Source: Utricularia gibba
Lineage: Eukaryota; Plantae; Magnoliophyta
Length of the DNA: 64,000 nt
Direction of reading: 5' to 3'
Assembly (NCBI GenBank): GCA_002189035.1
Contig: CM007989.1
Coordinates: forward strand, 5,890,001-5,954,000
Both the position numbers and the translations under genes were made by a program. The notes below the pieces were generated by a model. That model worked only from the letters and a program-made list of their open reading frames with translations, did not search any database and had not been told where the DNA came from. Shown one piece after another: positions 1 through 64,000 of this stretch. Each line of letters begins with the position of its first letter. The stretch's first letter is position 1.

Positions 1-583
1 TGAAGTTCAGCCATTGTAGCCACATATTGAACCCCCTGAGTTTCGACATCTTTCTTTGAAACAAAATCAACTCCCTCAAAACCATCACTGTTTCTAGTAA
101 AATTCTTTGCTTGCTCTCTAACAATTTCAGTGTCCCGAATAGCTTGGTTTTTCGAATCACTCGTAACTTTAAGCTTCTCATTCAGATGCTCCACAGTATT
201 TTTAGCCTTTTCAAGCTCTGAGACAGCCTGACCTTTAGTTGTCTCGGCATTTTTCAGCTGATCTTTCAACTTATTCAACTCCTTAACAGCCAAATGAAGC
301 CGTGTTTCCTTAGCAAGCACTCTCTGCCAAAAAGAAACAAACAACACAGCTTGTGAAGGCAATCCTATTCAACTCTCATCTGGTACAAAGAAAAGCGGAG
401 CCACATAGATACCTCTGCGGACTGTGCTTCGGTCTTCCTGACAATCGGCTTCACCCCAGAAAAGGCACTTTCTCCAAATAAGGTAATTGCATCCTTCACA
501 GACTGAAAGGGTGGGCTGGTATCTATCTCGCCAACCTCAGCCTTACCCGATCCGTTGGTTCTTTTGTAATCTTTGGCAACCAT
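1..583 (-). CDS. WEB family (DUF827) coiled-coil protein, At5g55860-like; 5' part only, continues beyond the window start
   Basis: Exon 1 is 413-583 (MVAKDYK...GEIDTSPPFQSVKDAITLFGE, the WEB-family motif). A GT-AG intron spans 324-412. Exon 2 (1-323) reads RVLAKETRLHLAVKELNKLKDQLKNAETTKGQAVSELEKAK. A 5'UTR intron is likely at ~610-1176 (GAG|GTGATC donor, TTTCAG acceptor). Confidence 0.88.
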
Positions 584-2480
584 ACTTGATGTCTTGCCGA
601 CAATCAGCCCTGAAACGAATTAGAAGTTAAGCTACTGGATCTAGTCAACAGTATCTCCAACATAACATTACCAAATGCATTTCCCTCTTCAAAGACACAT
701 AATTGGAGAACCAAGCATTCATAGATCAGCATGCACTCAACAGATGACAGTTCTAATCAGCGTTGTCCTGCGCCGGCTATCACAATCTACTTCAAAATTT
801 CTACAAACTTAATAAAAAAAGAACAGAAAACCATATAAAAGATCAACCAGTGAAACAATCAAAAGGAACTAAGAAAAACCAGTCCGAGGAACCGCAGATG
901 TTTCCTGCTGTAACACGAATAATGATTAACTAACCCACAAAAACGCAAGTCAACACGTACAAGCTCGAAAACCCTAATCACTCCAACACTTCTAGGAGGA
1001 AGTTGGCAACAGTAGAACATGAACCCAGAAATCATCACAAACCCACAGCCGAAAAAGCAAAATCCCGCAATCACTTTTCATGAATCTTTGCAATAAAAGT
1101 GAAGCCCTTTTCAGTGTCAATAAAGCAACACCGAAAGAGCCCACAAAGATTCTGCAAAAACGAACAGAAGGATCACCTCGCTATAGGGAACGAAAGTGCA
1201 CTTTCTTCGATTTTGTGAACTAGACAGGAGCTTCTTCTTCCTTGTCCATTAATACAGGAAAGCAGTTCATAAATTAAATGAGATTTAAAGGGGAAGGAAA
1301 CATTTCAAGTTGCGAAAGTGAAGGGGAAGACTGCATTACTACAATTCAGCGAAGAAAAGCCAACTCAAAGAAGAAGCCCGTGGGGATGGCCGTCGCTTTC
1401 AATGAATATTATTTTACACATTTTTTTAAAATATGAAGAATTTGATGTAGTTGACGGCTTAAGCTTCAATAATATGCAAATGAATAGTTCACATTAAATA
1501 TTCCATTCAAGAGGAGGTGTGGATTGACATTGCCAAAAAGACTATAAAATCGAAATTTAAATATTATATTTTAAAATAAATAAATAAATATTCAAGGTTA
1601 ATTGGGCCGCAGTGCAAGGGTAGGCCTACCGAGGTTGGTCCAGGTAGAATTTATTGTAGATGGGCACGTGCGGATTTATTAGTGGGTGATTCTCTTTCTC
1701 GGTCAATGTGAGTCTGGGTTTGGCGGTGGGTGGACGACGTTTGTGAAGTGCCTCTTTTTGCTAAATAACAATGTCAAGATATAATTTAAATTGGTTTTAC
1801 TATTTTGATTTTTTATGATGAAAAATTTAAAATAATATTTTATTAATTATAATAGAAACTATTGTATTTAAAAATTATTTTAAATCACTTAAATAAAGAA
1901 AATATTAATATTTAATTACTATTTAAATTATTTCTTTATATTTATAATACAATTTGATATACTTCAAATATATTATAAATGGTTATAATTATTCAAAATA
2001 AAAAACAATTTACTCAAATGATTTGCATACCAAAAAGTTCTCAAATTAAAAAGTTTCAAAAAATGTCTCCATAAAATAACTAAATGATAAGAGATCAAGC
2101 AATAATTTTGTAGTACTTCTTCAAAGGGTGATATGTGTTTATTAGACACTATCCCACATGACATCGTTCAACAAACATTAGAACATCCAATTAATCAACC
2201 AAGACATTGAGAAAAATCCTGATATCATCCCTTGGACATAGTGAGCAATCATTGACCATGGTGTGGTTGTAGGATGTGAGGAAGATGATGTTCTTAGGAT
2301 GTCCCATAACAATGCGAAAAATTTCATGGAAATACTGACCAGGTTAGTGAGACACTTGTATGAAACATCGTTGATTAGTTGGGTGTTTAGGTGATGGTAT
2401 TTGCCTTTGGAGTTAGAGATTTCATTATTATCATTGCTAAATTAGAAATTAAAATAATTCTTTGAGCTTCACCTTCTTTT

Positions 2481-3762
2481 TGTTAGGTTTTTCATAGACA
2501 TTGTATGTTTTCAATACAATAGAATTTAAAATTTTTCGAGAAACCCAAATTACAGATCTTATGATATGATATACATAAAATAAAACGAATCTGAAAAATA
2601 TCTTATAGTGGACTCCCTTGTTCATCAACCGCCAACACTAAATGGCTTCTATGGTATCAATACATGAAACACTCCATTGATAACATTCTCAAGGCCACAA
2701 AATGATGGTCGATCTCCTTAGATGTTAATAGAAAAGTCACCTCCTTGTATATAAATCTTAAAGAGAATGAAGATGTGGAAATTACATAAGATCAAATCTT
2801 CCATATTATCGTATAGATATTTGGTAATATATCTAATTAAATATATGTGAAGATCTTATCTCATAGAAATCTAATAGATATATGCATTCCTAATTCTTAT
2901 CTATATAAGATCTTTTATTTTGAATTTAATCAATATTAATATCATAATAATTTTCCATTTAATGTATCTATTTTACCAATTACATCTCATGTAATTGTAT
3001 CGTTTTATTTTATATCGAGAAATGATTTTACTATTATGTGTGACCCTATAGGTTTATTTAATTAATGACATAATAATGAATTTGTTAATTAATCAAATCC
3101 ATGATTATCAGTCATGAGTTATGTCTAGCAGCATATCATGATCTTCAAGATTTAAGAATAATCAAGTAAATTGATTGAGCATTTCTATAACCAACTATCA
3201 TGCAATGAACATCTTTTATCATACATATATTTCATTCGATACCAAAATATAGATATATGTCTTTCTAATATATCCAACTCATAATTGCATTTAAGCACTA
3301 ATATTAAATTATCTACTCAAACTCTTCGAGTGTCATTAACCTTGAGCTAGGACTTACTATTAGGATTGATGCAACTACTTGAAATAAGATTTCATAGTTA
3401 ACATGAGTGATGAATCCTTTATTGATCAATCAATTATCTCCAACCTTAAGGAGTTGCATTCCTTAACATCCATATTAGACAAGCCATGGTTAGACTCACA
3501 TTATTAATGAATGAAAATGTGAGTTTAAGATTCTCAATATTTGCTAACTTATCCTCATTTTACAAATACGTTAGCCAAAAAATTTTTAACTTGAAAATAA
3601 ATGTTTAAAGAATCTCAAATTATAATCTTATCATAATTTTTACAACATATAAATCAAGTATATAATTTTATCAATAATATAAATTTGATCACTATTCAAA
3701 ATCAATATAAAAAGATAACATTTTCCAATAAGTTTATTGTCTCAAAAATACATACACTATCA
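2481..3762 (-). mobile_element. Solo LTR of the Angela-type copia family, same family as 7943-9394
   Basis: The reverse complement aligns by eye to both ends of the 7943-9394 LTR, with a ~200 bp internal deletion. Termini read TGTT...ATCA on +. The flanks CTTTT and CCTTT match 4/5, consistent with a TSD. Confidence 0.85.
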
Positions 3763-3989
3763 CCTTTCACTATTCCATAATTTTCATGTGAAGAAAGGAG
3801 AGTAATCTTGATGTTAAGCTTCTTTCTATAAATGGGTGCACTAATTGTCCATCATCTCCACCTTTCTTCAAGTATTCAATTTGTATTATCTAATGAACTG
3901 GTTCATCTCAAATTTGATTGCGATGTTGAACCACTCGTGTATCAAGCAACCTCTTCTTGCTTCTCAAACTCAATAGCTAAAATATTCAC

Positions 3990-5340
3990 TTTTCTCCACT
4001 CAATAGCTAAAATCTCTACTTGAGGATTCACTATAGGTTGAGAGGATAATGTTCTTGATTTATTCTTAATACCAAGTTGATTGAGTAGCTTCTTAAGATT
4101 CTTTATGGTGCGTTGGATTGCTTAATATTCCTTCTCCTTTAATTCTCATTCTTTGTAAGTGTTGTCAACTATACTTTTCATCATATCATCTAAAGATGAT
4201 CCTTGCTTTACTTGGTCATTTTTTTTGATGAGGAGGCTAGTATAATTTTGGAAGCAATTGCTTCCGTTGAATCTATCTATAGGTCTATCCTTGTTTCTTA
4301 TTTTTTTGTGGGGGTTGATGTTGAGTGAAGCAGTCTCTTGTTGTTGATTATATCTTAAAAAGTGCTAGTTCAAAGCATTTTTGTTCCTCCAATTGAAATT
4401 CAAATGCTTTGGAGCACAGTGTCACGAATTGATGCCACCACCCTCCTTGATTTTCTACACATCCCAGTGTATTCACTTGAATGCTTTTTTCCTTGAAATG
4501 GAAAGATTCTTTTATGTCAGCTAGTGTAGAGCAAATATCGAATGCTGTTAGCCTGGATGGAGCTAAACAAAACTCACATCATATCATGTTGCTCACTTAT
4601 GTACTTGTCTATCTCACTTATAATTTGAAAACCTTGATGCCAACCCTCGTAGGTGTTTCCTTGATTTGTATTCTCGTATGAGGTTGAATTTTCTTCGATT
4701 CAACTCACTTGGCAATAAATTTCATATCGAAAGAGGAGTCTATAGAGTGCTCCACCATCTCCTTGATCTTTGCTCATACTTGTTGGGAGTGAGTGTCCTC
4801 ATGCTTCCTCTGTGGCAGCAATCCTTCCAAGAAGAATTAAAATAAAATGTGTTTCTCGTATCCATCATGAGCACAATTAACAAGAAGTTTGTTGAATTTA
4901 TCAAAGTATTCATGAAGTGGGTATCCAATAAATTGATAAATATCCACAATTGTTATTCTCAATTCTTCTTCCTTAGTGCTTGGGAAATATTTGTTTAAAA
5001 CAATTTTTTTTTCATTTCTTTAGAGCTTCCTATTCTACTAGTTTCCAAAATACACAATCATTCTTTCATGTCTCCTTCTATTGTGAATCGAAAAACTCAT
5101 AAGGGCATATTATCTTTCATTTCCACAAGTCTCATGATAGCACTAACTAATATGTATCCATCTAGGTGCTAGTGTACATTTTCCTTTCCATTTTTATAAA
5201 ACTTGGGATTGATGATCCCAAGTTTGAGAACAAAATGTAGTTTCTTCCTCAAAAAAAGCTGATGTGTATTCTGCAATAGGAGTAATCTAGGCAATCATAC
5301 TCCAACATTCAATTCTCTACTTCATTTGCATCCATGCATG
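3990..5340 (-). pseudogene. Degenerate Athila-like Ty3/gypsy gag relic
   Basis: Interrupted minus-strand frames give PKFYKNGKENVH*HL, FTIEGDMKE, ELRITIVDIYQFIGYPLHEYFDKFNKLLVNC and TLSSQPIVNPQ. A decayed PBS-like sequence lies at ~5505-5523, followed by a probable LTR from ~5525. Confidence 0.6.
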
Positions 5341-6289
5341 AGTTTTTTTTTAGCTTTCATTTTGATGATTTTGTTTCCGTAACATTGCTTCTCTTTTCCA
5401 CATTTTTGTTTCTCCTTTATAGTCTTTTGAATCTTTGAATTCAATGGAGATATGCTCCGCTTGCAAAAGATTGCAAACACATTTATAACAACTAAAGAGC
5501 ACCAAGCTCCCTAATAACACCATTTGACAAACCAAATTTTTATGGCTATTATAGATCTACAACTTTTCCTAGTCAAAATATTTGTATCGTGAAGATGCAT
5601 TCTATAATTATTTAACAAGAAAATATATATAGGAACAAAAAGAACATGTTGATTCACAAAGTTAAATACATGTTTAGTTATAAGTCTTAAACAGGATTCT
5701 ATCAAAATGTTGATAAGTGCTCAATTAGTGATATAAAAACCATTTTGGATGCTGACCACTAAATCGGTAAATGCATTAAAAAAACTTCAAATTAGTCCAA
5801 GTTAAATTGATTATAATACTTGCCAAGTATTTTTATTTTAACTTACATGCACTCATTAAACACTTATTAACTCATGTTGCACTTAAATCCAATTGCAATG
5901 AAGGCAATTTTTAATGGCAATAGTAAATAAGTAGTAGCAAAGCAGATGACATGCAACTAAAATAAAAAGTTCAAGTTGTAACATGGCCAAGTTACTAAAG
6001 CAAGTGAAATATGAGTTTAAAAAGTGTTTTAGTTGATGTTCTTCTTGAGGTAGATCAGTAGCAAAAAGTTTCTTGTAGCCTCATCTTATCCTTCTTTCTA
6101 TTCGCTAGGATGCTTCCTCTTATGAGGTGTGTACAATTGCAACAATAATGTTTTCAAACATGCTCTTTTCAAAGGTTCGGTGAAGAGTTCCTGGAATTCT
6201 TATGCAAGGTCTAGCACTTAATGAGGATACACATGTAAATATCTGGCTTTTGTGGCATGAAGAAACAACATGCCACAAAAGAGCTCATT

Positions 6290-9200
6290 AGAGCTGTGCA
6301 ACCCTATCGTGAGATATGGTTTCATTGTTGATGCCAAAGCCGTGGGTGATCTCATATTAGATGAGGAACCTTGGACTTAAGCAATCAATAGTGCTGAGTC
6401 AAGTAAATGGCTTGTTGCCATGGGGGCAGAAATGGATTCCATGTATGAGAACAATATATGAGCATTGGTCAATGCTCAAGAGGGAGTAAATCCTATTGGA
6501 TGCAAATGGTTATTCAAAAGGAAAACTGACATGAATGGAAATATATCTAACTATAAGGCACGACTTGTGGCAAAAGGGTATCATAAAAAACAAGGTGTTG
6601 ATTATGACGAAACCTTCTTGCCTATTGCTATGCTTAAGTAGATTCGAATTTTACTTGCCATTGCTGCTCATTTTGATTATGAGATATGGCAGATGGATGT
6701 GAAAACAGCCTTCTTAAATGGAAATTTGGCTGAGGAAATGTACATGACACAACCTGAAGGTTTCACACAAGATCCTAGTAAAGTGTGCAAACTGAACAAA
6801 TCCATCTATGGGCTAAAGCGAGTTTCAAGAAGTTGGAACATCAAATTTGATGAGACAATCAAAGAGTTTGGTTTCTCTCAAAATGAAGATGAACCTTGTG
6901 TATACAAGAAGGTAGATGGCTTGGTAATCGTATTTCTCATACTATATGTGGATGACATATTAGTAATGGGAAATGATGTTGCAACAATGCAATCAATAAA
7001 AATCTAGTTAACCAAGAGCTTTTCAATGAAAGATCTTGGAGATGCGGCTTATATATTGGGCATAAAGATCTATAGAGATAGATCAAAGAGACTAATTGGA
7101 TTATCGCAATCGACCTACATTGATATAGTGTTAAAGAGGTTTAACATGGCTGATTCTAAGAGAGGTTTAATACCCATGACACCTAAGGCACTTTCAAAAG
7201 CAATGTGCCCCAAGACAGAAGAAGAAAGGGATCAGATGGCTCGAATCCCATATGCTTCTGCTATTGGGTCAATAATGTACACCATGTTGTGTACTAGACT
7301 AGATGTGTCATATGCTTTAAGTGTTACAAGCAGATATCAGCCGAACCCTGGAATGGATCATTGGACCGCAGTCAAGAGCATTCTTAAGTACTTGAGAAGG
7401 ACTAAAGACATGTTCTTGATATACGGTAGTAAAGGTCTCCAAGTGGAAGGATATGCTGATGCAAGTTTCCAGTCTGATCATGACGACTTGAAGTCTCAAT
7501 CAGGATACATATTCACCCTAAATAGAGGCGCAGTCACTTGGAAGAGTTCTAAGCAAGAAACGACAGCTGATTCAACAATGGATGCAGAGTACATTGCCGC
7601 CAGCGATGCTGCAAAAGAAGCTGTTTGGATTAAGAAGTTTATCAGCGATGTAGGAGTACTCCCAAATGTTGAGGATCCTATACTCCTATATTGTGATAAC
7701 ACTAGGGCTATTGCAAATGCTAAGGCACCTCGATTACATCAGAAATCCAAACACGTGCTTCGACGCTACCACGTGATCAGAGAGATCATTGGTAGAGGCG
7801 ATGTCAGAATTGAGAAAGTGAACATAAAGGAGAATGTAGCAGATCCACTTACAAAGATGCTTCCACAGAAGGTCCATGAGACGCACATAGAGTCCATTGG
7901 TATGAGATACATCAATGATTGGCTCTAGTAAAAGTGGGAGATTGTTAGTGTATATGTTCTAGAGACAATCAACTCATTGGCAAATCTTATCTTTTGATAT
8001 TTACCTTGAATTGTGATCAAGTTTACATCATTGATAAAATTCTCTACTTGATCTATGTGCTATAGAAATTATGATGAGATCATAATATGAGATTCTACAA
8101 GCATTTATGTTCAAGTTAAAAACTCCCTTCCTAGAGTGTTTGTGAAATGAGGATATCACAAATACGGATAAGCTGGCACATATTGAGTTCCCTAAACTGT
8201 TTAGGCAATGGTTCTCACAATTGATATAATGAGATTACTAAAACCTATGTGTGGGTGTTGACTAAAGAATCGATTCACTGGATGACTCATCTTCGAGATG
8301 CTACTATGGGATGCTAACCAAGTGTCATTAGCAAGATCTCGAATATGACAGCCGTGCAAGTAAGCTTAGACTTGAGGTCAACAAAGTTATCTTGATCTTA
8401 AGCTCACATTTTCGCTCATTACTAATGGGAGCCTAACCATGGCTTGCCTAGTATGGATGAGTAGGGATGTGATTCCTTAAGGTTGGAGATAGTTGATTGA
8501 TCAATAAAGGATTCATCACTCATGTTAGCAATGAGATCATATCTCAATTAATTGCATCAAAGCCTAACAGTAAGTCCTGGGCCCAGGGTAATGACACTTG
8601 AATTGTTTGAATAGGTCATTGAGTGTTAGTGCTTGAATGCAATTATAAGTTCGATACATCAGAAAGACATGCACCCATGTTTTGGTACCAAATGAGATAT
8701 AAGTATGATGAAAGCTGTTTATTGCATGGTGGCTGATCATGGAAAGGCTCAATCAGTTCACCTGATTATTTTTTAATCTTGGGGATCATGATATGTTGCT
8801 AGACATCACTCATGATCGATAATGATGGATTTGATTAATTAAGAGTTAATTATTAAATCCATTATTACGGCCTTGATTGAGGAAGCATATAGGGTCACAC
8901 ACAATAGTGGAGTCACTCATCGATATAAAATAGAATGACACAATTACATGAGATGTAATTGGTAAAGTGGATAAATTAAATAGAGAATTATTTTGAGATT
9001 AATATTGATTAAACTCAAAATAAAAGATCTTATAGAGATATGATTTGATATGTCACAAAATATCTATCAAAAAGATTTAGATCTTGAGATCTGCTCCAAG
9101 GTCTTCGTGCTCTCTGAGACTGATCCACAAGGAGGTGTCTTTCTCTACTAGCACTTGAGAAATTCGACCAGCATTCAAGAGCCTTGATAAGGCTATCGAC

Positions 9201-9394
9201 GGAGTGCTCCACGTGTGGATACCATAGAGGCCGTCTGCTATTGGCGATTGGTGAACAACGGAGTCATCTGAAAGGTATTTTGAACATCCCTTTGTCTGAT
9301 GTATACCGTATTCCAAGATCTGCATTTGGGGTTTCTCAAAATTTTTAAAATTCCACTGCTTTTGAGACATACGATATCTACGAGAAACCCAACA
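6290..9394 (+). mobile_element. 5'-truncated Ty1/copia retrotransposon (Angela lineage): RT-RNaseH relic, PPT and 3' LTR
   Basis: RT motifs include KWLFKRK, YKARLVAKG, QMDVKTAFLNG and LYVDDIL; RNaseH motifs include YCDN and ADPLTK. ORFs 6693-7007 and 7026-7928 share one frame, split by a TAG where W is expected. The PPT AAAAGTGGGAGAT is at 7930-7942 and the LTR (TGTTAG...CCAACA) is at 7943-9394. Confidence 0.93.
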
Positions 9395-9821
9395 AAGATC
9401 TGTCAATGGGTTGATTGTCTTTAGGACACATACACTAACACTATTCATAACCCAAAATCGGTACTCGTCGCGATACTGATTTACGACTGTTATCCTATCA
9501 ACTTAAACTGGCAGGTTATCCAAAGAAGGAACATAATGCCCCATTATCCTATCAACTTAAATTCATAGGGAGATTGAATATAGTTTAGTGAACATTACAC
9601 AAGAAGAGGTGAAACAAAAAGATAGTAATTCACATAATTATAGTAAAACGTTGTGTGACCAACATGTTTAATTTAACTGGCAAGACTCCTTACATAGACT
9701 CAATGCTTAAAAGACTCACAAAGACGACTCAGAAACCCAAGGATTGGTTTAGAGGTGAGCTCTACTCTAAAGGACCAATGTAGGCCCACAAACAAGAGGC
9801 ATCAAAATGGCCGGTAGTGAG

Positions 9822-9915
9822 TGTCACAACCCACACTCGCCTTGCACAATATTGTCCACTTCAAGCACCCAACCCTTATGTTTTACATTCTCCCCTTTTG
9901 GGGAAAATGCCTCTT
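9822..9915 (-). mobile_element. Partial TRIM LTR
   Basis: TGTCACAACCCACACTCGCCTTGCAC...CACCCAACCCTTATGTTTTACATTC matches the LTR ends of the TRIM at 63429-63895. Confidence 0.7.
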
Positions 9916-10424
9916 ATTTCCAACCTGCTCCCCCTTGTTCAATTCAGCTTCCACTCTCACTTCAAGGCACACTGTGATAAAGGTACCTGAGAGTCTAACA
10001 CAAAATTTGTTCTACAAGGAAGTACCTATTAGATTATTACATAGGCAAGAAAAGAAGTTGAGAAACAAAGTTATTCCTATGATAAAGGTGCAATGAAGTC
10101 ATCATAGTGAAAGTGACGCTACATGAGAGATCAAAACTACTTTACTCAAAGAGTACCATGAATTCATGGAACAAGTTTTGGGACGAAACTTTCTCTAAGA
10201 GGGGAAGGATGTGAGATTTAAGAATTAGGATTGGAATAGGAGGAAAAGAAAAGGTAGAACAAAGAAAGATCATACATGCAACCATGACCAATTACATAGC
10301 GCCATGTGTTTTAGTAAGCTGATGACAACAAAGATAAAGCATACAACATAGCCAATCAGAGAGCATCACATGTTTTAATATGGTATTGACATGTATTTCA
10401 TGTAGAATAAGAAAGTGCCATGTG

Positions 10425-11409
10425 CTATGGCAGGAAGTGAGAGAAAAGAAGGAGTAAATGGCGACAAAATGGATCTTCCCGAAATGACATCTTCTTCATA
10501 TGCAGTACATAAGAGCCTCTTATAGATAAAATCATTAGCGTACCAATATAAGAGTAGATATTTTCTTGCAAGTCACTCTAGTCCAAAGGAACACGAAAAG
10601 TCGGACAAAGTAGTTCAGTTCAGTTCAATTCGGAATTCAGCATTCAATTTCCACTTAAGTTTAGACTTGAAGTTTATCTCTAGAGGATTTTTCCTCTAAC
10701 TTCTCTCTAGAACCTATTTTTGTTTTCCTTAGCTTATATGGTAGCTTGTGGCTAGAAACTTTCATTTCTGGGTTGAGAGACTCCCAAAATTATGTTCGTT
10801 AGTTGCTCTTCTTCTTTGATTGTGATCGGGTTCCATATATTTTCGTGCGACTATGTTACAGTCTTTATGTAATAGCCCCCTCATTCAAAATTCATGGTTA
10901 GCTTATCACTAGTTACGAGTTTTGAAGAGGAGGAACGTGTAAATCACCAACTCATACCCTTCCGGCAGGAGGGAGGCAATGTTTTGTATATGGTCGTACC
11001 TCAGGATCAATGGATAGATAGTGACCTCGTATCTCGATTCATTGAGTCATTGGCAACACTCGAGTACACACGTGCAATTCGACCATGAGGGTACGTTGAC
11101 AGGACCTCTTATCTCCGTGTTTGTCCAAGGAGGAGCAACATCAAGCTATTCCCATCCCTTTTTGCAAGAGAGTGTAAGTGAGGATAGACAATTTCTTACT
11201 CCTATAACCAAGTACTCGAGAAGATCAGAGAAGAGTGGAGAGGTGATGAACATAGCTGGGAATGATTCCAATCCCAAACACATTCTCGTTATTTAAGGTT
11301 TATCACTTAAGTTTATTTCCCATTGTTTGTTTACACCCACCCCCCTCCTCCTTACTTCTTTACTCAAGCTTCATAACCTACGTTTCTTGCACATTTTACT
11401 TTACAAAAC
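10425..11409 (+). repeat. LTR family Z, 5'-truncated copy
   Basis: Direct repeat of 13708-14712, with shared blocks such as ATGGCGACAAAAT-GATCTTCCCGAA and GTGCAATTCGA-CATGAGGGTA. Confidence 0.8.
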
Positions 11410-12160
11410 CAGAGGTGGTTGGTTGAACCAATAGTCCTTCATAAGTGCAATCAAGAACCTAATGATGTGTAGAAAATCCAAGTCATAAGAGAGATTAAGA
11501 TTCTCACTTGAATTTGGCTACTCAACATCTTCATACTCTTGTTCTTGTAAAATCATTCTTTCAAGTGCAGGCGGCTCATCTAATGATAAATTTTCAATTT
11601 CCCAAAGAGGAGATATATCAATATCATCAAAATCACCTTTGAAATCCCATAACTTTGTATCACATGTATCATATTCTAGAGTTTTTCGACATAATACTCG
11701 AATAAGTAGCAAGTTTATACACAAAGCATCAAGCAAATAATAAAGGTAATTACATTTGCATACCTTGGGTTTAAAGTATGGGCAACAACATGCAATTGAG
11801 TCAAATTTTTCTTCTTTCTATGCAATAAAATATTGTGTACAACATTCCAAAATATACTTTCATCATCGTCAGTCTTTTTCTCAGAAATATAAATAGCCTT
11901 TCTAAAATTTGAATCATCGAAACCCACATGCAATAAATCAAGTGAAGACATGATACATCCGTATCATATGCTCTTAGCATATCATATATTGGAGAAGTAA
12001 ATGCCACGAGGTTATCAATACTATCCCAAAAGACATTGCTCAAAATAATATCTCTAATGTGTCTTGCCTTGACGGGATCATCATGCTTATATTCACACCA
12101 TTTCTGATTCACGAATTAATATAATGTTAAGTTAAAAATGACAAATCTAGGTTAACATAG
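10425..12160 (-). mobile_element. Deleted hAT (DUF659/Tag1-like) element carrying an LTR fragment, inserted into the Tekay LTR
   Basis: GCCATGTG is duplicated at 10417-10424 and 12161-12168. The termini are CTATG...CATAG. Transposase fragments at 11518-12112 read FWDSIDNLVAFTSPIYDMLRAYDTD, LHVVAHTLNPRY and NLSLDEPPALE. Confidence 0.65.
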
Positions 12161-13578
12161 GCCATGTGTTTTGATTGTGGTGATGTGTCTCGTTCAGTGG
12201 AATTACAGATAAGTATGAATGATGTTATAAGAAGAAGAAGATAGAGGAACGTGAGGGATCAAAGGGGATTTGCTGATAGGGATAATTTTAATTAAGTATA
12301 ACTAATGTTATTAAAAGAAGAAGATAGATGAAAGGAAAAATATTTGAACATGAGGGATCAAAGTTCGATTTTCTGAGAGCTATGTGGTAGTGCCAGTATC
12401 ACAGAACTTTGTAGGCTTATATCAGAGTGATATACGAAGGGTTTGGTTTTTGAAGGAGCTGATTTGGACAAGCGTAATTGGGATGATGGGTTCTACATTT
12501 ATGTGCTGTGCTCTACGTGTAAATATGTGCTTACGTGATTCTCTATGTGTTTCATGGCTTTTATTTTTTGATTGGCTATGATTCATTAGGTATGCTACAC
12601 GTGACTTTGTATCTTTATGTTGCAATGATGTCTCAAAAAGAATTTATCGATTTGGAGATAGGAGCAGAAAGTTATGGGTTTATTTTTAAAACCATTGACA
12701 TCATTCAAGCCCTAGAAACTAGTTTTGAGTCCAATTTCAAGATTTTTCAACTTTCTACTAGATGCTCTAATTTCTGCAATTTTTTTTTACTAGAGAAAGC
12801 TCTGCTCCTTAACTTTCAAATGATTTCTATTTGATAATTTAAAATAAGAAAAAATTCATGAGATATGACATGGTGCTCATGCGTATCGTAATGTGTTGTG
12901 AGATTGAGGTGCAGTGCTTTAAAGTAGAAAACTTATGGAGGAGCTATGGATGCACACTTCTATACGTCAAGCATGCTTGAGGTAACTCCTTATGGACTTT
13001 TAGCCACCAAATGATATGAGGTAGAGGAATTGAAAAGAAAAGGGAAAAGGGGCTATAACCTTGTGGAGTTGGTAAAGCGGTGGCACTCCTCTACTGATTT
13101 CATAAGATCAAAGCCAAAAGGAACCTTTTGATCTTGGTTTCTAAGGTTTCCAAACTGAAGTTAAGAGTGCAACCATGCATGTAAATATTCATATAGTTAA
13201 TGGACTCATAATATGTTAAGTGTTACTACCTATACTTCATATTTTCTAGTGAGACCTTTTTCTGAATGGTTACATACTTGATCTATATGGTCTTCTTGAT
13301 TTTATGCATTGAATTCATTGCCTTGACTGCTAATTATTTCAGGAAATGAGCAGGAAAGGTAGGATTACGTGGTGTGATCCAGATCATAGGGGAAGGAACC
13401 TCACTACCAGCCATTTTGGTGTCAAAATCAGTCCTTGTCTTTCTAAGTTGTCTTTGTGAGTTCTTCAAATATTGAATCTATGTAGGGAGTCATATAAGTT
13501 AAACTGAATATGTTGTCCATGCTACGTTGTTAAGTGTCATTTTCACACTATCTTTTATGTCGTTTTTATATCTAAATA

Positions 13579-14812
13579 TGATGAAAGTTGTTTAGTTAGG
13601 AGTTTATAATATAAAATTTAGGTTTTTATTTAGTTTAGGATAATTTTCCTGAATTTTTTATTTTAGCTAATATTTTTGCTAGTTTTGTTTAAGTTTTATC
13701 AAGGCGATGTGGCAAGGAGTGTGAGAAAGTAAGCAGTAGATGGCGACAAAATAGATCTTCCCGAACTGGCATCTCCTTGATTTTCGGAAGACTGTAAACA
13801 CCTAATGATGAACCTTGATGTACAGTACATGAGAGTCTCTGACAGATGAAATTATTAGTGTATCAGTATCATAGCAAAAGTTTTCTTGCAAGTCACTCCA
13901 ATCCAGCAGAAACAAAAGAATACGAAAACTCAGACAAAGTATTTCAGTTCAATTTAATTCGAACAATTCAGAATTCAGTTCCAGTTTCTTTGAAGGATTT
14001 TCCTCTAGTTTCTTTATTGGACCTTGTTTTATCTTTCCTTAGTTTGTATGGCTGTTAGCGGCTAGAAACTTCCATTTCTGAATTGTAATACTCCCAAATC
14101 TATGTTTCATTAGTTGCTATTCATTTCTTCTTTGAATCTGATCGGGTTCTGTATGTATTCGTGCAACTATGTTACAATCTTTCTGTAATAGCCCCCTTAT
14201 TCAAGATTCATGATTAGCTTATCATTAGTTACGAGTTTTGAAGAGGAGTAAGGTGGAAAGCACCAACTCATGCCCATTTGGCAGGAGGGAGACAATGTTT
14301 TGTTTGTGGCCATATCTTAGGATCAATGGAAAGATAGTGATCTCATATCTGGACTCATTGGGTCATTGAAATCACTCAGGTACATGCGTGCAATTCGATC
14401 ATGAGGGTATGTTGATAGGACCTCTAATCTTCACATTAGTCCAAGGTGGAGCAACAACGGGCTATTCCCATGCCTTCTTGCAAGAGAGTGTAAGCGAGGA
14501 TACACAATTTCTTACTCCTATCACCGAGTACTTGAGAAGAGTGGAGATGCGACGAATGTAACTGGGAAGGATTCCAATCCCAAACACATTTTCTTTATTT
14601 AAGGTTCATTGCTTAAGTTTATTTCCCTTTGCTTGTTTACATCCCCCCCCCTCCCGCTAACTTCCTTACTCAAGCTTCATAACCTACATTACTCAACATT
14701 TTACTTTACAAAACTGATTACAAATCGTGACATTTGTATTCGGTATAACTTCACATTTCACTTAAAACAAATCCTCGTGTTCGACACCCTATTACACAGT
14801 TGCTGTTTTACA
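13579..14812 (+). mobile_element. LTR family Z, probable full-length LTR (gypsy-like)
   Basis: Starts TGATGAAAG and ends ~TTTTACA before AGTTTT. It is homologous to 10425-11409. No TSD was found, so the right boundary is approximate. Confidence 0.6.
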
Positions 14813-15042
14813 AGTTTTAAAAATATTTTAAATTTGTTGTAGAAATGACATGCATCACACGCTTACTATGATTATGTGAATCACTTTCTTTCGTTTTACC
14901 TCTTCCTATGTAATTTACAATAAATTATATCCAATCTCTCTATGAGTTTAAATTCATAAGATAATAGAGTCTTGTGTTGCTTCTTTGGGAATATGGCATC
15001 AAGGCCTAAGCTCATAAGGTGTGAATTTGGGCCTTGAAATTT

Positions 15043-15319
15043 TGGTATCAGGGCCAAACTCTGGCTCATGCCGATGGTGGAATAAGGTGGCACTCAGCGA
15101 AGATGATGAGTGTCTAAGAGGAGGTGAACGTAAGGCTAGGGGCCTTATAACAGTTACAGTATCCCACATTGGTTACGGATAGGGGAGGAAATGTGCTTAA
15201 ATAGAGGGAGCCTACTAATCTTGTATGAGGTCTTTTCCTCGGAAGGGAAGAATGTAAAACTATGCTGGTTGGCTACCTAAAGTAGATAATATCATGTAAG
15301 GCATGTGTGGGTCATAACA
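15043..15319 (+). mobile_element. TRIM: PBS, internal domain, PPT and 191-bp 3' LTR; 5' LTR decayed
   Basis: Met-type PBS TGGTATCAGGGCC at 15043-15055, PPT AAGAGGAGGTGAA, and LTR at 15129-15319. The internal domain matches the reverse complement of 63620-63704. Confidence 0.82.
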
Positions 15320-16740
15320 GTGTGATCCCTTCCTCTATGACCTAAATCACAACATCTAATGCTGCCTTTCCCATTCATTTCTTGGAATAATTAGTGGTCA
15401 AAGCACTGAATGTAATACATAAAATCAAGAATGCTATGTAGAGCAAGTACGTAATCATCTGGATCAAAAGCTCACTACAAACATGTAGAATAAGCAATAA
15501 CATTTTGCATATCATGAGTCTCTTAACTATGTGATCATTTTCGTGCATGGTTGCATCCCCTTAAACTTAGTAACTTCAAATTGGAAACCTTAGAAACCAA
15601 GATCACAGGGTTCTTTTTGTTTTGGCCTCATAAAAACAATAGAAGGGTGCCACCCCCTATACTAACCCCATACGATTGCAGCCCCTCTTTCCTTTTCTCT
15701 TCAATTCCTCAACCTCATACCATCTAGTGACTAAAACTCCATAAGTAGTTGTCTCAAGCATGCTTGACATAAAAGAAGTATGTGTCTAGAGCTCTCTACA
15801 TAAGTCTTCTTTTTCAAACAGTCATACGGTACCATAATCTCATGACACATCACAATACATATAGATATCAGGTCATATTTCATGGATTTTTTCTTATTTA
15901 AAATTACCAAGTAAACATCCTTTGGAAGATAAGGAGCAGCATTTGAGCACCCAATAGAAAATGGGACTTGAAAACCAGTTTCTAGGTTCGGCAAATTCAA
16001 GAGAGTTGAAAACAAACTCATAACTTCCTTCTCGCATTTCCAAACCAAGAAATTCCTTTTGAAACAAAATCAAAATATAAGGAGATGCAAAAATCGCATT
16101 CACCATACCCAAAATATCATATGCAATCAGCAGTAAAAACCATGAAACTTATAGGCAGTCACATAAGCATAGATTTGCACATAAAACATAAAGAACAAAT
16201 TTAGAACTCATCATCTCGCTTACCCTTATCCAAATCAGCTCCTTTCAAAGCCAAAGCTTTTGCATATGACTCTAGTATAAGCCTGAAAAGTTCTGTGATT
16301 TTGGCATAGTACACAGCTCTTAACAGACTGAACTCCAAAATAGTACCAACTGTCTATGTGATATCACTGTCAATAGGTCACCCTTCGATCCCCCACATTT
16401 TCCTCCTTTCAAATATTTTCTCCTTCATCTATGCTCTATTCATAACCTTAGTCATACTTATCTTTAATTCCTCTAAATGAGATACACATCCTCACCTAAT
16501 AAAAATACATGGAACTTTCTGATTCTACATGAAACACATGTTAACACCCTATTAAAAGACATGGTGTTTTATGATTGGCCATGCTGCCCTTTTCATCTTT
16601 GTTTGTTCCAAACAAAACACATGTCATCAACTTATTAAAACGCATGGCATTTTCCGATTGATCATGATTGCATATATGATCTTTTTGTGTTCTACCATTT
16701 TCTTTTCCTCTTATTCCAATCCTAGTTGTGAAACCTCATA
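15320..16740 (-). mobile_element. Tekay-type LTR copy (solo or truncated)
   Basis: The reverse complement is colinear with 10210-10424 plus 12161-13410 (for example CTAGGATTGGAATA and GATCTTGGTTTCTAAGGTTTCCAA). Confidence 0.78.
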
Positions 16741-18867
16741 GTGGTGATGGTGATTTTGTGAGTGTATAGAAATGTCGAAGTAATAGATATGATCATCTCC
16801 ATAGGAAAATGTTTCAAAAAACATAATCAAATCGCAAATTAAATATCGAAGAATATAGTAAAACAGTCACATGTGTAGGACTTGTGCAAACAATGCTTCA
16901 CTACAGATCCATAGCTACAAGCACCTATACGCGCATGCTTGATTCTAACTTGAAAATAAACAAAAAGATAGTGAAAAATAAAAAGAAATAATGGTCAATG
17001 ATATCTCTAATGATTGAGAGAGTATAGTATTAATAGGAGAGAAGATTGGAAACTTATATTGAGTTTACTTGACAAGCTTGAATAAGATCTTTTATTCAAA
17101 TTTTTATCTAATCTTTTAGTATCATCAAATTTTTATCTCATCCATGAATTTTGAACCAAATCTTGGGCTAAGATTCATGACCTATCAAGCTCATAAAATT
17201 TTGGGTCATGATTTTTCTTCAAATTAACCCAAAAAATACCTTAAAAATCCACAAGATATATTTTTTTTTTCAAAAGGATCAAATTTATATAAAAGATGCA
17301 AAATTAATTAAAAATAATATTAAAATAAAGTATAAGATAGGTAAAAACAATCCTTAATTGTGATGGAGAGATATGTTTTGGAAGGATGTTTCGGAACAAC
17401 TCAAATTAGTTATCAAGTAGGTATGAGAAACACATATGTCGTCAGGTTTGAGAAGCCAACTCCAATCATCATGAGTTTCAAAGATACCTCAAGCATCCGG
17501 AGCCCTAGACCTCTATTGGGCAAGAAGAATCCACAATTTGAGGCATTTTTTTTATTTCCTATCCATCGTGTTCTATCCTCCCATCGTGTTCCATTGGGAC
17601 TCTCTATCCTATCGATTCATTTTGGTTGAAAATTTTCATCATGTCTATATATTGCGTTACTTGCCATCATTTTCGAGGTGTGACTAATCATAATAATCAA
17701 GAAAACATTGCTATTGACACAATGGAGTAAATCATCAGGCAGTGTTAAAATGGTGTAAATCATTAATTTAATTTTTTTAATATACAAAAACATAAATTCA
17801 ATTAAAACTATTAAGAAAATTAAATTCTTATGGAAAAACTACAGTTTACGAAATATCATATTAATTTTCTTCTTGAAAATTTCTGATAAATATGTGTTAT
17901 CATGATATTAGTATCCTTTGTAATTTTAATTATGGGAGGGAGATTTACCTCGTAAACACAATGGGTGTTCATACTCTAAAAGTTAGACACTGTCGGTGAG
18001 TGCACGTGGTGGGCCCGGTTCCCTCTCAGCTCCTTGTTGGCGCCAGCCGAATTTGTTCCTTGCGCAATCCTCACTCAAGCCTATCCTCCTCCACAGCCAA
18101 ATGGCAACACGTACAAATCTTCGCAGATCAAGAGACGGAAGCATGCGCTGCAATTATGGGGAATGAAATTTCTTCCAGACATGGCGACAATTATGTTAAA
18201 TGATTGCATTAACAACATGTAATGCAGGTAGGTTTTGTTTTAGGCCGGTGCACGTACGAGTTGAATTTAGGTAGAATGAATTTAGATTTAAATTAAATTA
18301 TTTGATACTATTATACAATACATATTAATTACTTAATATATTATGTTAAAATTATAGACATGATTTTGAATTTAATAGGAACATATACATCCGCTGAACA
18401 ACTTACTACCGATTTGGAATTTTGAAATCCTCATGCTCTCCAAATTCATACAAAATTAGGCACGGACTGGGTGCTACGGCATGAGATTCAAAACTAGGAG
18501 AGGTGAGGTGAGGAGTGTTATAAAAGAAAAAAGTATTTCAATGGCACGAAACTAAAGCCTGCAAAAGCAGTTACCCTTGGCAGAATAATAAAAATCATTC
18601 AAGATTTTGTTTCCAAGGCTATTTTACATTGTAATTTATCGTTTAACAAATAATATAATTTTTACTGTACCGCATTCCGGAGTTCAAAATTATTTTCAGC
18701 CTCCGTTGCCAATTCTTTTACTTTCCCTTAATTAAGCCTTGAAAGCTGTAGCTGAAGGTGGGTGGCACCGGGCGGTCTCTATCACACACTTCTCCCCCTA
18801 TTTCTCACCCTCACTCACACTCCCACTCCCGCTGGACCCTAAAACTGCCTTCCTTTCTCTGCCGCCA

Positions 18868-20112
18868 ATGGAGCACCGCCGTGCCGTCTCCGCCGCGTCG
18901 GCCCCTGCCCTTTTCTTTTCACTCCTCTTTCTTCTCCTTCCCTCCAGCACTCACTCCCACAACATCACCCAGATACTTGAAAAGTTCCCAGAATTTTCTA
19001 CCTTCAATCACTACTTGACCGTCACCCAGCTCGCGCCGGAGATAAACAGTCGTGAAACTATAACCGTCTGCGCGGTGGACAACCCGGGAATGGCGGATCT
19101 GCTAGGAAAGCACCTCACACTTGGCGCTATCAGAAACGTGCTTTCGCTTCATGTTCTCCTCGATTACTTCGACGCCAAGAAGCTCCACGAGATAACTGAC
19201 GGCACCGCCCTGGCTGCCACGATGTTCCAGGCCACCGGTTCCGCCCCTGGATCCGCCGGATTCGTCAACATTACCGATCTGAAAGGAGGAAAGGTCGGGT
19301 TTTCGCCGCAGGGCGGAGATGTTGCTGCTACATTCGTCAAATCTATCGAAGGGGTTCCGTATAATATCTCCGTCATACAGATCTCCAAGATCCTGCCTTC
19401 TCCCGAGGGGGAGGCGCCAGCGCCAGCACCCACTGAGATGAATATCACGGTGCGTATGTCTGCCCATGGCTGCAAGGTGTTCGCCGACACACTGATCGGA
19501 AGTCCCGCACAACAGACATTCGAGGACAATCTCCAAAGCGGTGTTACCATTTTCTGCCCTAGCGACGACGCCATGAAAGCGTTTCTACCCAAATTCAAGA
19601 ACCTAACCGCAGACGGCAAGCAATCTTTGCTGGAGTTCCACGGAATTCCAGTTTATCAATCGCTCTCCGGACTAAAATCGAGCAACGGATTGACCAACAC
19701 ATTGGCCACCGACGGTGCACGCAAATTCGATTTCACCGTACAGAACGACGGCACCGATGTCACGATTATCACCAGAGTCGTCACCGCGAAGATAGTCAAC
19801 ACGTTGGTTAACGAGCCGCCGGTGGCGATCTACGAAATAAACAAGGTTCTTATGCCGATTGAGCTTTTCAGATCGGCGCTCCCACCTGCCCCTGCTCCAG
19901 CTCCGGAGGCCGACGCCGAGTCACCGAAGCCTTCTAGAAAACACAAATCTCCGGTGGCTCCGGCTGACACTTCCGAGTCCCCGGCGAATGCGCCTGACGG
20001 CGACGCCGCGGATCAGACGGCGGATAGTAGCAAGGCAGCCGCATTTAAGGGCCCGAAAATGGGTGCGCTGGCCCTGAGCATGGCTCTGGGCTTCATCTGC
20101 CTACTGAAGTAA
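18868..20112 (+). CDS. Fasciclin-like arabinogalactan protein (FLA1/FLA2 group), 414 aa, single exon, GPI-anchored
   Basis: The ATG at 18868 precedes a signal peptide. Two FAS1 domains follow (HNITQILEKFPEFSTFNHYL...HVLLDYF; TIFCPSDDA...YEINKVLMP), with APAPAP AGP linkers and a hydrophobic C-terminal GPI signal. The absence of an intron favours FLA2-like. The 43-aa extension in the ORF track starts at a TTG and is treated as 5'UTR. Confidence 0.95.
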   Translation: MEHRRAVSAASAPALFFSLLFLLLPSSTHSHNITQILEKFPEFSTFNHYLTVTQLAPEINSRETITVCAVDNPGMADLLGKHLTLGAIRNVLSLHVLLDYFDAKKLHEITDGTALAATMFQATGSAPGSAGFVNITDLKGGKVGFSPQGGDVAATFVKSIEGVPYNISVIQISKILPSPEGEAPAPAPTEMNITVRMSAHGCKVFADTLIGSPAQQTFEDNLQSGVTIFCPSDDAMKAFLPKFKNLTADGKQSLLEFHGIPVYQSLSGLKSSNGLTNTLATDGARKFDFTVQNDGTDVTIITRVVTAKIVNTLVNEPPVAIYEINKVLMPIELFRSALPPAPAPAPEADAESPKPSRKHKSPVAPADTSESPANAPDGDAADQTADSSKAAAFKGPKMGALALSMALGFICLLK

Positions 20113-21032
20113 AATGGGTGAGTTTTACGGTGTGTGGTTGGGTTTTGCTTTAATTTATTATGGGCGGTGTTTGAATTACTTTTACCCTGTTTTACTCTGT
20201 GGCCCAGTGCCCCTTTGAAGAGCAGCTGTGTTGTACCCTACCTCCTGAAATGAGGGCTATTCAATTTTTTATTTGTTTGCAAGGGTAGTTTGTAACTGAG
20301 TTATAATTTTCCCCGATTCACTCCAAAACCGTAACCTGGTACACTTTTCTGGACACCTTACGAGGCCCCCATCCACGTATGTGACATGGATCGTCCTTGG
20401 GTCTTCTAGATACATGACCAACCACTACATCATCACTTCTGTGTCTTTAAAGTAGACATGGTGTTAGTTTGGTTACAAAAATGATCGTTCCATTTTAAGA
20501 AAACAATAAAAAAAACGAAGACATAAATAAATATATATTCTTTTCACCATTCTCTTTATATATCAATTTAATTTAGATTAAAAACGTAGCATAATCTTCA
20601 ACTATTTTTTTTATTTATGCATTCTTTATATTCAATCCTACTTTTCTTTATTTTTGCAATTGTCAACTTCAATCATCCATTTTTTTATCTATTTAAGCAA
20701 AGATATCATCACATTTTATCTTCTTTTAATCAATATGATTTTTGAATCTATTGTGACAAAGATTTTTTTTTTCCAGTGAAAATGTCTAGAAATATTATAG
20801 CAGATAATAAGCATATGATCAAACTCTAGTCATTATCAAAAGCATTAAAAATCATATATAATTGAAGAATGAATTGTCACCATTACAAGTCAACTTCATA
20901 AAATAATAATTTATGTACAATATTACGATTCCATCATTTAACAAATTCATTTTTAGAAGGAAAATCAAAATAAGATGTTTGAAATTATAATGAGTTAACT
21001 TACATAGGTTCAACTACATCTAACAAACACCC

Positions 21033-22250
21033 CTATTCAACTAGTGACAACTTATACTCAATTCCAAATAATCGAAAGCAAATATTTCTAAGTTCATCTA
21101 CTCTAATAGGTATGTCATAATTGAAGGATAGCATAAAATTCATAACATAACTCAGCACATGTGGGCAAATTAATCTCAAATAGGCATAAGGAATGTTTGT
21201 GTTTAAGTCTATCTCTGTCCTCAAATTCCATCTCAAGTTCACATAAGGATTGATTATCGACATACTTTGTAGTGTTCTTGATCAAGTTGTACCTATTCTT
21301 TTGGTCTCTATTCTCAAATCCCAAATGAGTCTTGTCTGCTTCAAAGAGGAGAGTATTTTGGAAGATCTATTGCATTTGATACATTTTCCTTCTCAGATTT
21401 TCTACAACTTCCTACATCTCATTTTTTTCCAATGATCCTAGTTCTCCTTGATTTTCCAACTCTTCCTCTTCATCTGATATATTTTCTGCTGGTTCCATTT
21501 CTTGCTTTGCTTCTAGTTCACTCTCAACCTTATCTTCTAACTCCTCTAGTGGTTTTGAATTTTTTTTTTTATGTGGTTCAGAGTCTGATTCAGGTTCTGA
21601 ATCTTTAGGGAGGGGTTTATATGATTCAAATCTTCAAGCATTTGTTCAGATTTAAGTTGTTCCTATTCCACTCCATCCTAGCTATCATCTCCTGCTTCTT
21701 AAAGCACCAATTACTCTTTTTTTTAATGCTATTTCTATCGTTGTCTATGGCATTGGAGCAGGTTCAATGTCCATAGCGACTTCTTCTAAGTTTTCTATAG
21801 TTTGGGTTCTTCAATTCCACAATCATGGGATCATATCTCACCAATGCATGTTTTTCTTGTTTCTACATTTTTTCAGCTAGAGTAATATCCATCTCACTCT
21901 TTCTCCTGCCTATTTTTGAGAACGCCTTCGTAGGTGTTGCTACACATTAAGTTAATTGTCCATTGCAATTTCTTCTAAATTTACTATGAAAGGTGTTGTT
22001 TTGGGTGTCACTTGTTCGCATCTTGTAGAGGGTTTTGTCGATGTTTTCCTAATCTTCATATTCCAATTGTACTTCTTTGATTGGTGTGCTCTGCTTAGTA
22101 ATCAAAGCAGAGAACGTGGGTAGGGACTTCCGCAAACTTGCATGGTGTAAGGTTTGCTTTGTTTCCTCTCCCTTGATTCAAGGGGAAATCCCATTTTGTG
22201 GTGTTCAAAAATTTAATCCTGTAACCTCAAATGCATTTATCTGAAATCGA
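21033..22250 (-). pseudogene. Degenerate Athila-like accessory ORF (ORF1/env-like) relic
   Basis: LFEINLPTCAELCYEFYA resembles the Athila/plant-transposon-protein Y..L..EF motif and is preceded by an acidic low-complexity stretch. The region has many stops. Confidence 0.45.
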
Positions 22251-24069
22251 ATCCAACATGCAAATGACTTAATAAAGAATTCTAAAAAATAAAATAAAGT
22301 AAAAAAAATTAAAGAAAATATGAGGTAACTCCTAATAGTAGCTTATTTTTTGTTGGCCTAGAGAAAGACCTCGTAGCAACCCTTATATGTTTTCTTTAAT
22401 GTTAGAGAATCATCTTCGACTCTTCCATGTTCATCCTTTGGCATTATCTTGAAAACAGCAGCAATTTTCTCAGAAATATTTATACAGATTTCATGATAGG
22501 AATAATTTGGATAGTCATCCTCCTATATTGTCTTATTTACCTTCTTTGCCTAATAATTCTTCTCTTTCATATGCATTTGTTGTTCTCCTACAATCCTCTA
22601 AATCTAAGAAAAGCTCTACTTTCATAAGAATGCAAATGCATTAATTACAAAAATTAAAAAAACACTTAGATCCTTCCAACAACGTCATTTGATGGATAGA
22701 GATTTCTTTAGCTATCGCAAATTTAGAAATCTTTTTGCATCAAAACATTTCTTTACTGAGCAAGTATTTCACAAATATTCTACTATCAAATAAATGCGGT
22801 AGACAATGTGGATTTATAGAGGGCAATGGGTTTTCAACTGTAAGCTTTATGCATAAGCTAGAATAAGAAGGGTTTAGCGGAATTTTTGTATGTGTTTTTG
22901 TAATTAAATAAAACATTTCAGATCCTTATAAAAAAGGAAAATTATCTTACAAGAGTAGAGATACCATTTAGCAAAATCACTTAGTAACTTTTACTAAGTA
23001 TTTTTATTTAAACAAATATATTCTAATTAAAAGCTAGTAAACACATTTTGAAATTACACCCTATTGCAGTTAAGGCAATTTTAACACCCTATTGTAGTTA
23101 AGGGTAAACAAGCAATGCGAGGTAGGTCAGATTTACTAAAGTAAATAGTTCTAAAGCTTACATGTCTAAATTACAAAAATAATAAATAAAAATATGAAAT
23201 ACATTCTCATGGCACATGGCCTAGGCAACATGAGAGTCTTGAATACCTTCTCATGCCTTTCCTCTTACTTTGGTTGTGTTCAAAGCTGGGTTGTGGTTCC
23301 CTTTGCACCCTTTCATTGCTTCTTTTATTATAATGTTGGAAACCCATATCCAAGGATCGGTAGAATACACCCTTTTCATGCCATTCCTCTCATTATGCTT
23401 TCATTGCTTCTTTTGTACTTCATCTGCACATCCTCGCAACTCTCATTTCCTACGTGAGTTTTGAAATTGGAAAAATATTTCCACTAGCTTGAACCCCATC
23501 TTAGTTGTGTAAGACTTTGATAGAATGCATATCCAAGGATTAGGAGAATCATGGCATTGATCTAGGCCCATTTTTTCACTCGCAAAGCTGAGGTTACTCT
23601 CTTACTAGATCACTTGGGCTAAGGGAGTTTAGCCCAAAAAGACCATAAAAACAGAAATGAAAATGAAAGCTAAGTATTATTATTGACACATAATAATATC
23701 TAATAAATAACTAGAAAATGATACTTAACAGATTTCTTTTGTCCTCTTCAACTTCTTTTCTACAATGAACAATCATGTCTTTTAGTTGACTGATTTTTTA
23801 AATGGTGAGTTCAAGATTGCATGAAACAAAGGCAAGTTGATAACTCATAGTTTTTAGTAGTTTTAAATTATAAAATGAATGTTCTTACTTTTCCAAGTTA
23901 GGATTTTGTTACGTATTTTGATATTTTTACAAATCACAACACGGTAATATTTTATTCTAGAATAAGACTAAATAATTTATTTAGCCCTCAATCTTTGATT
24001 TAATCCTCTTCATTAGAGTATGCATCAAATTCTCAGCAATCTAAATTCCAAAGAGCCAAAAATACATAG

Positions 24070-24590
24070 ACGGATTTAGAAAGATGGAGACAAAAGGAAT
24101 AAAAAGGTACACCAAATCCCCGGAAGAGAAAATGGAAAATTTTTGAACAAGAAGCAGAAAGAAAAATATCTAAGCTTCATAGAACAAGCAAGGGGCACCC
24201 AGAAAAAAGATAGAGGGTTGCAACTAAGTGAAGTTGAAGGGGGTGATACTTTTTTACTGATTTCTTGAGGCCAAAGCCACAATAATCTATTGATCTTAGA
24301 GTCTATGTTTTTTTTCATAGTTACTAAGGTTAAGAGAGTGTAACCATGCATGTAAATGGTTACATATATGAGGGAGTCATGACATATTAAATGTTATTGC
24401 TGATTCTTCATACATTATAAAGAGCTTACATTTTAGGTATTTACATGCTTGTTTTACTTGTTCTTATTGGTTCTATGTATTGCAAATTTTCTAGAAAGCG
24501 ATTGGACAATGAGATGACTAAGTGTTGTGATCCAGATCATAGGGGAAGCAGTCTTGCTGTTGGCCATCCTAATTGTAAATATTTCATTTT
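24070..24590 (+). repeat. Decayed Tekay LTR 3' fragment
   Basis: Shares GAGTG-AACCATGCATGTAAAT and TGTGATCCAGATCATAGGGGAAG with 13160-13395. Confidence 0.65.
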
Positions 24591-25072
24591 TATATATCTT
24601 ATTAATTGCTTGTATTCTACTTTAGTAGCTCTAAAAAAATGAATGATGATATAAATAAGTTTGGTGTTGTTATTATGTTATAGATGAATTTGATGACTAT
24701 TCAGTCATTGGTGAAGTTGGTTCTTGATCATTTTTAGATAGATAAGCTAGAGTATTCATATTTCAATAGAATTCCGAGGCAAATTGAACATTTGAAAAGC
24801 CTAATTTCAGATATTAATAGCGGTGCATTAGATCAATTGAGAGATTTAAAGCATGTATCTTTGATGGAAAAATTGTGTTTTTACCTCAATGTGTTGGATC
24901 ATGACCTAAAACACAGATACAGAAGCATAAGCTTAAAAGATCTACATGGACCATTAGTCACCATTTTCAAGCGGTTCTATGTGGACTTTTTTGTTTATAT
25001 AATAGGTTACTTATTAAGCCAACTTTTTAATAGCTACAAATACCATAGATATAGTTTCTTCTCTCCTAATAA

Positions 25073-25454
25073 TAGGGGTGCAAACAAGTCGAGTCGGCTC
25101 GCGATCTTTTTCGAGTCGACTCAAGCTCAACTCGACTATAGCTCGGCTCGATCAAGTTGGAGCCGAGCCAATATCGAGCCGAGCTCGAGCTTTGCATTCC
25201 AAAGCTCGAGGCTCGAGAAGGCAAATTTTTGGGCTCGAAATGCATTTTTAGGCTCAATGCATATTTTTGGGCTCAAATCGAGCCCGATTTCGAGCCAAGT
25301 TTTCTTGGACTCGGCGAGCTTGAGCTCGAGCTCGAGCCTAAAAATATACAATCGAGCTCAAGCTCGAGCTCGAAATTTACTGGAAAGCTTGGCTGGACTC
25401 GAGCTCGAAATTTACTGGAAAGCTTGGCTCGACTCGAGCTCGTTTGCAGCCCTA
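25073..25454. mobile_element. hAT-type MITE, 382 bp
   Basis: TIRs are TAGGGGTGCAAAC and GTTTGCAGCCCTA. The perfect 8-bp TSD CCTAATAA is at 25065-25072 and 25455-25462. The interior is built of GAGCTCGAGCTC motifs. Confidence 0.93.
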
Positions 25455-26888
25455 CCTAATAAGTTGTAGTTTTTTGTTTTAATCTAGAATTGACTAGAAG
25501 CTTTGGATGGCTCATATTTTCAAGCAAGGGTACCATGTGATGATAAAGCGAAACATTGAAATTGAAAGGGACAAATATCATTTAATGTTTGAAATACATG
25601 ATTCTTGAAAAACATGAGTTATTTTTTCAAACTAATTTTAAAACATGACTCTGGTTTTCTAAGTACCACATAAGATTCATAAATTATACTATGAATTTGA
25701 TTTACAAAAGATCAACTTCACATAAACAGAATAGTCAATAGTTTAAAGATGACTAACAAAATATCAGCACTCCAAAAGAAAGAAAAGGATCTTAGAGTTG
25801 ATCTATGATCCTTTGTATTATCACATGACATTCTTCCTAAAACCTTATAAAAATTTGAAGTTGTACAGAGGTATTGATAATCCTTTTGAAACGTTGGTTA
25901 GCTGAACAGTAGATATACCATATCAATGTTTCGAACAATGTCAACTACATCACTTATCTTTGTGTATATGTTGATTATGCACCCTTATTTTCAGCCATCC
26001 TCGGGCAACATGAAAATAAGAAATCATCCCAACATTGTCTCATTGTTGTTAGGCATGTGGTTGGAAGAGTAGGCTATTGACAAACTTGCACGTCATAGGA
26101 CAGATGTCTCTCATCAATTCCTCTAATCACGTAAGCTTATATAAAAACTTCCTTATCGAACATTCGATCTAAGTGTCTTTTGGATTACCCTTGTTGGGTG
26201 GAATGTGGTCTAAGAATTACAAGGAGATTTAAAGGTTTCTCCTTAAGTTCTTCACTACACAGCATATGAAACATTATCAATCCTCATGCTAATATTGAGA
26301 TACATGAGAGTTATTTCTTCGTATTGTTTCAAGTGATTGAAAACATCTACAATATTAAATATATTATTTAATATAACATAAATTAGTAATTTTTTTAATG
26401 GAATTAGAAATTAAAACTCAAAATTATTGACAAAATGTAATCTTTGCTCTATATGATATTATTCATTTAGTATATTTAATTTTTACGATTTTGTATTTTT
26501 CTATTTTAATAAAAAGATTTCATAAAAAATTGAAAAAATTAAAAAAAAATCCTTTATTTAAATATGTTCTCTTCTCTAACACAAAATCTACTAATTTAAA
26601 CAGTGAAACTACCTTGCATCCATTGCATTGCACTTATTCTCATACGCTTGGAAACTCTATTGATATACTGTATCTGAGATTTGGGAAGCATTCACTAGTT
26701 TTCAGTAATTACTTAGACCCAAACATGAAAGTTGAAGCACCGTAAATAAAAGAGTGAAGGTGCAAAAAGGCGTCATCCTCTACAGGAAGTCCACAAAGCG
26801 ATCAGCATCCAGTGATCACGAAGAAAGGAAAATGCAACTCGGTTATCATGGCGGCGCCAGTAGTGGCTTCAACTGCTCAAGTCCACTT

Positions 26889-29122
26889 TCAGCGCGCTGA
26901 TTGACGTGGGCCACGGGGCCGGATGGGTGTCTTGGAGGGGCTCACCCTGAGGAGGCAATACCATACCAGGTTGTTAATCCATGAGGGAATAACATTAGCA
27001 GATTCGAAGCCGAAACTAGCAGCAAACCTTATAGGCATCGATCCTAGGATTGCGCCACTGCAGTTCAGAGCCATTATAGCACTATCCGCCTGAGAAAACC
27101 AACGACATTACCGATGAGGCAAGAGGCAAGAAAAAGAGTACACCAGAAAAGAGAAATTATTACAAAACTGCATCTACACAAGAAGAGGGAAGAAAGAAGT
27201 ATAGGCTACAAATCATTCTACGTGATTATGTAATCGAGGAGTCATTAGCCGGAGCTTATTTTCGTCTGCAGTGTGATTACATGCCAGGACACCGTTCGCT
27301 TGACTTTCCAAAAGATTTCATGGAATTTTTCAGTGATCAAGTAAAGAACAAAAAGATGCTGTCGTAAAATGAGCCGCAATCTACCAAGGGAATGCCATTG
27401 TAACCGTTAAGACTGAGATGCTTACCATGACAAACTCCACAAATGCTATGCGGCTTGAATGATGGCAGTCACCAAGCAGCCTCAAACGGTGCACCTGACT
27501 CAACATGTTTAATCAGTGTTCCAGTTGACACTTTTTGATGCATGAGTAAAAAGAGCAACCAACCTCTCCACAGATAGATTCAAAGAAGAGTTTGACATCT
27601 TCTTCAGTGGCCTGCTTCAGCGATTGATGTCATGCAACAAGTTCTTGGAAATGCTATGGTTACACCAATGTAACTGGAAAATCTGAAGCTACCTTTTTAT
27701 CAATGTTTGTGCAGTATATCGTTCTTGCACACATCTCCCTTTCGTCCTCAGACTAGAGAGAAATAACCATAGAAAAGTTATTGGTCTCCAAGCAAGAAAG
27801 GTGAGGATTACAGGTCTTTACAGAATGAGATTTAGTGTGGTTTCTAAGTCTCACTCTGGGCAAGAACGTTGGATTAACAGGTGCAATCGCAGTTTTGGAT
27901 GACAACACTCTCACTGGGTAGTATCCAAGCATAGTACCTGCCATGCTCAAAGCATTCCGTGCTCCCTCTGCAAGTCGAAGGTGTGGCAAATTGAAGCAAA
28001 AAAAACAAAGATCCAAAACAGATAATCAATCAGTCACTCACATACCTTCGTCAGTAAATTCAATAAAAGCAAAACGAAGAACAGAATTTGGGTCACCACA
28101 AACACGACAATCCACCACCTTCAGCAAACATTAGAACAGAATAGTATATATGATGTGTCTAATTTGAGTCAAGGATGTGCATCTACAGAATAACTACCTG
28201 TCCGCAGCAGATGAAAAGAGCAGCAAGTTGCTCTTCAGTAACCTATAGTTAGAATAAAAAATACCAATGAAAAACAGAATCATCGTAATGAGCCAATCTA
28301 GATTCTCATTACCTGATGATCAATATCAGAAACATACACTGTCCTCCTAATCACATCTTCTCTTTGAGCCATGCTTGTCCTGCTATTTGTCCTCCGCTTC
28401 CCATAGGTGTAGCCATTTTTCTTCTGCAAATAATGAAACTATAAATAAACACCACTGCAAGATAGAATTGTATCAAGTAAACGAACAAACAACCAAGCAC
28501 AAAACTTAATCTTTATGATCAAAATATGTCAACTCACTCTCTCAAAGACAATTTTTGAAACCTTAAAACCAATCTAATCCAGGTATAGAATTTTAATTGG
28601 ACCATATGAAGAAAATTTATCATCAGGTATCAACACAAGTCTCACCATCCTGAAAGAATTCTGAATTGGAAAGCCAGAACTCACTGGCTGCTGCGTTACA
28701 AACCCATTAGAATTATATGAAAATTGCGCAGCTACCACTCCAGAAAACATAGCAGAAGCATCTGAGGAAGCCATCAGCATCCCTTGATAGCCACCATTCC
28801 CGCCAAATTGGGAGTGTGCAAGAGGAATAAATTCCTCAGCCATAGGGTTCAACTTGGGCAGCATTTCTTCCAAATCCCTCATCTTGAAACCTTCATCAGC
28901 ATTTTCAAACATAGGCTGCTGTTGGAACTGATGGTGAGCATTCGAATTCCTATGTTGTACAGATTCAAAATCTTGATCGCCCAGCACAATTGACTTTTGG
29001 CTGCTAGCTTCATCTTTCTCCGGCTGCTGACGGTGATACTGATTCCCCGCGACGTCGTTTGGTTGTGCATCCTCATACGATGACGGCGTAGCCACCACAC
29101 AAGCATTTTCCAGCACCGCCAT
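26889..29122 (-). CDS. Polyadenylate-binding-protein-interacting protein, CID11/CID12-like (PAM2 + 2 RRM), ~371 aa, 10 exons
   Basis: Exons: 28646-29122, 28313-28423, 28198-28242, 28046-28118, 27855-27967, 27693-27752, 27564-27611, 27426-27494, 27028-27089, 26889-26946. All introns are GT-AG with consistent phases (1116 nt in total). Motifs include PAM2 KLNPMAEEFIP, RRTVYVSDID, SKTAIAPVNPTFLPRSEDEREMC and VSPSKTPIRP. Confidence 0.93.
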
Positions 29123-29899
29123 GATTGAATGGAAATCCCGGAAAAACCAACCAGTAAGCTTTTGCTGCCCCCCACCTCCCCTTTTCTTAAACTTGTAATT
29201 ATCTTCAAGTGAAAAGGGATCAAAAAGAAGGAAACCCACAAGGCGATTCGATTCCTCTGTCCATCGGATCAAAGGTATAGAATACAGTCAAGGGAAGAAA
29301 CATAGCTAATGCCGCCATAACGAGAAAAGAAAAAAAGAGAAGAAAAGCATACCTTCAAGCAGAGAAAAATCTTAGACTTAACCCCGTCTCCGGCGCAATT
29401 TAGAGCATTTCGCAGATGAAAGCGTATTTGACAGGGTACAGAATCGTAGAGAAGAAAGATCAGTGCCTTCAGTTGAGTCAGCGAAAAAAATATGGAAGCA
29501 TAAAATCATATAGTGAAAAAAAAAATTCAAAAGAAACAAAATTTATAATGATCCATCACCGGGAACGAAATCTTGGCATATCCATCCACTCGTTTAGGTA
29601 GTTGTTACCCATGTTTTAGAGGTTTTTCTTATGTTTTTAAAGATTTAGAAAAGCAAGTAAATGGTAACCTAGAAAAGGAAGAAAACCAAAGGTATTCTCA
29701 CATCAAAAAGAGATTTAATAAGGGAAAGTTTGATGTAATAAACAATATCCTCAAGGAACTTGTTGCAACTTGAAGATGAAGATTCACTTTTCTAGGTATG
29801 CCCTCCACTTTTCTAACTCCTCGTGTACCAAAAAATGACCAAACATTTACTCTCTCTTTTTCCCCTCAATATATATCTATCAAAATATCTACTTATTAG

Positions 29900-32100
29900 A
29901 ACTACTCTATCTTGATTTTTCTGAGTAGTCATTGGTACCTGTATTTTAGGAAACTTAGTTGTCATTGTATCAATTTTTCATCCTCTAAATTTTAAACTCA
30001 TAATAGGAGATCCTATATAATAACCATCCTCAAAGGTGTAACTTCAAACCAACAACTCTTCCCATATATTTAGGAAAATTTGTTGTCATCCTAACAGTTT
30101 GTCATCCCTTCAATGAATGAAACTATTTCGATGACAACTAGTAGCACTTTTTGGCCTTTAAATTTTCAAAACCTTATCGGGTTGAGCTCTTCATCTATGT
30201 AGCTCAACATGTTGCATATCTAAGAGACTTATCTTCAATTAAACCCTCTAAGACCTCTTTAGGGGTGGTTACTTTATTCTCTTCATGGGATTTCTTTGAG
30301 TTTTCTTAGTAAGTCCTTGTCAAATATTACCAAGTCAAATCTTCTTGATGATATCTAAGGACTTTATGCTTCCTCCATAATAGTAATTGTTACATAGAAG
30401 GAAAAATAATCATAAACCTTTATTGATGTTCCACCTTCGATGTCTTTGTCATTAGGATATTGGGGCTAAGCCTTGTTTGACAAGTATAAGTGAAGAAACA
30501 ACATACCCGACAAGATATCCCTAGTGCCTACCCAATAAGGATATTCAAAGACCAACATGACATCACTCCATTGCAGTAACCCTCAAACAAGTATTCATCA
30601 TCACTTTAAATCCAATGAACCAAGACAACATCAGATTGCCATCACCTCACACAATCTTATGGCTATTACAAGGAAGAAAAATGCTCTGCCACAGTTACTC
30701 GAGTACGTTATATCCCACTCGATGAGACCATTCTTTGTTGAAGATCAGTTCGATGTGCACCAAATGAAGTCAGAGTAAAAGAGAACTCTCCTCTTTTCCT
30801 GATGAGGTACTCATTCTTTTATACAATATCTCATCAAGTCCAAGAGCCACACTAAGTTGCCTCTCCTACTAGTCTAATGAGCATAGCATTAGATATGGAA
30901 AAAAGAGAGATTTAATTGATCTTCATCCCATGATTCTTGCAATTTCTAAATTGTATTTGGTTTTTCAGATCTTTCCCTTAGTAAAAATCTTTTCCCTAGT
31001 GTGAGAGTGTCTTCACTTTTCTTTGTTTTTTTGTGCTACCTTCCAAATCTTTGAAAATTTTAGACTCTTTTTACTATGATTTCCATAACTATATTTGACT
31101 TAAAGGTGATTTTGTAGAGAACTAGAAAATAAACTAGACTGGTGATGTAGAAATTAGTGAAAACTAAGTGTTTTCAAACACCAAAAGGAAGATTTCACTA
31201 TGATCACTAAGAAAGTTAAACTAAATTTGATTAGAAAGTTACAAGATGATAGAATTCTCCCCCTTCTTTTATGTTCACCTATATCAAAAAAGTTGGCCCT
31301 TGTTTCTATCCTCCTTTTAGTATGTGTACTTGCAAAAAGTTGGGCAAGATGAGACTTTCTCTTTTTTCCATCTCTTTATAACCATATCTTCGCTAATGAT
31401 GATATATTTCTCTATTTCAAGAAAAGTCATTAACTATCTACAAGATATGTTGGAACAAATGTAGGTGTAGTTCGAGCGATGGGGTTAGCCTATGTCATCT
31501 CAAGTTTCTTAGATCCATTTAGGTTTAGTATTCAAATGAGAGCCTCTTGGAAGGGTTTAATCTCTCATCAAAGAAGGTTGAATGCACCTCTCCTAGGGCA
31601 TTTGCCACCCATTAAGCTCGTTATATCTTGTTGCATTCTGGCCACATGAAAGACAAGATTGTCATCTCTTTGGGGTTTAGTTGGACATTATCCTTTCATT
31701 AGAATACTAGTCTCTTAGGCCTTAGACTAAATAGGTTAGGCTATGGGTTCCACTTCCTTGTGGGAAGGAAATATTCCGAGGGTGTTGATGAGCTTATCCC
31801 TTGGTGCAAGATCCCATGAGGTCTTACCTTGTTAGTGAGTGCCATCTTCTTCTCCATCTCCTTCTTTGCATTGAGCTCTTCCCAAGTGAGTTGCATCTAG
31901 TCCTAGGTATTCCTCTTTGAGATTTGAGAATACTTCCATGATAGCCTTCATTTTCTAGAAGAAAATGATGGCAAAAAATTCAAGGAAAAAGTTGCTTGGA
32001 ATGATCCCCTAAGGCATGAGTAATAGAGGTATGGTCTTCGACCTACCCTGTGACTATTCCTCCAATACTTCTCCCTCTATAAAATACATAGATCTACCTA
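29900..32100 (-). pseudogene. Highly decayed gypsy gag-protease relic, possibly CRM lineage
   Basis: Scattered motif remnants only: LTWEEL at ~31890 and SLLGRH*GY (cf. LLGRPWQYD) at ~30520. No long ORF survives. Confidence 0.4.
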
Positions 32101-33858
32101 GGCATCCTTATGACTTTGCACTTGAATAGTTCATACCTTATAGTTTTTCACAACAAGCAATTTAGAGAAGCAGAGTTTGCATCTTTCTACTCGAGAATTC
32201 AGTGAAGAATTGGTCACGTCTCACAAACAATTCAAAATGTTATGTGGTTATGAGATTTTTCATTGTTTTTTCTCTTGATTTCTATAACATCAAAATGACT
32301 ATTAAGTGTTATGAGGAGGACAAGAAAAAAAGATGGATTGATGATCCAAAAAACAGGAAAACTGAGAGTGCTCACACACTAGAATGGAAATCTCCATTAT
32401 AAATTGGGGATTTTTCTAGACAAGATGAATCAAAAACTTAACAACAACTAAAAGATCATTTCTTCTTTCCATCTCCTTCATTGGTTCCCAAAAGTTCTCA
32501 ATTCTTCCTTAATTCTAGTATTTATACTTGTAGAAAGTCAAGTGCCACCTCCCTTTGACATCATCCTCATGGTTGCTAGATTTCTCATCCTCCTTTTCAA
32601 GGAAAAGTTTACCCTCAATCAAGTCAATAGAATTATGTGAGGCGTTCTGTTATGTGCAATTCATTGGGCTATTTTAGGGTTGCACTCCCTTTCGAGGTAA
32701 TAGAGTGGGAATAAAATCCCCAATGACGCTGAAACTAATCCTTTTCTTAACGTTCACTAGATGCTTTATATATGAATTTGCTTTCTTAAATGTGAAAGCA
32801 ATGAAAGAGATAAATGCATTCATGGCACCAATACATAATATTAGAGATTCTCTATGTGTTTTTCTAACACTATTTTGAATCCCAAGATATTGCCTCACAT
32901 ATTCACCCACCAATTTCACATATTCTATAAAGATTGGGAATAGCAATAATTTTCCATGTCTTAGTATTTCCAATTTCTGGGGGGATCCTTGTTGATTCAC
33001 TCTACTTCTTACTTAGGAACTTTTTTTCTTTGTGAAATCAATGGAGTTCTCTTTTGAAAGGGTGAATAGGTATCTTTATTAAGAAACGTATCCCCATACC
33101 TTTTAGTTCTTCATGGAGTTCTTAATAAGGAACAAGTCAATGCCTCAACAAAAACCTACACTCACTCGATCATTGGCTCTAGAGCAGAAGTCTAAAAGAG
33201 AGTCACCCAATCAAGAAGAGATAAGTGGGGTTTTAATCTAAACTTTAAAAGTGAACTATTGCTGGTTTTTGAAGGATAACACTTCTTTGAGTTTGCATTC
33301 CTAAGAGTGATACAATCCGAGTGAGAAGGCCGTACAAGGAGGAGACACTTGTGAGCCTCTTGAGTGCCCTCGCTTCCATAAACTATTAGTAGCTATGGCC
33401 TTTGAGGCCTTGTCAAAAGCCCCATTAGTGGATACAATTGCATCCTCTTCCACAAGTGGTCGCATATTGAACTCAAACTTTTAGGGAGGACATTGAATTA
33501 CAAGTTCTCAAAGTTCTTGGTGGATCACCTAATTGAGATCATGAGTTGGCTGTGTGTAAATGGCTCTAAAGCATGACCTTATGGGTCAATGCGAGCTTTT
33601 GACTAGAAGAACTGAAGCATTTCACAATCCTGTCATCCCTACCTATTACTGCCCAAAAGGGCACTAAGTCGGAATAAAGTAAGATCGATTCAAATTGTGC
33701 GAACTCGTTAAACTATAGAAGAAAGCAGCATGTGTCTGATGCTGCACTCCAAAAGTTTAACTAGGTCTGAAAATGTTCATGAAGACCCAACCAGCTACAT
33801 CGTTGGCTTTTACATCTACATGCTAACTTGTAGGATTTGGTTTCTAGTCATTGGGTTT

Positions 33859-34740
33859 TGATAACACTGTTTTTAGTGTGTTTTTATACGTGTTTTTAGG
33901 TATGTTTTATAGGGTTAAATGTTATTTAGTATACTAAATTGTCTTCTTTTGTGTATTTAGTTTACTGAAATGTGTTTATTGTGAAAACACGCTCAATTGA
34001 GAACAATTAAACCGAAACTCTCATTTTACCTCTAGTCTGTGTTTAAGTCTTAACAGGGTAAGAGTTAGTACTGGTAGTGCATTTTCTACATTGACAAGTC
34101 AAAAGGAGCAGAAAAGTTGAGAAAAAGCCACTTTTTGCTGAAAGCAGCCGTCTTCAGAAAAGATAAGATTTGGAGTAAAGATCTTTCTTCTAAAAGCCCA
34201 TGGAAAAGATAGAGATACCCTTACTTTGAGTGGGAAAAAGGAAAGAGGAAGTAGGAGAGAGAAAATGGCGAACAGTAAGGAGCAATGAGCAAAGGAGAAC
34301 GATGATTCTCCGGCTGCCTGCAGATCTACATTTCTCCATCAAATTTCCATCCAGAACTTTCATTTTCAGTAGATTTACGACCGAGAGCAACCGTTGAATA
34401 TTTTATTACTATTTTATGCACTTCCATTTCTATTTTTTAACTTGCTATTGTTACTTTATCTAGGTCTGCAAATGCATGCTTCAAAATATTCTATGCATTA
34501 ATTTTGTGATGTGGCATCTTTGCTCTAGTAAGATCAAGAGTAAGAACTTGAAAAAGCATATTAGACATGAGGTGTTGAGCCTAATTAGAAAGGTAAGGGA
34601 CATATCCTCAAATGTGTGAGCTATTCTTAGATAGTGTTGTAGAACATAATGCTGAAAACACTAGTAGTAATGAAGAGAAATGAAGAAATATTGAATATGG
34701 AAAAAAAGGAGATGGTACTATCGACAATACGATAGTGCAT
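33859..34740 (+). repeat. LTR-like fragment fused to the broken end of the gag ORF
   Basis: Starts TGATAACAC with a T-rich head typical of gypsy LTRs. The gag homology on the opposite strand stops at ~34741. Confidence 0.45.
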
Positions 34741-35487
34741 AAAATCCTCAAGCAAAGAAAGAGCTTCGGTTGGTGTCTTCTTCCTTAAAAATCCTCCTGC
34801 CGCCGAATCTATCATTGCTCGATCAGTGCATAACAATACATCATAGAAATATTTGACCAAGGCATTGGTCTGAAAACTATGGTGTGGGCAGGAGCCCAAA
34901 AGATGATTAAATCTTTCCCAATATTCGTTCAATGATTCTCCACTCATTTGTTCAACATCACTAATTTCTTTTCTGATTCCTTCAGTCTTGGAAACTGGAA
35001 AATACTTGCTCAAGAACACGTTCTTCATTCCAACCCAATCGGTTATGCTTCTAGGCCTTAATGAGTTGAACCACATTTTGGCTCCTCCTTCCAAAGTAAA
35101 CTGGAAGGCTCTCAAAAAAATAGAATCTTCAGTCATCTCAGCTCCCTTGAATGATATACATACAGCTATTACAATGTCTAGATGCTCATGGGGATTTTCT
35201 CCAATTTTTCCATAAAACTTTGGCAAAAAATTTATCATCACCGGTTTTAGCTCGTTTGCTCCATCCTCTGGAAATCTGATGCACAGACCCCTATAAGTAT
35301 GATCAGTAGCATCCAATTCGTTCAAAGTTTTCTTAAGTTCAGCCATTTTGAAATTACTGTTATTCTCGGGTGAGAGCTGCCTCAATCTGCTCGCTTCCCT
35401 AACTCTAACCTTATTCTTGCTGATAACTCTCTCAATTTCTGGGAGGAAAGTGAGATTACCTGCACCAGAAGAACGTAAATGCATCAA
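34627..35487 (-). mobile_element. Athila-type gag ORF (retrotransposon gag domain), 3' truncated
   Basis: The 286-aa ORF contains LPKFYGKIGENPHEHL, LRAFQFTLEGGAKMWF, FLSKYFP, QMSGESLNEYWERF and IDSAAGG. A tRNA-Asp-type PBS (TGGTGCCGTTGCCGGGGA) lies at 35516-35533. Confidence 0.9.
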
Positions 35488-35536
35488 CTAGAAACACAAA
35501 ACAATTAAACACCGCTCCCCGGCAACGGCACCAATT

Positions 35537-38075
35537 TGATAAACGGAAATTTTAGCATATCGTTGCAATAAAACAAACTTCGTATCAAATACATTTATAA
35601 TCCCTAATGCTCACAAAATACAAATTAATCACAAAACGTACAGTGGAATTCAGGGTCAATCACAAGGAGCTTGTGCTTGTCATGTATTTCAGCAAATGTA
35701 GAATTCAAAGTAAACAGTGGTAAATGATAAGTGATTTTGTGTCATTCCAAAACATGTTCTTCCACTACTCTTGAGTGTTGTTTTTACTTATCTTAGACTC
35801 CACTTTCTCATTATTCTCAATTGATTTTGCATCTTTCACACTACTTTGATCTTTTTGGAGGGAAAGTGTATTTTGTGGATTTTTAAGATACTTTTGGATC
35901 AATTTGAGGAGAAATCAAGACCCACCAAATTATGGACTTGATGGACCGCGAATCTCAGCCCAAGACTCGGTCAATGATGAAGATTTGGTCCAAGATTCGT
36001 GGATAAGATAGAGATGTGAAGAAGATCTTCGAAGATTTGGATAGAAGATCTTATCCAAGCCCATCGAATAAGCTCAATACGAAGACTTGGATCTACTCTA
36101 CTATAAATACTCCACCCTCTAAACCATTAGAAATGTCTTTGACCACTTTTACTTTGAATCTTTCCTATTTTCATGTCTATTTTCATGTTTGAGTCGAGTC
36201 TGCGCGTGTAACCGCTTGCGGCTGAGGATCTGCGGTGAAGCCTTGCTTGCGCAAGTCCTGCGCATGTGACTATTTTTTACTATGTTTTTCGACATTTAAA
36301 TTGAGGTTTGATTCTATTTTTTGCAACGTTTTCTTTACCAATGTGATCTTTAGTACCATATAACTCTAAGGGAGTGTGGGAGAATCAAAAGTTGGCCTCA
36401 AGCACCTAAGGAGAAGGGCTCAATCGAACATCATTGATAAGACACATTCTATCTAATCTATCTGCGAGGTGTGAGGTGTAGGGGTTAGATTTGGGTGTGG
36501 ATAAAACATGGGTTATCACAAGAGGTGAAATGGCTATAGTGGCGTGGTTGATTCCATAATCACACTAAACGAGGGACGGTGCTATAACAGTCACCGAGTA
36601 GCACTATTTTAGAATAACACCCCAGAACTTGCGCAAGCAGGTCAGTTTTCAAGGTTTACACACACAAGTTTGGGTGAGTTTTGAGCAAGATGGATCCCAG
36701 GTCCAATGCCATTTTTCTTCTTGTTTTTAAAACCAAATATTTCTTTTGTTTTCGTTCTTTTTGAGTCTTTGTTTGAAAAGAAAATTCCAATAACAATTCC
36801 CTGTGGATACGATCTTATTTTATTACTTCGATGGTTTCTGTGCACTTGCAGAATCAGTAAACAAGTTAGGTAAACAAGATTAGTAAATAATATCAGGTCT
36901 TAACACTAAGGTAACAGGTACTGGTTCTAACTCAAAATAATACTATTGTGCCTTAAGGGTCTACAGGTGGTATAGTACCCAAATTCCTAATTTAATCTGC
37001 CATGTTCCTATACTCAAAACTTCAAGTAGCCTAAGTCTACCCACATCATTCATCATATTTTTGGCTAAGTTAGTCCCTCATATCATCACCAACATTGTAA
37101 TTAGGTCTAACCCCATGCAAGGCATATAGAATTATGTCTACCTGATTCTATTGGTTCTACCCCGGACTAACACCTACTGTTCACGTCTTGATTTGTTGGT
37201 CTACCTCTAAATCAAGCATCTAAGTTGTGAAGCTACTTGTTTCCCTTCTTAGGTCTACCCATGGCTTTATCGAAATAGGAACCAAGGGACAATGGTGAAT
37301 TTTATTAAGACTCCTAAACCCACACTACCATGTTTCACCTTAAAGCACTCCTAGGGTTTAGCTATTCATGCTTTGAAGGTAAAAAGTGATGACATTAACA
37401 TAAAACAATGAAAATGTTAAAAACATTGTGCAGAAGTTGAGTGCAGAAACTACAGACATCAACAAACTAAAAGAAAGCGATAAGTGTTCCGATTTCCATC
37501 TGCCACTGTTTATAGGCTGGAATAGTGGCGCTGGATTGGGTCTTGATGCTGTTCTTGAGGATGAAGTTCTTCTCCTCTTCTAATCGGTGTTCTTCGTGTT
37601 GGAGGTGTTGTTTTTGGTAGAGAAGTCGTCCCCCTCACCGCTGGAGTTTGCTGAATGTTGGAGGGAAAAATCCCCCCGTGTGTATTCTGAAAAGCACGTT
37701 GTCCCCTTGCGATTCTCTATCCTCTCACTTTCTCTTGCCTCCCACTACCCAAGGCAAGTACATTCTCTGACAGTTCTGCTGCTCCTGCCCCTGACTTGCA
37801 GACTGCTATCGGGACAATGTATTCATTGCCTCCTGCTGCGCGGTAACTTACACGAAGTCCTTGATTTTTCCATGATTTTCGGGTAGCTGCGGGGGCTCAA
37901 AATTGGGTTAGAACATGAGTAGCCTAAATCAAAGGATTTAGACCACTAACACACCAAAAATCACATTTTCCTAAATTATATATAAAAATACTTAAAACTA
38001 TAAAATAAACAACTAAACATCACTAAAAACTCATGATTTTCATATCCTAAAAACATGAAAATTTGTGTGCTATCA
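35537..38075 (-). mobile_element. 5' LTR of the Athila element (~1.4 kb net), interrupted by a solo LTR
   Basis: On the minus strand it runs TGATAGCAC...TTTATCA and abuts the PBS. It becomes continuous once 35725-36861 is removed. Confidence 0.75.
35725..36856 (+). mobile_element. Solo LTR of family X (Athila-like), 1132 bp
   Basis: Termini are TGATAAG...GAATCA. The perfect 5-bp TSD GTAAA is at 35720-35724 and 36857-36861. It is homologous to 49471-50590. Confidence 0.92.
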
Positions 38076-39155
38076 AGGTTATATCGGTCTTTACCCAAGG
38101 AACGCAATAGAAATGGTGCTAAACATTGCTACCGAATTCCAAAGGCATCAGCCTCTATATTTCCATAACTTTCCATAATGTAAACTTTCCTTCCATTCAT
38201 TTGTGGTCATCTTTCAATAGAGTTACCTCATACATGTCTGATATAGTGATAATGTGATCCGCAATCATTCATTAACTTTACGGTTTGACAAGCTTCATGC
38301 AAAACCGTTTTAGATGGCCCTACATCAGCCCAAAATCATGAATCATAATTCATTTTGAACCTAAGAGGAAGGGCTTCCTTAAGGAAAAAGAATCACCTTA
38401 AAACTATCATCCAATACATAGATATGAACTTATTATTAGGGATTCAAAACTGGTGTGAATGAAGTTTAGTAAAAACTTCCTAAGTGAACTCCTTCCTAAG
38501 AACTCCAAATCAAGAAATTATTTCTAATAGTTAACCTTAAGGCATAGAACTACAATGTTTATATTAAGAACCGAAGTAGAAAATAAACCAACCAACACAG
38601 AAATTGCGATAAACAGAAACATGGCACATATTCAGCATTTTGCAAAAAATAAATATTGTCTAGTTGCCATACAAATCATCCCACTCACACTTCACCAACG
38701 CAATTCCACATAAACCTTATTCCTCTATGTCCTACCTACACCCCTGCAAATTTTATGATTTTAGGAGTACTCTATGAGCCATACCATATTAAACTTCAAA
38801 ATTGCACATCTGCTTACTTTCTTGTGTCCATGCTTCACAACTTTTCTTCTTTCGTCTCATCATGCTTACAGAGCTAAACTTCATCCATTTGCTTCCCCTA
38901 ACCATTCATGATTGATTTTTATCCACACCAAACTTGTTGGTATCATGTATAATTCTATGCTTGACACTTGCTTCCTTTTAATTAAACCAAATCATCTTGC
39001 ATATAGAAATTAAAAAATGGTTACTAGTATTGTTTTTTTTCCTCTTCTCCTTTCCTTTGTTCATTCCTAGTGCATCTAAATATTTTGGGGTCTCACAAAC
39101 TCAGTGATGTTTAAATGATCATGGATTGGGTTTAAAGGGTAGCATGTCTTCCTAC

Positions 39156-39883
39156 TCTTAATGTATGCATTCTGGAGATAACTAATTTATTGACAAATCT
39201 TATCTTTTGATATTTATTTTGAATTTTGATCAAATTTATATCACTAATAAAATACTTTACTTGATTTATATGTTATAGAAATTATGATGAGATTCTAATG
39301 TGAGATTCTTCAAGCATTTATGTTCAAGTTAAAAATTTTGTAGCTAAAGTATTTGTGAAATGAGAATATTACAAATGTGGATGAGTATCGAGTTCTCTAA
39401 ATTGTTTAGACAATAGTTCTCACAATTGATGTAATGAGATTATTAGAACCCATGTGTGCATGTCGATTAGAAAATCGATTCATTGGATAACTCGTTTTTT
39501 AGATGCTACTATGGAAAACTAACCAAGTATCATTAGCAAGATCTCGAATATGACAGTCATGCAAATTAACTTAGAGTTGAGGTCAACAAAGTTATCTTGA
39601 TCTTAAGTTTGTATTTTCGTTCATTATTAATGAGAGTCTAACCATGAGTTGTCTAATATGGATGAGAAGGAATGTGACTCCTTAAGATTGGAGATAGTTG
39701 ATTGATCAATAAAATTTTCATCACTTATATTAATTATAAGATCTTATATCAACTAATTGCATCAAGTCTAATAGTAAATCCTAGCTCCAGGTTAATAACA
39801 CTCAAAGATCTATAGTTTTGGTTTCTCAAAAATTTTAAATTCCATTGCATTGAGGACCTATGATGTCTACGAGAAATCTAACA
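39156..39883 (+). mobile_element. Angela-family solo LTR with a ~720 bp internal deletion
   Basis: Colinear with 7943-8600 and then 9315-9394. The flanks CCTAC and CCTAT match 4/5, consistent with a TSD. Confidence 0.85.
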
Positions 39884-41373
39884 CCTATATAATCTTGAGG
39901 TATTACACAACTTCATCTCTAATATGACTAAAGGAACCTCCTTGGTTAACCAAGCTTTGGTTGATTTTAGCCATTTGGGCATAGCTGCTGATGATTAAAG
40001 GGTTGTGGTTTGGTTGTAGCAAGCCTATAGAGTCCTTCTATTTAAAATATATTGGCATATCAGCTAGTTTTTGAATCTCCACATCCAAAAATCAATGGTG
40101 GGTAATACAAAGTAGGGGCACAATAGATAAAATGGATGGACAAGTCAGGGAAGCCATTTGTCCTTAAATAGAAGTACTAGCAATAGAAAAAGAAGATGAA
40201 AAGAATATTTTGATGAAATGCAAGAAATGATTACAACAAAAAAGATGGAAATGTCTTTGTAGGAAGGGATGAGATGACTAGGTACTTGAAAAGCAACGAG
40301 GAGAAGACCATAGTAGATGTAAAAAGAAGAAAAGGAGAAAAGGAGAGAGATGAAAAAAAAAAAAAAAAGTGAACATCAACGAGAACATATGTGGAGACAA
40401 TTTTTAGGACCGGAAAATTGCCTTCTAGCAATACTACTTCTAGCAGAATATCATCATAGAAGTAGAACTTGATTTATTCATTTGTGTATAGATTGAGAAA
40501 GAGAAAGGATAAAACATTCAACTTAGGAAACTTAAGATGTAGGTAAAAAAGGATGGGATATGGGTATATAGGAAAAAAATTTTGGGAAGAAACTATTTGG
40601 TTCAATTATATTTTATTTTATTTATATTATAAAATAATAGATCTAAGTATAACATTGTTTAGAAAACTTAGGAAGAAAAAAAAGTAAAAAATGATGCAAA
40701 TGAATTTGAGTGAATCTAAACTATCTCTAGTTAATAGTCATTTTAGAGTTATAAGATCAAAAAATAAGTGAGCTTATCCTTCTAAAATTTTGAGGCCATT
40801 CACTTTTAAGTTTGCCACTGTATTGTTCTATATAATTTTATATTATATATTTTATTAATTTTAATCAGTTTATCACATAATAAACACGTTACTTAAGTTA
40901 GATCCGTGACAGTATATAATTTCTTTAAATTTGTAATCCATATGAACGAGAATTATAAACTTTATATAACATGAAAATCAATATTCTATAGCAATATGAA
41001 GATTTTCGTTTGGCAGGAGTGTAGATACAAAATCCTAATTTACAACTTATTTAGTAGTAAAATCCTTGTCATATTTTTTCTTCTTGTTTACAAGTGATTG
41101 CAACAGCAGGGGCAACAAACAGCACGTGTACATCAACACACAGACTTAGCAGGTGAACAAAAACTGCTGCGAACTGCAAGCAAGGTGCCAGAGGTAACCA
41201 CCTCAAGTAATATTCTGACTCCAACGCAAAAATAATCCAAGCTTACTGAGGCACTCGTGCAAAATCTGAAACAACGGTTTCAGTAGCCTCGGGTCATGAA
41301 CTGGGAGGCACAAAATAATACAGAGCAATGCCTTCAACAAGCATTCTTTTTTTTTTTTTCCAAGGGAACATTT

Positions 41374-43720
41374 TTACACACCCCTAATCCTGCAGAAAAT
41401 TGGATTCTCGACTATTTCCTTAGCAGAGGGTCTCCGTACGGGATCAGCATCCAGCATCGCCTGAACATAAAATGAAACTATGGCAACAAATTCAACTGCC
41501 TCCGAACCATTATCATATCATATCACATCATACCTTGATTAAATTTTGAAATTTCAGAGAGTGGCTTGGGAGAAGTGGCAGCTTTCCTTGTCTAAGGTTG
41601 ATAAAATGGGATCCTGAGTCAGGTATGGCCAAGCCTCTGGCAATCTCATAGACCGAAGCTCCCAAACAGAATATGTCAACCTTGTCAAGATGATCAAAAT
41701 TCTCGTTCATAATTTCCTGGGGCATGTAACGTGCATCACCTTCTTCAATTGGCAAGCTTTTATCTATGCGAGTTGCACAACCAAAGTCCCCGAGTTTATA
41801 CACACCATTTTTCACATATATGTTATCCGGCTTCACATCAAGGTGGGCTATCCCACGGCGGTGTAAAAACTCCAATGCCTTCGCCATCTGAAAACTCCAA
41901 GATGCCAATTCAATTATACTTACATGGGAAATCATAGCAGCAAACTAAAATGTTCTTGCTTCTATATTGCTAGTTTCTAGACCTGATATGTTAGATCTAG
42001 AGCCTCAGCTTCGGTCATTAATTTAGGTGGTTTTTTGACAGAAAGGCTGTGATCGCATAGCTCCAATTGAATGAAGAGTTGCTCATTTTCGAACCAAGAA
42101 GAATAGTAGCCAACTATATTCTCATGATACCCTGAAAGAATGAAGCGTCAAAGTAAACTTGAATACACATAAACTACAGGTATAATAAGTGAACCCACAA
42201 GCCCAGAGCAGTCAATCCCTTTTGGCATTCTAGTGGCTTGCCCGTTTCTAATAAGAATGGGTGTTGAAAAACTCAACACCATGTGCCCCCGTGGGGGGGG
42301 GGGATGCTGCTCAAAGAAAAAAAAAAAAAAAAACCAACCTAGAGCAGACAGAGCTTGAACTTCATTCAGTGCCTTGCGCCTGTAACAATGTGTAAAGATT
42401 TTTCTTGCAATGCAACACCAAATATGCAGCTAAGATTACAGGGAGCATCTAGCTACTATGTGAAAATATGATAAATTACCTATCCACATCCTGATGGAGC
42501 TGTTTTTTGCTACGCTTTACTGCATAGCAGCAGCCATCAATCCTCTTGAAGACTTTAAAAACATGATTAAAGTATCCCGTACCAAGTTTCTAGAATAAAA
42601 AAGCATAATCCAGATAAGATACATAGAATTCAAATCAATTCTAAGACGAAGGAATTCGCATAGAAAAAACCTCTATTTCATGGAAATCAGTTCGATATCT
42701 CGATAGACCGTCACCGCCACCTGCTTTAGAGTAAAAATCTGGAAAGGCCAAATAAGCATGGTTAAAGGTCTCATATCAAATTTAAGGCACCCATGGGGAT
42801 TATAAATGATATTCAGACACTTGATACCTCCATTTTTCAATTTTTCAAACCCAAAATGGTCCATGTCACAGTGAGATGCTTCATTAAGGTATGGATTCAT
42901 TAAGCATGGTGGAGGCATCACCCTGCATCGTAGCGCTATTGCAGATTTAGAAACATAACTGCACTTCTTCTGGGTATCCTGGAGCTTTTCGATCTTCATC
43001 TCATCTATTCTCAGCACATCTTCCACAGGATCTGGCATTGATTCACTTGACTCATCCAGATTAACAATATCTGCAGCCGTGGTTTACAAACTCAGAAGTG
43101 ATTGAATCACTGTTTCCATCCCTATTTTGGAATATTTTCACACTATTTCCAATACGCTAGAACATAATCTAGTAGTAAAGAATCACCGCTGGAGAATCAT
43201 AAAACTTAGTTACAAGCACTTATTAGAGACATCGATACCTATTTTTTGCCTTTTGCGACAACTTGTCTTAACCTTTTCTGGTGACTTGGGGCAGGGGAAC
43301 CTTTCCTAAACAATAAGAACGCACAGAGTAAGCTTCTTGTTATATAGGAGTATCACACACGCATTTCTACCTCGTTCCAATCTAAACTTGAAGCAGCATA
43401 GGGCATTTCCGGGGTGATGTAATCCGGTGTGCTGAGGCAAAAAAAAAAAAAAAAAACCAAGAGAAAAATATATGCAAGATGAAGAATGAGGAAAAAGAAT
43501 GTGAGAGTAGCTAAACGCAGTTTACTACACTTCACCAGAAGAAATCCTGACTAAGGATGCAGTCTTTTTCATCGTTTGTGTCTGCATCGGCGCTGAGAGG
43601 CAGAGATAAATGACAGATTTCGGAATCCAAAAGCTTGGGACACGCTGAGACATTTGGGGATTGAATGGAGAGGAGGTGGTCGAGTTGAAAGGTGATATCA
43701 GGCGGAGTGCCTTTCACCAT
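41374..43720 (-). CDS. WEE1: WEE1-like protein kinase, ~454 aa, 10 exons
   Basis: Exons: 43536-43720, 43371-43431, 43239-43305, 42828-43070, 42671-42738, 42480-42589, 42339-42379, 41983-42131, 41534-41887, 41374-41460. All introns are GT-AG and phase-consistent (1365 nt in total). Motifs include ILSQDFFCTPDYITP, CRVMPPPCLMNPYL, GDGLSRY, HLDVKPDNI, DFG and EEGDARYMPQE. Confidence 0.94.
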
Positions 43721-44406
43721 CACCTTCCGGAGCTGCGCTTCTTGTTATTCTTCAAGTTACGCTAGTGGTTGCAGCTGCGATGAAACGAGATCGGCGGTAT
43801 TCGCTGGCAGTCGTGAGAGTGAAGAGCGGAGCGGGGAAGAGTAGAAACTATAAACAAAAAAAAATGGAAAATGGTTCGAATGTGGCGGTTGGGGTGAGCT
43901 GAGGCGGGAAAAGTAGGGTTTCGGCAAAACGCCAAGCGTCCCTCTAGTTTTCGAATTTGTGTTTTCTTGAATTGGGAATAGGATTAATTAACAAAATAAT
44001 CCTCTACGAAAAATTCATTAGATATATAGTACTATTTGATAAATATTGATTAAATAGCCTTCTTGTGTTTTATTTGTTAAATAATAATATTTTTTTTATA
44101 ATTGGTTTTGTGTCATTTTAAAACATATTTTTTTCATTACTTTTAAGTATTGTTTTCAATTATACTCTATTTTTTATACTATTTTTTTATATAGAAAGAA
44201 TATTTAATGAATTTATTGGATATTTTTTAATCAATTTAATGAAAAATCAAGATACAACAATTTATAAATTTGATGAGTCACGAATCCTAGTCCAAGACTT
44301 CATCTAAGAATGAAGATTTGATGAAAGATTAGTGAATAAAATAAAGATTTTAAAATGATTTTAAAAAAATTAAATAAAAGATTTAAATATAAAATTTTAT
44401 CCAACT

Positions 44407-47399
44407 TAACCGTGGGCATGGGTCATAAACCACTGAGTCACGGGTCAATCAAACCAGGTCATGCTCTGGGTCATGGGTAGACGAGTTGCAGGTCAACGGG
44501 TTTTAACCCTTGACTCAACCTGTACCCGTAGGTCATGCGAGTACGGGTTGTTGGGTTGTGACCCGTCGATGTGTCAAAGGGAGAGAGATGGGGCGGGGCT
44601 TGACAAGAGAGGTATGGCATTGAGAGAGGAGGTATGGTGTGAAGATTGATGGGATTGTTCCATCAAGTACATGTACCATAAAGCAATTATTTATGTATAT
44701 GAAACAAATTTTTGTATTTTCTTCAAAATCACCTTATGAAATATAAGTAAAATTAAAATGAATCAATATACAAAAAAGGTAATACAATAATATAAAAGTT
44801 TTCCCTCTTTTTTTTTCCAGACTTAGACTAGCTGTGTAGTTTAAAACAACACAGTTGAAGTTAAAACTTTTTTTGCTAATTTAAGATAATATTAAATGAA
44901 TAAAAAATTAAAAAAAAATGTTTACTCTTTTTATGATGTAGAACTATCATCTTCCTTATCATCATCTTCTTCATCTAAGATAAGATTTTGCATTCTATGG
45001 TCTGCTCCAATTCAATCCTTTAAATAAATGCAAACCTCCAATATTTTATTTGCTAATTTGAGCCGCCATGATGACAATACTCTCCCACCTAAATTGAATG
45101 CACTTTCCGATACAACTGTAGACACAAGGGATGTGAAAATTGCCCTAGCCACTGCTGCTAAAGCAGGATAAACTGAGGATTGACCCTTCTATCGAGCCAA
45201 AATATCAAAGTTGTCTCCTTTATGCTGCACTTGATGCATTACATTATATAAAGCAATCTCATTGGTTTTTGTGATAATGCTAGGAGAAGCTGAAATCATA
45301 GTATAAAAATCATCTATTCCTGAAGGTTGGTCTGATTCAGCTACCTCAAAAACAGATCTAACACAGCAAATCTTATTCTCAAATAAGTCATACAAATGAT
45401 TTAAAGCATTGATAGCAGTATTATACACAGCATTAGATTGACATAATGGAAATTTAAGATAATAAACATAAGAACAATAAACATTCAAACCAGTTTGTAA
45501 ATCAACAACTTTAACTCTCGGATAAAGTATATTGGAGACAAGGAAGAGAATAAGAACATTGAGAAAATACTTAACGAATTTTTCAACCATAATTGAAACA
45601 TTTTCTCACAAAAACTCAACTTCAACATATTTTTTAAATGTATTTGAAATAGTAACTAAAGGTGGTAGTACTAAATGTGTTGTAGGATAATAACAACACT
45701 AAATAAAATAATATATTTCTCAAAAACGTCAAGCATTTCACACAAAGTCTGAAATTTAAAAAATATTTCAGAATCAATTGAACAATTTTGATCAACATGC
45801 ATTCTCATAAATAATGGAATAATACTCTTATATGAAAATAAAAATCTGAACATGTGAAGAGTAGAATTCTATCTAGTTGGACAATCTTTTTTTAAAATTC
45901 TATATGCAATGCCTCTAACCTCATAAATACTTTTGAAAATGTCTCTTTTAGGACTAGATTTTTTTCACCAATTTATGCAATGAAACAAGAGCATCTACAA
46001 AATTATATATTCGTAAAGCATCTTGTAAACATAAATTCAAAATATGACATATACATCTCGAATGAAAAAAAAACACCACCTAAAGGAGGATTTATGGAAG
46101 ATTTCAAGCCTGAAATAGCATTTGAATTGTTAGAAGCATTATCAAGAGCAATTGAAAATATACGTTCAATAATACCATATTCAACAGAAACACTAGTAAT
46201 CAACTGAGCAATTTGGGCACTTGTGTGTGGAGTGTCATAAGGTCTAAATGCTAAAACTCTTTTTTGCATAATCCACAAATTATCAAGCCAATTAGCAGTG
46301 ACAACAATATAATCTTCACCATTATTACCATGCCAACCATCAGCAAACAATGCAAATCAATATTTTAGAGATTGAAATGAAGAAATTAAAGCTGTTTTTT
46401 TCTTTTCAAATTGGTCAAAAGTAATCCGAATAGCTTTTCCTCTAGAAAAAGACAGAAAATGAGGTTGCAATCAAGTTTTAAAAAAATTTGACATAAATGT
46501 ATTTTCAACTTTAGTAAAAGGTTTTTCATTAGCTATCAAAGTTAGAACATAATCAATTTGGGCTAATTCATTATCAAAACTAAATTTAATAGCAAGATTA
46601 CCTACGACAATATTCAAAGTAGATTGAAAAACATTACTAGTGTATCTATCAGTATGCTTGTTCACTATATGTCTCAAAAAATTCAAAGTTGAACCATCTT
46701 TTCCATGTTTATAAGAAATATGGCAGTATTTGCATATTATCTTTCCTCTTATCAAATCATGAACAAAGTGCTCATGTCAACAAAATTCATATTTTCTTTT
46801 GTTTGAAGATGGGCTAGCCTCTAGAATTTCAAAATCATTCTCTGGAAATTCGGATTCATCATCTAAATTAACCACAGGATGAGATGCCAAAGGATTGGAT
46901 GATTGCTCAATCATATTCGCGTTGAGGATTTGAGGAGGAGAAATTGGATAAAAAAGATGTTGCATTACAAATTGTTAATTCTCATTTTTTAAACCCTAGA
47001 CGTATGCATGTTAATGGACAGCCCAAAAGCCTAGTTGGATCAAAGAAACAAAATATTCATTATCATATTGTGACATTGTGATAAAGGAATACTATTATTA
47101 ATTATGTGCACTCTCTTTCTTCATCATTCAATCACATTTAATAAGCTGCATTCAATACTTGCATAAGGGTAGTCATTCTATGCATATGATTACAATGGGC
47201 CGGATATTAGGTCTGAACCAAACTTTATCTCAATTTGGATTGGGCTTTAATGGGTTAGCCCTATCCGGCGGGTCAATCCGTTCTCGTTTTAGGATGACTT
47301 GACCCGTACTTGTATAGTACGAGTACGGATAACCCGTTCCCGTATAGTACGAGTTGACCCATGGGTCGACGAGTCAACCCACAACTGTGCTCACCACTA
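44407..47399 (-). mobile_element. Decayed full-length hAT (Ac-like) transposon with transposase pseudogene at ~44990-46965
   Basis: Fragments include a BED finger (ICKYCH...GSTLNFLRHIVNKH), the DDE region (ADGW...YIVVTANWLD...IALDNASNN), ILYPRVKV, and a dimerisation-domain remnant (TVVSESAFNLGGRVL). Imperfect TIRs are TAACCGTGGGCA and TGCTCACCACTA, with subterminal ACCCG/CGGGT motifs. The flanks ATCCAACT and ATCCAATC match 6/8. The ORF is frameshifted. Confidence 0.88.
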
Positions 47400-47459
47400 A
47401 TCCAATCCTATAAAACAAATCCAATATGAAGATTTCAATTTTTCTTCTATAAATACCCT

Positions 47460-47990
47460 ACTCTCTTAATCATTAGAAACATATTTAGACCACTTTTCTT
47501 TTTTATTTTTTCTCATTTTTGTATTTATTTTCATGTTAGAATCAAGCATATACATGTAGTTGTTCGTAGCTAAAGATTTGCAGTGAAACCTTGTTTGCAT
47601 AAGTCTATGAGACTAATTTACCATGTTCCTTTACATTGAATTTAAAGTTTGATTCTATTTTTTGCCAACATGTTATTTAGTGCCTCATAACCTCAAGAGA
47701 GTATGATAGAATCATGAATTGACTTTAACCATCCAAGGAGAATGATTCAATTGGACATTATTGATAAAACATATTTTGTCTAATCTGTTTACGAGATGTG
47801 AAGTGTAGAGATTAGATTTAAGTGTAAGAAAAACATGAGTTATTATAGGATTTGAAATGACTCTACATGCTTGATTCTATAATCCTGCTAAACTAGGAAT
47901 GATGCTATGACAGTTATTGAGTATCACTATTTTATAATAATACACCCAAAACTTGTGTAACCAAGTTAATATTCAAAAAGATTGTAGGGT
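47460..47990 (+). repeat. Old decayed copy of LTR family X (3' half); smaller fragments at ~17070-17200 (-) and ~44280-44350 (+)
   Basis: Diverged match, judged by eye, to 36200-36660. Confidence 0.55.
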
Positions 47991-48015
47991 TTTCAAAGAG
48001 GTGAGGTTCACTTAC

Positions 48016-48660
48016 CTATTTGGAAATCAATGTCCATTGCTTCTTGCACTTGAGGTAAAGCGCTATTTTTCTAACCCATTGATGATAGTTTTCACTAGAG
48101 AAAATAGGCATCCCTAGAGCGTTCGTCTGATTGGTGAAGGACATCACTGGTACACGCAGAATCAGTCCCTCTGATACCATGTTACATTTTTTATTCAAAA
48201 CTGTTTTGAAGAAAGTACAAGGAGTGATATAGAACAGTTGACTTTAGACAAAAGAAGTTCTAGTCAGCCCGCCGATTGCTAGGGTTGGAATACAATCTAA
48301 ATAGGTTCCATAATTCATGTAGAATTATGAGTTGTTTGTCCATTAGAGGGCCGAAAAACATAAATAAGGAAAAAACTTCAATTCTTCTCGGGCACATTTG
48401 ACTCACATCCATCTTCTATTTCTTTAGATGTAAATCGCTCCTTCTGGGTTTACAGCTGAGGAAGACATCCAACAATAATCACACTGAAGACTACATGACA
48501 TTCCCGTGAACAATTCATACAGCCCACAAGCCACAAGAAATCAAAGGCAAGAAAACCAACAAACAGAAAATGAAAAATACAATCACGAAATCAACCAAAC
48601 ATAGTCACAATGCACTGGTGGTGAAGAAAACCACGTACAGCGACAACTAGAAATGTACAG
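48016..48660 (-). mobile_element. Copia 5' remnant: LTR end, Met-type PBS and gag N-terminus
   Basis: The LTR ends ...GTAACA at 48180 and the PBS TGGTATCAGAG is at 48169-48179. MPIFSSENYHQWVRKIALYL resembles a copia gag start. The upstream LTR boundary is uncertain. Confidence 0.7.
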
Positions 48661-48926
48661 AAGGACCTAGATGTTAGCGCAAAGCCGAAGCACAAAAACA
48701 ACACGGATTTGATCGCTGGAGCTTCAGAGACTTGAGGGCTCCAAATCTAGTTTATTGTCTAATGCACATCTGTTTTCAATAAAGAGATATTATTGTTTGA
48801 TGAAGGGCAAAGTTGAAAGATTTGAGCTGTATTTACCATTCTGTGAATGCAGTCTGCTGTTTTACTTTAACATCATTTTATAATTGTATTGTGAATCGAG
48901 GATCCATAATTTCATCCCAGTGTTAG

Positions 48927-49099
48927 GTGGAGAAAGCTGGCAGTCATCACGGTTTCTGCAGGAGGATCCCCCTACTTCAATACCATCACCGCTGCCCATG
49001 ACGGGATACCACGGGTATGGGTTTCCAGGCCCCTGGGGAAGTGATCCTCCAGATTCGGGTGGAGATCCACCACCATCGCTGCCTCCCACCAGCCCATAA
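48927..49099 (+). pseudogene. Orphan inverted copy of peptide-gene exon 2, lacking exon 1 and the signal peptide
   Basis: TGTTAG|GTGGAGAAAGC...CCCATAA reads GESWQSSRFLQEDPPTSIPSP...PPTSP on the + strand. The supplied track labels the 48884-49099 ORF as minus, but it translates on +. The duplication breakpoint at 48837 lies inside the intron. Confidence 0.7.
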
Positions 49100-49130
49100 C
49101 TTTCGTCTCCGGTTGACGGGAAAACCTCCG

Positions 49131-49253
49131 GTCTATTGCACTGCCTTTTGGTTTGTCCAAGTCGTTGTTTGGTCTATCGCACTGCCTTTTGGTTTGTCCA
49201 AGTCGTTGTTTGGTCTATTGCACTGCCTTTTGATTTGTTCAAGTCGTTGTTTG
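49131..49253 (+). repeat. 41-bp x3 minisatellite in the peptide-gene 3' region, mirrored at ~54260-54382
   Basis: The unit GTCTATTGCACTGCCTTTTGGTTTGTCCAAGTCGTTGTTTG occurs three times with few substitutions. Confidence 0.92.
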
Positions 49254-49470
49254 CATGTCTGCTTCGATAATTCAATGTATATGGGTTTTATATGACTTTG
49301 GTACCAAAAGCGTGAAACTTTTAAATTTAAATGGATATGAAAAGTGTTATTAAATGGGATACATGATTGTCATTTTTTTTTATTGAACTTTCAATAATTA
49401 TAAATCAACAACAATAATATTTTAGATCCATCTATAAAATTCAATATCAATTTCTTTTTGTCAATAAATC

Positions 49471-50690
49471 TGATAAGTAATTTTGTGTCGTTCCAAAACA
49501 TGTTCTTCCACTACTTGAGTGTTGTTTTTACTTATCTTAGACCCCACTTTCTCATTATTTTCAATTGATTTTACATCTTTCACACTACTTTGATCTTTTT
49601 AGAGAGAAAATGTATTTTGTGGATTTTTAGAATACTTTTAGATCAATTTGAGAAGAAACAAGATCCACCAAATTATGGACTTGATGGGCCACGAATCTTA
49701 GCCCAAGACTTAGTCAAACGATGAAGATTTGGTCCAAGATTCGTGGATAAGATAGAGATGTTAAGAAGATCTTCGAAGATTTGGATAAAATATTTGGATA
49801 GAAGATCTTATCCAAGCCCATCGAATAAGCTAAATACGAAGACTTGGATCTACTCTACTATAAATACTCCACCCTCTCAACCATTAGAAACGTCTTTGAC
49901 CACTTTTACTTTGAATCTTTCCTATTTTCATGTTTGAGTCGAGTCTGCGCGTGTAGGCGCTTGCGGTTGAGGATCTGCGGTGAAGCCTTGCTTGCGCAAG
50001 TCCTGCGCGTGTGACTATTTTTTACTATGTTTTTCGACATTTAAATTGAGGTTTGATTCTGTTTTCATTACCAACGTACTCTTTAGTATCATATAACCCT
50101 AAGGTAGTGTGGGAGAATCAAAGGTTGGCCTCAAGCACCTAGGGAGAAGGGCTCAATCAGACATCGTTGGTAAGACACATTCTGTCTAATCTATCTGCGA
50201 GGTGTAAAGTGTAGGGGTTAGATTTGGGTGTGGGGAAAACATGGGTTATCACGAGAGGTGAAATGGCTCTGGTAGTGTGGTTGATTCCATAATCCCACTA
50301 AACGAGGGACGGTGCTATAACGGTCACTGAGTAGCACTATTTTAGAATAACACCCCCAGAACTTGCGCAAGCAAGTCAGTCTTCAAGGTTTACAGACAGA
50401 AGTTTGAACGAGTATTGAGCAAGATGGATCCCAGGTCCAATGCCACTTTTCTTTTTGTTTTTAAAACCAAATCTTTCTTTTGTTTTCGGTCTTTTTGAAT
50501 CTTTGTTTGAAAAGAAAATTCCAATAACAATTCCCTGTGGATACGATCTTATTTTATTACTTTGACGGTTTTTGTTCACTTGCAGAATCACCATCAAGTT
50601 TTTGAATTCCCTGTGGATACGATTTTATTTTATTAATTTGACAATTTCTATTCACTTGCAGAATCACCATCAAGTTTTTGGCGCCGTTGC
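49471..50690 (+). mobile_element. LTR family X 5' LTR with a tandemly duplicated 3' end and a truncated Asp-type PBS
   Basis: Starts TGATAAG at 49471. The block AATTCCCTGTGGATACGAT...CACCATCAAGTTTTTG occurs twice (~50529-50604 and ~50605-50680). TGGCGCCGTTGC follows at 50679-50690. Confidence 0.88.
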
Positions 50691-50734
50691 TATGTTTTGG
50701 AAATAGAAGTAAGGCTAGCATGTTTTGGAACGAA

Positions 50735-53700
50735 ACTCAAGAGTAGTGGAAGAACATGTTTTAGAACGACACAAAATCATTTATCAACTCCCCCACACTT
50801 AGATATTGCTTGTCCTCAAGCAATTGTTCAAGGTATTTTACTCCAAAGTAGTAATTTGCAAATAGAAGTAAGGCTAGCAAAATGCATGAGTTATTCAATG
50901 GTACACCATCCACTAGCCCTCCTTGCACTTAGCTACTCCTCACAAGTCACTCAATACGCTCAAAACAAGAAATCCATAAGAGGAGGATGAAATGAAAAGA
51001 GGATCGCTCAATACCTGAATGTAGGCGAGTCAGTAAACTTGCGCAAGTGATCCACTAGTTTCAGCAAGCTTGCGTAATCATGAGGTCTTTTTTTCGGGTT
51101 GTAGCACGGCAGGATCTTGGGACAGGTAGGAAATTCGGTTGGAGGCTCCATTTCATGAGTAATAAGGAGTGAGCATCCATCAAACAATTATGTCATGCTT
51201 ACCTTTTGATTTTCGTACTCCAAGTAACTCCTTCTCTTTCATCTTTGTGGCTTCTTTTCAACACTTTAGCCTTTTTCTTTCTTCTTCTCTCTCTCTCTTT
51301 TTTTTTGATTCTTTCTTTCTTTTTTTTCGAAAGTGATCTGTCTCTTGCATAGGATGTCTGTTTGAAATCCCTTCACAATTTTTTGAGATAGAGCTTGATC
51401 ACTAAGTTGAAAATTGCTCTCAACTTTTCTTCTTTTGTAATAGAGCTCCTGGTTCTGCAGCTTGTGCAAGCAAATGAATAGTACTGTTCTCCAGATGCTT
51501 GTTCCTTGGGTCAAGAGAAATTGCAGTAAGCTATAATTATAGAAATGGATTTGGCTTTTGATGTGGTGATCCAAATAAAAGGGTTTTAGGCTAAGCGGGG
51601 CTCACAAAGCGGATTCAAGGTGGGATATTAGGATAAAATAGGGCAAATCCTAATGCGTCAATCCCGTTGCGCAAGACATGTAGAATAACCCAGCAGTATA
51701 CACAAGAACATGCTCATGATCGTGGTACATTCAGGTCACTCATAAAGAAAAGAGAATACAAGTGTCTCCTCACCAAGAAAGTAGGGCTATGTAGCTTGTG
51801 CAAGGAGTACAAAATGAATAGCATGCAAAAGAATACCTTAGCAAGAAGCCTGCCAAAATTCTAATGCACAGGAACTATCTTGAAGAAATAATACCAAAAA
51901 TAAAAGCTTAAGTTCCAGCAAAACACCAAATGTAAGGTTGTAATAAGTTAGTAAATAAAATCACATTCCATTTGCAGAAAAATGAAAATGATAATTCTCC
52001 TCCACACTTGAATAAGAACTTATTTGCAAAGCTTGAAGAAATTTGACCTGAATCACTTATTCTAAAAAGTAGAATTTTCTTCATCTGGACAACCAATATA
52101 AGTTGCATGGCATGTGCATTTTCGTGGTCATTCATATCAGCCTGTTCGCAACTTTTAAATGCAGAAACCTCATTGCACAAGTTGCAATGATACTTGCACA
52201 AACATACTGGACATATATCAAAACTCATAAACCAACTTGTTTTTGAATGGCAACAAGTAAGCCATGCCTTGGTAAAAGATTAATGTGGTCGGTATGGAAA
52301 TGTGTGAAAGCGAAGAGCAAACCTCTTGAATTTTCCATGCAGCTTCTTCCACTTCCTATTGCTCCAGAATTTATTTTGAAAGAGCCCCTTGGTGGCACAA
52401 ATCACAGCCCATCTTGATCTCAAATTTCTTGCAAAAAACTAATGCATTGAAGAGAAAACAGAAACTTCATGACATTTTATACGTCTCATCTTGCGTAAGT
52501 GCCCATCACGCCATGTTTTTGTTTGCTCTTTGTACAACTCAAATGGAAAGCTCCAGTGCATGGAATCAATGCATAGAATTGTGATCGAAGCTTCCTTGAG
52601 TTGCTGCATTCTACAAAAGAAATCTTTGTTAAAAAAAAAAACATATTCTTCAACTAAATTCTCACTTGTGATGACAAGTTCTTCTTCTTTCAAATCTTTT
52701 TCTATGAAACTTAGGGACCTTTGAACCTCCTCTTGATGTGTGTCCTGATCACATAATTCGTGGGTGTGGTCCTCAAAAAGATCTACTGCTTGCAAATGTT
52801 CATGTGTAACACAATCTGCTTCTGCAGCTCGCGCAAGGTCAAGGACACGCATCGTTGGAACTCCATCTTCAATTTCAATATCCTCGCATCTAGTGGGGGT
52901 CTCTTCCAATTGACATGAATACTCTGATGTACAGATGGCTTCCAAATCATTCAATTGAGCTTTCAGCATTTGATTTTTAGTTGTAAGTTGCTGCAACTTG
53001 TCATTCATGCCATGCAATCTCTTCATTTGATCTGAAAATTCTTCTTTCACTTGCTTGAATTGCCCAATGACCCCATCTTTCATCTTCTTGATTTGATCAA
53101 ATAATTCATTATTCATCTGCTCTTATCTTTCAATGATTTGACTCAACATATCTCTCAAGGATGGACATTCAGGTTGTCTCCAACCATGATTTGAGTTTTG
53201 TTGGTTGTCAACCTGATTTGCATGACTTTCTCCTTGTGCAAGTCTGATATAATACCTCATGAATTTCTCCTCTAACTCTTCATCTTCAGAATCACTTCCA
53301 AAATCATTGTCCTTTGAATCTAATGATGAATGAGATTGATACCTGGTGTATTGTTGCTTTTTGGACCTCCAATCTTTTTCGTACCCAACATCATTATAAT
53401 AAGCATGAGATTCATTCACAGTCCTTTCTCTGGTGCAGTAATGATTTCTTGCTGGAAGTGGATTTTGTTTTTTCGTCCATGCTTGCGCAAGCATCAATTG
53501 ATCTCTATTGTACTTGCGTAATGGCTTCACCGCAGATCCTCAACCGCAAGCGCCTACACGCGCAGACTCGACTCAAACATGAAAATAGGAAAGATTCAAA
53601 GTAAAAGTGGTCAAAGACGTTTCTAATGGTTGAGAGGGTGGAGTATTTATAGTAGAGTAGATCCAAGTCTTCGTATTTAGCTTATTCGATGGGTTTGGAT

Positions 53701-54039
53701 AAGATCTTCTATCCAAATATTTTATCCAAATCTTCGAAGATCTTCTTCACATCTCTATCTTATCCATGAATCTTGGACCAAATCTTCATCGTTTGACTAA
53801 GTCTTGGGCTAAGATTCGTGGCCCATCAAGTCCATAATTTGGTGGATCTTGTTTCTTCTCAAATTGATCTAAAAGTACTCTAAAAATCCACAAAATACAT
53901 TTTCTCTCCGAAAAGATCAAAGTAGTGTGAAAGATGCAAAATCAATTGAAAATAGTGAGAAAGTGGGGTCTAAGATAAGTAAAAACAACACTCAAGTAGT
54001 GGAAGAACATGTTTTGAAACGACACAAAATTACTTATCA
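50735..54039 (-). mobile_element. Internally deleted, pol-less family-X element: half 5' LTR, gag-linker-like ORFs, PPT, start of 3' LTR
   Basis: The LTR half is at 53523-54039. ORFs 53123-53530 and 52439-53116 share one frame, split by a TAA. The PPT CTAAGTGTGGGGGAGT is at 50787-50802 and the 3' LTR start is at 50735-50786. No RT or integrase motifs were seen. Confidence 0.78.
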
Positions 54040-54676
54040 GATTTATTGACAAAAAGAAATTGATATTGAATTTTATAGGTGGATCTAAAATATTATTATT
54101 GTTGATTTATAATTATTGAAAGTTCAATAAAAAAAAATGACAATCATGTATCCCATTTAATAACACTTTTCATATTATTGATTAATAACACGTTGTTTAA
54201 TAACAAAGCTACCAAAGTCATATAAAACCCATATACATTGAATTATCGAAGCAGACATGCAAACAACGACTTGAACAAATCAAAAGGCAGTGCAATAGAC
54301 CAAACAACGACTTGGACAAACCAAAAGGCAGTGCGATAGACCAAACAACTACTTGGACAAACCAAAAGGCAGTGCAATAGACCGGAGGTTTTCCCGTCAA
54401 CCAGAGAAGAAAGTTATGGGCTGGTGGGAGGCGGCGATGGTGGTGGATCTCCACCCGAATCTGGAGGATCACTTCCCCAGGGGCCTGGAAACCCATACCC
54501 GTGGTATCCCGTCATGGGCAGCGGTGATGGTATTGAAGTAGGGGGATCCTCCCGCAGAAACCGTGATGACTGCCAGCTTTCTCCACCTAACACTGGGATG
54601 AAATTATGGATCCTCGATTCACAATACAATTATAAAATGATGTTAAAGTAAAACATCAGACTGCATTCACAGAATG
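53523..54676 (-). repeat. Right arm of the inverted duplication
   Basis: Reverse complement of 48837-49987. The outer breakpoint reads CAGAATG|TCTGC. Confidence 0.95.
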
Positions 54677-54880
54677 TCTGCTTTTTCAGTGAGAAATTGG
54701 ATGAATCATGTATAGCAGGCAGGGAGAGGCATAGACAAAAAGAAACAAATGTGCATCGATTAGGGGAAAGAAAGTACGTGAAAACTCCTGGATTTTCCTG
54801 CTCGCTTCACTTGAAGTAATCAGGAGGAGGAACAGAACCACTACTGGAGCAACCTTCGTCATTCCCCAAGAGCTGAGCAT
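54414..54880 (-). CDS. Predicted small secreted Pro/Gly-rich peptide precursor (91 aa, or 85 aa from the 2nd ATG), 2 exons; family not recognised
   Basis: Exon 1 is 54778-54880, a U-rich GT-AG intron spans 54587-54777, and exon 2 is 54414-54586. The phase-1 splice joins them in frame: MLSSWGMTKVAPVVVLFLLLITSSEASRKIQEFSRGESWQSSRFLREDPPTSIPSPLPMTGYHGYGFPGPWGSDPPDSGGDPPPSPPPTSP. A TATAAAA lies at 54899-54905. There is no expression evidence. Confidence 0.62.
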
Positions 54881-54898
54881 CTTCAATTGGTGTATGCG

Positions 54899-54942
54899 TT
54901 TTATAGAGGTCAATTTTTGCTGTCCTTTTCGCTAACTTGACC
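54899..54942 (-). promoter_or_regulatory. TATA box and two W-box (TTGACC) motifs upstream of the peptide gene
   Basis: TATAAAA at 54899-54905; TTGACC at 54908-54913 (minus) and 54937-54942 (plus). Confidence 0.5.
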
Positions 54943-55143
54943 AAGTTTTCATGTAGTTGAACAAGTCTTAATAGCACAGCAGCCGCGCAATCCCTTAGCG
55001 CCACTTTCGTAGATGAGATTGGAATAAGTTGAATTATAATTATTTAGGTTATTTGATAGATTTACATTTAATTAGCTTTAAAGAATTTTTATATTTGATA
55101 TCTTGAAAACAAAATACTACAAAAAACTGATGCATACACACAT

Positions 55144-55754
55144 GTATTATCTTAGTTCTAAAGTTCAACAACAAATGACACATAACATAAACATAAACTG
55201 TCAATAGTTCTCACGGAAAAACGACAACAAATCCCAGCTAGGAATAGTGTTTTTCATAAGTAGAAGAAATCTTTAAAAGATGGCTTGAATCATGAATCGT
55301 CTTATTCGTTTCTTCCTATAAGTTTTTCTCAAATCTCCTCCCATTTTCCAGAGGTGTGTGGTGTGTTATTCAAGGGGGTAGAGATATTTTCTTCCCCTCA
55401 TCATTCAAAAAATCTTCTTTTTTTCTTCACCTTAGGATTTCGTGTACTTCATTAAGCTTTTGTCCTTATTTCATGTAACTTCACTGTTCTCTTTCGAATC
55501 TTTGGGATTTGAGTTGCTGACATATGTTTTATTGCTCAAAGTAACTATTAGAACTAAGTCACAAAAGAGTAGAAATACATAATAAGCTTGAGTTTTTTAG
55601 CAAATTATTAGTTATTTTTTTATTCTTAAATACTCAAAAATATGTTTTATCACATTATCCAAGACTAGACTTGTTCTCTAGTCCTAACTAAGATTAACAG
55701 GCGCTAAGCAGTCAAAGAACTTCATGAGCAGAGATGTCAACACTCAACCCTTCA
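55144..55754. repeat. Filler segment copied from 58329-58945 (LTR-derived)
   Basis: Direct-repeat homology runs from GTATTATCTT through ACACTCAACCCTTCA. Confidence 0.85.
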
Positions 55755-56098
55755 CTTGAAGTAATCAGGAGGTGGAACAGAACCACTACAGGAGCAACCT
55801 TCGTCATTCCCCAATAGCTGAGCATCTTCAACTGGTGTATTGTGAATTGACCTCTACTTTTATAGAGGTCAATTTTTGCTGTCCTTTTCACTAACTTGAC
55901 CAAGTTTTCGTGTAGTTGAACAAGTCTTAATAACACAGCCGCCACGCAATCCCTTAGCGCCACTTTCGTAGATGAGATTGGAATAAGTTGAATTATAATT
56001 ATTTAGGATATTTGATAGATTTACATTTAATTAGCTTTAAAGAATTTGTATATTTGATATCTTGAAAAAAAAATAATACAAAAAACTGATACATACAT
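55750..56098 (-). pseudogene. Tandem duplicate of peptide-gene promoter and exon 1, truncated after ITSSE
   Basis: Matches 54805-55140. The ATG is at 55825 and reads MLSYWGMTKVAPVVVLFHLLITSSE, then runs into filler sequence to a stop at 55712. It carries an L>H change in the hydrophobic core. Confidence 0.72.
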
Positions 56099-57899
56099 AT
56101 ATATATAATTTGATTAATTAATTGGTTTAACCTTTAAATTAATATTTAATATTAATTTTCCTTCCATCTCTAAAACCGAGTCTCCCCCCTATGCCATATA
56201 CCAGCAATCCCAAAGTAAATCTTTACTTTGGAATCCATGTAATTTTCTTTTTCACTTGTCTTCATCAGATAATCATGGACAGAGGGAGAAATATTAGGAA
56301 GAAGACTATTCAATTGAACAATGATGACAAGAATTTTGCGGAAAATTTGGCAACAATAACAATCCATCAAATTCTAGTAAGGCAACAACAAACAAGGTTA
56401 GACAATGCAAGAAGACTTATTTCTTATATGATTGATGCCACATAAGAAACAAAAATTTACAATGTCGTTAAAATTGCAAATTATTTTATCAAATAAATTT
56501 ATAAATCTAATTCATATCCAATCATATAACAATTATGAGCATAGTGAATTATGGTCGAATACAAGGAGCTATGTGTTTGTTGTGTAAAAGTTTATGCATG
56601 CTGTTTTGTCATGGTTAAGAGATTATGTATAGGCTAACACAAATTCTATTTAGTGATAAAATACAATAAAGAAAAGTAATAAATTATTGAAATCAGTTGT
56701 TGACTAAGATGAGATGGGGTGATGTGTTGGAACTCTTAGGATTAGTATGCAAATTACTACAACTATCCCACTGTTGCGTGTCGTTTCCTCAATAAATTTA
56801 AATTTAAAAAACGTAAAACACAAAAGAGCGTAGTACGAGTGTCAATCTCAAAAAGTTGAGTTTTGCGAAAAATGTTTTGTAGAAAACTTTTACAAATTGT
56901 CACGAAATTGTAAAAGGGAGTTTTTGAAATGCAAAAATACAAGTTACTATGTAAGTAATGGACCTTGAGTATGGTACACAGTTCCTGGGAAATGCACTCT
57001 GTTTCCTTCTTTTGTTTATCCTTGCCTCGGTTTTACTGATTCCTTCCGAATAGCTTGTTATAGAAGCAAGGAATAGCCTACTCTCCCTTACACTCTAATT
57101 GATAAAGAGGCACGGGAATAGCCTCATGCGGTTCCCCCTTGGACGATTGAGAAGACAATAAGATTGTCATCGATTGTCTTTAAAACCCACGTGTGTCCAA
57201 CTGTTGCCAATGACCAATGGCGAATACGAGGTCACTACTCGTCCACTGTTGCGGTATCTCGGTCACAAACAATTCGCTAATTCCCTCGAATTGATAGGGT
57301 TGCAAATGATGCTCTTCACCTTGCTCTTCATCAAATTTCACGAGGAGTGGCATGCTACTCATAGATCATGATTAGAAAACGTTACAGAAAGACTGCATAA
57401 AGAAGCATGGAAGCATGCAAAATCCGAAATGAATTCAGTAAAGAACCGAGAATTGCACTCAAGACTTAGAAGGAAATTTTATTTACTCTCAAAAAGTAAT
57501 AGTGTCAAAGGGCCATGGAAACAAAAAAAAAATGGAAAACTCTAGTGTTCTTCTTCCTTTGGAGGAGAGGAAGAATCAAAAGTTCTATATGTAAGAACAA
57601 AGTGTCAAAAGGTCAAAAGTCCAAAAATAAGTGTTCCAAATTGGTTTTATCTCACTCCTCACACGCATTAACTTCTTCTGGTCCCCTTCTCATCATTCCT
57701 TCTGTCTTACGGGCACCATCAGCTTTCTCATGCATGCAAGTAAGCATTCAATCATTGCTGTAGACTCTGACATGTCGTAACTCAGGGACCTTGACTAATA
57801 TCAGTTTTCCGCTCACAATTGTACCAAGTCACGTGCAAGGCACAAAAAGTTAGAGTCTAGTCTAAAGTCACAATTGTACCATCCTACAACACTCCACAC

Positions 57900-60800
57900 T
57901 ACCTCCTACCACATTTCAGTCAAAGTACACGAAAAGGATAACGAAAATATACACAAAATAATTATCAATATAAATTCTAAATTGGACGACTTAACACTAG
58001 ATTCATACATAATAATACATAATAATAAGTATAAAATGACACTTAACACCCACCTAAACCATAAATCATTCATCTAACAAACAAAGCTTTAAGAACCAAA
58101 CTCTTGTTTTCCCTAATTTTTTGTCTATCTCTAATTAGGGTTGGTCTAGTGAACTTCACTATTTCCCTCTCCTGAATCTATCCTAAATTGTTAAGAAAAT
58201 AATGTGATTATGTGTTAAATGTGGTTTAATGAACAACAAACATGTAACTCCTTTTGTCCCCAGGCACTATTAGATGCTTTAGCTATTCATGATAACAGAA
58301 TGTAAAACACTTTCATGACATATTATAAGTATTATCTTGGTTGTAAAGTTCAACAACAAAAGGCACATAACAGAACCATAAACTGTAAATAGTTCTCACG
58401 GAAAAATGACAACAACTCCCAACTAGGAATAATGTTTTTCATAAGCAAAAGAAATTTTCAAAAGATGGCTTGGATCATGGTTCGTCTTCAAAAGAGGTGT
58501 GTGGCATGTTGTTCAAGGGGTTAGAGATATTTTCTTACCCTCATCATTCCAGAAATCTTCTTTTTCTCTTATCAGGAAGACAAGCAAAACAAAAATAATC
58601 TTTCAGCTTTTCTCTTATATTTTTTGTGTACTTCATTCAGCTTTTGTACTTATTTCATGTAACTTCACTATTCTCTTTCGGCTCCTTGGGATTTGGATTG
58701 CTGACATATGGTGTATTGCTCAAGAGAACTATTAGAACTAAGTCACAAAAGCATAGAAATACATTATAAAACTTGAGTTTTCTAGCAAAATACTAGTTAT
58801 TTTTTTTATTCTTAAATACTCAAAAATATGTATTATCACACTATATTACAACGATATTAGACTTATCCTACAGACTAACTAAGACTAACAGGCGCTAAGC
58901 AGTCAAGGAACTTCATGAGCAGAGATGTCGACACTCAACCCTTCAGCTCAAAATGCATGAATTAAAAATGTGCAAGTCTTGGTTGTCACTCAAGTATACA
59001 TGATAGCTTCATCAAGAAAAGTACCTTCAAAGATTAAATAAGCAAATATGACATGTTTTCACTTCCAAAGGGCTATTGGTTGTTAACATTTTTTTCCTTC
59101 TTTCTTTCTCTTCTTTTTCTATTTTTTTTTTCATTCGAAGGTTCAGATAGAAGGAAGCTATGGTTTCGCTCAGGTTATTGTTGTTCCCTTTCTCTTAAGT
59201 CCAGAGTGTGGACTAAGCACTCCCCTCCTTGTTCCTCCTGAGAATTCTCCTACTCCTCTAAGCTATCCCACAACTACCTTTCTCTTGTTGCTCCAATGTC
59301 TACACACGCTCTTTTGTTTATACTGCTTTTCAAGACTTGGGTCTCATTGCTTTTTAGGTGATGATGCTTTTCTGACCCCATAATCTTATGATCCTCGATT
59401 TCCTTGACAACTAGTATCCCATGAGAGAACAATGCATGCCAACTTGCATAAAATTTTTTTTTGAATGCACTAATTTGACTACATTGAACATGCTACTATC
59501 TCATGAAAATGATCAAGGAAAAATGCATGCTCATGGGTATATAAAAGGCTATAACAAAAGTCATGCATTTTGTGCATCATTGAAAAGTGTCACGTCCTTG
59601 TAAAGGGATTCCCCAACAGCACACAAGAGTCTCCAAATCATGCATCGAGCTACGAAAGTAGTCCTAGCTTAGAGTAATATAATAAAAATAAAAATAAAAA
59701 TAAAAAAATAAAAATGAAAATAGAATAAAACACACCAAATGCATCGATTATTACTTGATCAAGGAGGAGTCTTTCACTATCTAGTTCAATTTCTTTACTT
59801 CCCACAGCAAGTCCCCAAGCCTATTATACACCATGCCAATTATGGACTTGCAGCAGCAGTTTTTCATACTTTTCAGTTCGTTTAGTCCCTGGAAGGTGCT
59901 TTCCTTTTCCTTTTAATGAGGTGCTTTAATGTAAAGCCTTGCAAGAGACTTAAAAACAAAACCTTCCCCCCTAGCTTGAATTAGGCCAACAATTTTAAGA
60001 GAATGTGCATTCAAATGAGCTAATTTTGTTTCTACATGGAAGAATTTTAACTTGGAAGTTTTATTAGAGCACAACCTTTGAGCAAGGAAAGTGATTACAT
60101 TATTGAACCCAAGATGGTTTATGGTATTCCTCTAATAATTCTTATTCATTTGTTCCACTAAAATTGCTCCTAGATTCAAGGATTTCATGTGCAACAAGCA
60201 CCACATGACAAACAAATCACTTTTATATAAAGAATTGAATCCTAAGGTTCTATCGAAAAGCAAAGCATAAATAAGCAAGTGAACACATCGTATAGTAGGG
60301 TCTGCGAATAAATCAGCACATTTTGCCCCTTTTACCTCATTATACCTGGTTGTGAATTCTTCATCATCAAAGTGTAGGTATTTGAGGTTGAGCATCTCTA
60401 CAAGTTGCTTGAAGTAGGGAATGCCCTTGTTGGTCATTTTTCATTGTGATTTCCTGATGAACGCTGGAATGGGTTTGCTAAATGTCGCACTTTAGTACAT
60501 TCAACGCATCAAAAGAAATTTATAAACCTAGTTATTCAACTATACAAATTACAGGAATTAATGTAGTGTGACAAGCAAAGATCAAATTTACAAGGAATGG
60601 TTACAATTTCCTGAAGTTGATTACATTTACTAAAAACAGGGGTTTTTTGAGAATTTAGCTCTAATGTGTGTAAAACATAAAATAGCAATAGCTGAAATAA
60701 ACGAGTTGTAGAGATGAAGAGGCATTGAAATTACCGTGAATGTGCAAAAAATATAAAATAAAAGTGATTTGGCTAGGTTTTACATCAGAATCTAGCTCTT

Positions 60801-60990
60801 GTATCATTCAAGAAAGCTCATAGGTTTAAACCCAACTTTAAAACACTTAAATACAAAGCAAAGGTTTGCAGGAACAGTAAATAGCATATCAAACTTAAAA
60901 CCAAACACAACAGGTTTAAACAAGAACATGTTGATAAGCTGACATATTTACCACATAAAAGTCTATTGAAAATACTAACTATTCAATCTT
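57900..60990 (-). mobile_element. Athila-like relic: LTR (start at ~58838) and 3' internal region with an accessory-ORF fragment
   Basis: The minus strand reads TGATAATAC at 58838. ORF 60132-60437 (HLLIYALLFDR...DLFVMWCLLHMKSLNLGAIL) resembles the Athila ORF1/plant-transposon-protein domain. Boundaries are approximate. Confidence 0.55.
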
Positions 60991-61620
60991 CACGAGAACA
61001 TATTCAACCAAGCCTTTTGAGGAAATAACTCTTTGATCAATGGTTTTTGTGCACTTATAGAATTGTCATCATTTTTGTATATCATGTTTAACATAATAAA
61101 AATAATTAATTTTTACTTATAAAAAATTTAAATATAAACTTATATATATAATTTTGATTTTATATTATATTTATACAAAAATAAAATTAATAAAATGAAT
61201 TGAATTTTCAATATTTTAATTATTTTTTAAAAAAATTTTAATTATCTTTTTAAATTAATTTTAATTTTACAAAAAGATGAAATTTGTAACGAGTTGAAAT
61301 TGAATTCTTAAATATATAGGTTCAAAAAAGCAAAGTAATATCAATTAAGTTACGAACATACATGTAAAAATCTAACACAAATATGAATACACAATGACAG
61401 AAACTTCATGGCCTACTCAAAACCCCATAAGAGTACATGGAATACCACCCAACAAGGAGCCCACCCTATATCCTTGTTGGAATACCACCCAACAAGGATA
61501 AGGTTATATGGAACTCTTACCTTTCGTTTCCAAGATTGTCAGACCAATGTTACTAAGAATAAGAGGGTGCAACCATCAATGTAAATGGTCATATAGCTAA
61601 TGAACTCATATACGCTAAAT

Positions 61621-62243
61621 TAGACATGGGCACGGGTTGCGACTTACTAAGTAACGAGTTGGACTTGTCGAGTCATGACTCTATTACGGGTTCACGAGTC
61701 GACGGGTTGATGGGTTTTGATCCCCAACTCGTATTTTACCCGAGTTGACTCGTTACCTATCGACTCGTCGAGTTGACTCGTTACCTGTCGACTCGTCGAG
61801 TTGACCCAAGTATGAACTCGTAAACCCGTATTTTATATTATTTTTTAAAATAATTATTATATTTTTCAGTTATTTTTTTGTTGTATATGAATATTTTTAT
61901 TTGTATATGATTTATTTAATCATTGAATATTCGATTTTAAAAAATGTAATAAAGTTTTACCTCCTCCTTTACGATATTTGAGACTAATGGTATATAATAT
62001 AAGTGGAGTTAGTTAGTACCAAATTAAAAATATTAAATAAAAAAGATGTAAAATATAAATTAAAAATGAATAATTTGGACTATAAATCATGCATTTTTTC
62101 ACGAGTTATTCGGGTAACTTGTTGAGTCGAAAATCACCGACTCAACTCGTACCTATTTTTCACAAGTACGAGTAACTCATACCCATTACATACGGGTCGA
62201 CTTGCGATCAACTCGGGTTGACCCGTACCCATGCCCAAATCTA
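61621..62243. mobile_element. hAT-type MITE, 623 bp
   Basis: TIRs match 14/17 (TAGACATGGGCACGGGT versus TAGATTTGGGCATGGGT). The TSD CGCTAAAT / TGCTAAAT matches 7/8. It has ACCCG/GACTCG subterminal repeats and an AT-rich core. Confidence 0.9.
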
Positions 62244-63428
62244 TGCTAAATGTTTCATATTTTTTGTGGTCTCTTTCTTATATGGTTTTCTGTTGAAATG
62301 ACATCGATTTTTCTACATTCTTCTCTTATTAATTGCATGTGATTCAATGTATTGAATGCTAAAAAAGTCTATTTCAGGTGACCAAAGGGTGGGGGAGTAC
62401 TAGAGGTTGTGATCCAAGCCTTAGGGAAATGAGTCATAAGGGTAGCCATTTTGGGTGTCTTCCATACGCCTGCTTTAAATTGTTGATGAGGCTGGTGTCG
62501 GTTTTAAGATTAATGTCATGCACATTTACTTTTGTCATGTGATGATGAACTTAGGTAGCTACGTGTGGGACTGTGTAGAAAAACTCAACTATGTTTTCTT
62601 GTAACTTATATTAATATCTTGTATTTAACTTGATGTTTTATAACTTTGTTGAGTTTTGTACGAGGTAATAGAATGTTATGGTCTCATGATTCTTCTTGTA
62701 ATCATAGTATCAAGGCTCGAATCTAGAAAGATGTGGATTTAGGTCTTGGCATTTACATAGAAGGGAATGGACTCACAAAAGCCATGAGGAACCTCCAAAG
62801 TGAATTTGTTTGATTCATAATAGTACCATGCACGACACTAAGGACTATCATCTTAGAAGTATACTGCTTTAGGTTGAAGATGAGGAATGTGACTATGCAG
62901 AAATTTTTTCCCCATAGAAAAAGCATTCTGTTATGTGGAATGAAAATACTCTCTTATACTTGAAATTGTGATACCTAATGAGATTATCCATCATTCTCCC
63001 TCACCACTAAGTTAAATTAGAAAAACTCGGCTAATGAAATCAGAGTAAGGATTACCTTGCCCAAGGAGGTTAAACCCTACCCATGAGGTCGTAGCATATA
63101 GGGTAAAAGGTCAAAGAGGGTAAACCCTACCTCTTAATAGTCTAATCGGTAACCTAGCTCCCTATCGATATATATTTGAGCGGGGCACCCAATGAACTTG
63201 ATCTATGAGTTGAAGTTGCAATTTCAAGTACATTACTATGGGCTCCTAAAGTCGCACCTCAGCTACATTCAAGTGTTCCTGCTCATGCAGAGGATTCAAT
63301 GTGTGAACTAAGGATGAAGTCAAGTCGAAATCTGAGTAAGAGGAAATGGTTGTTTGATAAAAGAAATCACGCTCCAACCAAGCCTATATCGAGAGTTTGA
63401 TTGTCATGGAGCTTATGATTCAGACCAC

Positions 63429-63895
63429 CTTCACAATCCACCTTCGCCTTGCACGCTATTTTTCACTTTGGGCATGCAACCCTCATGATTTTACATTCTT
63501 TCCTTCTGGAGAAAAGGTCTCGTACAAGATTAAGAGGATCCCTCTATTTAAACACCTCCTCTTCCCCATCTATAACCAATATGGGATATCGTAACTGTCA
63601 CAAGACCCATATCCTTACATTCTTCCCCTCTTAGACACTTAGCATCCTCATTAAGTATCACCTCATCCCACTGACACAAGCTCGAGTGTGACCCTAATAT
63701 CAAATGTCATGGCCTACCCTCGTCTCTTACAATGTTGTACGCTTTGGGCACCCAACCCTCATGGTTTTACATAATCCCATTTCGAGAGAAAAACCTCATA
63801 CAAGATTAAAAGAGTCATTCTATTTAAGCACATCTCCTTTCTCGTCCCTAACCAATGTGGGATACCATAACCATCACAAAGCCCCTAGACCCACA
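63429..63895 (-). mobile_element. Complete TRIM: two 191-bp LTRs and an 85-bp internal domain
   Basis: LTRs are at 63705-63895 and 63429-63619. A decayed PBS (TTTGATATTAGGGTC) follows the 5' LTR and the PPT AAGAGGGGAAGAA precedes the 3' LTR. No TSD is evident. Confidence 0.85.
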
Positions 63896-63905
63896 CTAAG
63901 TTTCT

Positions 63906-64000
63906 AAGAGGGGAAGAATGTAAGGCTAGGGACCTTGTGACAATTATAGTATCTCACATTGGTTACGGATGGGGAAGATGATGTGTTTAAATAGAGAGGC
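63906..64000 (+). mobile_element. Second TRIM piece (PPT and LTR start) in opposite orientation, running off the window
   Basis: AAGAGGGGAAGAA|TGTAAGGCTAGGG; the LTR starts at 63919. Confidence 0.8.

Follow-up and report, generated by a model that had tools for sequence, protein, structure and literature searches.

The window, that is, the whole stretch of 64,000 nucleotides of Utricularia gibba DNA analysed here, carries on its minus strand two separate ORF fragments that can be joined through a phase-1 GT-AG intron into a single reading frame of 91 codons (34 codons, one split codon and 56 codons). The original prediction had proposed exactly this join, and both fragments and the splice dinucleotides are present in the letters. 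The frame and the elements directly upstream of it are laid out as follows:

54880, minus strand: start ATG of the proposed ORF, with a second in-frame ATG at 54862
54880-54778, minus strand: proposed exon 1 (34 codons and one further nt), encoding an N-terminus that resembles a signal peptide; its first 76 nt (54805-54880) are the part that has a tandem duplicate
54777-54587, minus strand: proposed intron of 191 nt, with donor GT at 54777-54776 and acceptor AG at 54588-54587
54586-54414, minus strand: proposed exon 2, 56 codons and the stop codon TAA (54416-54414), wholly within inverted arm B
54905-54899, minus strand: TATAAAA, located 25 nt (first T to A of the ATG) 5' of ATG 54880 and 43 nt 5' of ATG 54862
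54908-54913 (minus strand) and 54937-54942 (plus strand): two TTGACC W-box cores upstream of the ORF

The deduced N-terminus runs from a polar start ending in Lys (MLSSWGMTK) through a 12-residue hydrophobic run to TSSEA/SRK, and inspection of the translation thus recovered the hydrophobic N-terminus ending in SEA/SRK that had been described before; the TATA box and the two TTGACC motifs claimed to lie directly upstream were likewise found in place. The 56 residues of exon 2 include 16 Pro, 9 Ser and 8 Gly, and no Cys. The GC content is 49% in exon 1, 36% in the intron (T = 40%) and 60% in exon 2, a gene-like contrast, and the splice sites read CAC/GTACTT (donor) and GTTAG/GT (acceptor). The intron is composite, with 54677-54777 being single-copy and the remaining 90 nt (54587-54676) forming part of inverted arm B.

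Elsewhere in the window, an intact single-exon gene for a fasciclin-like arabinogalactan protein (18868-20109, plus strand; Pfam Fasciclin) has its best relatives, at 73-78% identity, in the Lamiales (Sesamum, Rehmannia, Paulownia and Genlisea). A protein-kinase exon, which by eye we take to be WEE1-like, is located at 41528-41935 (minus strand). Also present are a reverse-transcriptase (RVT_2) tail, copia-type in appearance, at 7026-7928 (plus strand), a retrotransposon gag ORF at 34627-35487 (minus strand) and the remains of a hAT-type transposase at 45189-46755 (minus strand), whose BED zinc finger (Pfam E = 1e-5) spans 46471-46755; the ORFs flanking the zinc finger, without a Pfam match, resemble hAT transposase by eye. 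Finally, two adjoining ORFs of 135 and 225 codons at 52439-53530 (minus strand), separated by a stop codon plus one codon, are rich in coiled-coil-like acidic sequence. Neither of them matched Pfam, the 225-codon spacer ORF gave only weak unrelated matches in the ESM Atlas, and together they may represent a decayed repeat-encoded protein.

Homologues were sought for each exon separately. For exon 2, no candidate was retrieved by a word-index search of 5.8 billion proteins, the 71-codon ORF containing it had no true match by phmmer against 1.84 billion representative proteins, none of five ORFs across four reading frames of the exon-2 patch matched Pfam, the PDB contained nothing related, the ESM Atlas gave no usable match, and no exon-2 relatives were found among metagenome contigs. 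The sole phmmer match of the exon-2 ORF, a 3163-residue protein in which 23 Ig-like repeats each match weakly, was discarded as spurious, and a single exact 20-mer match in a metagenome was attributed to chance, the contig having a GC content of 62% and the similarity not extending beyond the match. The search for exon 1 was narrower in scope, and its 75-codon ORF retrieved nothing from a word-index search limited to proteins of 41-131 aa and nothing from Pfam. The exact protein of the neighbouring fasciclin-like gene is absent from the protein collection, so the proteome of this plant is not represented there, and the blanks refer to other annotated plants and not to the annotation or transcripts of this species. 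Within that scope, neither exon has a relative or a clear match to a known family, in support of the lineage restriction that had been put forward. The possibility that exon 2 is a piece of a known longer gene was rejected on the blank phmmer, Pfam and PDB searches, as was that of a structured RNA or miRNA-like hairpin in exon 2 (folding z = +0.45; no Rfam match over 47-60 kb).

The frame was also compared with the known families of small secreted plant peptides and Pro-rich proteins. IDA/IDL peptides are defined by a C-terminal S(G/A/V)PS core followed by (R/K)(R/K)HN, PIP/PIPL peptides by an SGPS core plus GxGH at the extreme C-terminus, and CEP peptides by a C-terminal SPG(I/V)GH (PMC4526919). 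Regular-expression searches of both exon translations found no S[GAV]PS and no [RK][RK]HN (a relaxed SIPS occurs at exon-2 residue 17, which is not C-terminal), no GxGH at any position, the C-terminus being PPTSP, and no CEP motif. The proposed product resembles IDA, PIP and CEP precursors in its length below 110 aa, its signal-peptide-like start, its poverty in Cys and its Pro-containing C-terminal part, whereas it lacks their defining motifs and, unlike the intronless IDA-family genes, is modelled with an intron. CLE peptides carry a C-terminal motif of 12-13 residues with the core P.GP[DN]P[LIV]H[NH], and Tyr-sulfated peptides (PSK, PSY, RGF/GLV and CIF) an Asp-Tyr (DY) sulfation motif. By the same searches, the CLE core, DY and the YIYTQ of PSK were all absent from both exon translations, in agreement with the statement that PIP, CEP, IDA, CLE and PSY motifs are lacking.

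With the HypSys precursors of Solanaceae and Ipomoea, the frame has in common a secretory precursor (putative here) and hydroxylatable Pro/Ser stretches, represented here by one PPS and one SPPP. HypSys peptides are hydroxylated, glycosylated, wound-inducible and defence-eliciting peptides of 15-20 residues, reported only from Solanales, whereas this plant belongs to the Lamiales; their precursors are longer (~146-291 aa) and contain several peptides each. No related plant protein was detected by phmmer among the 1.84 billion representatives, and the likeness to HypSys is therefore one of composition only, as the original prediction had put it. Similarly, the SPPP motif and the high Pro and Ser content recall extensin-like and hydroxyproline-rich glycoprotein modules, but extensins differ in their repeated SP3-5 and YxY cross-linking motifs, instead of which the frame has a single SP3, and no Pfam match was obtained.

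The openness of the frame, its in-frame GT-AG join and the nearby W-box cores are all expected by chance at this locus, which is a caution for small-ORF hunting in general. In composition-matched random copies, the exon-2 patch remains open for at least 56 codons with P = 0.33 in the given frame and P = 0.70 in any frame of the strand, and much of the GC-rich patch is covered by four overlapping ORFs of 62-92 codons in different frames and on both strands. The interval between the exon-1 ORF and the exon-2 ORF contains 10 GT and 10 AG sites, six pairs of which are in frame. The proposed donor, with G neither at -1 nor at +5, scored ~0.2 bit on a rough plant matrix, approximated from published plant logos and suited only to the ranking of sites. 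Of the canonical, U-rich intron that had been claimed, the GT-AG ends and the T content stand, while the strength of the splice model is not supported, given the weak donor and the alternative in-frame joins. TTGACC was found 36 times in the window against 32 expected, with further close pairs elsewhere, and at this background density the enrichment of W-boxes was rejected and the argument built on them is not supported. TATAWA occurs at 1.5 per kb per strand. With the usual spacing between TATA box and transcription start, the TATA box, only 25 nt away, would place ATG 54880 at or before the start of transcription and would leave ATG 54862 a leader of ~10-18 nt.

The signal-like start, on the other hand, is fairly unusual among the ORFs of the window. 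The criteria for a signal peptide were charge within a short opening stretch, 7-15 hydrophobic residues as its core and small side chains at positions -3 and -1 relative to the cut. Exon 1 shows these features by eye and passes a crude, home-made heuristic, as do only 4 of 312 other ATG ORFs of at least 30 codons (~1.3%). Given the 314 such ORFs of the window, chance alone would yield about four that look signal-like. Segments of 173 nt with a GC fraction of at least 0.55 make up 1.4% of the whole stretch and are located in the fasciclin-like gene, at two further spots and in both inverted arms. CC dinucleotides are distributed 16/5/4 over the codon positions of the proposed frame; this 3-periodicity has P = 0.036 against shuffles, a value reached by 11% of genomic windows, and is accounted for in part by a (CCN)n-like run near the stop codon, at the 3' end of the patch.

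Exon 2 lies inside one arm of a large inverted duplication, composed as follows:

48837-50001: inverted arm A, with a copy of exon 2 inside, running unbroken into the rest of a TIR element
53512-54676: inverted arm B, holding exon 2 together with its 3' flank and 90 nt of the intron, then a truncated TIR element (first 531 bp)
48927-49099, plus strand: exon-2 copy of arm A, without exon 1 or promoter upstream
49471-50786: TIR element of ~1.3 kb bounded by 58-bp terminal inverted repeats, found again at 35725-36856 (90%)
54260-54383: minisatellite of three 41-bp units, 93% identical, beginning ~30 nt past the stop codon; in arm A at 49130-49253

The arms measure 1.17 kb each and are separated by a spacer of 3.5 kb, the whole fold-back (48837-54676) spanning 5.8 kb. 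In each arm, 637 bp that occur at no third place in the window adjoin the initial 531 bp of the 1.3-kb TIR element, and the two arms differ by ~17 substitutions in ~1120 bp (~1.5%) and by one replaced patch of 30 bp. At the outer ends no target-site duplication was found, and the sequences next to 48837 and 54676 have no direct repeat in common, which argues for a segmental duplication and not a transposon; the interpretation of the arms as transposon termini (foldback or MULE-like) was rejected for this reason and for the 637-bp part that has no other copy in the window. The TIR element crosses the inner end of arm A unbroken, a single HSP joining it to the copy at 35725-36856. Because only arm A continues into the rest of this element, arm B is probably the derived copy and arm A the native source, a polarity based on parsimony that a later deletion in arm B would reverse.

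The TIR element itself is non-coding and without a clear target-site duplication; its terminal inverted repeats begin TGATAAGT, and a 76-bp unit is repeated in tandem inside it, at 50529-50680. Relatives of greater divergence were found at 16745-17386, 44181-44404 and 47397-47976. The inner-end breakpoint of the inverted duplication falls at a short palindrome, CTTGCGCAAG, within the element, and a similar palindrome is located ~30 nt further into the spacer.

The promoter and the beginning of exon 1 are duplicated as well, in direct orientation:

55750-56109, minus strand: partial duplicate, at 91-96% identity, of the promoter together with codons 1-25 of exon 1, without exon 2
55144-55754: segment R, recurring at 58329-58945; the tandem unit consists of R, the promoter and the exon-1 start (0.95 kb)

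The source of this duplicate is 54805-55150, where the promoter is followed by the initial 76 nt of exon 1. The similarity of the upstream copy ends exactly after ...AGTGAAG, where it enters segment R, and comparison of the three junctions revealed that the upstream copy combines the left side of copy 1 with the right side of copy 3, with TGAAG in common, the signature of a 0.95-kb tandem duplication. The upstream tandem unit was subsequently split by a 2.2-kb insertion. Exon 1 at 54880-54778, continuous with 128 single-copy bases (54677-54804) that contain the donor, is thus the native, complete copy. By their divergence, the tandem event (~5%) predates the inverted event (~1.5%). All other copies of either exon in the window are fragments without a donor and without the partner exon; as exon 2 itself sits in an inverted duplicate of recent date, a coherent gene is not supported. 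In the upstream promoter copy (55838-55872, minus strand), a 14-bp insertion after TATAAAA has produced a perfect 10-nt inverted repeat, TTGACCTCTA ... TAGAGGTCAA, which flanks the TATA box, and has added a third TTGACC core.

Between arms A and B, exon 2 differs at two positions, both of them replacement changes (R/Q and P/L) and both CpG transitions, and CpG losses over the inverted arms are distributed across both copies. Three differences separate the exon-1 copies, two of them replacements and one silent, a divergence similar to that of the promoter. No evidence of selection on the ORF was found in these comparisons of exon-1 and exon-2 copies, and the differences look neutral, with counts too small for proof.

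Taken at the level of the sequence, the two halves of the ORF were probably united recently, through local DNA duplications. The stages that we count as established begin with a promoter-like stretch and a signal-peptide-like exon 1 in their native context (54677-55150), possibly the leftover 5' end of an older gene. A 0.95-kb tandem duplication then placed a second copy of the promoter, with 76 nt from the start of exon 1, further upstream, and a patch rich in GC and in CCN was left 190 nt 3' of exon 1 by a later inverted duplication of 1.17 kb. We further infer that, with arm B and its exon 2 as the derived copy, the pairing of exon 1 and exon 2 would be only as old as the inverted duplication, and that a weak GT and a usable AG would preserve the frame by happenstance. 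The product, if transcribed and spliced, would be a secreted, Cys-free, disordered Pro/Ser/Gly-rich protein of ~65 residues after signal cleavage, with one SPPP site as a candidate for hydroxylation and arabinosylation. As such, and provided that it is secreted, it would add one more species-restricted small Pro-rich secreted protein to the many that plants have, whose functions are mostly unknown. The more instructive point is the origin, the breakpoints indicating that ordinary segmental duplication, by which new genes are documented to arise, probably joined a signal-peptide exon to a Pro-rich one.

On balance, we lean towards a chimeric and young origin of the 91-codon frame, in which local rearrangement within an interval rich in repeats produced an ORF that is at most a proto-gene; an established peptide-hormone gene it probably is not. 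Against the chimeric origin count the signal-like start with its TATA box, the gene-like GC contrast, the rare in-phase GC patch and the arm polarity, which is parsimony-only. A rival that we consider less likely is the one of the original prediction, a genuine gene that is expressed, restricted to the species and encodes a small secreted, Pro-rich (hydroxyproline-glycosylated) protein or peptide precursor; arm B would then be the original and arm A a by-product copy of the 3' half. It draws on a signal-like N-terminus of a kind that the heuristic recognised in only ~1.3% of the other ATG ORFs, the upstream TATA box, an AT- and U-rich intron flanked by GC-richer exons, and proline codons in phase with the frame within a GC patch of a kind seldom met in the window. 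Small secreted proteins that are Pro-rich and lineage-specific form, moreover, a recognised class, surveyed in Triticeae (PMC10020141), with which the frame shares its shortness, few exons, signal-like N-terminus, richness in Pro, lack of homologues and repeat-rich setting, but from which it differs in an exon pairing that appears to be only ~1.5% divergence old. Such a gene is nevertheless difficult to reconcile with the lack of any relative in the annotated proteomes searched (this plant's not being in the collection) and with the neutral-looking substitution pattern, and it needs an extra deletion to explain the truncated TIR element in arm B. Its donor would be one without G at -1 and +5, and its TATA box would, at the usual spacing, lie too near both ATGs for more than the short leader calculated above.

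It is improbable, in our estimate, that neither half was ever coding and that the frame results from coincidences in repeat-derived DNA, the GC patch and its minisatellite being an unrecognised repeat or a captured fragment. The frame was picked post hoc from many small ORFs (314 ATG ORFs of at least 30 codons, ~4 of them signal-like by chance), the four overlapping ORFs of 62-92 codons cover much of the GC patch in several frames and on both strands, the (CCN)n-like 3' run explains part of the 3-periodicity, and the setting is rich in repeats (TIR element, BED zinc-finger hAT-type remains, gag fragment and reverse-transcriptase fragment). Coincidence is, however, at odds with the 637-bp arm part, which is without other copy in the window, and with the clustering of a signal-like start, a TATA box and a GC patch of a rare kind, all on one strand and within 300 nt, the chance of which is a few percent by a rough, post hoc estimate. 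The chimeric origin favoured here has a more specific variant, gene birth by exon capture, in which the inverted duplication, ~1.5% of divergence ago, would have put a proline-codon-rich patch behind an existing promoter and signal exon and so given rise to a new gene for a secreted Pro-rich protein, and the partner 4.9 kb downstream might feed back through read-through hairpin RNA or siRNAs; to this variant we assign quite a low probability. Inverted duplication of the 3' part of a gene is a proposed origin of hairpin small-RNA loci and young plant miRNA genes, as outlined in 10.1101/2024.07.25.605110. To the model as outlined there, the locus compares in geometry only, with an antisense copy of exon 2 and its 3' flank 4.9 kb downstream on the same transcription axis, and it differs in its 1.17-kb arms, its 3.5-kb spacer and an exon-2 region that alone has no special fold. 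Read-through transcription from 54880 would give an RNA capable of pairing over >1 kb within the fold-back at 48837-54676.
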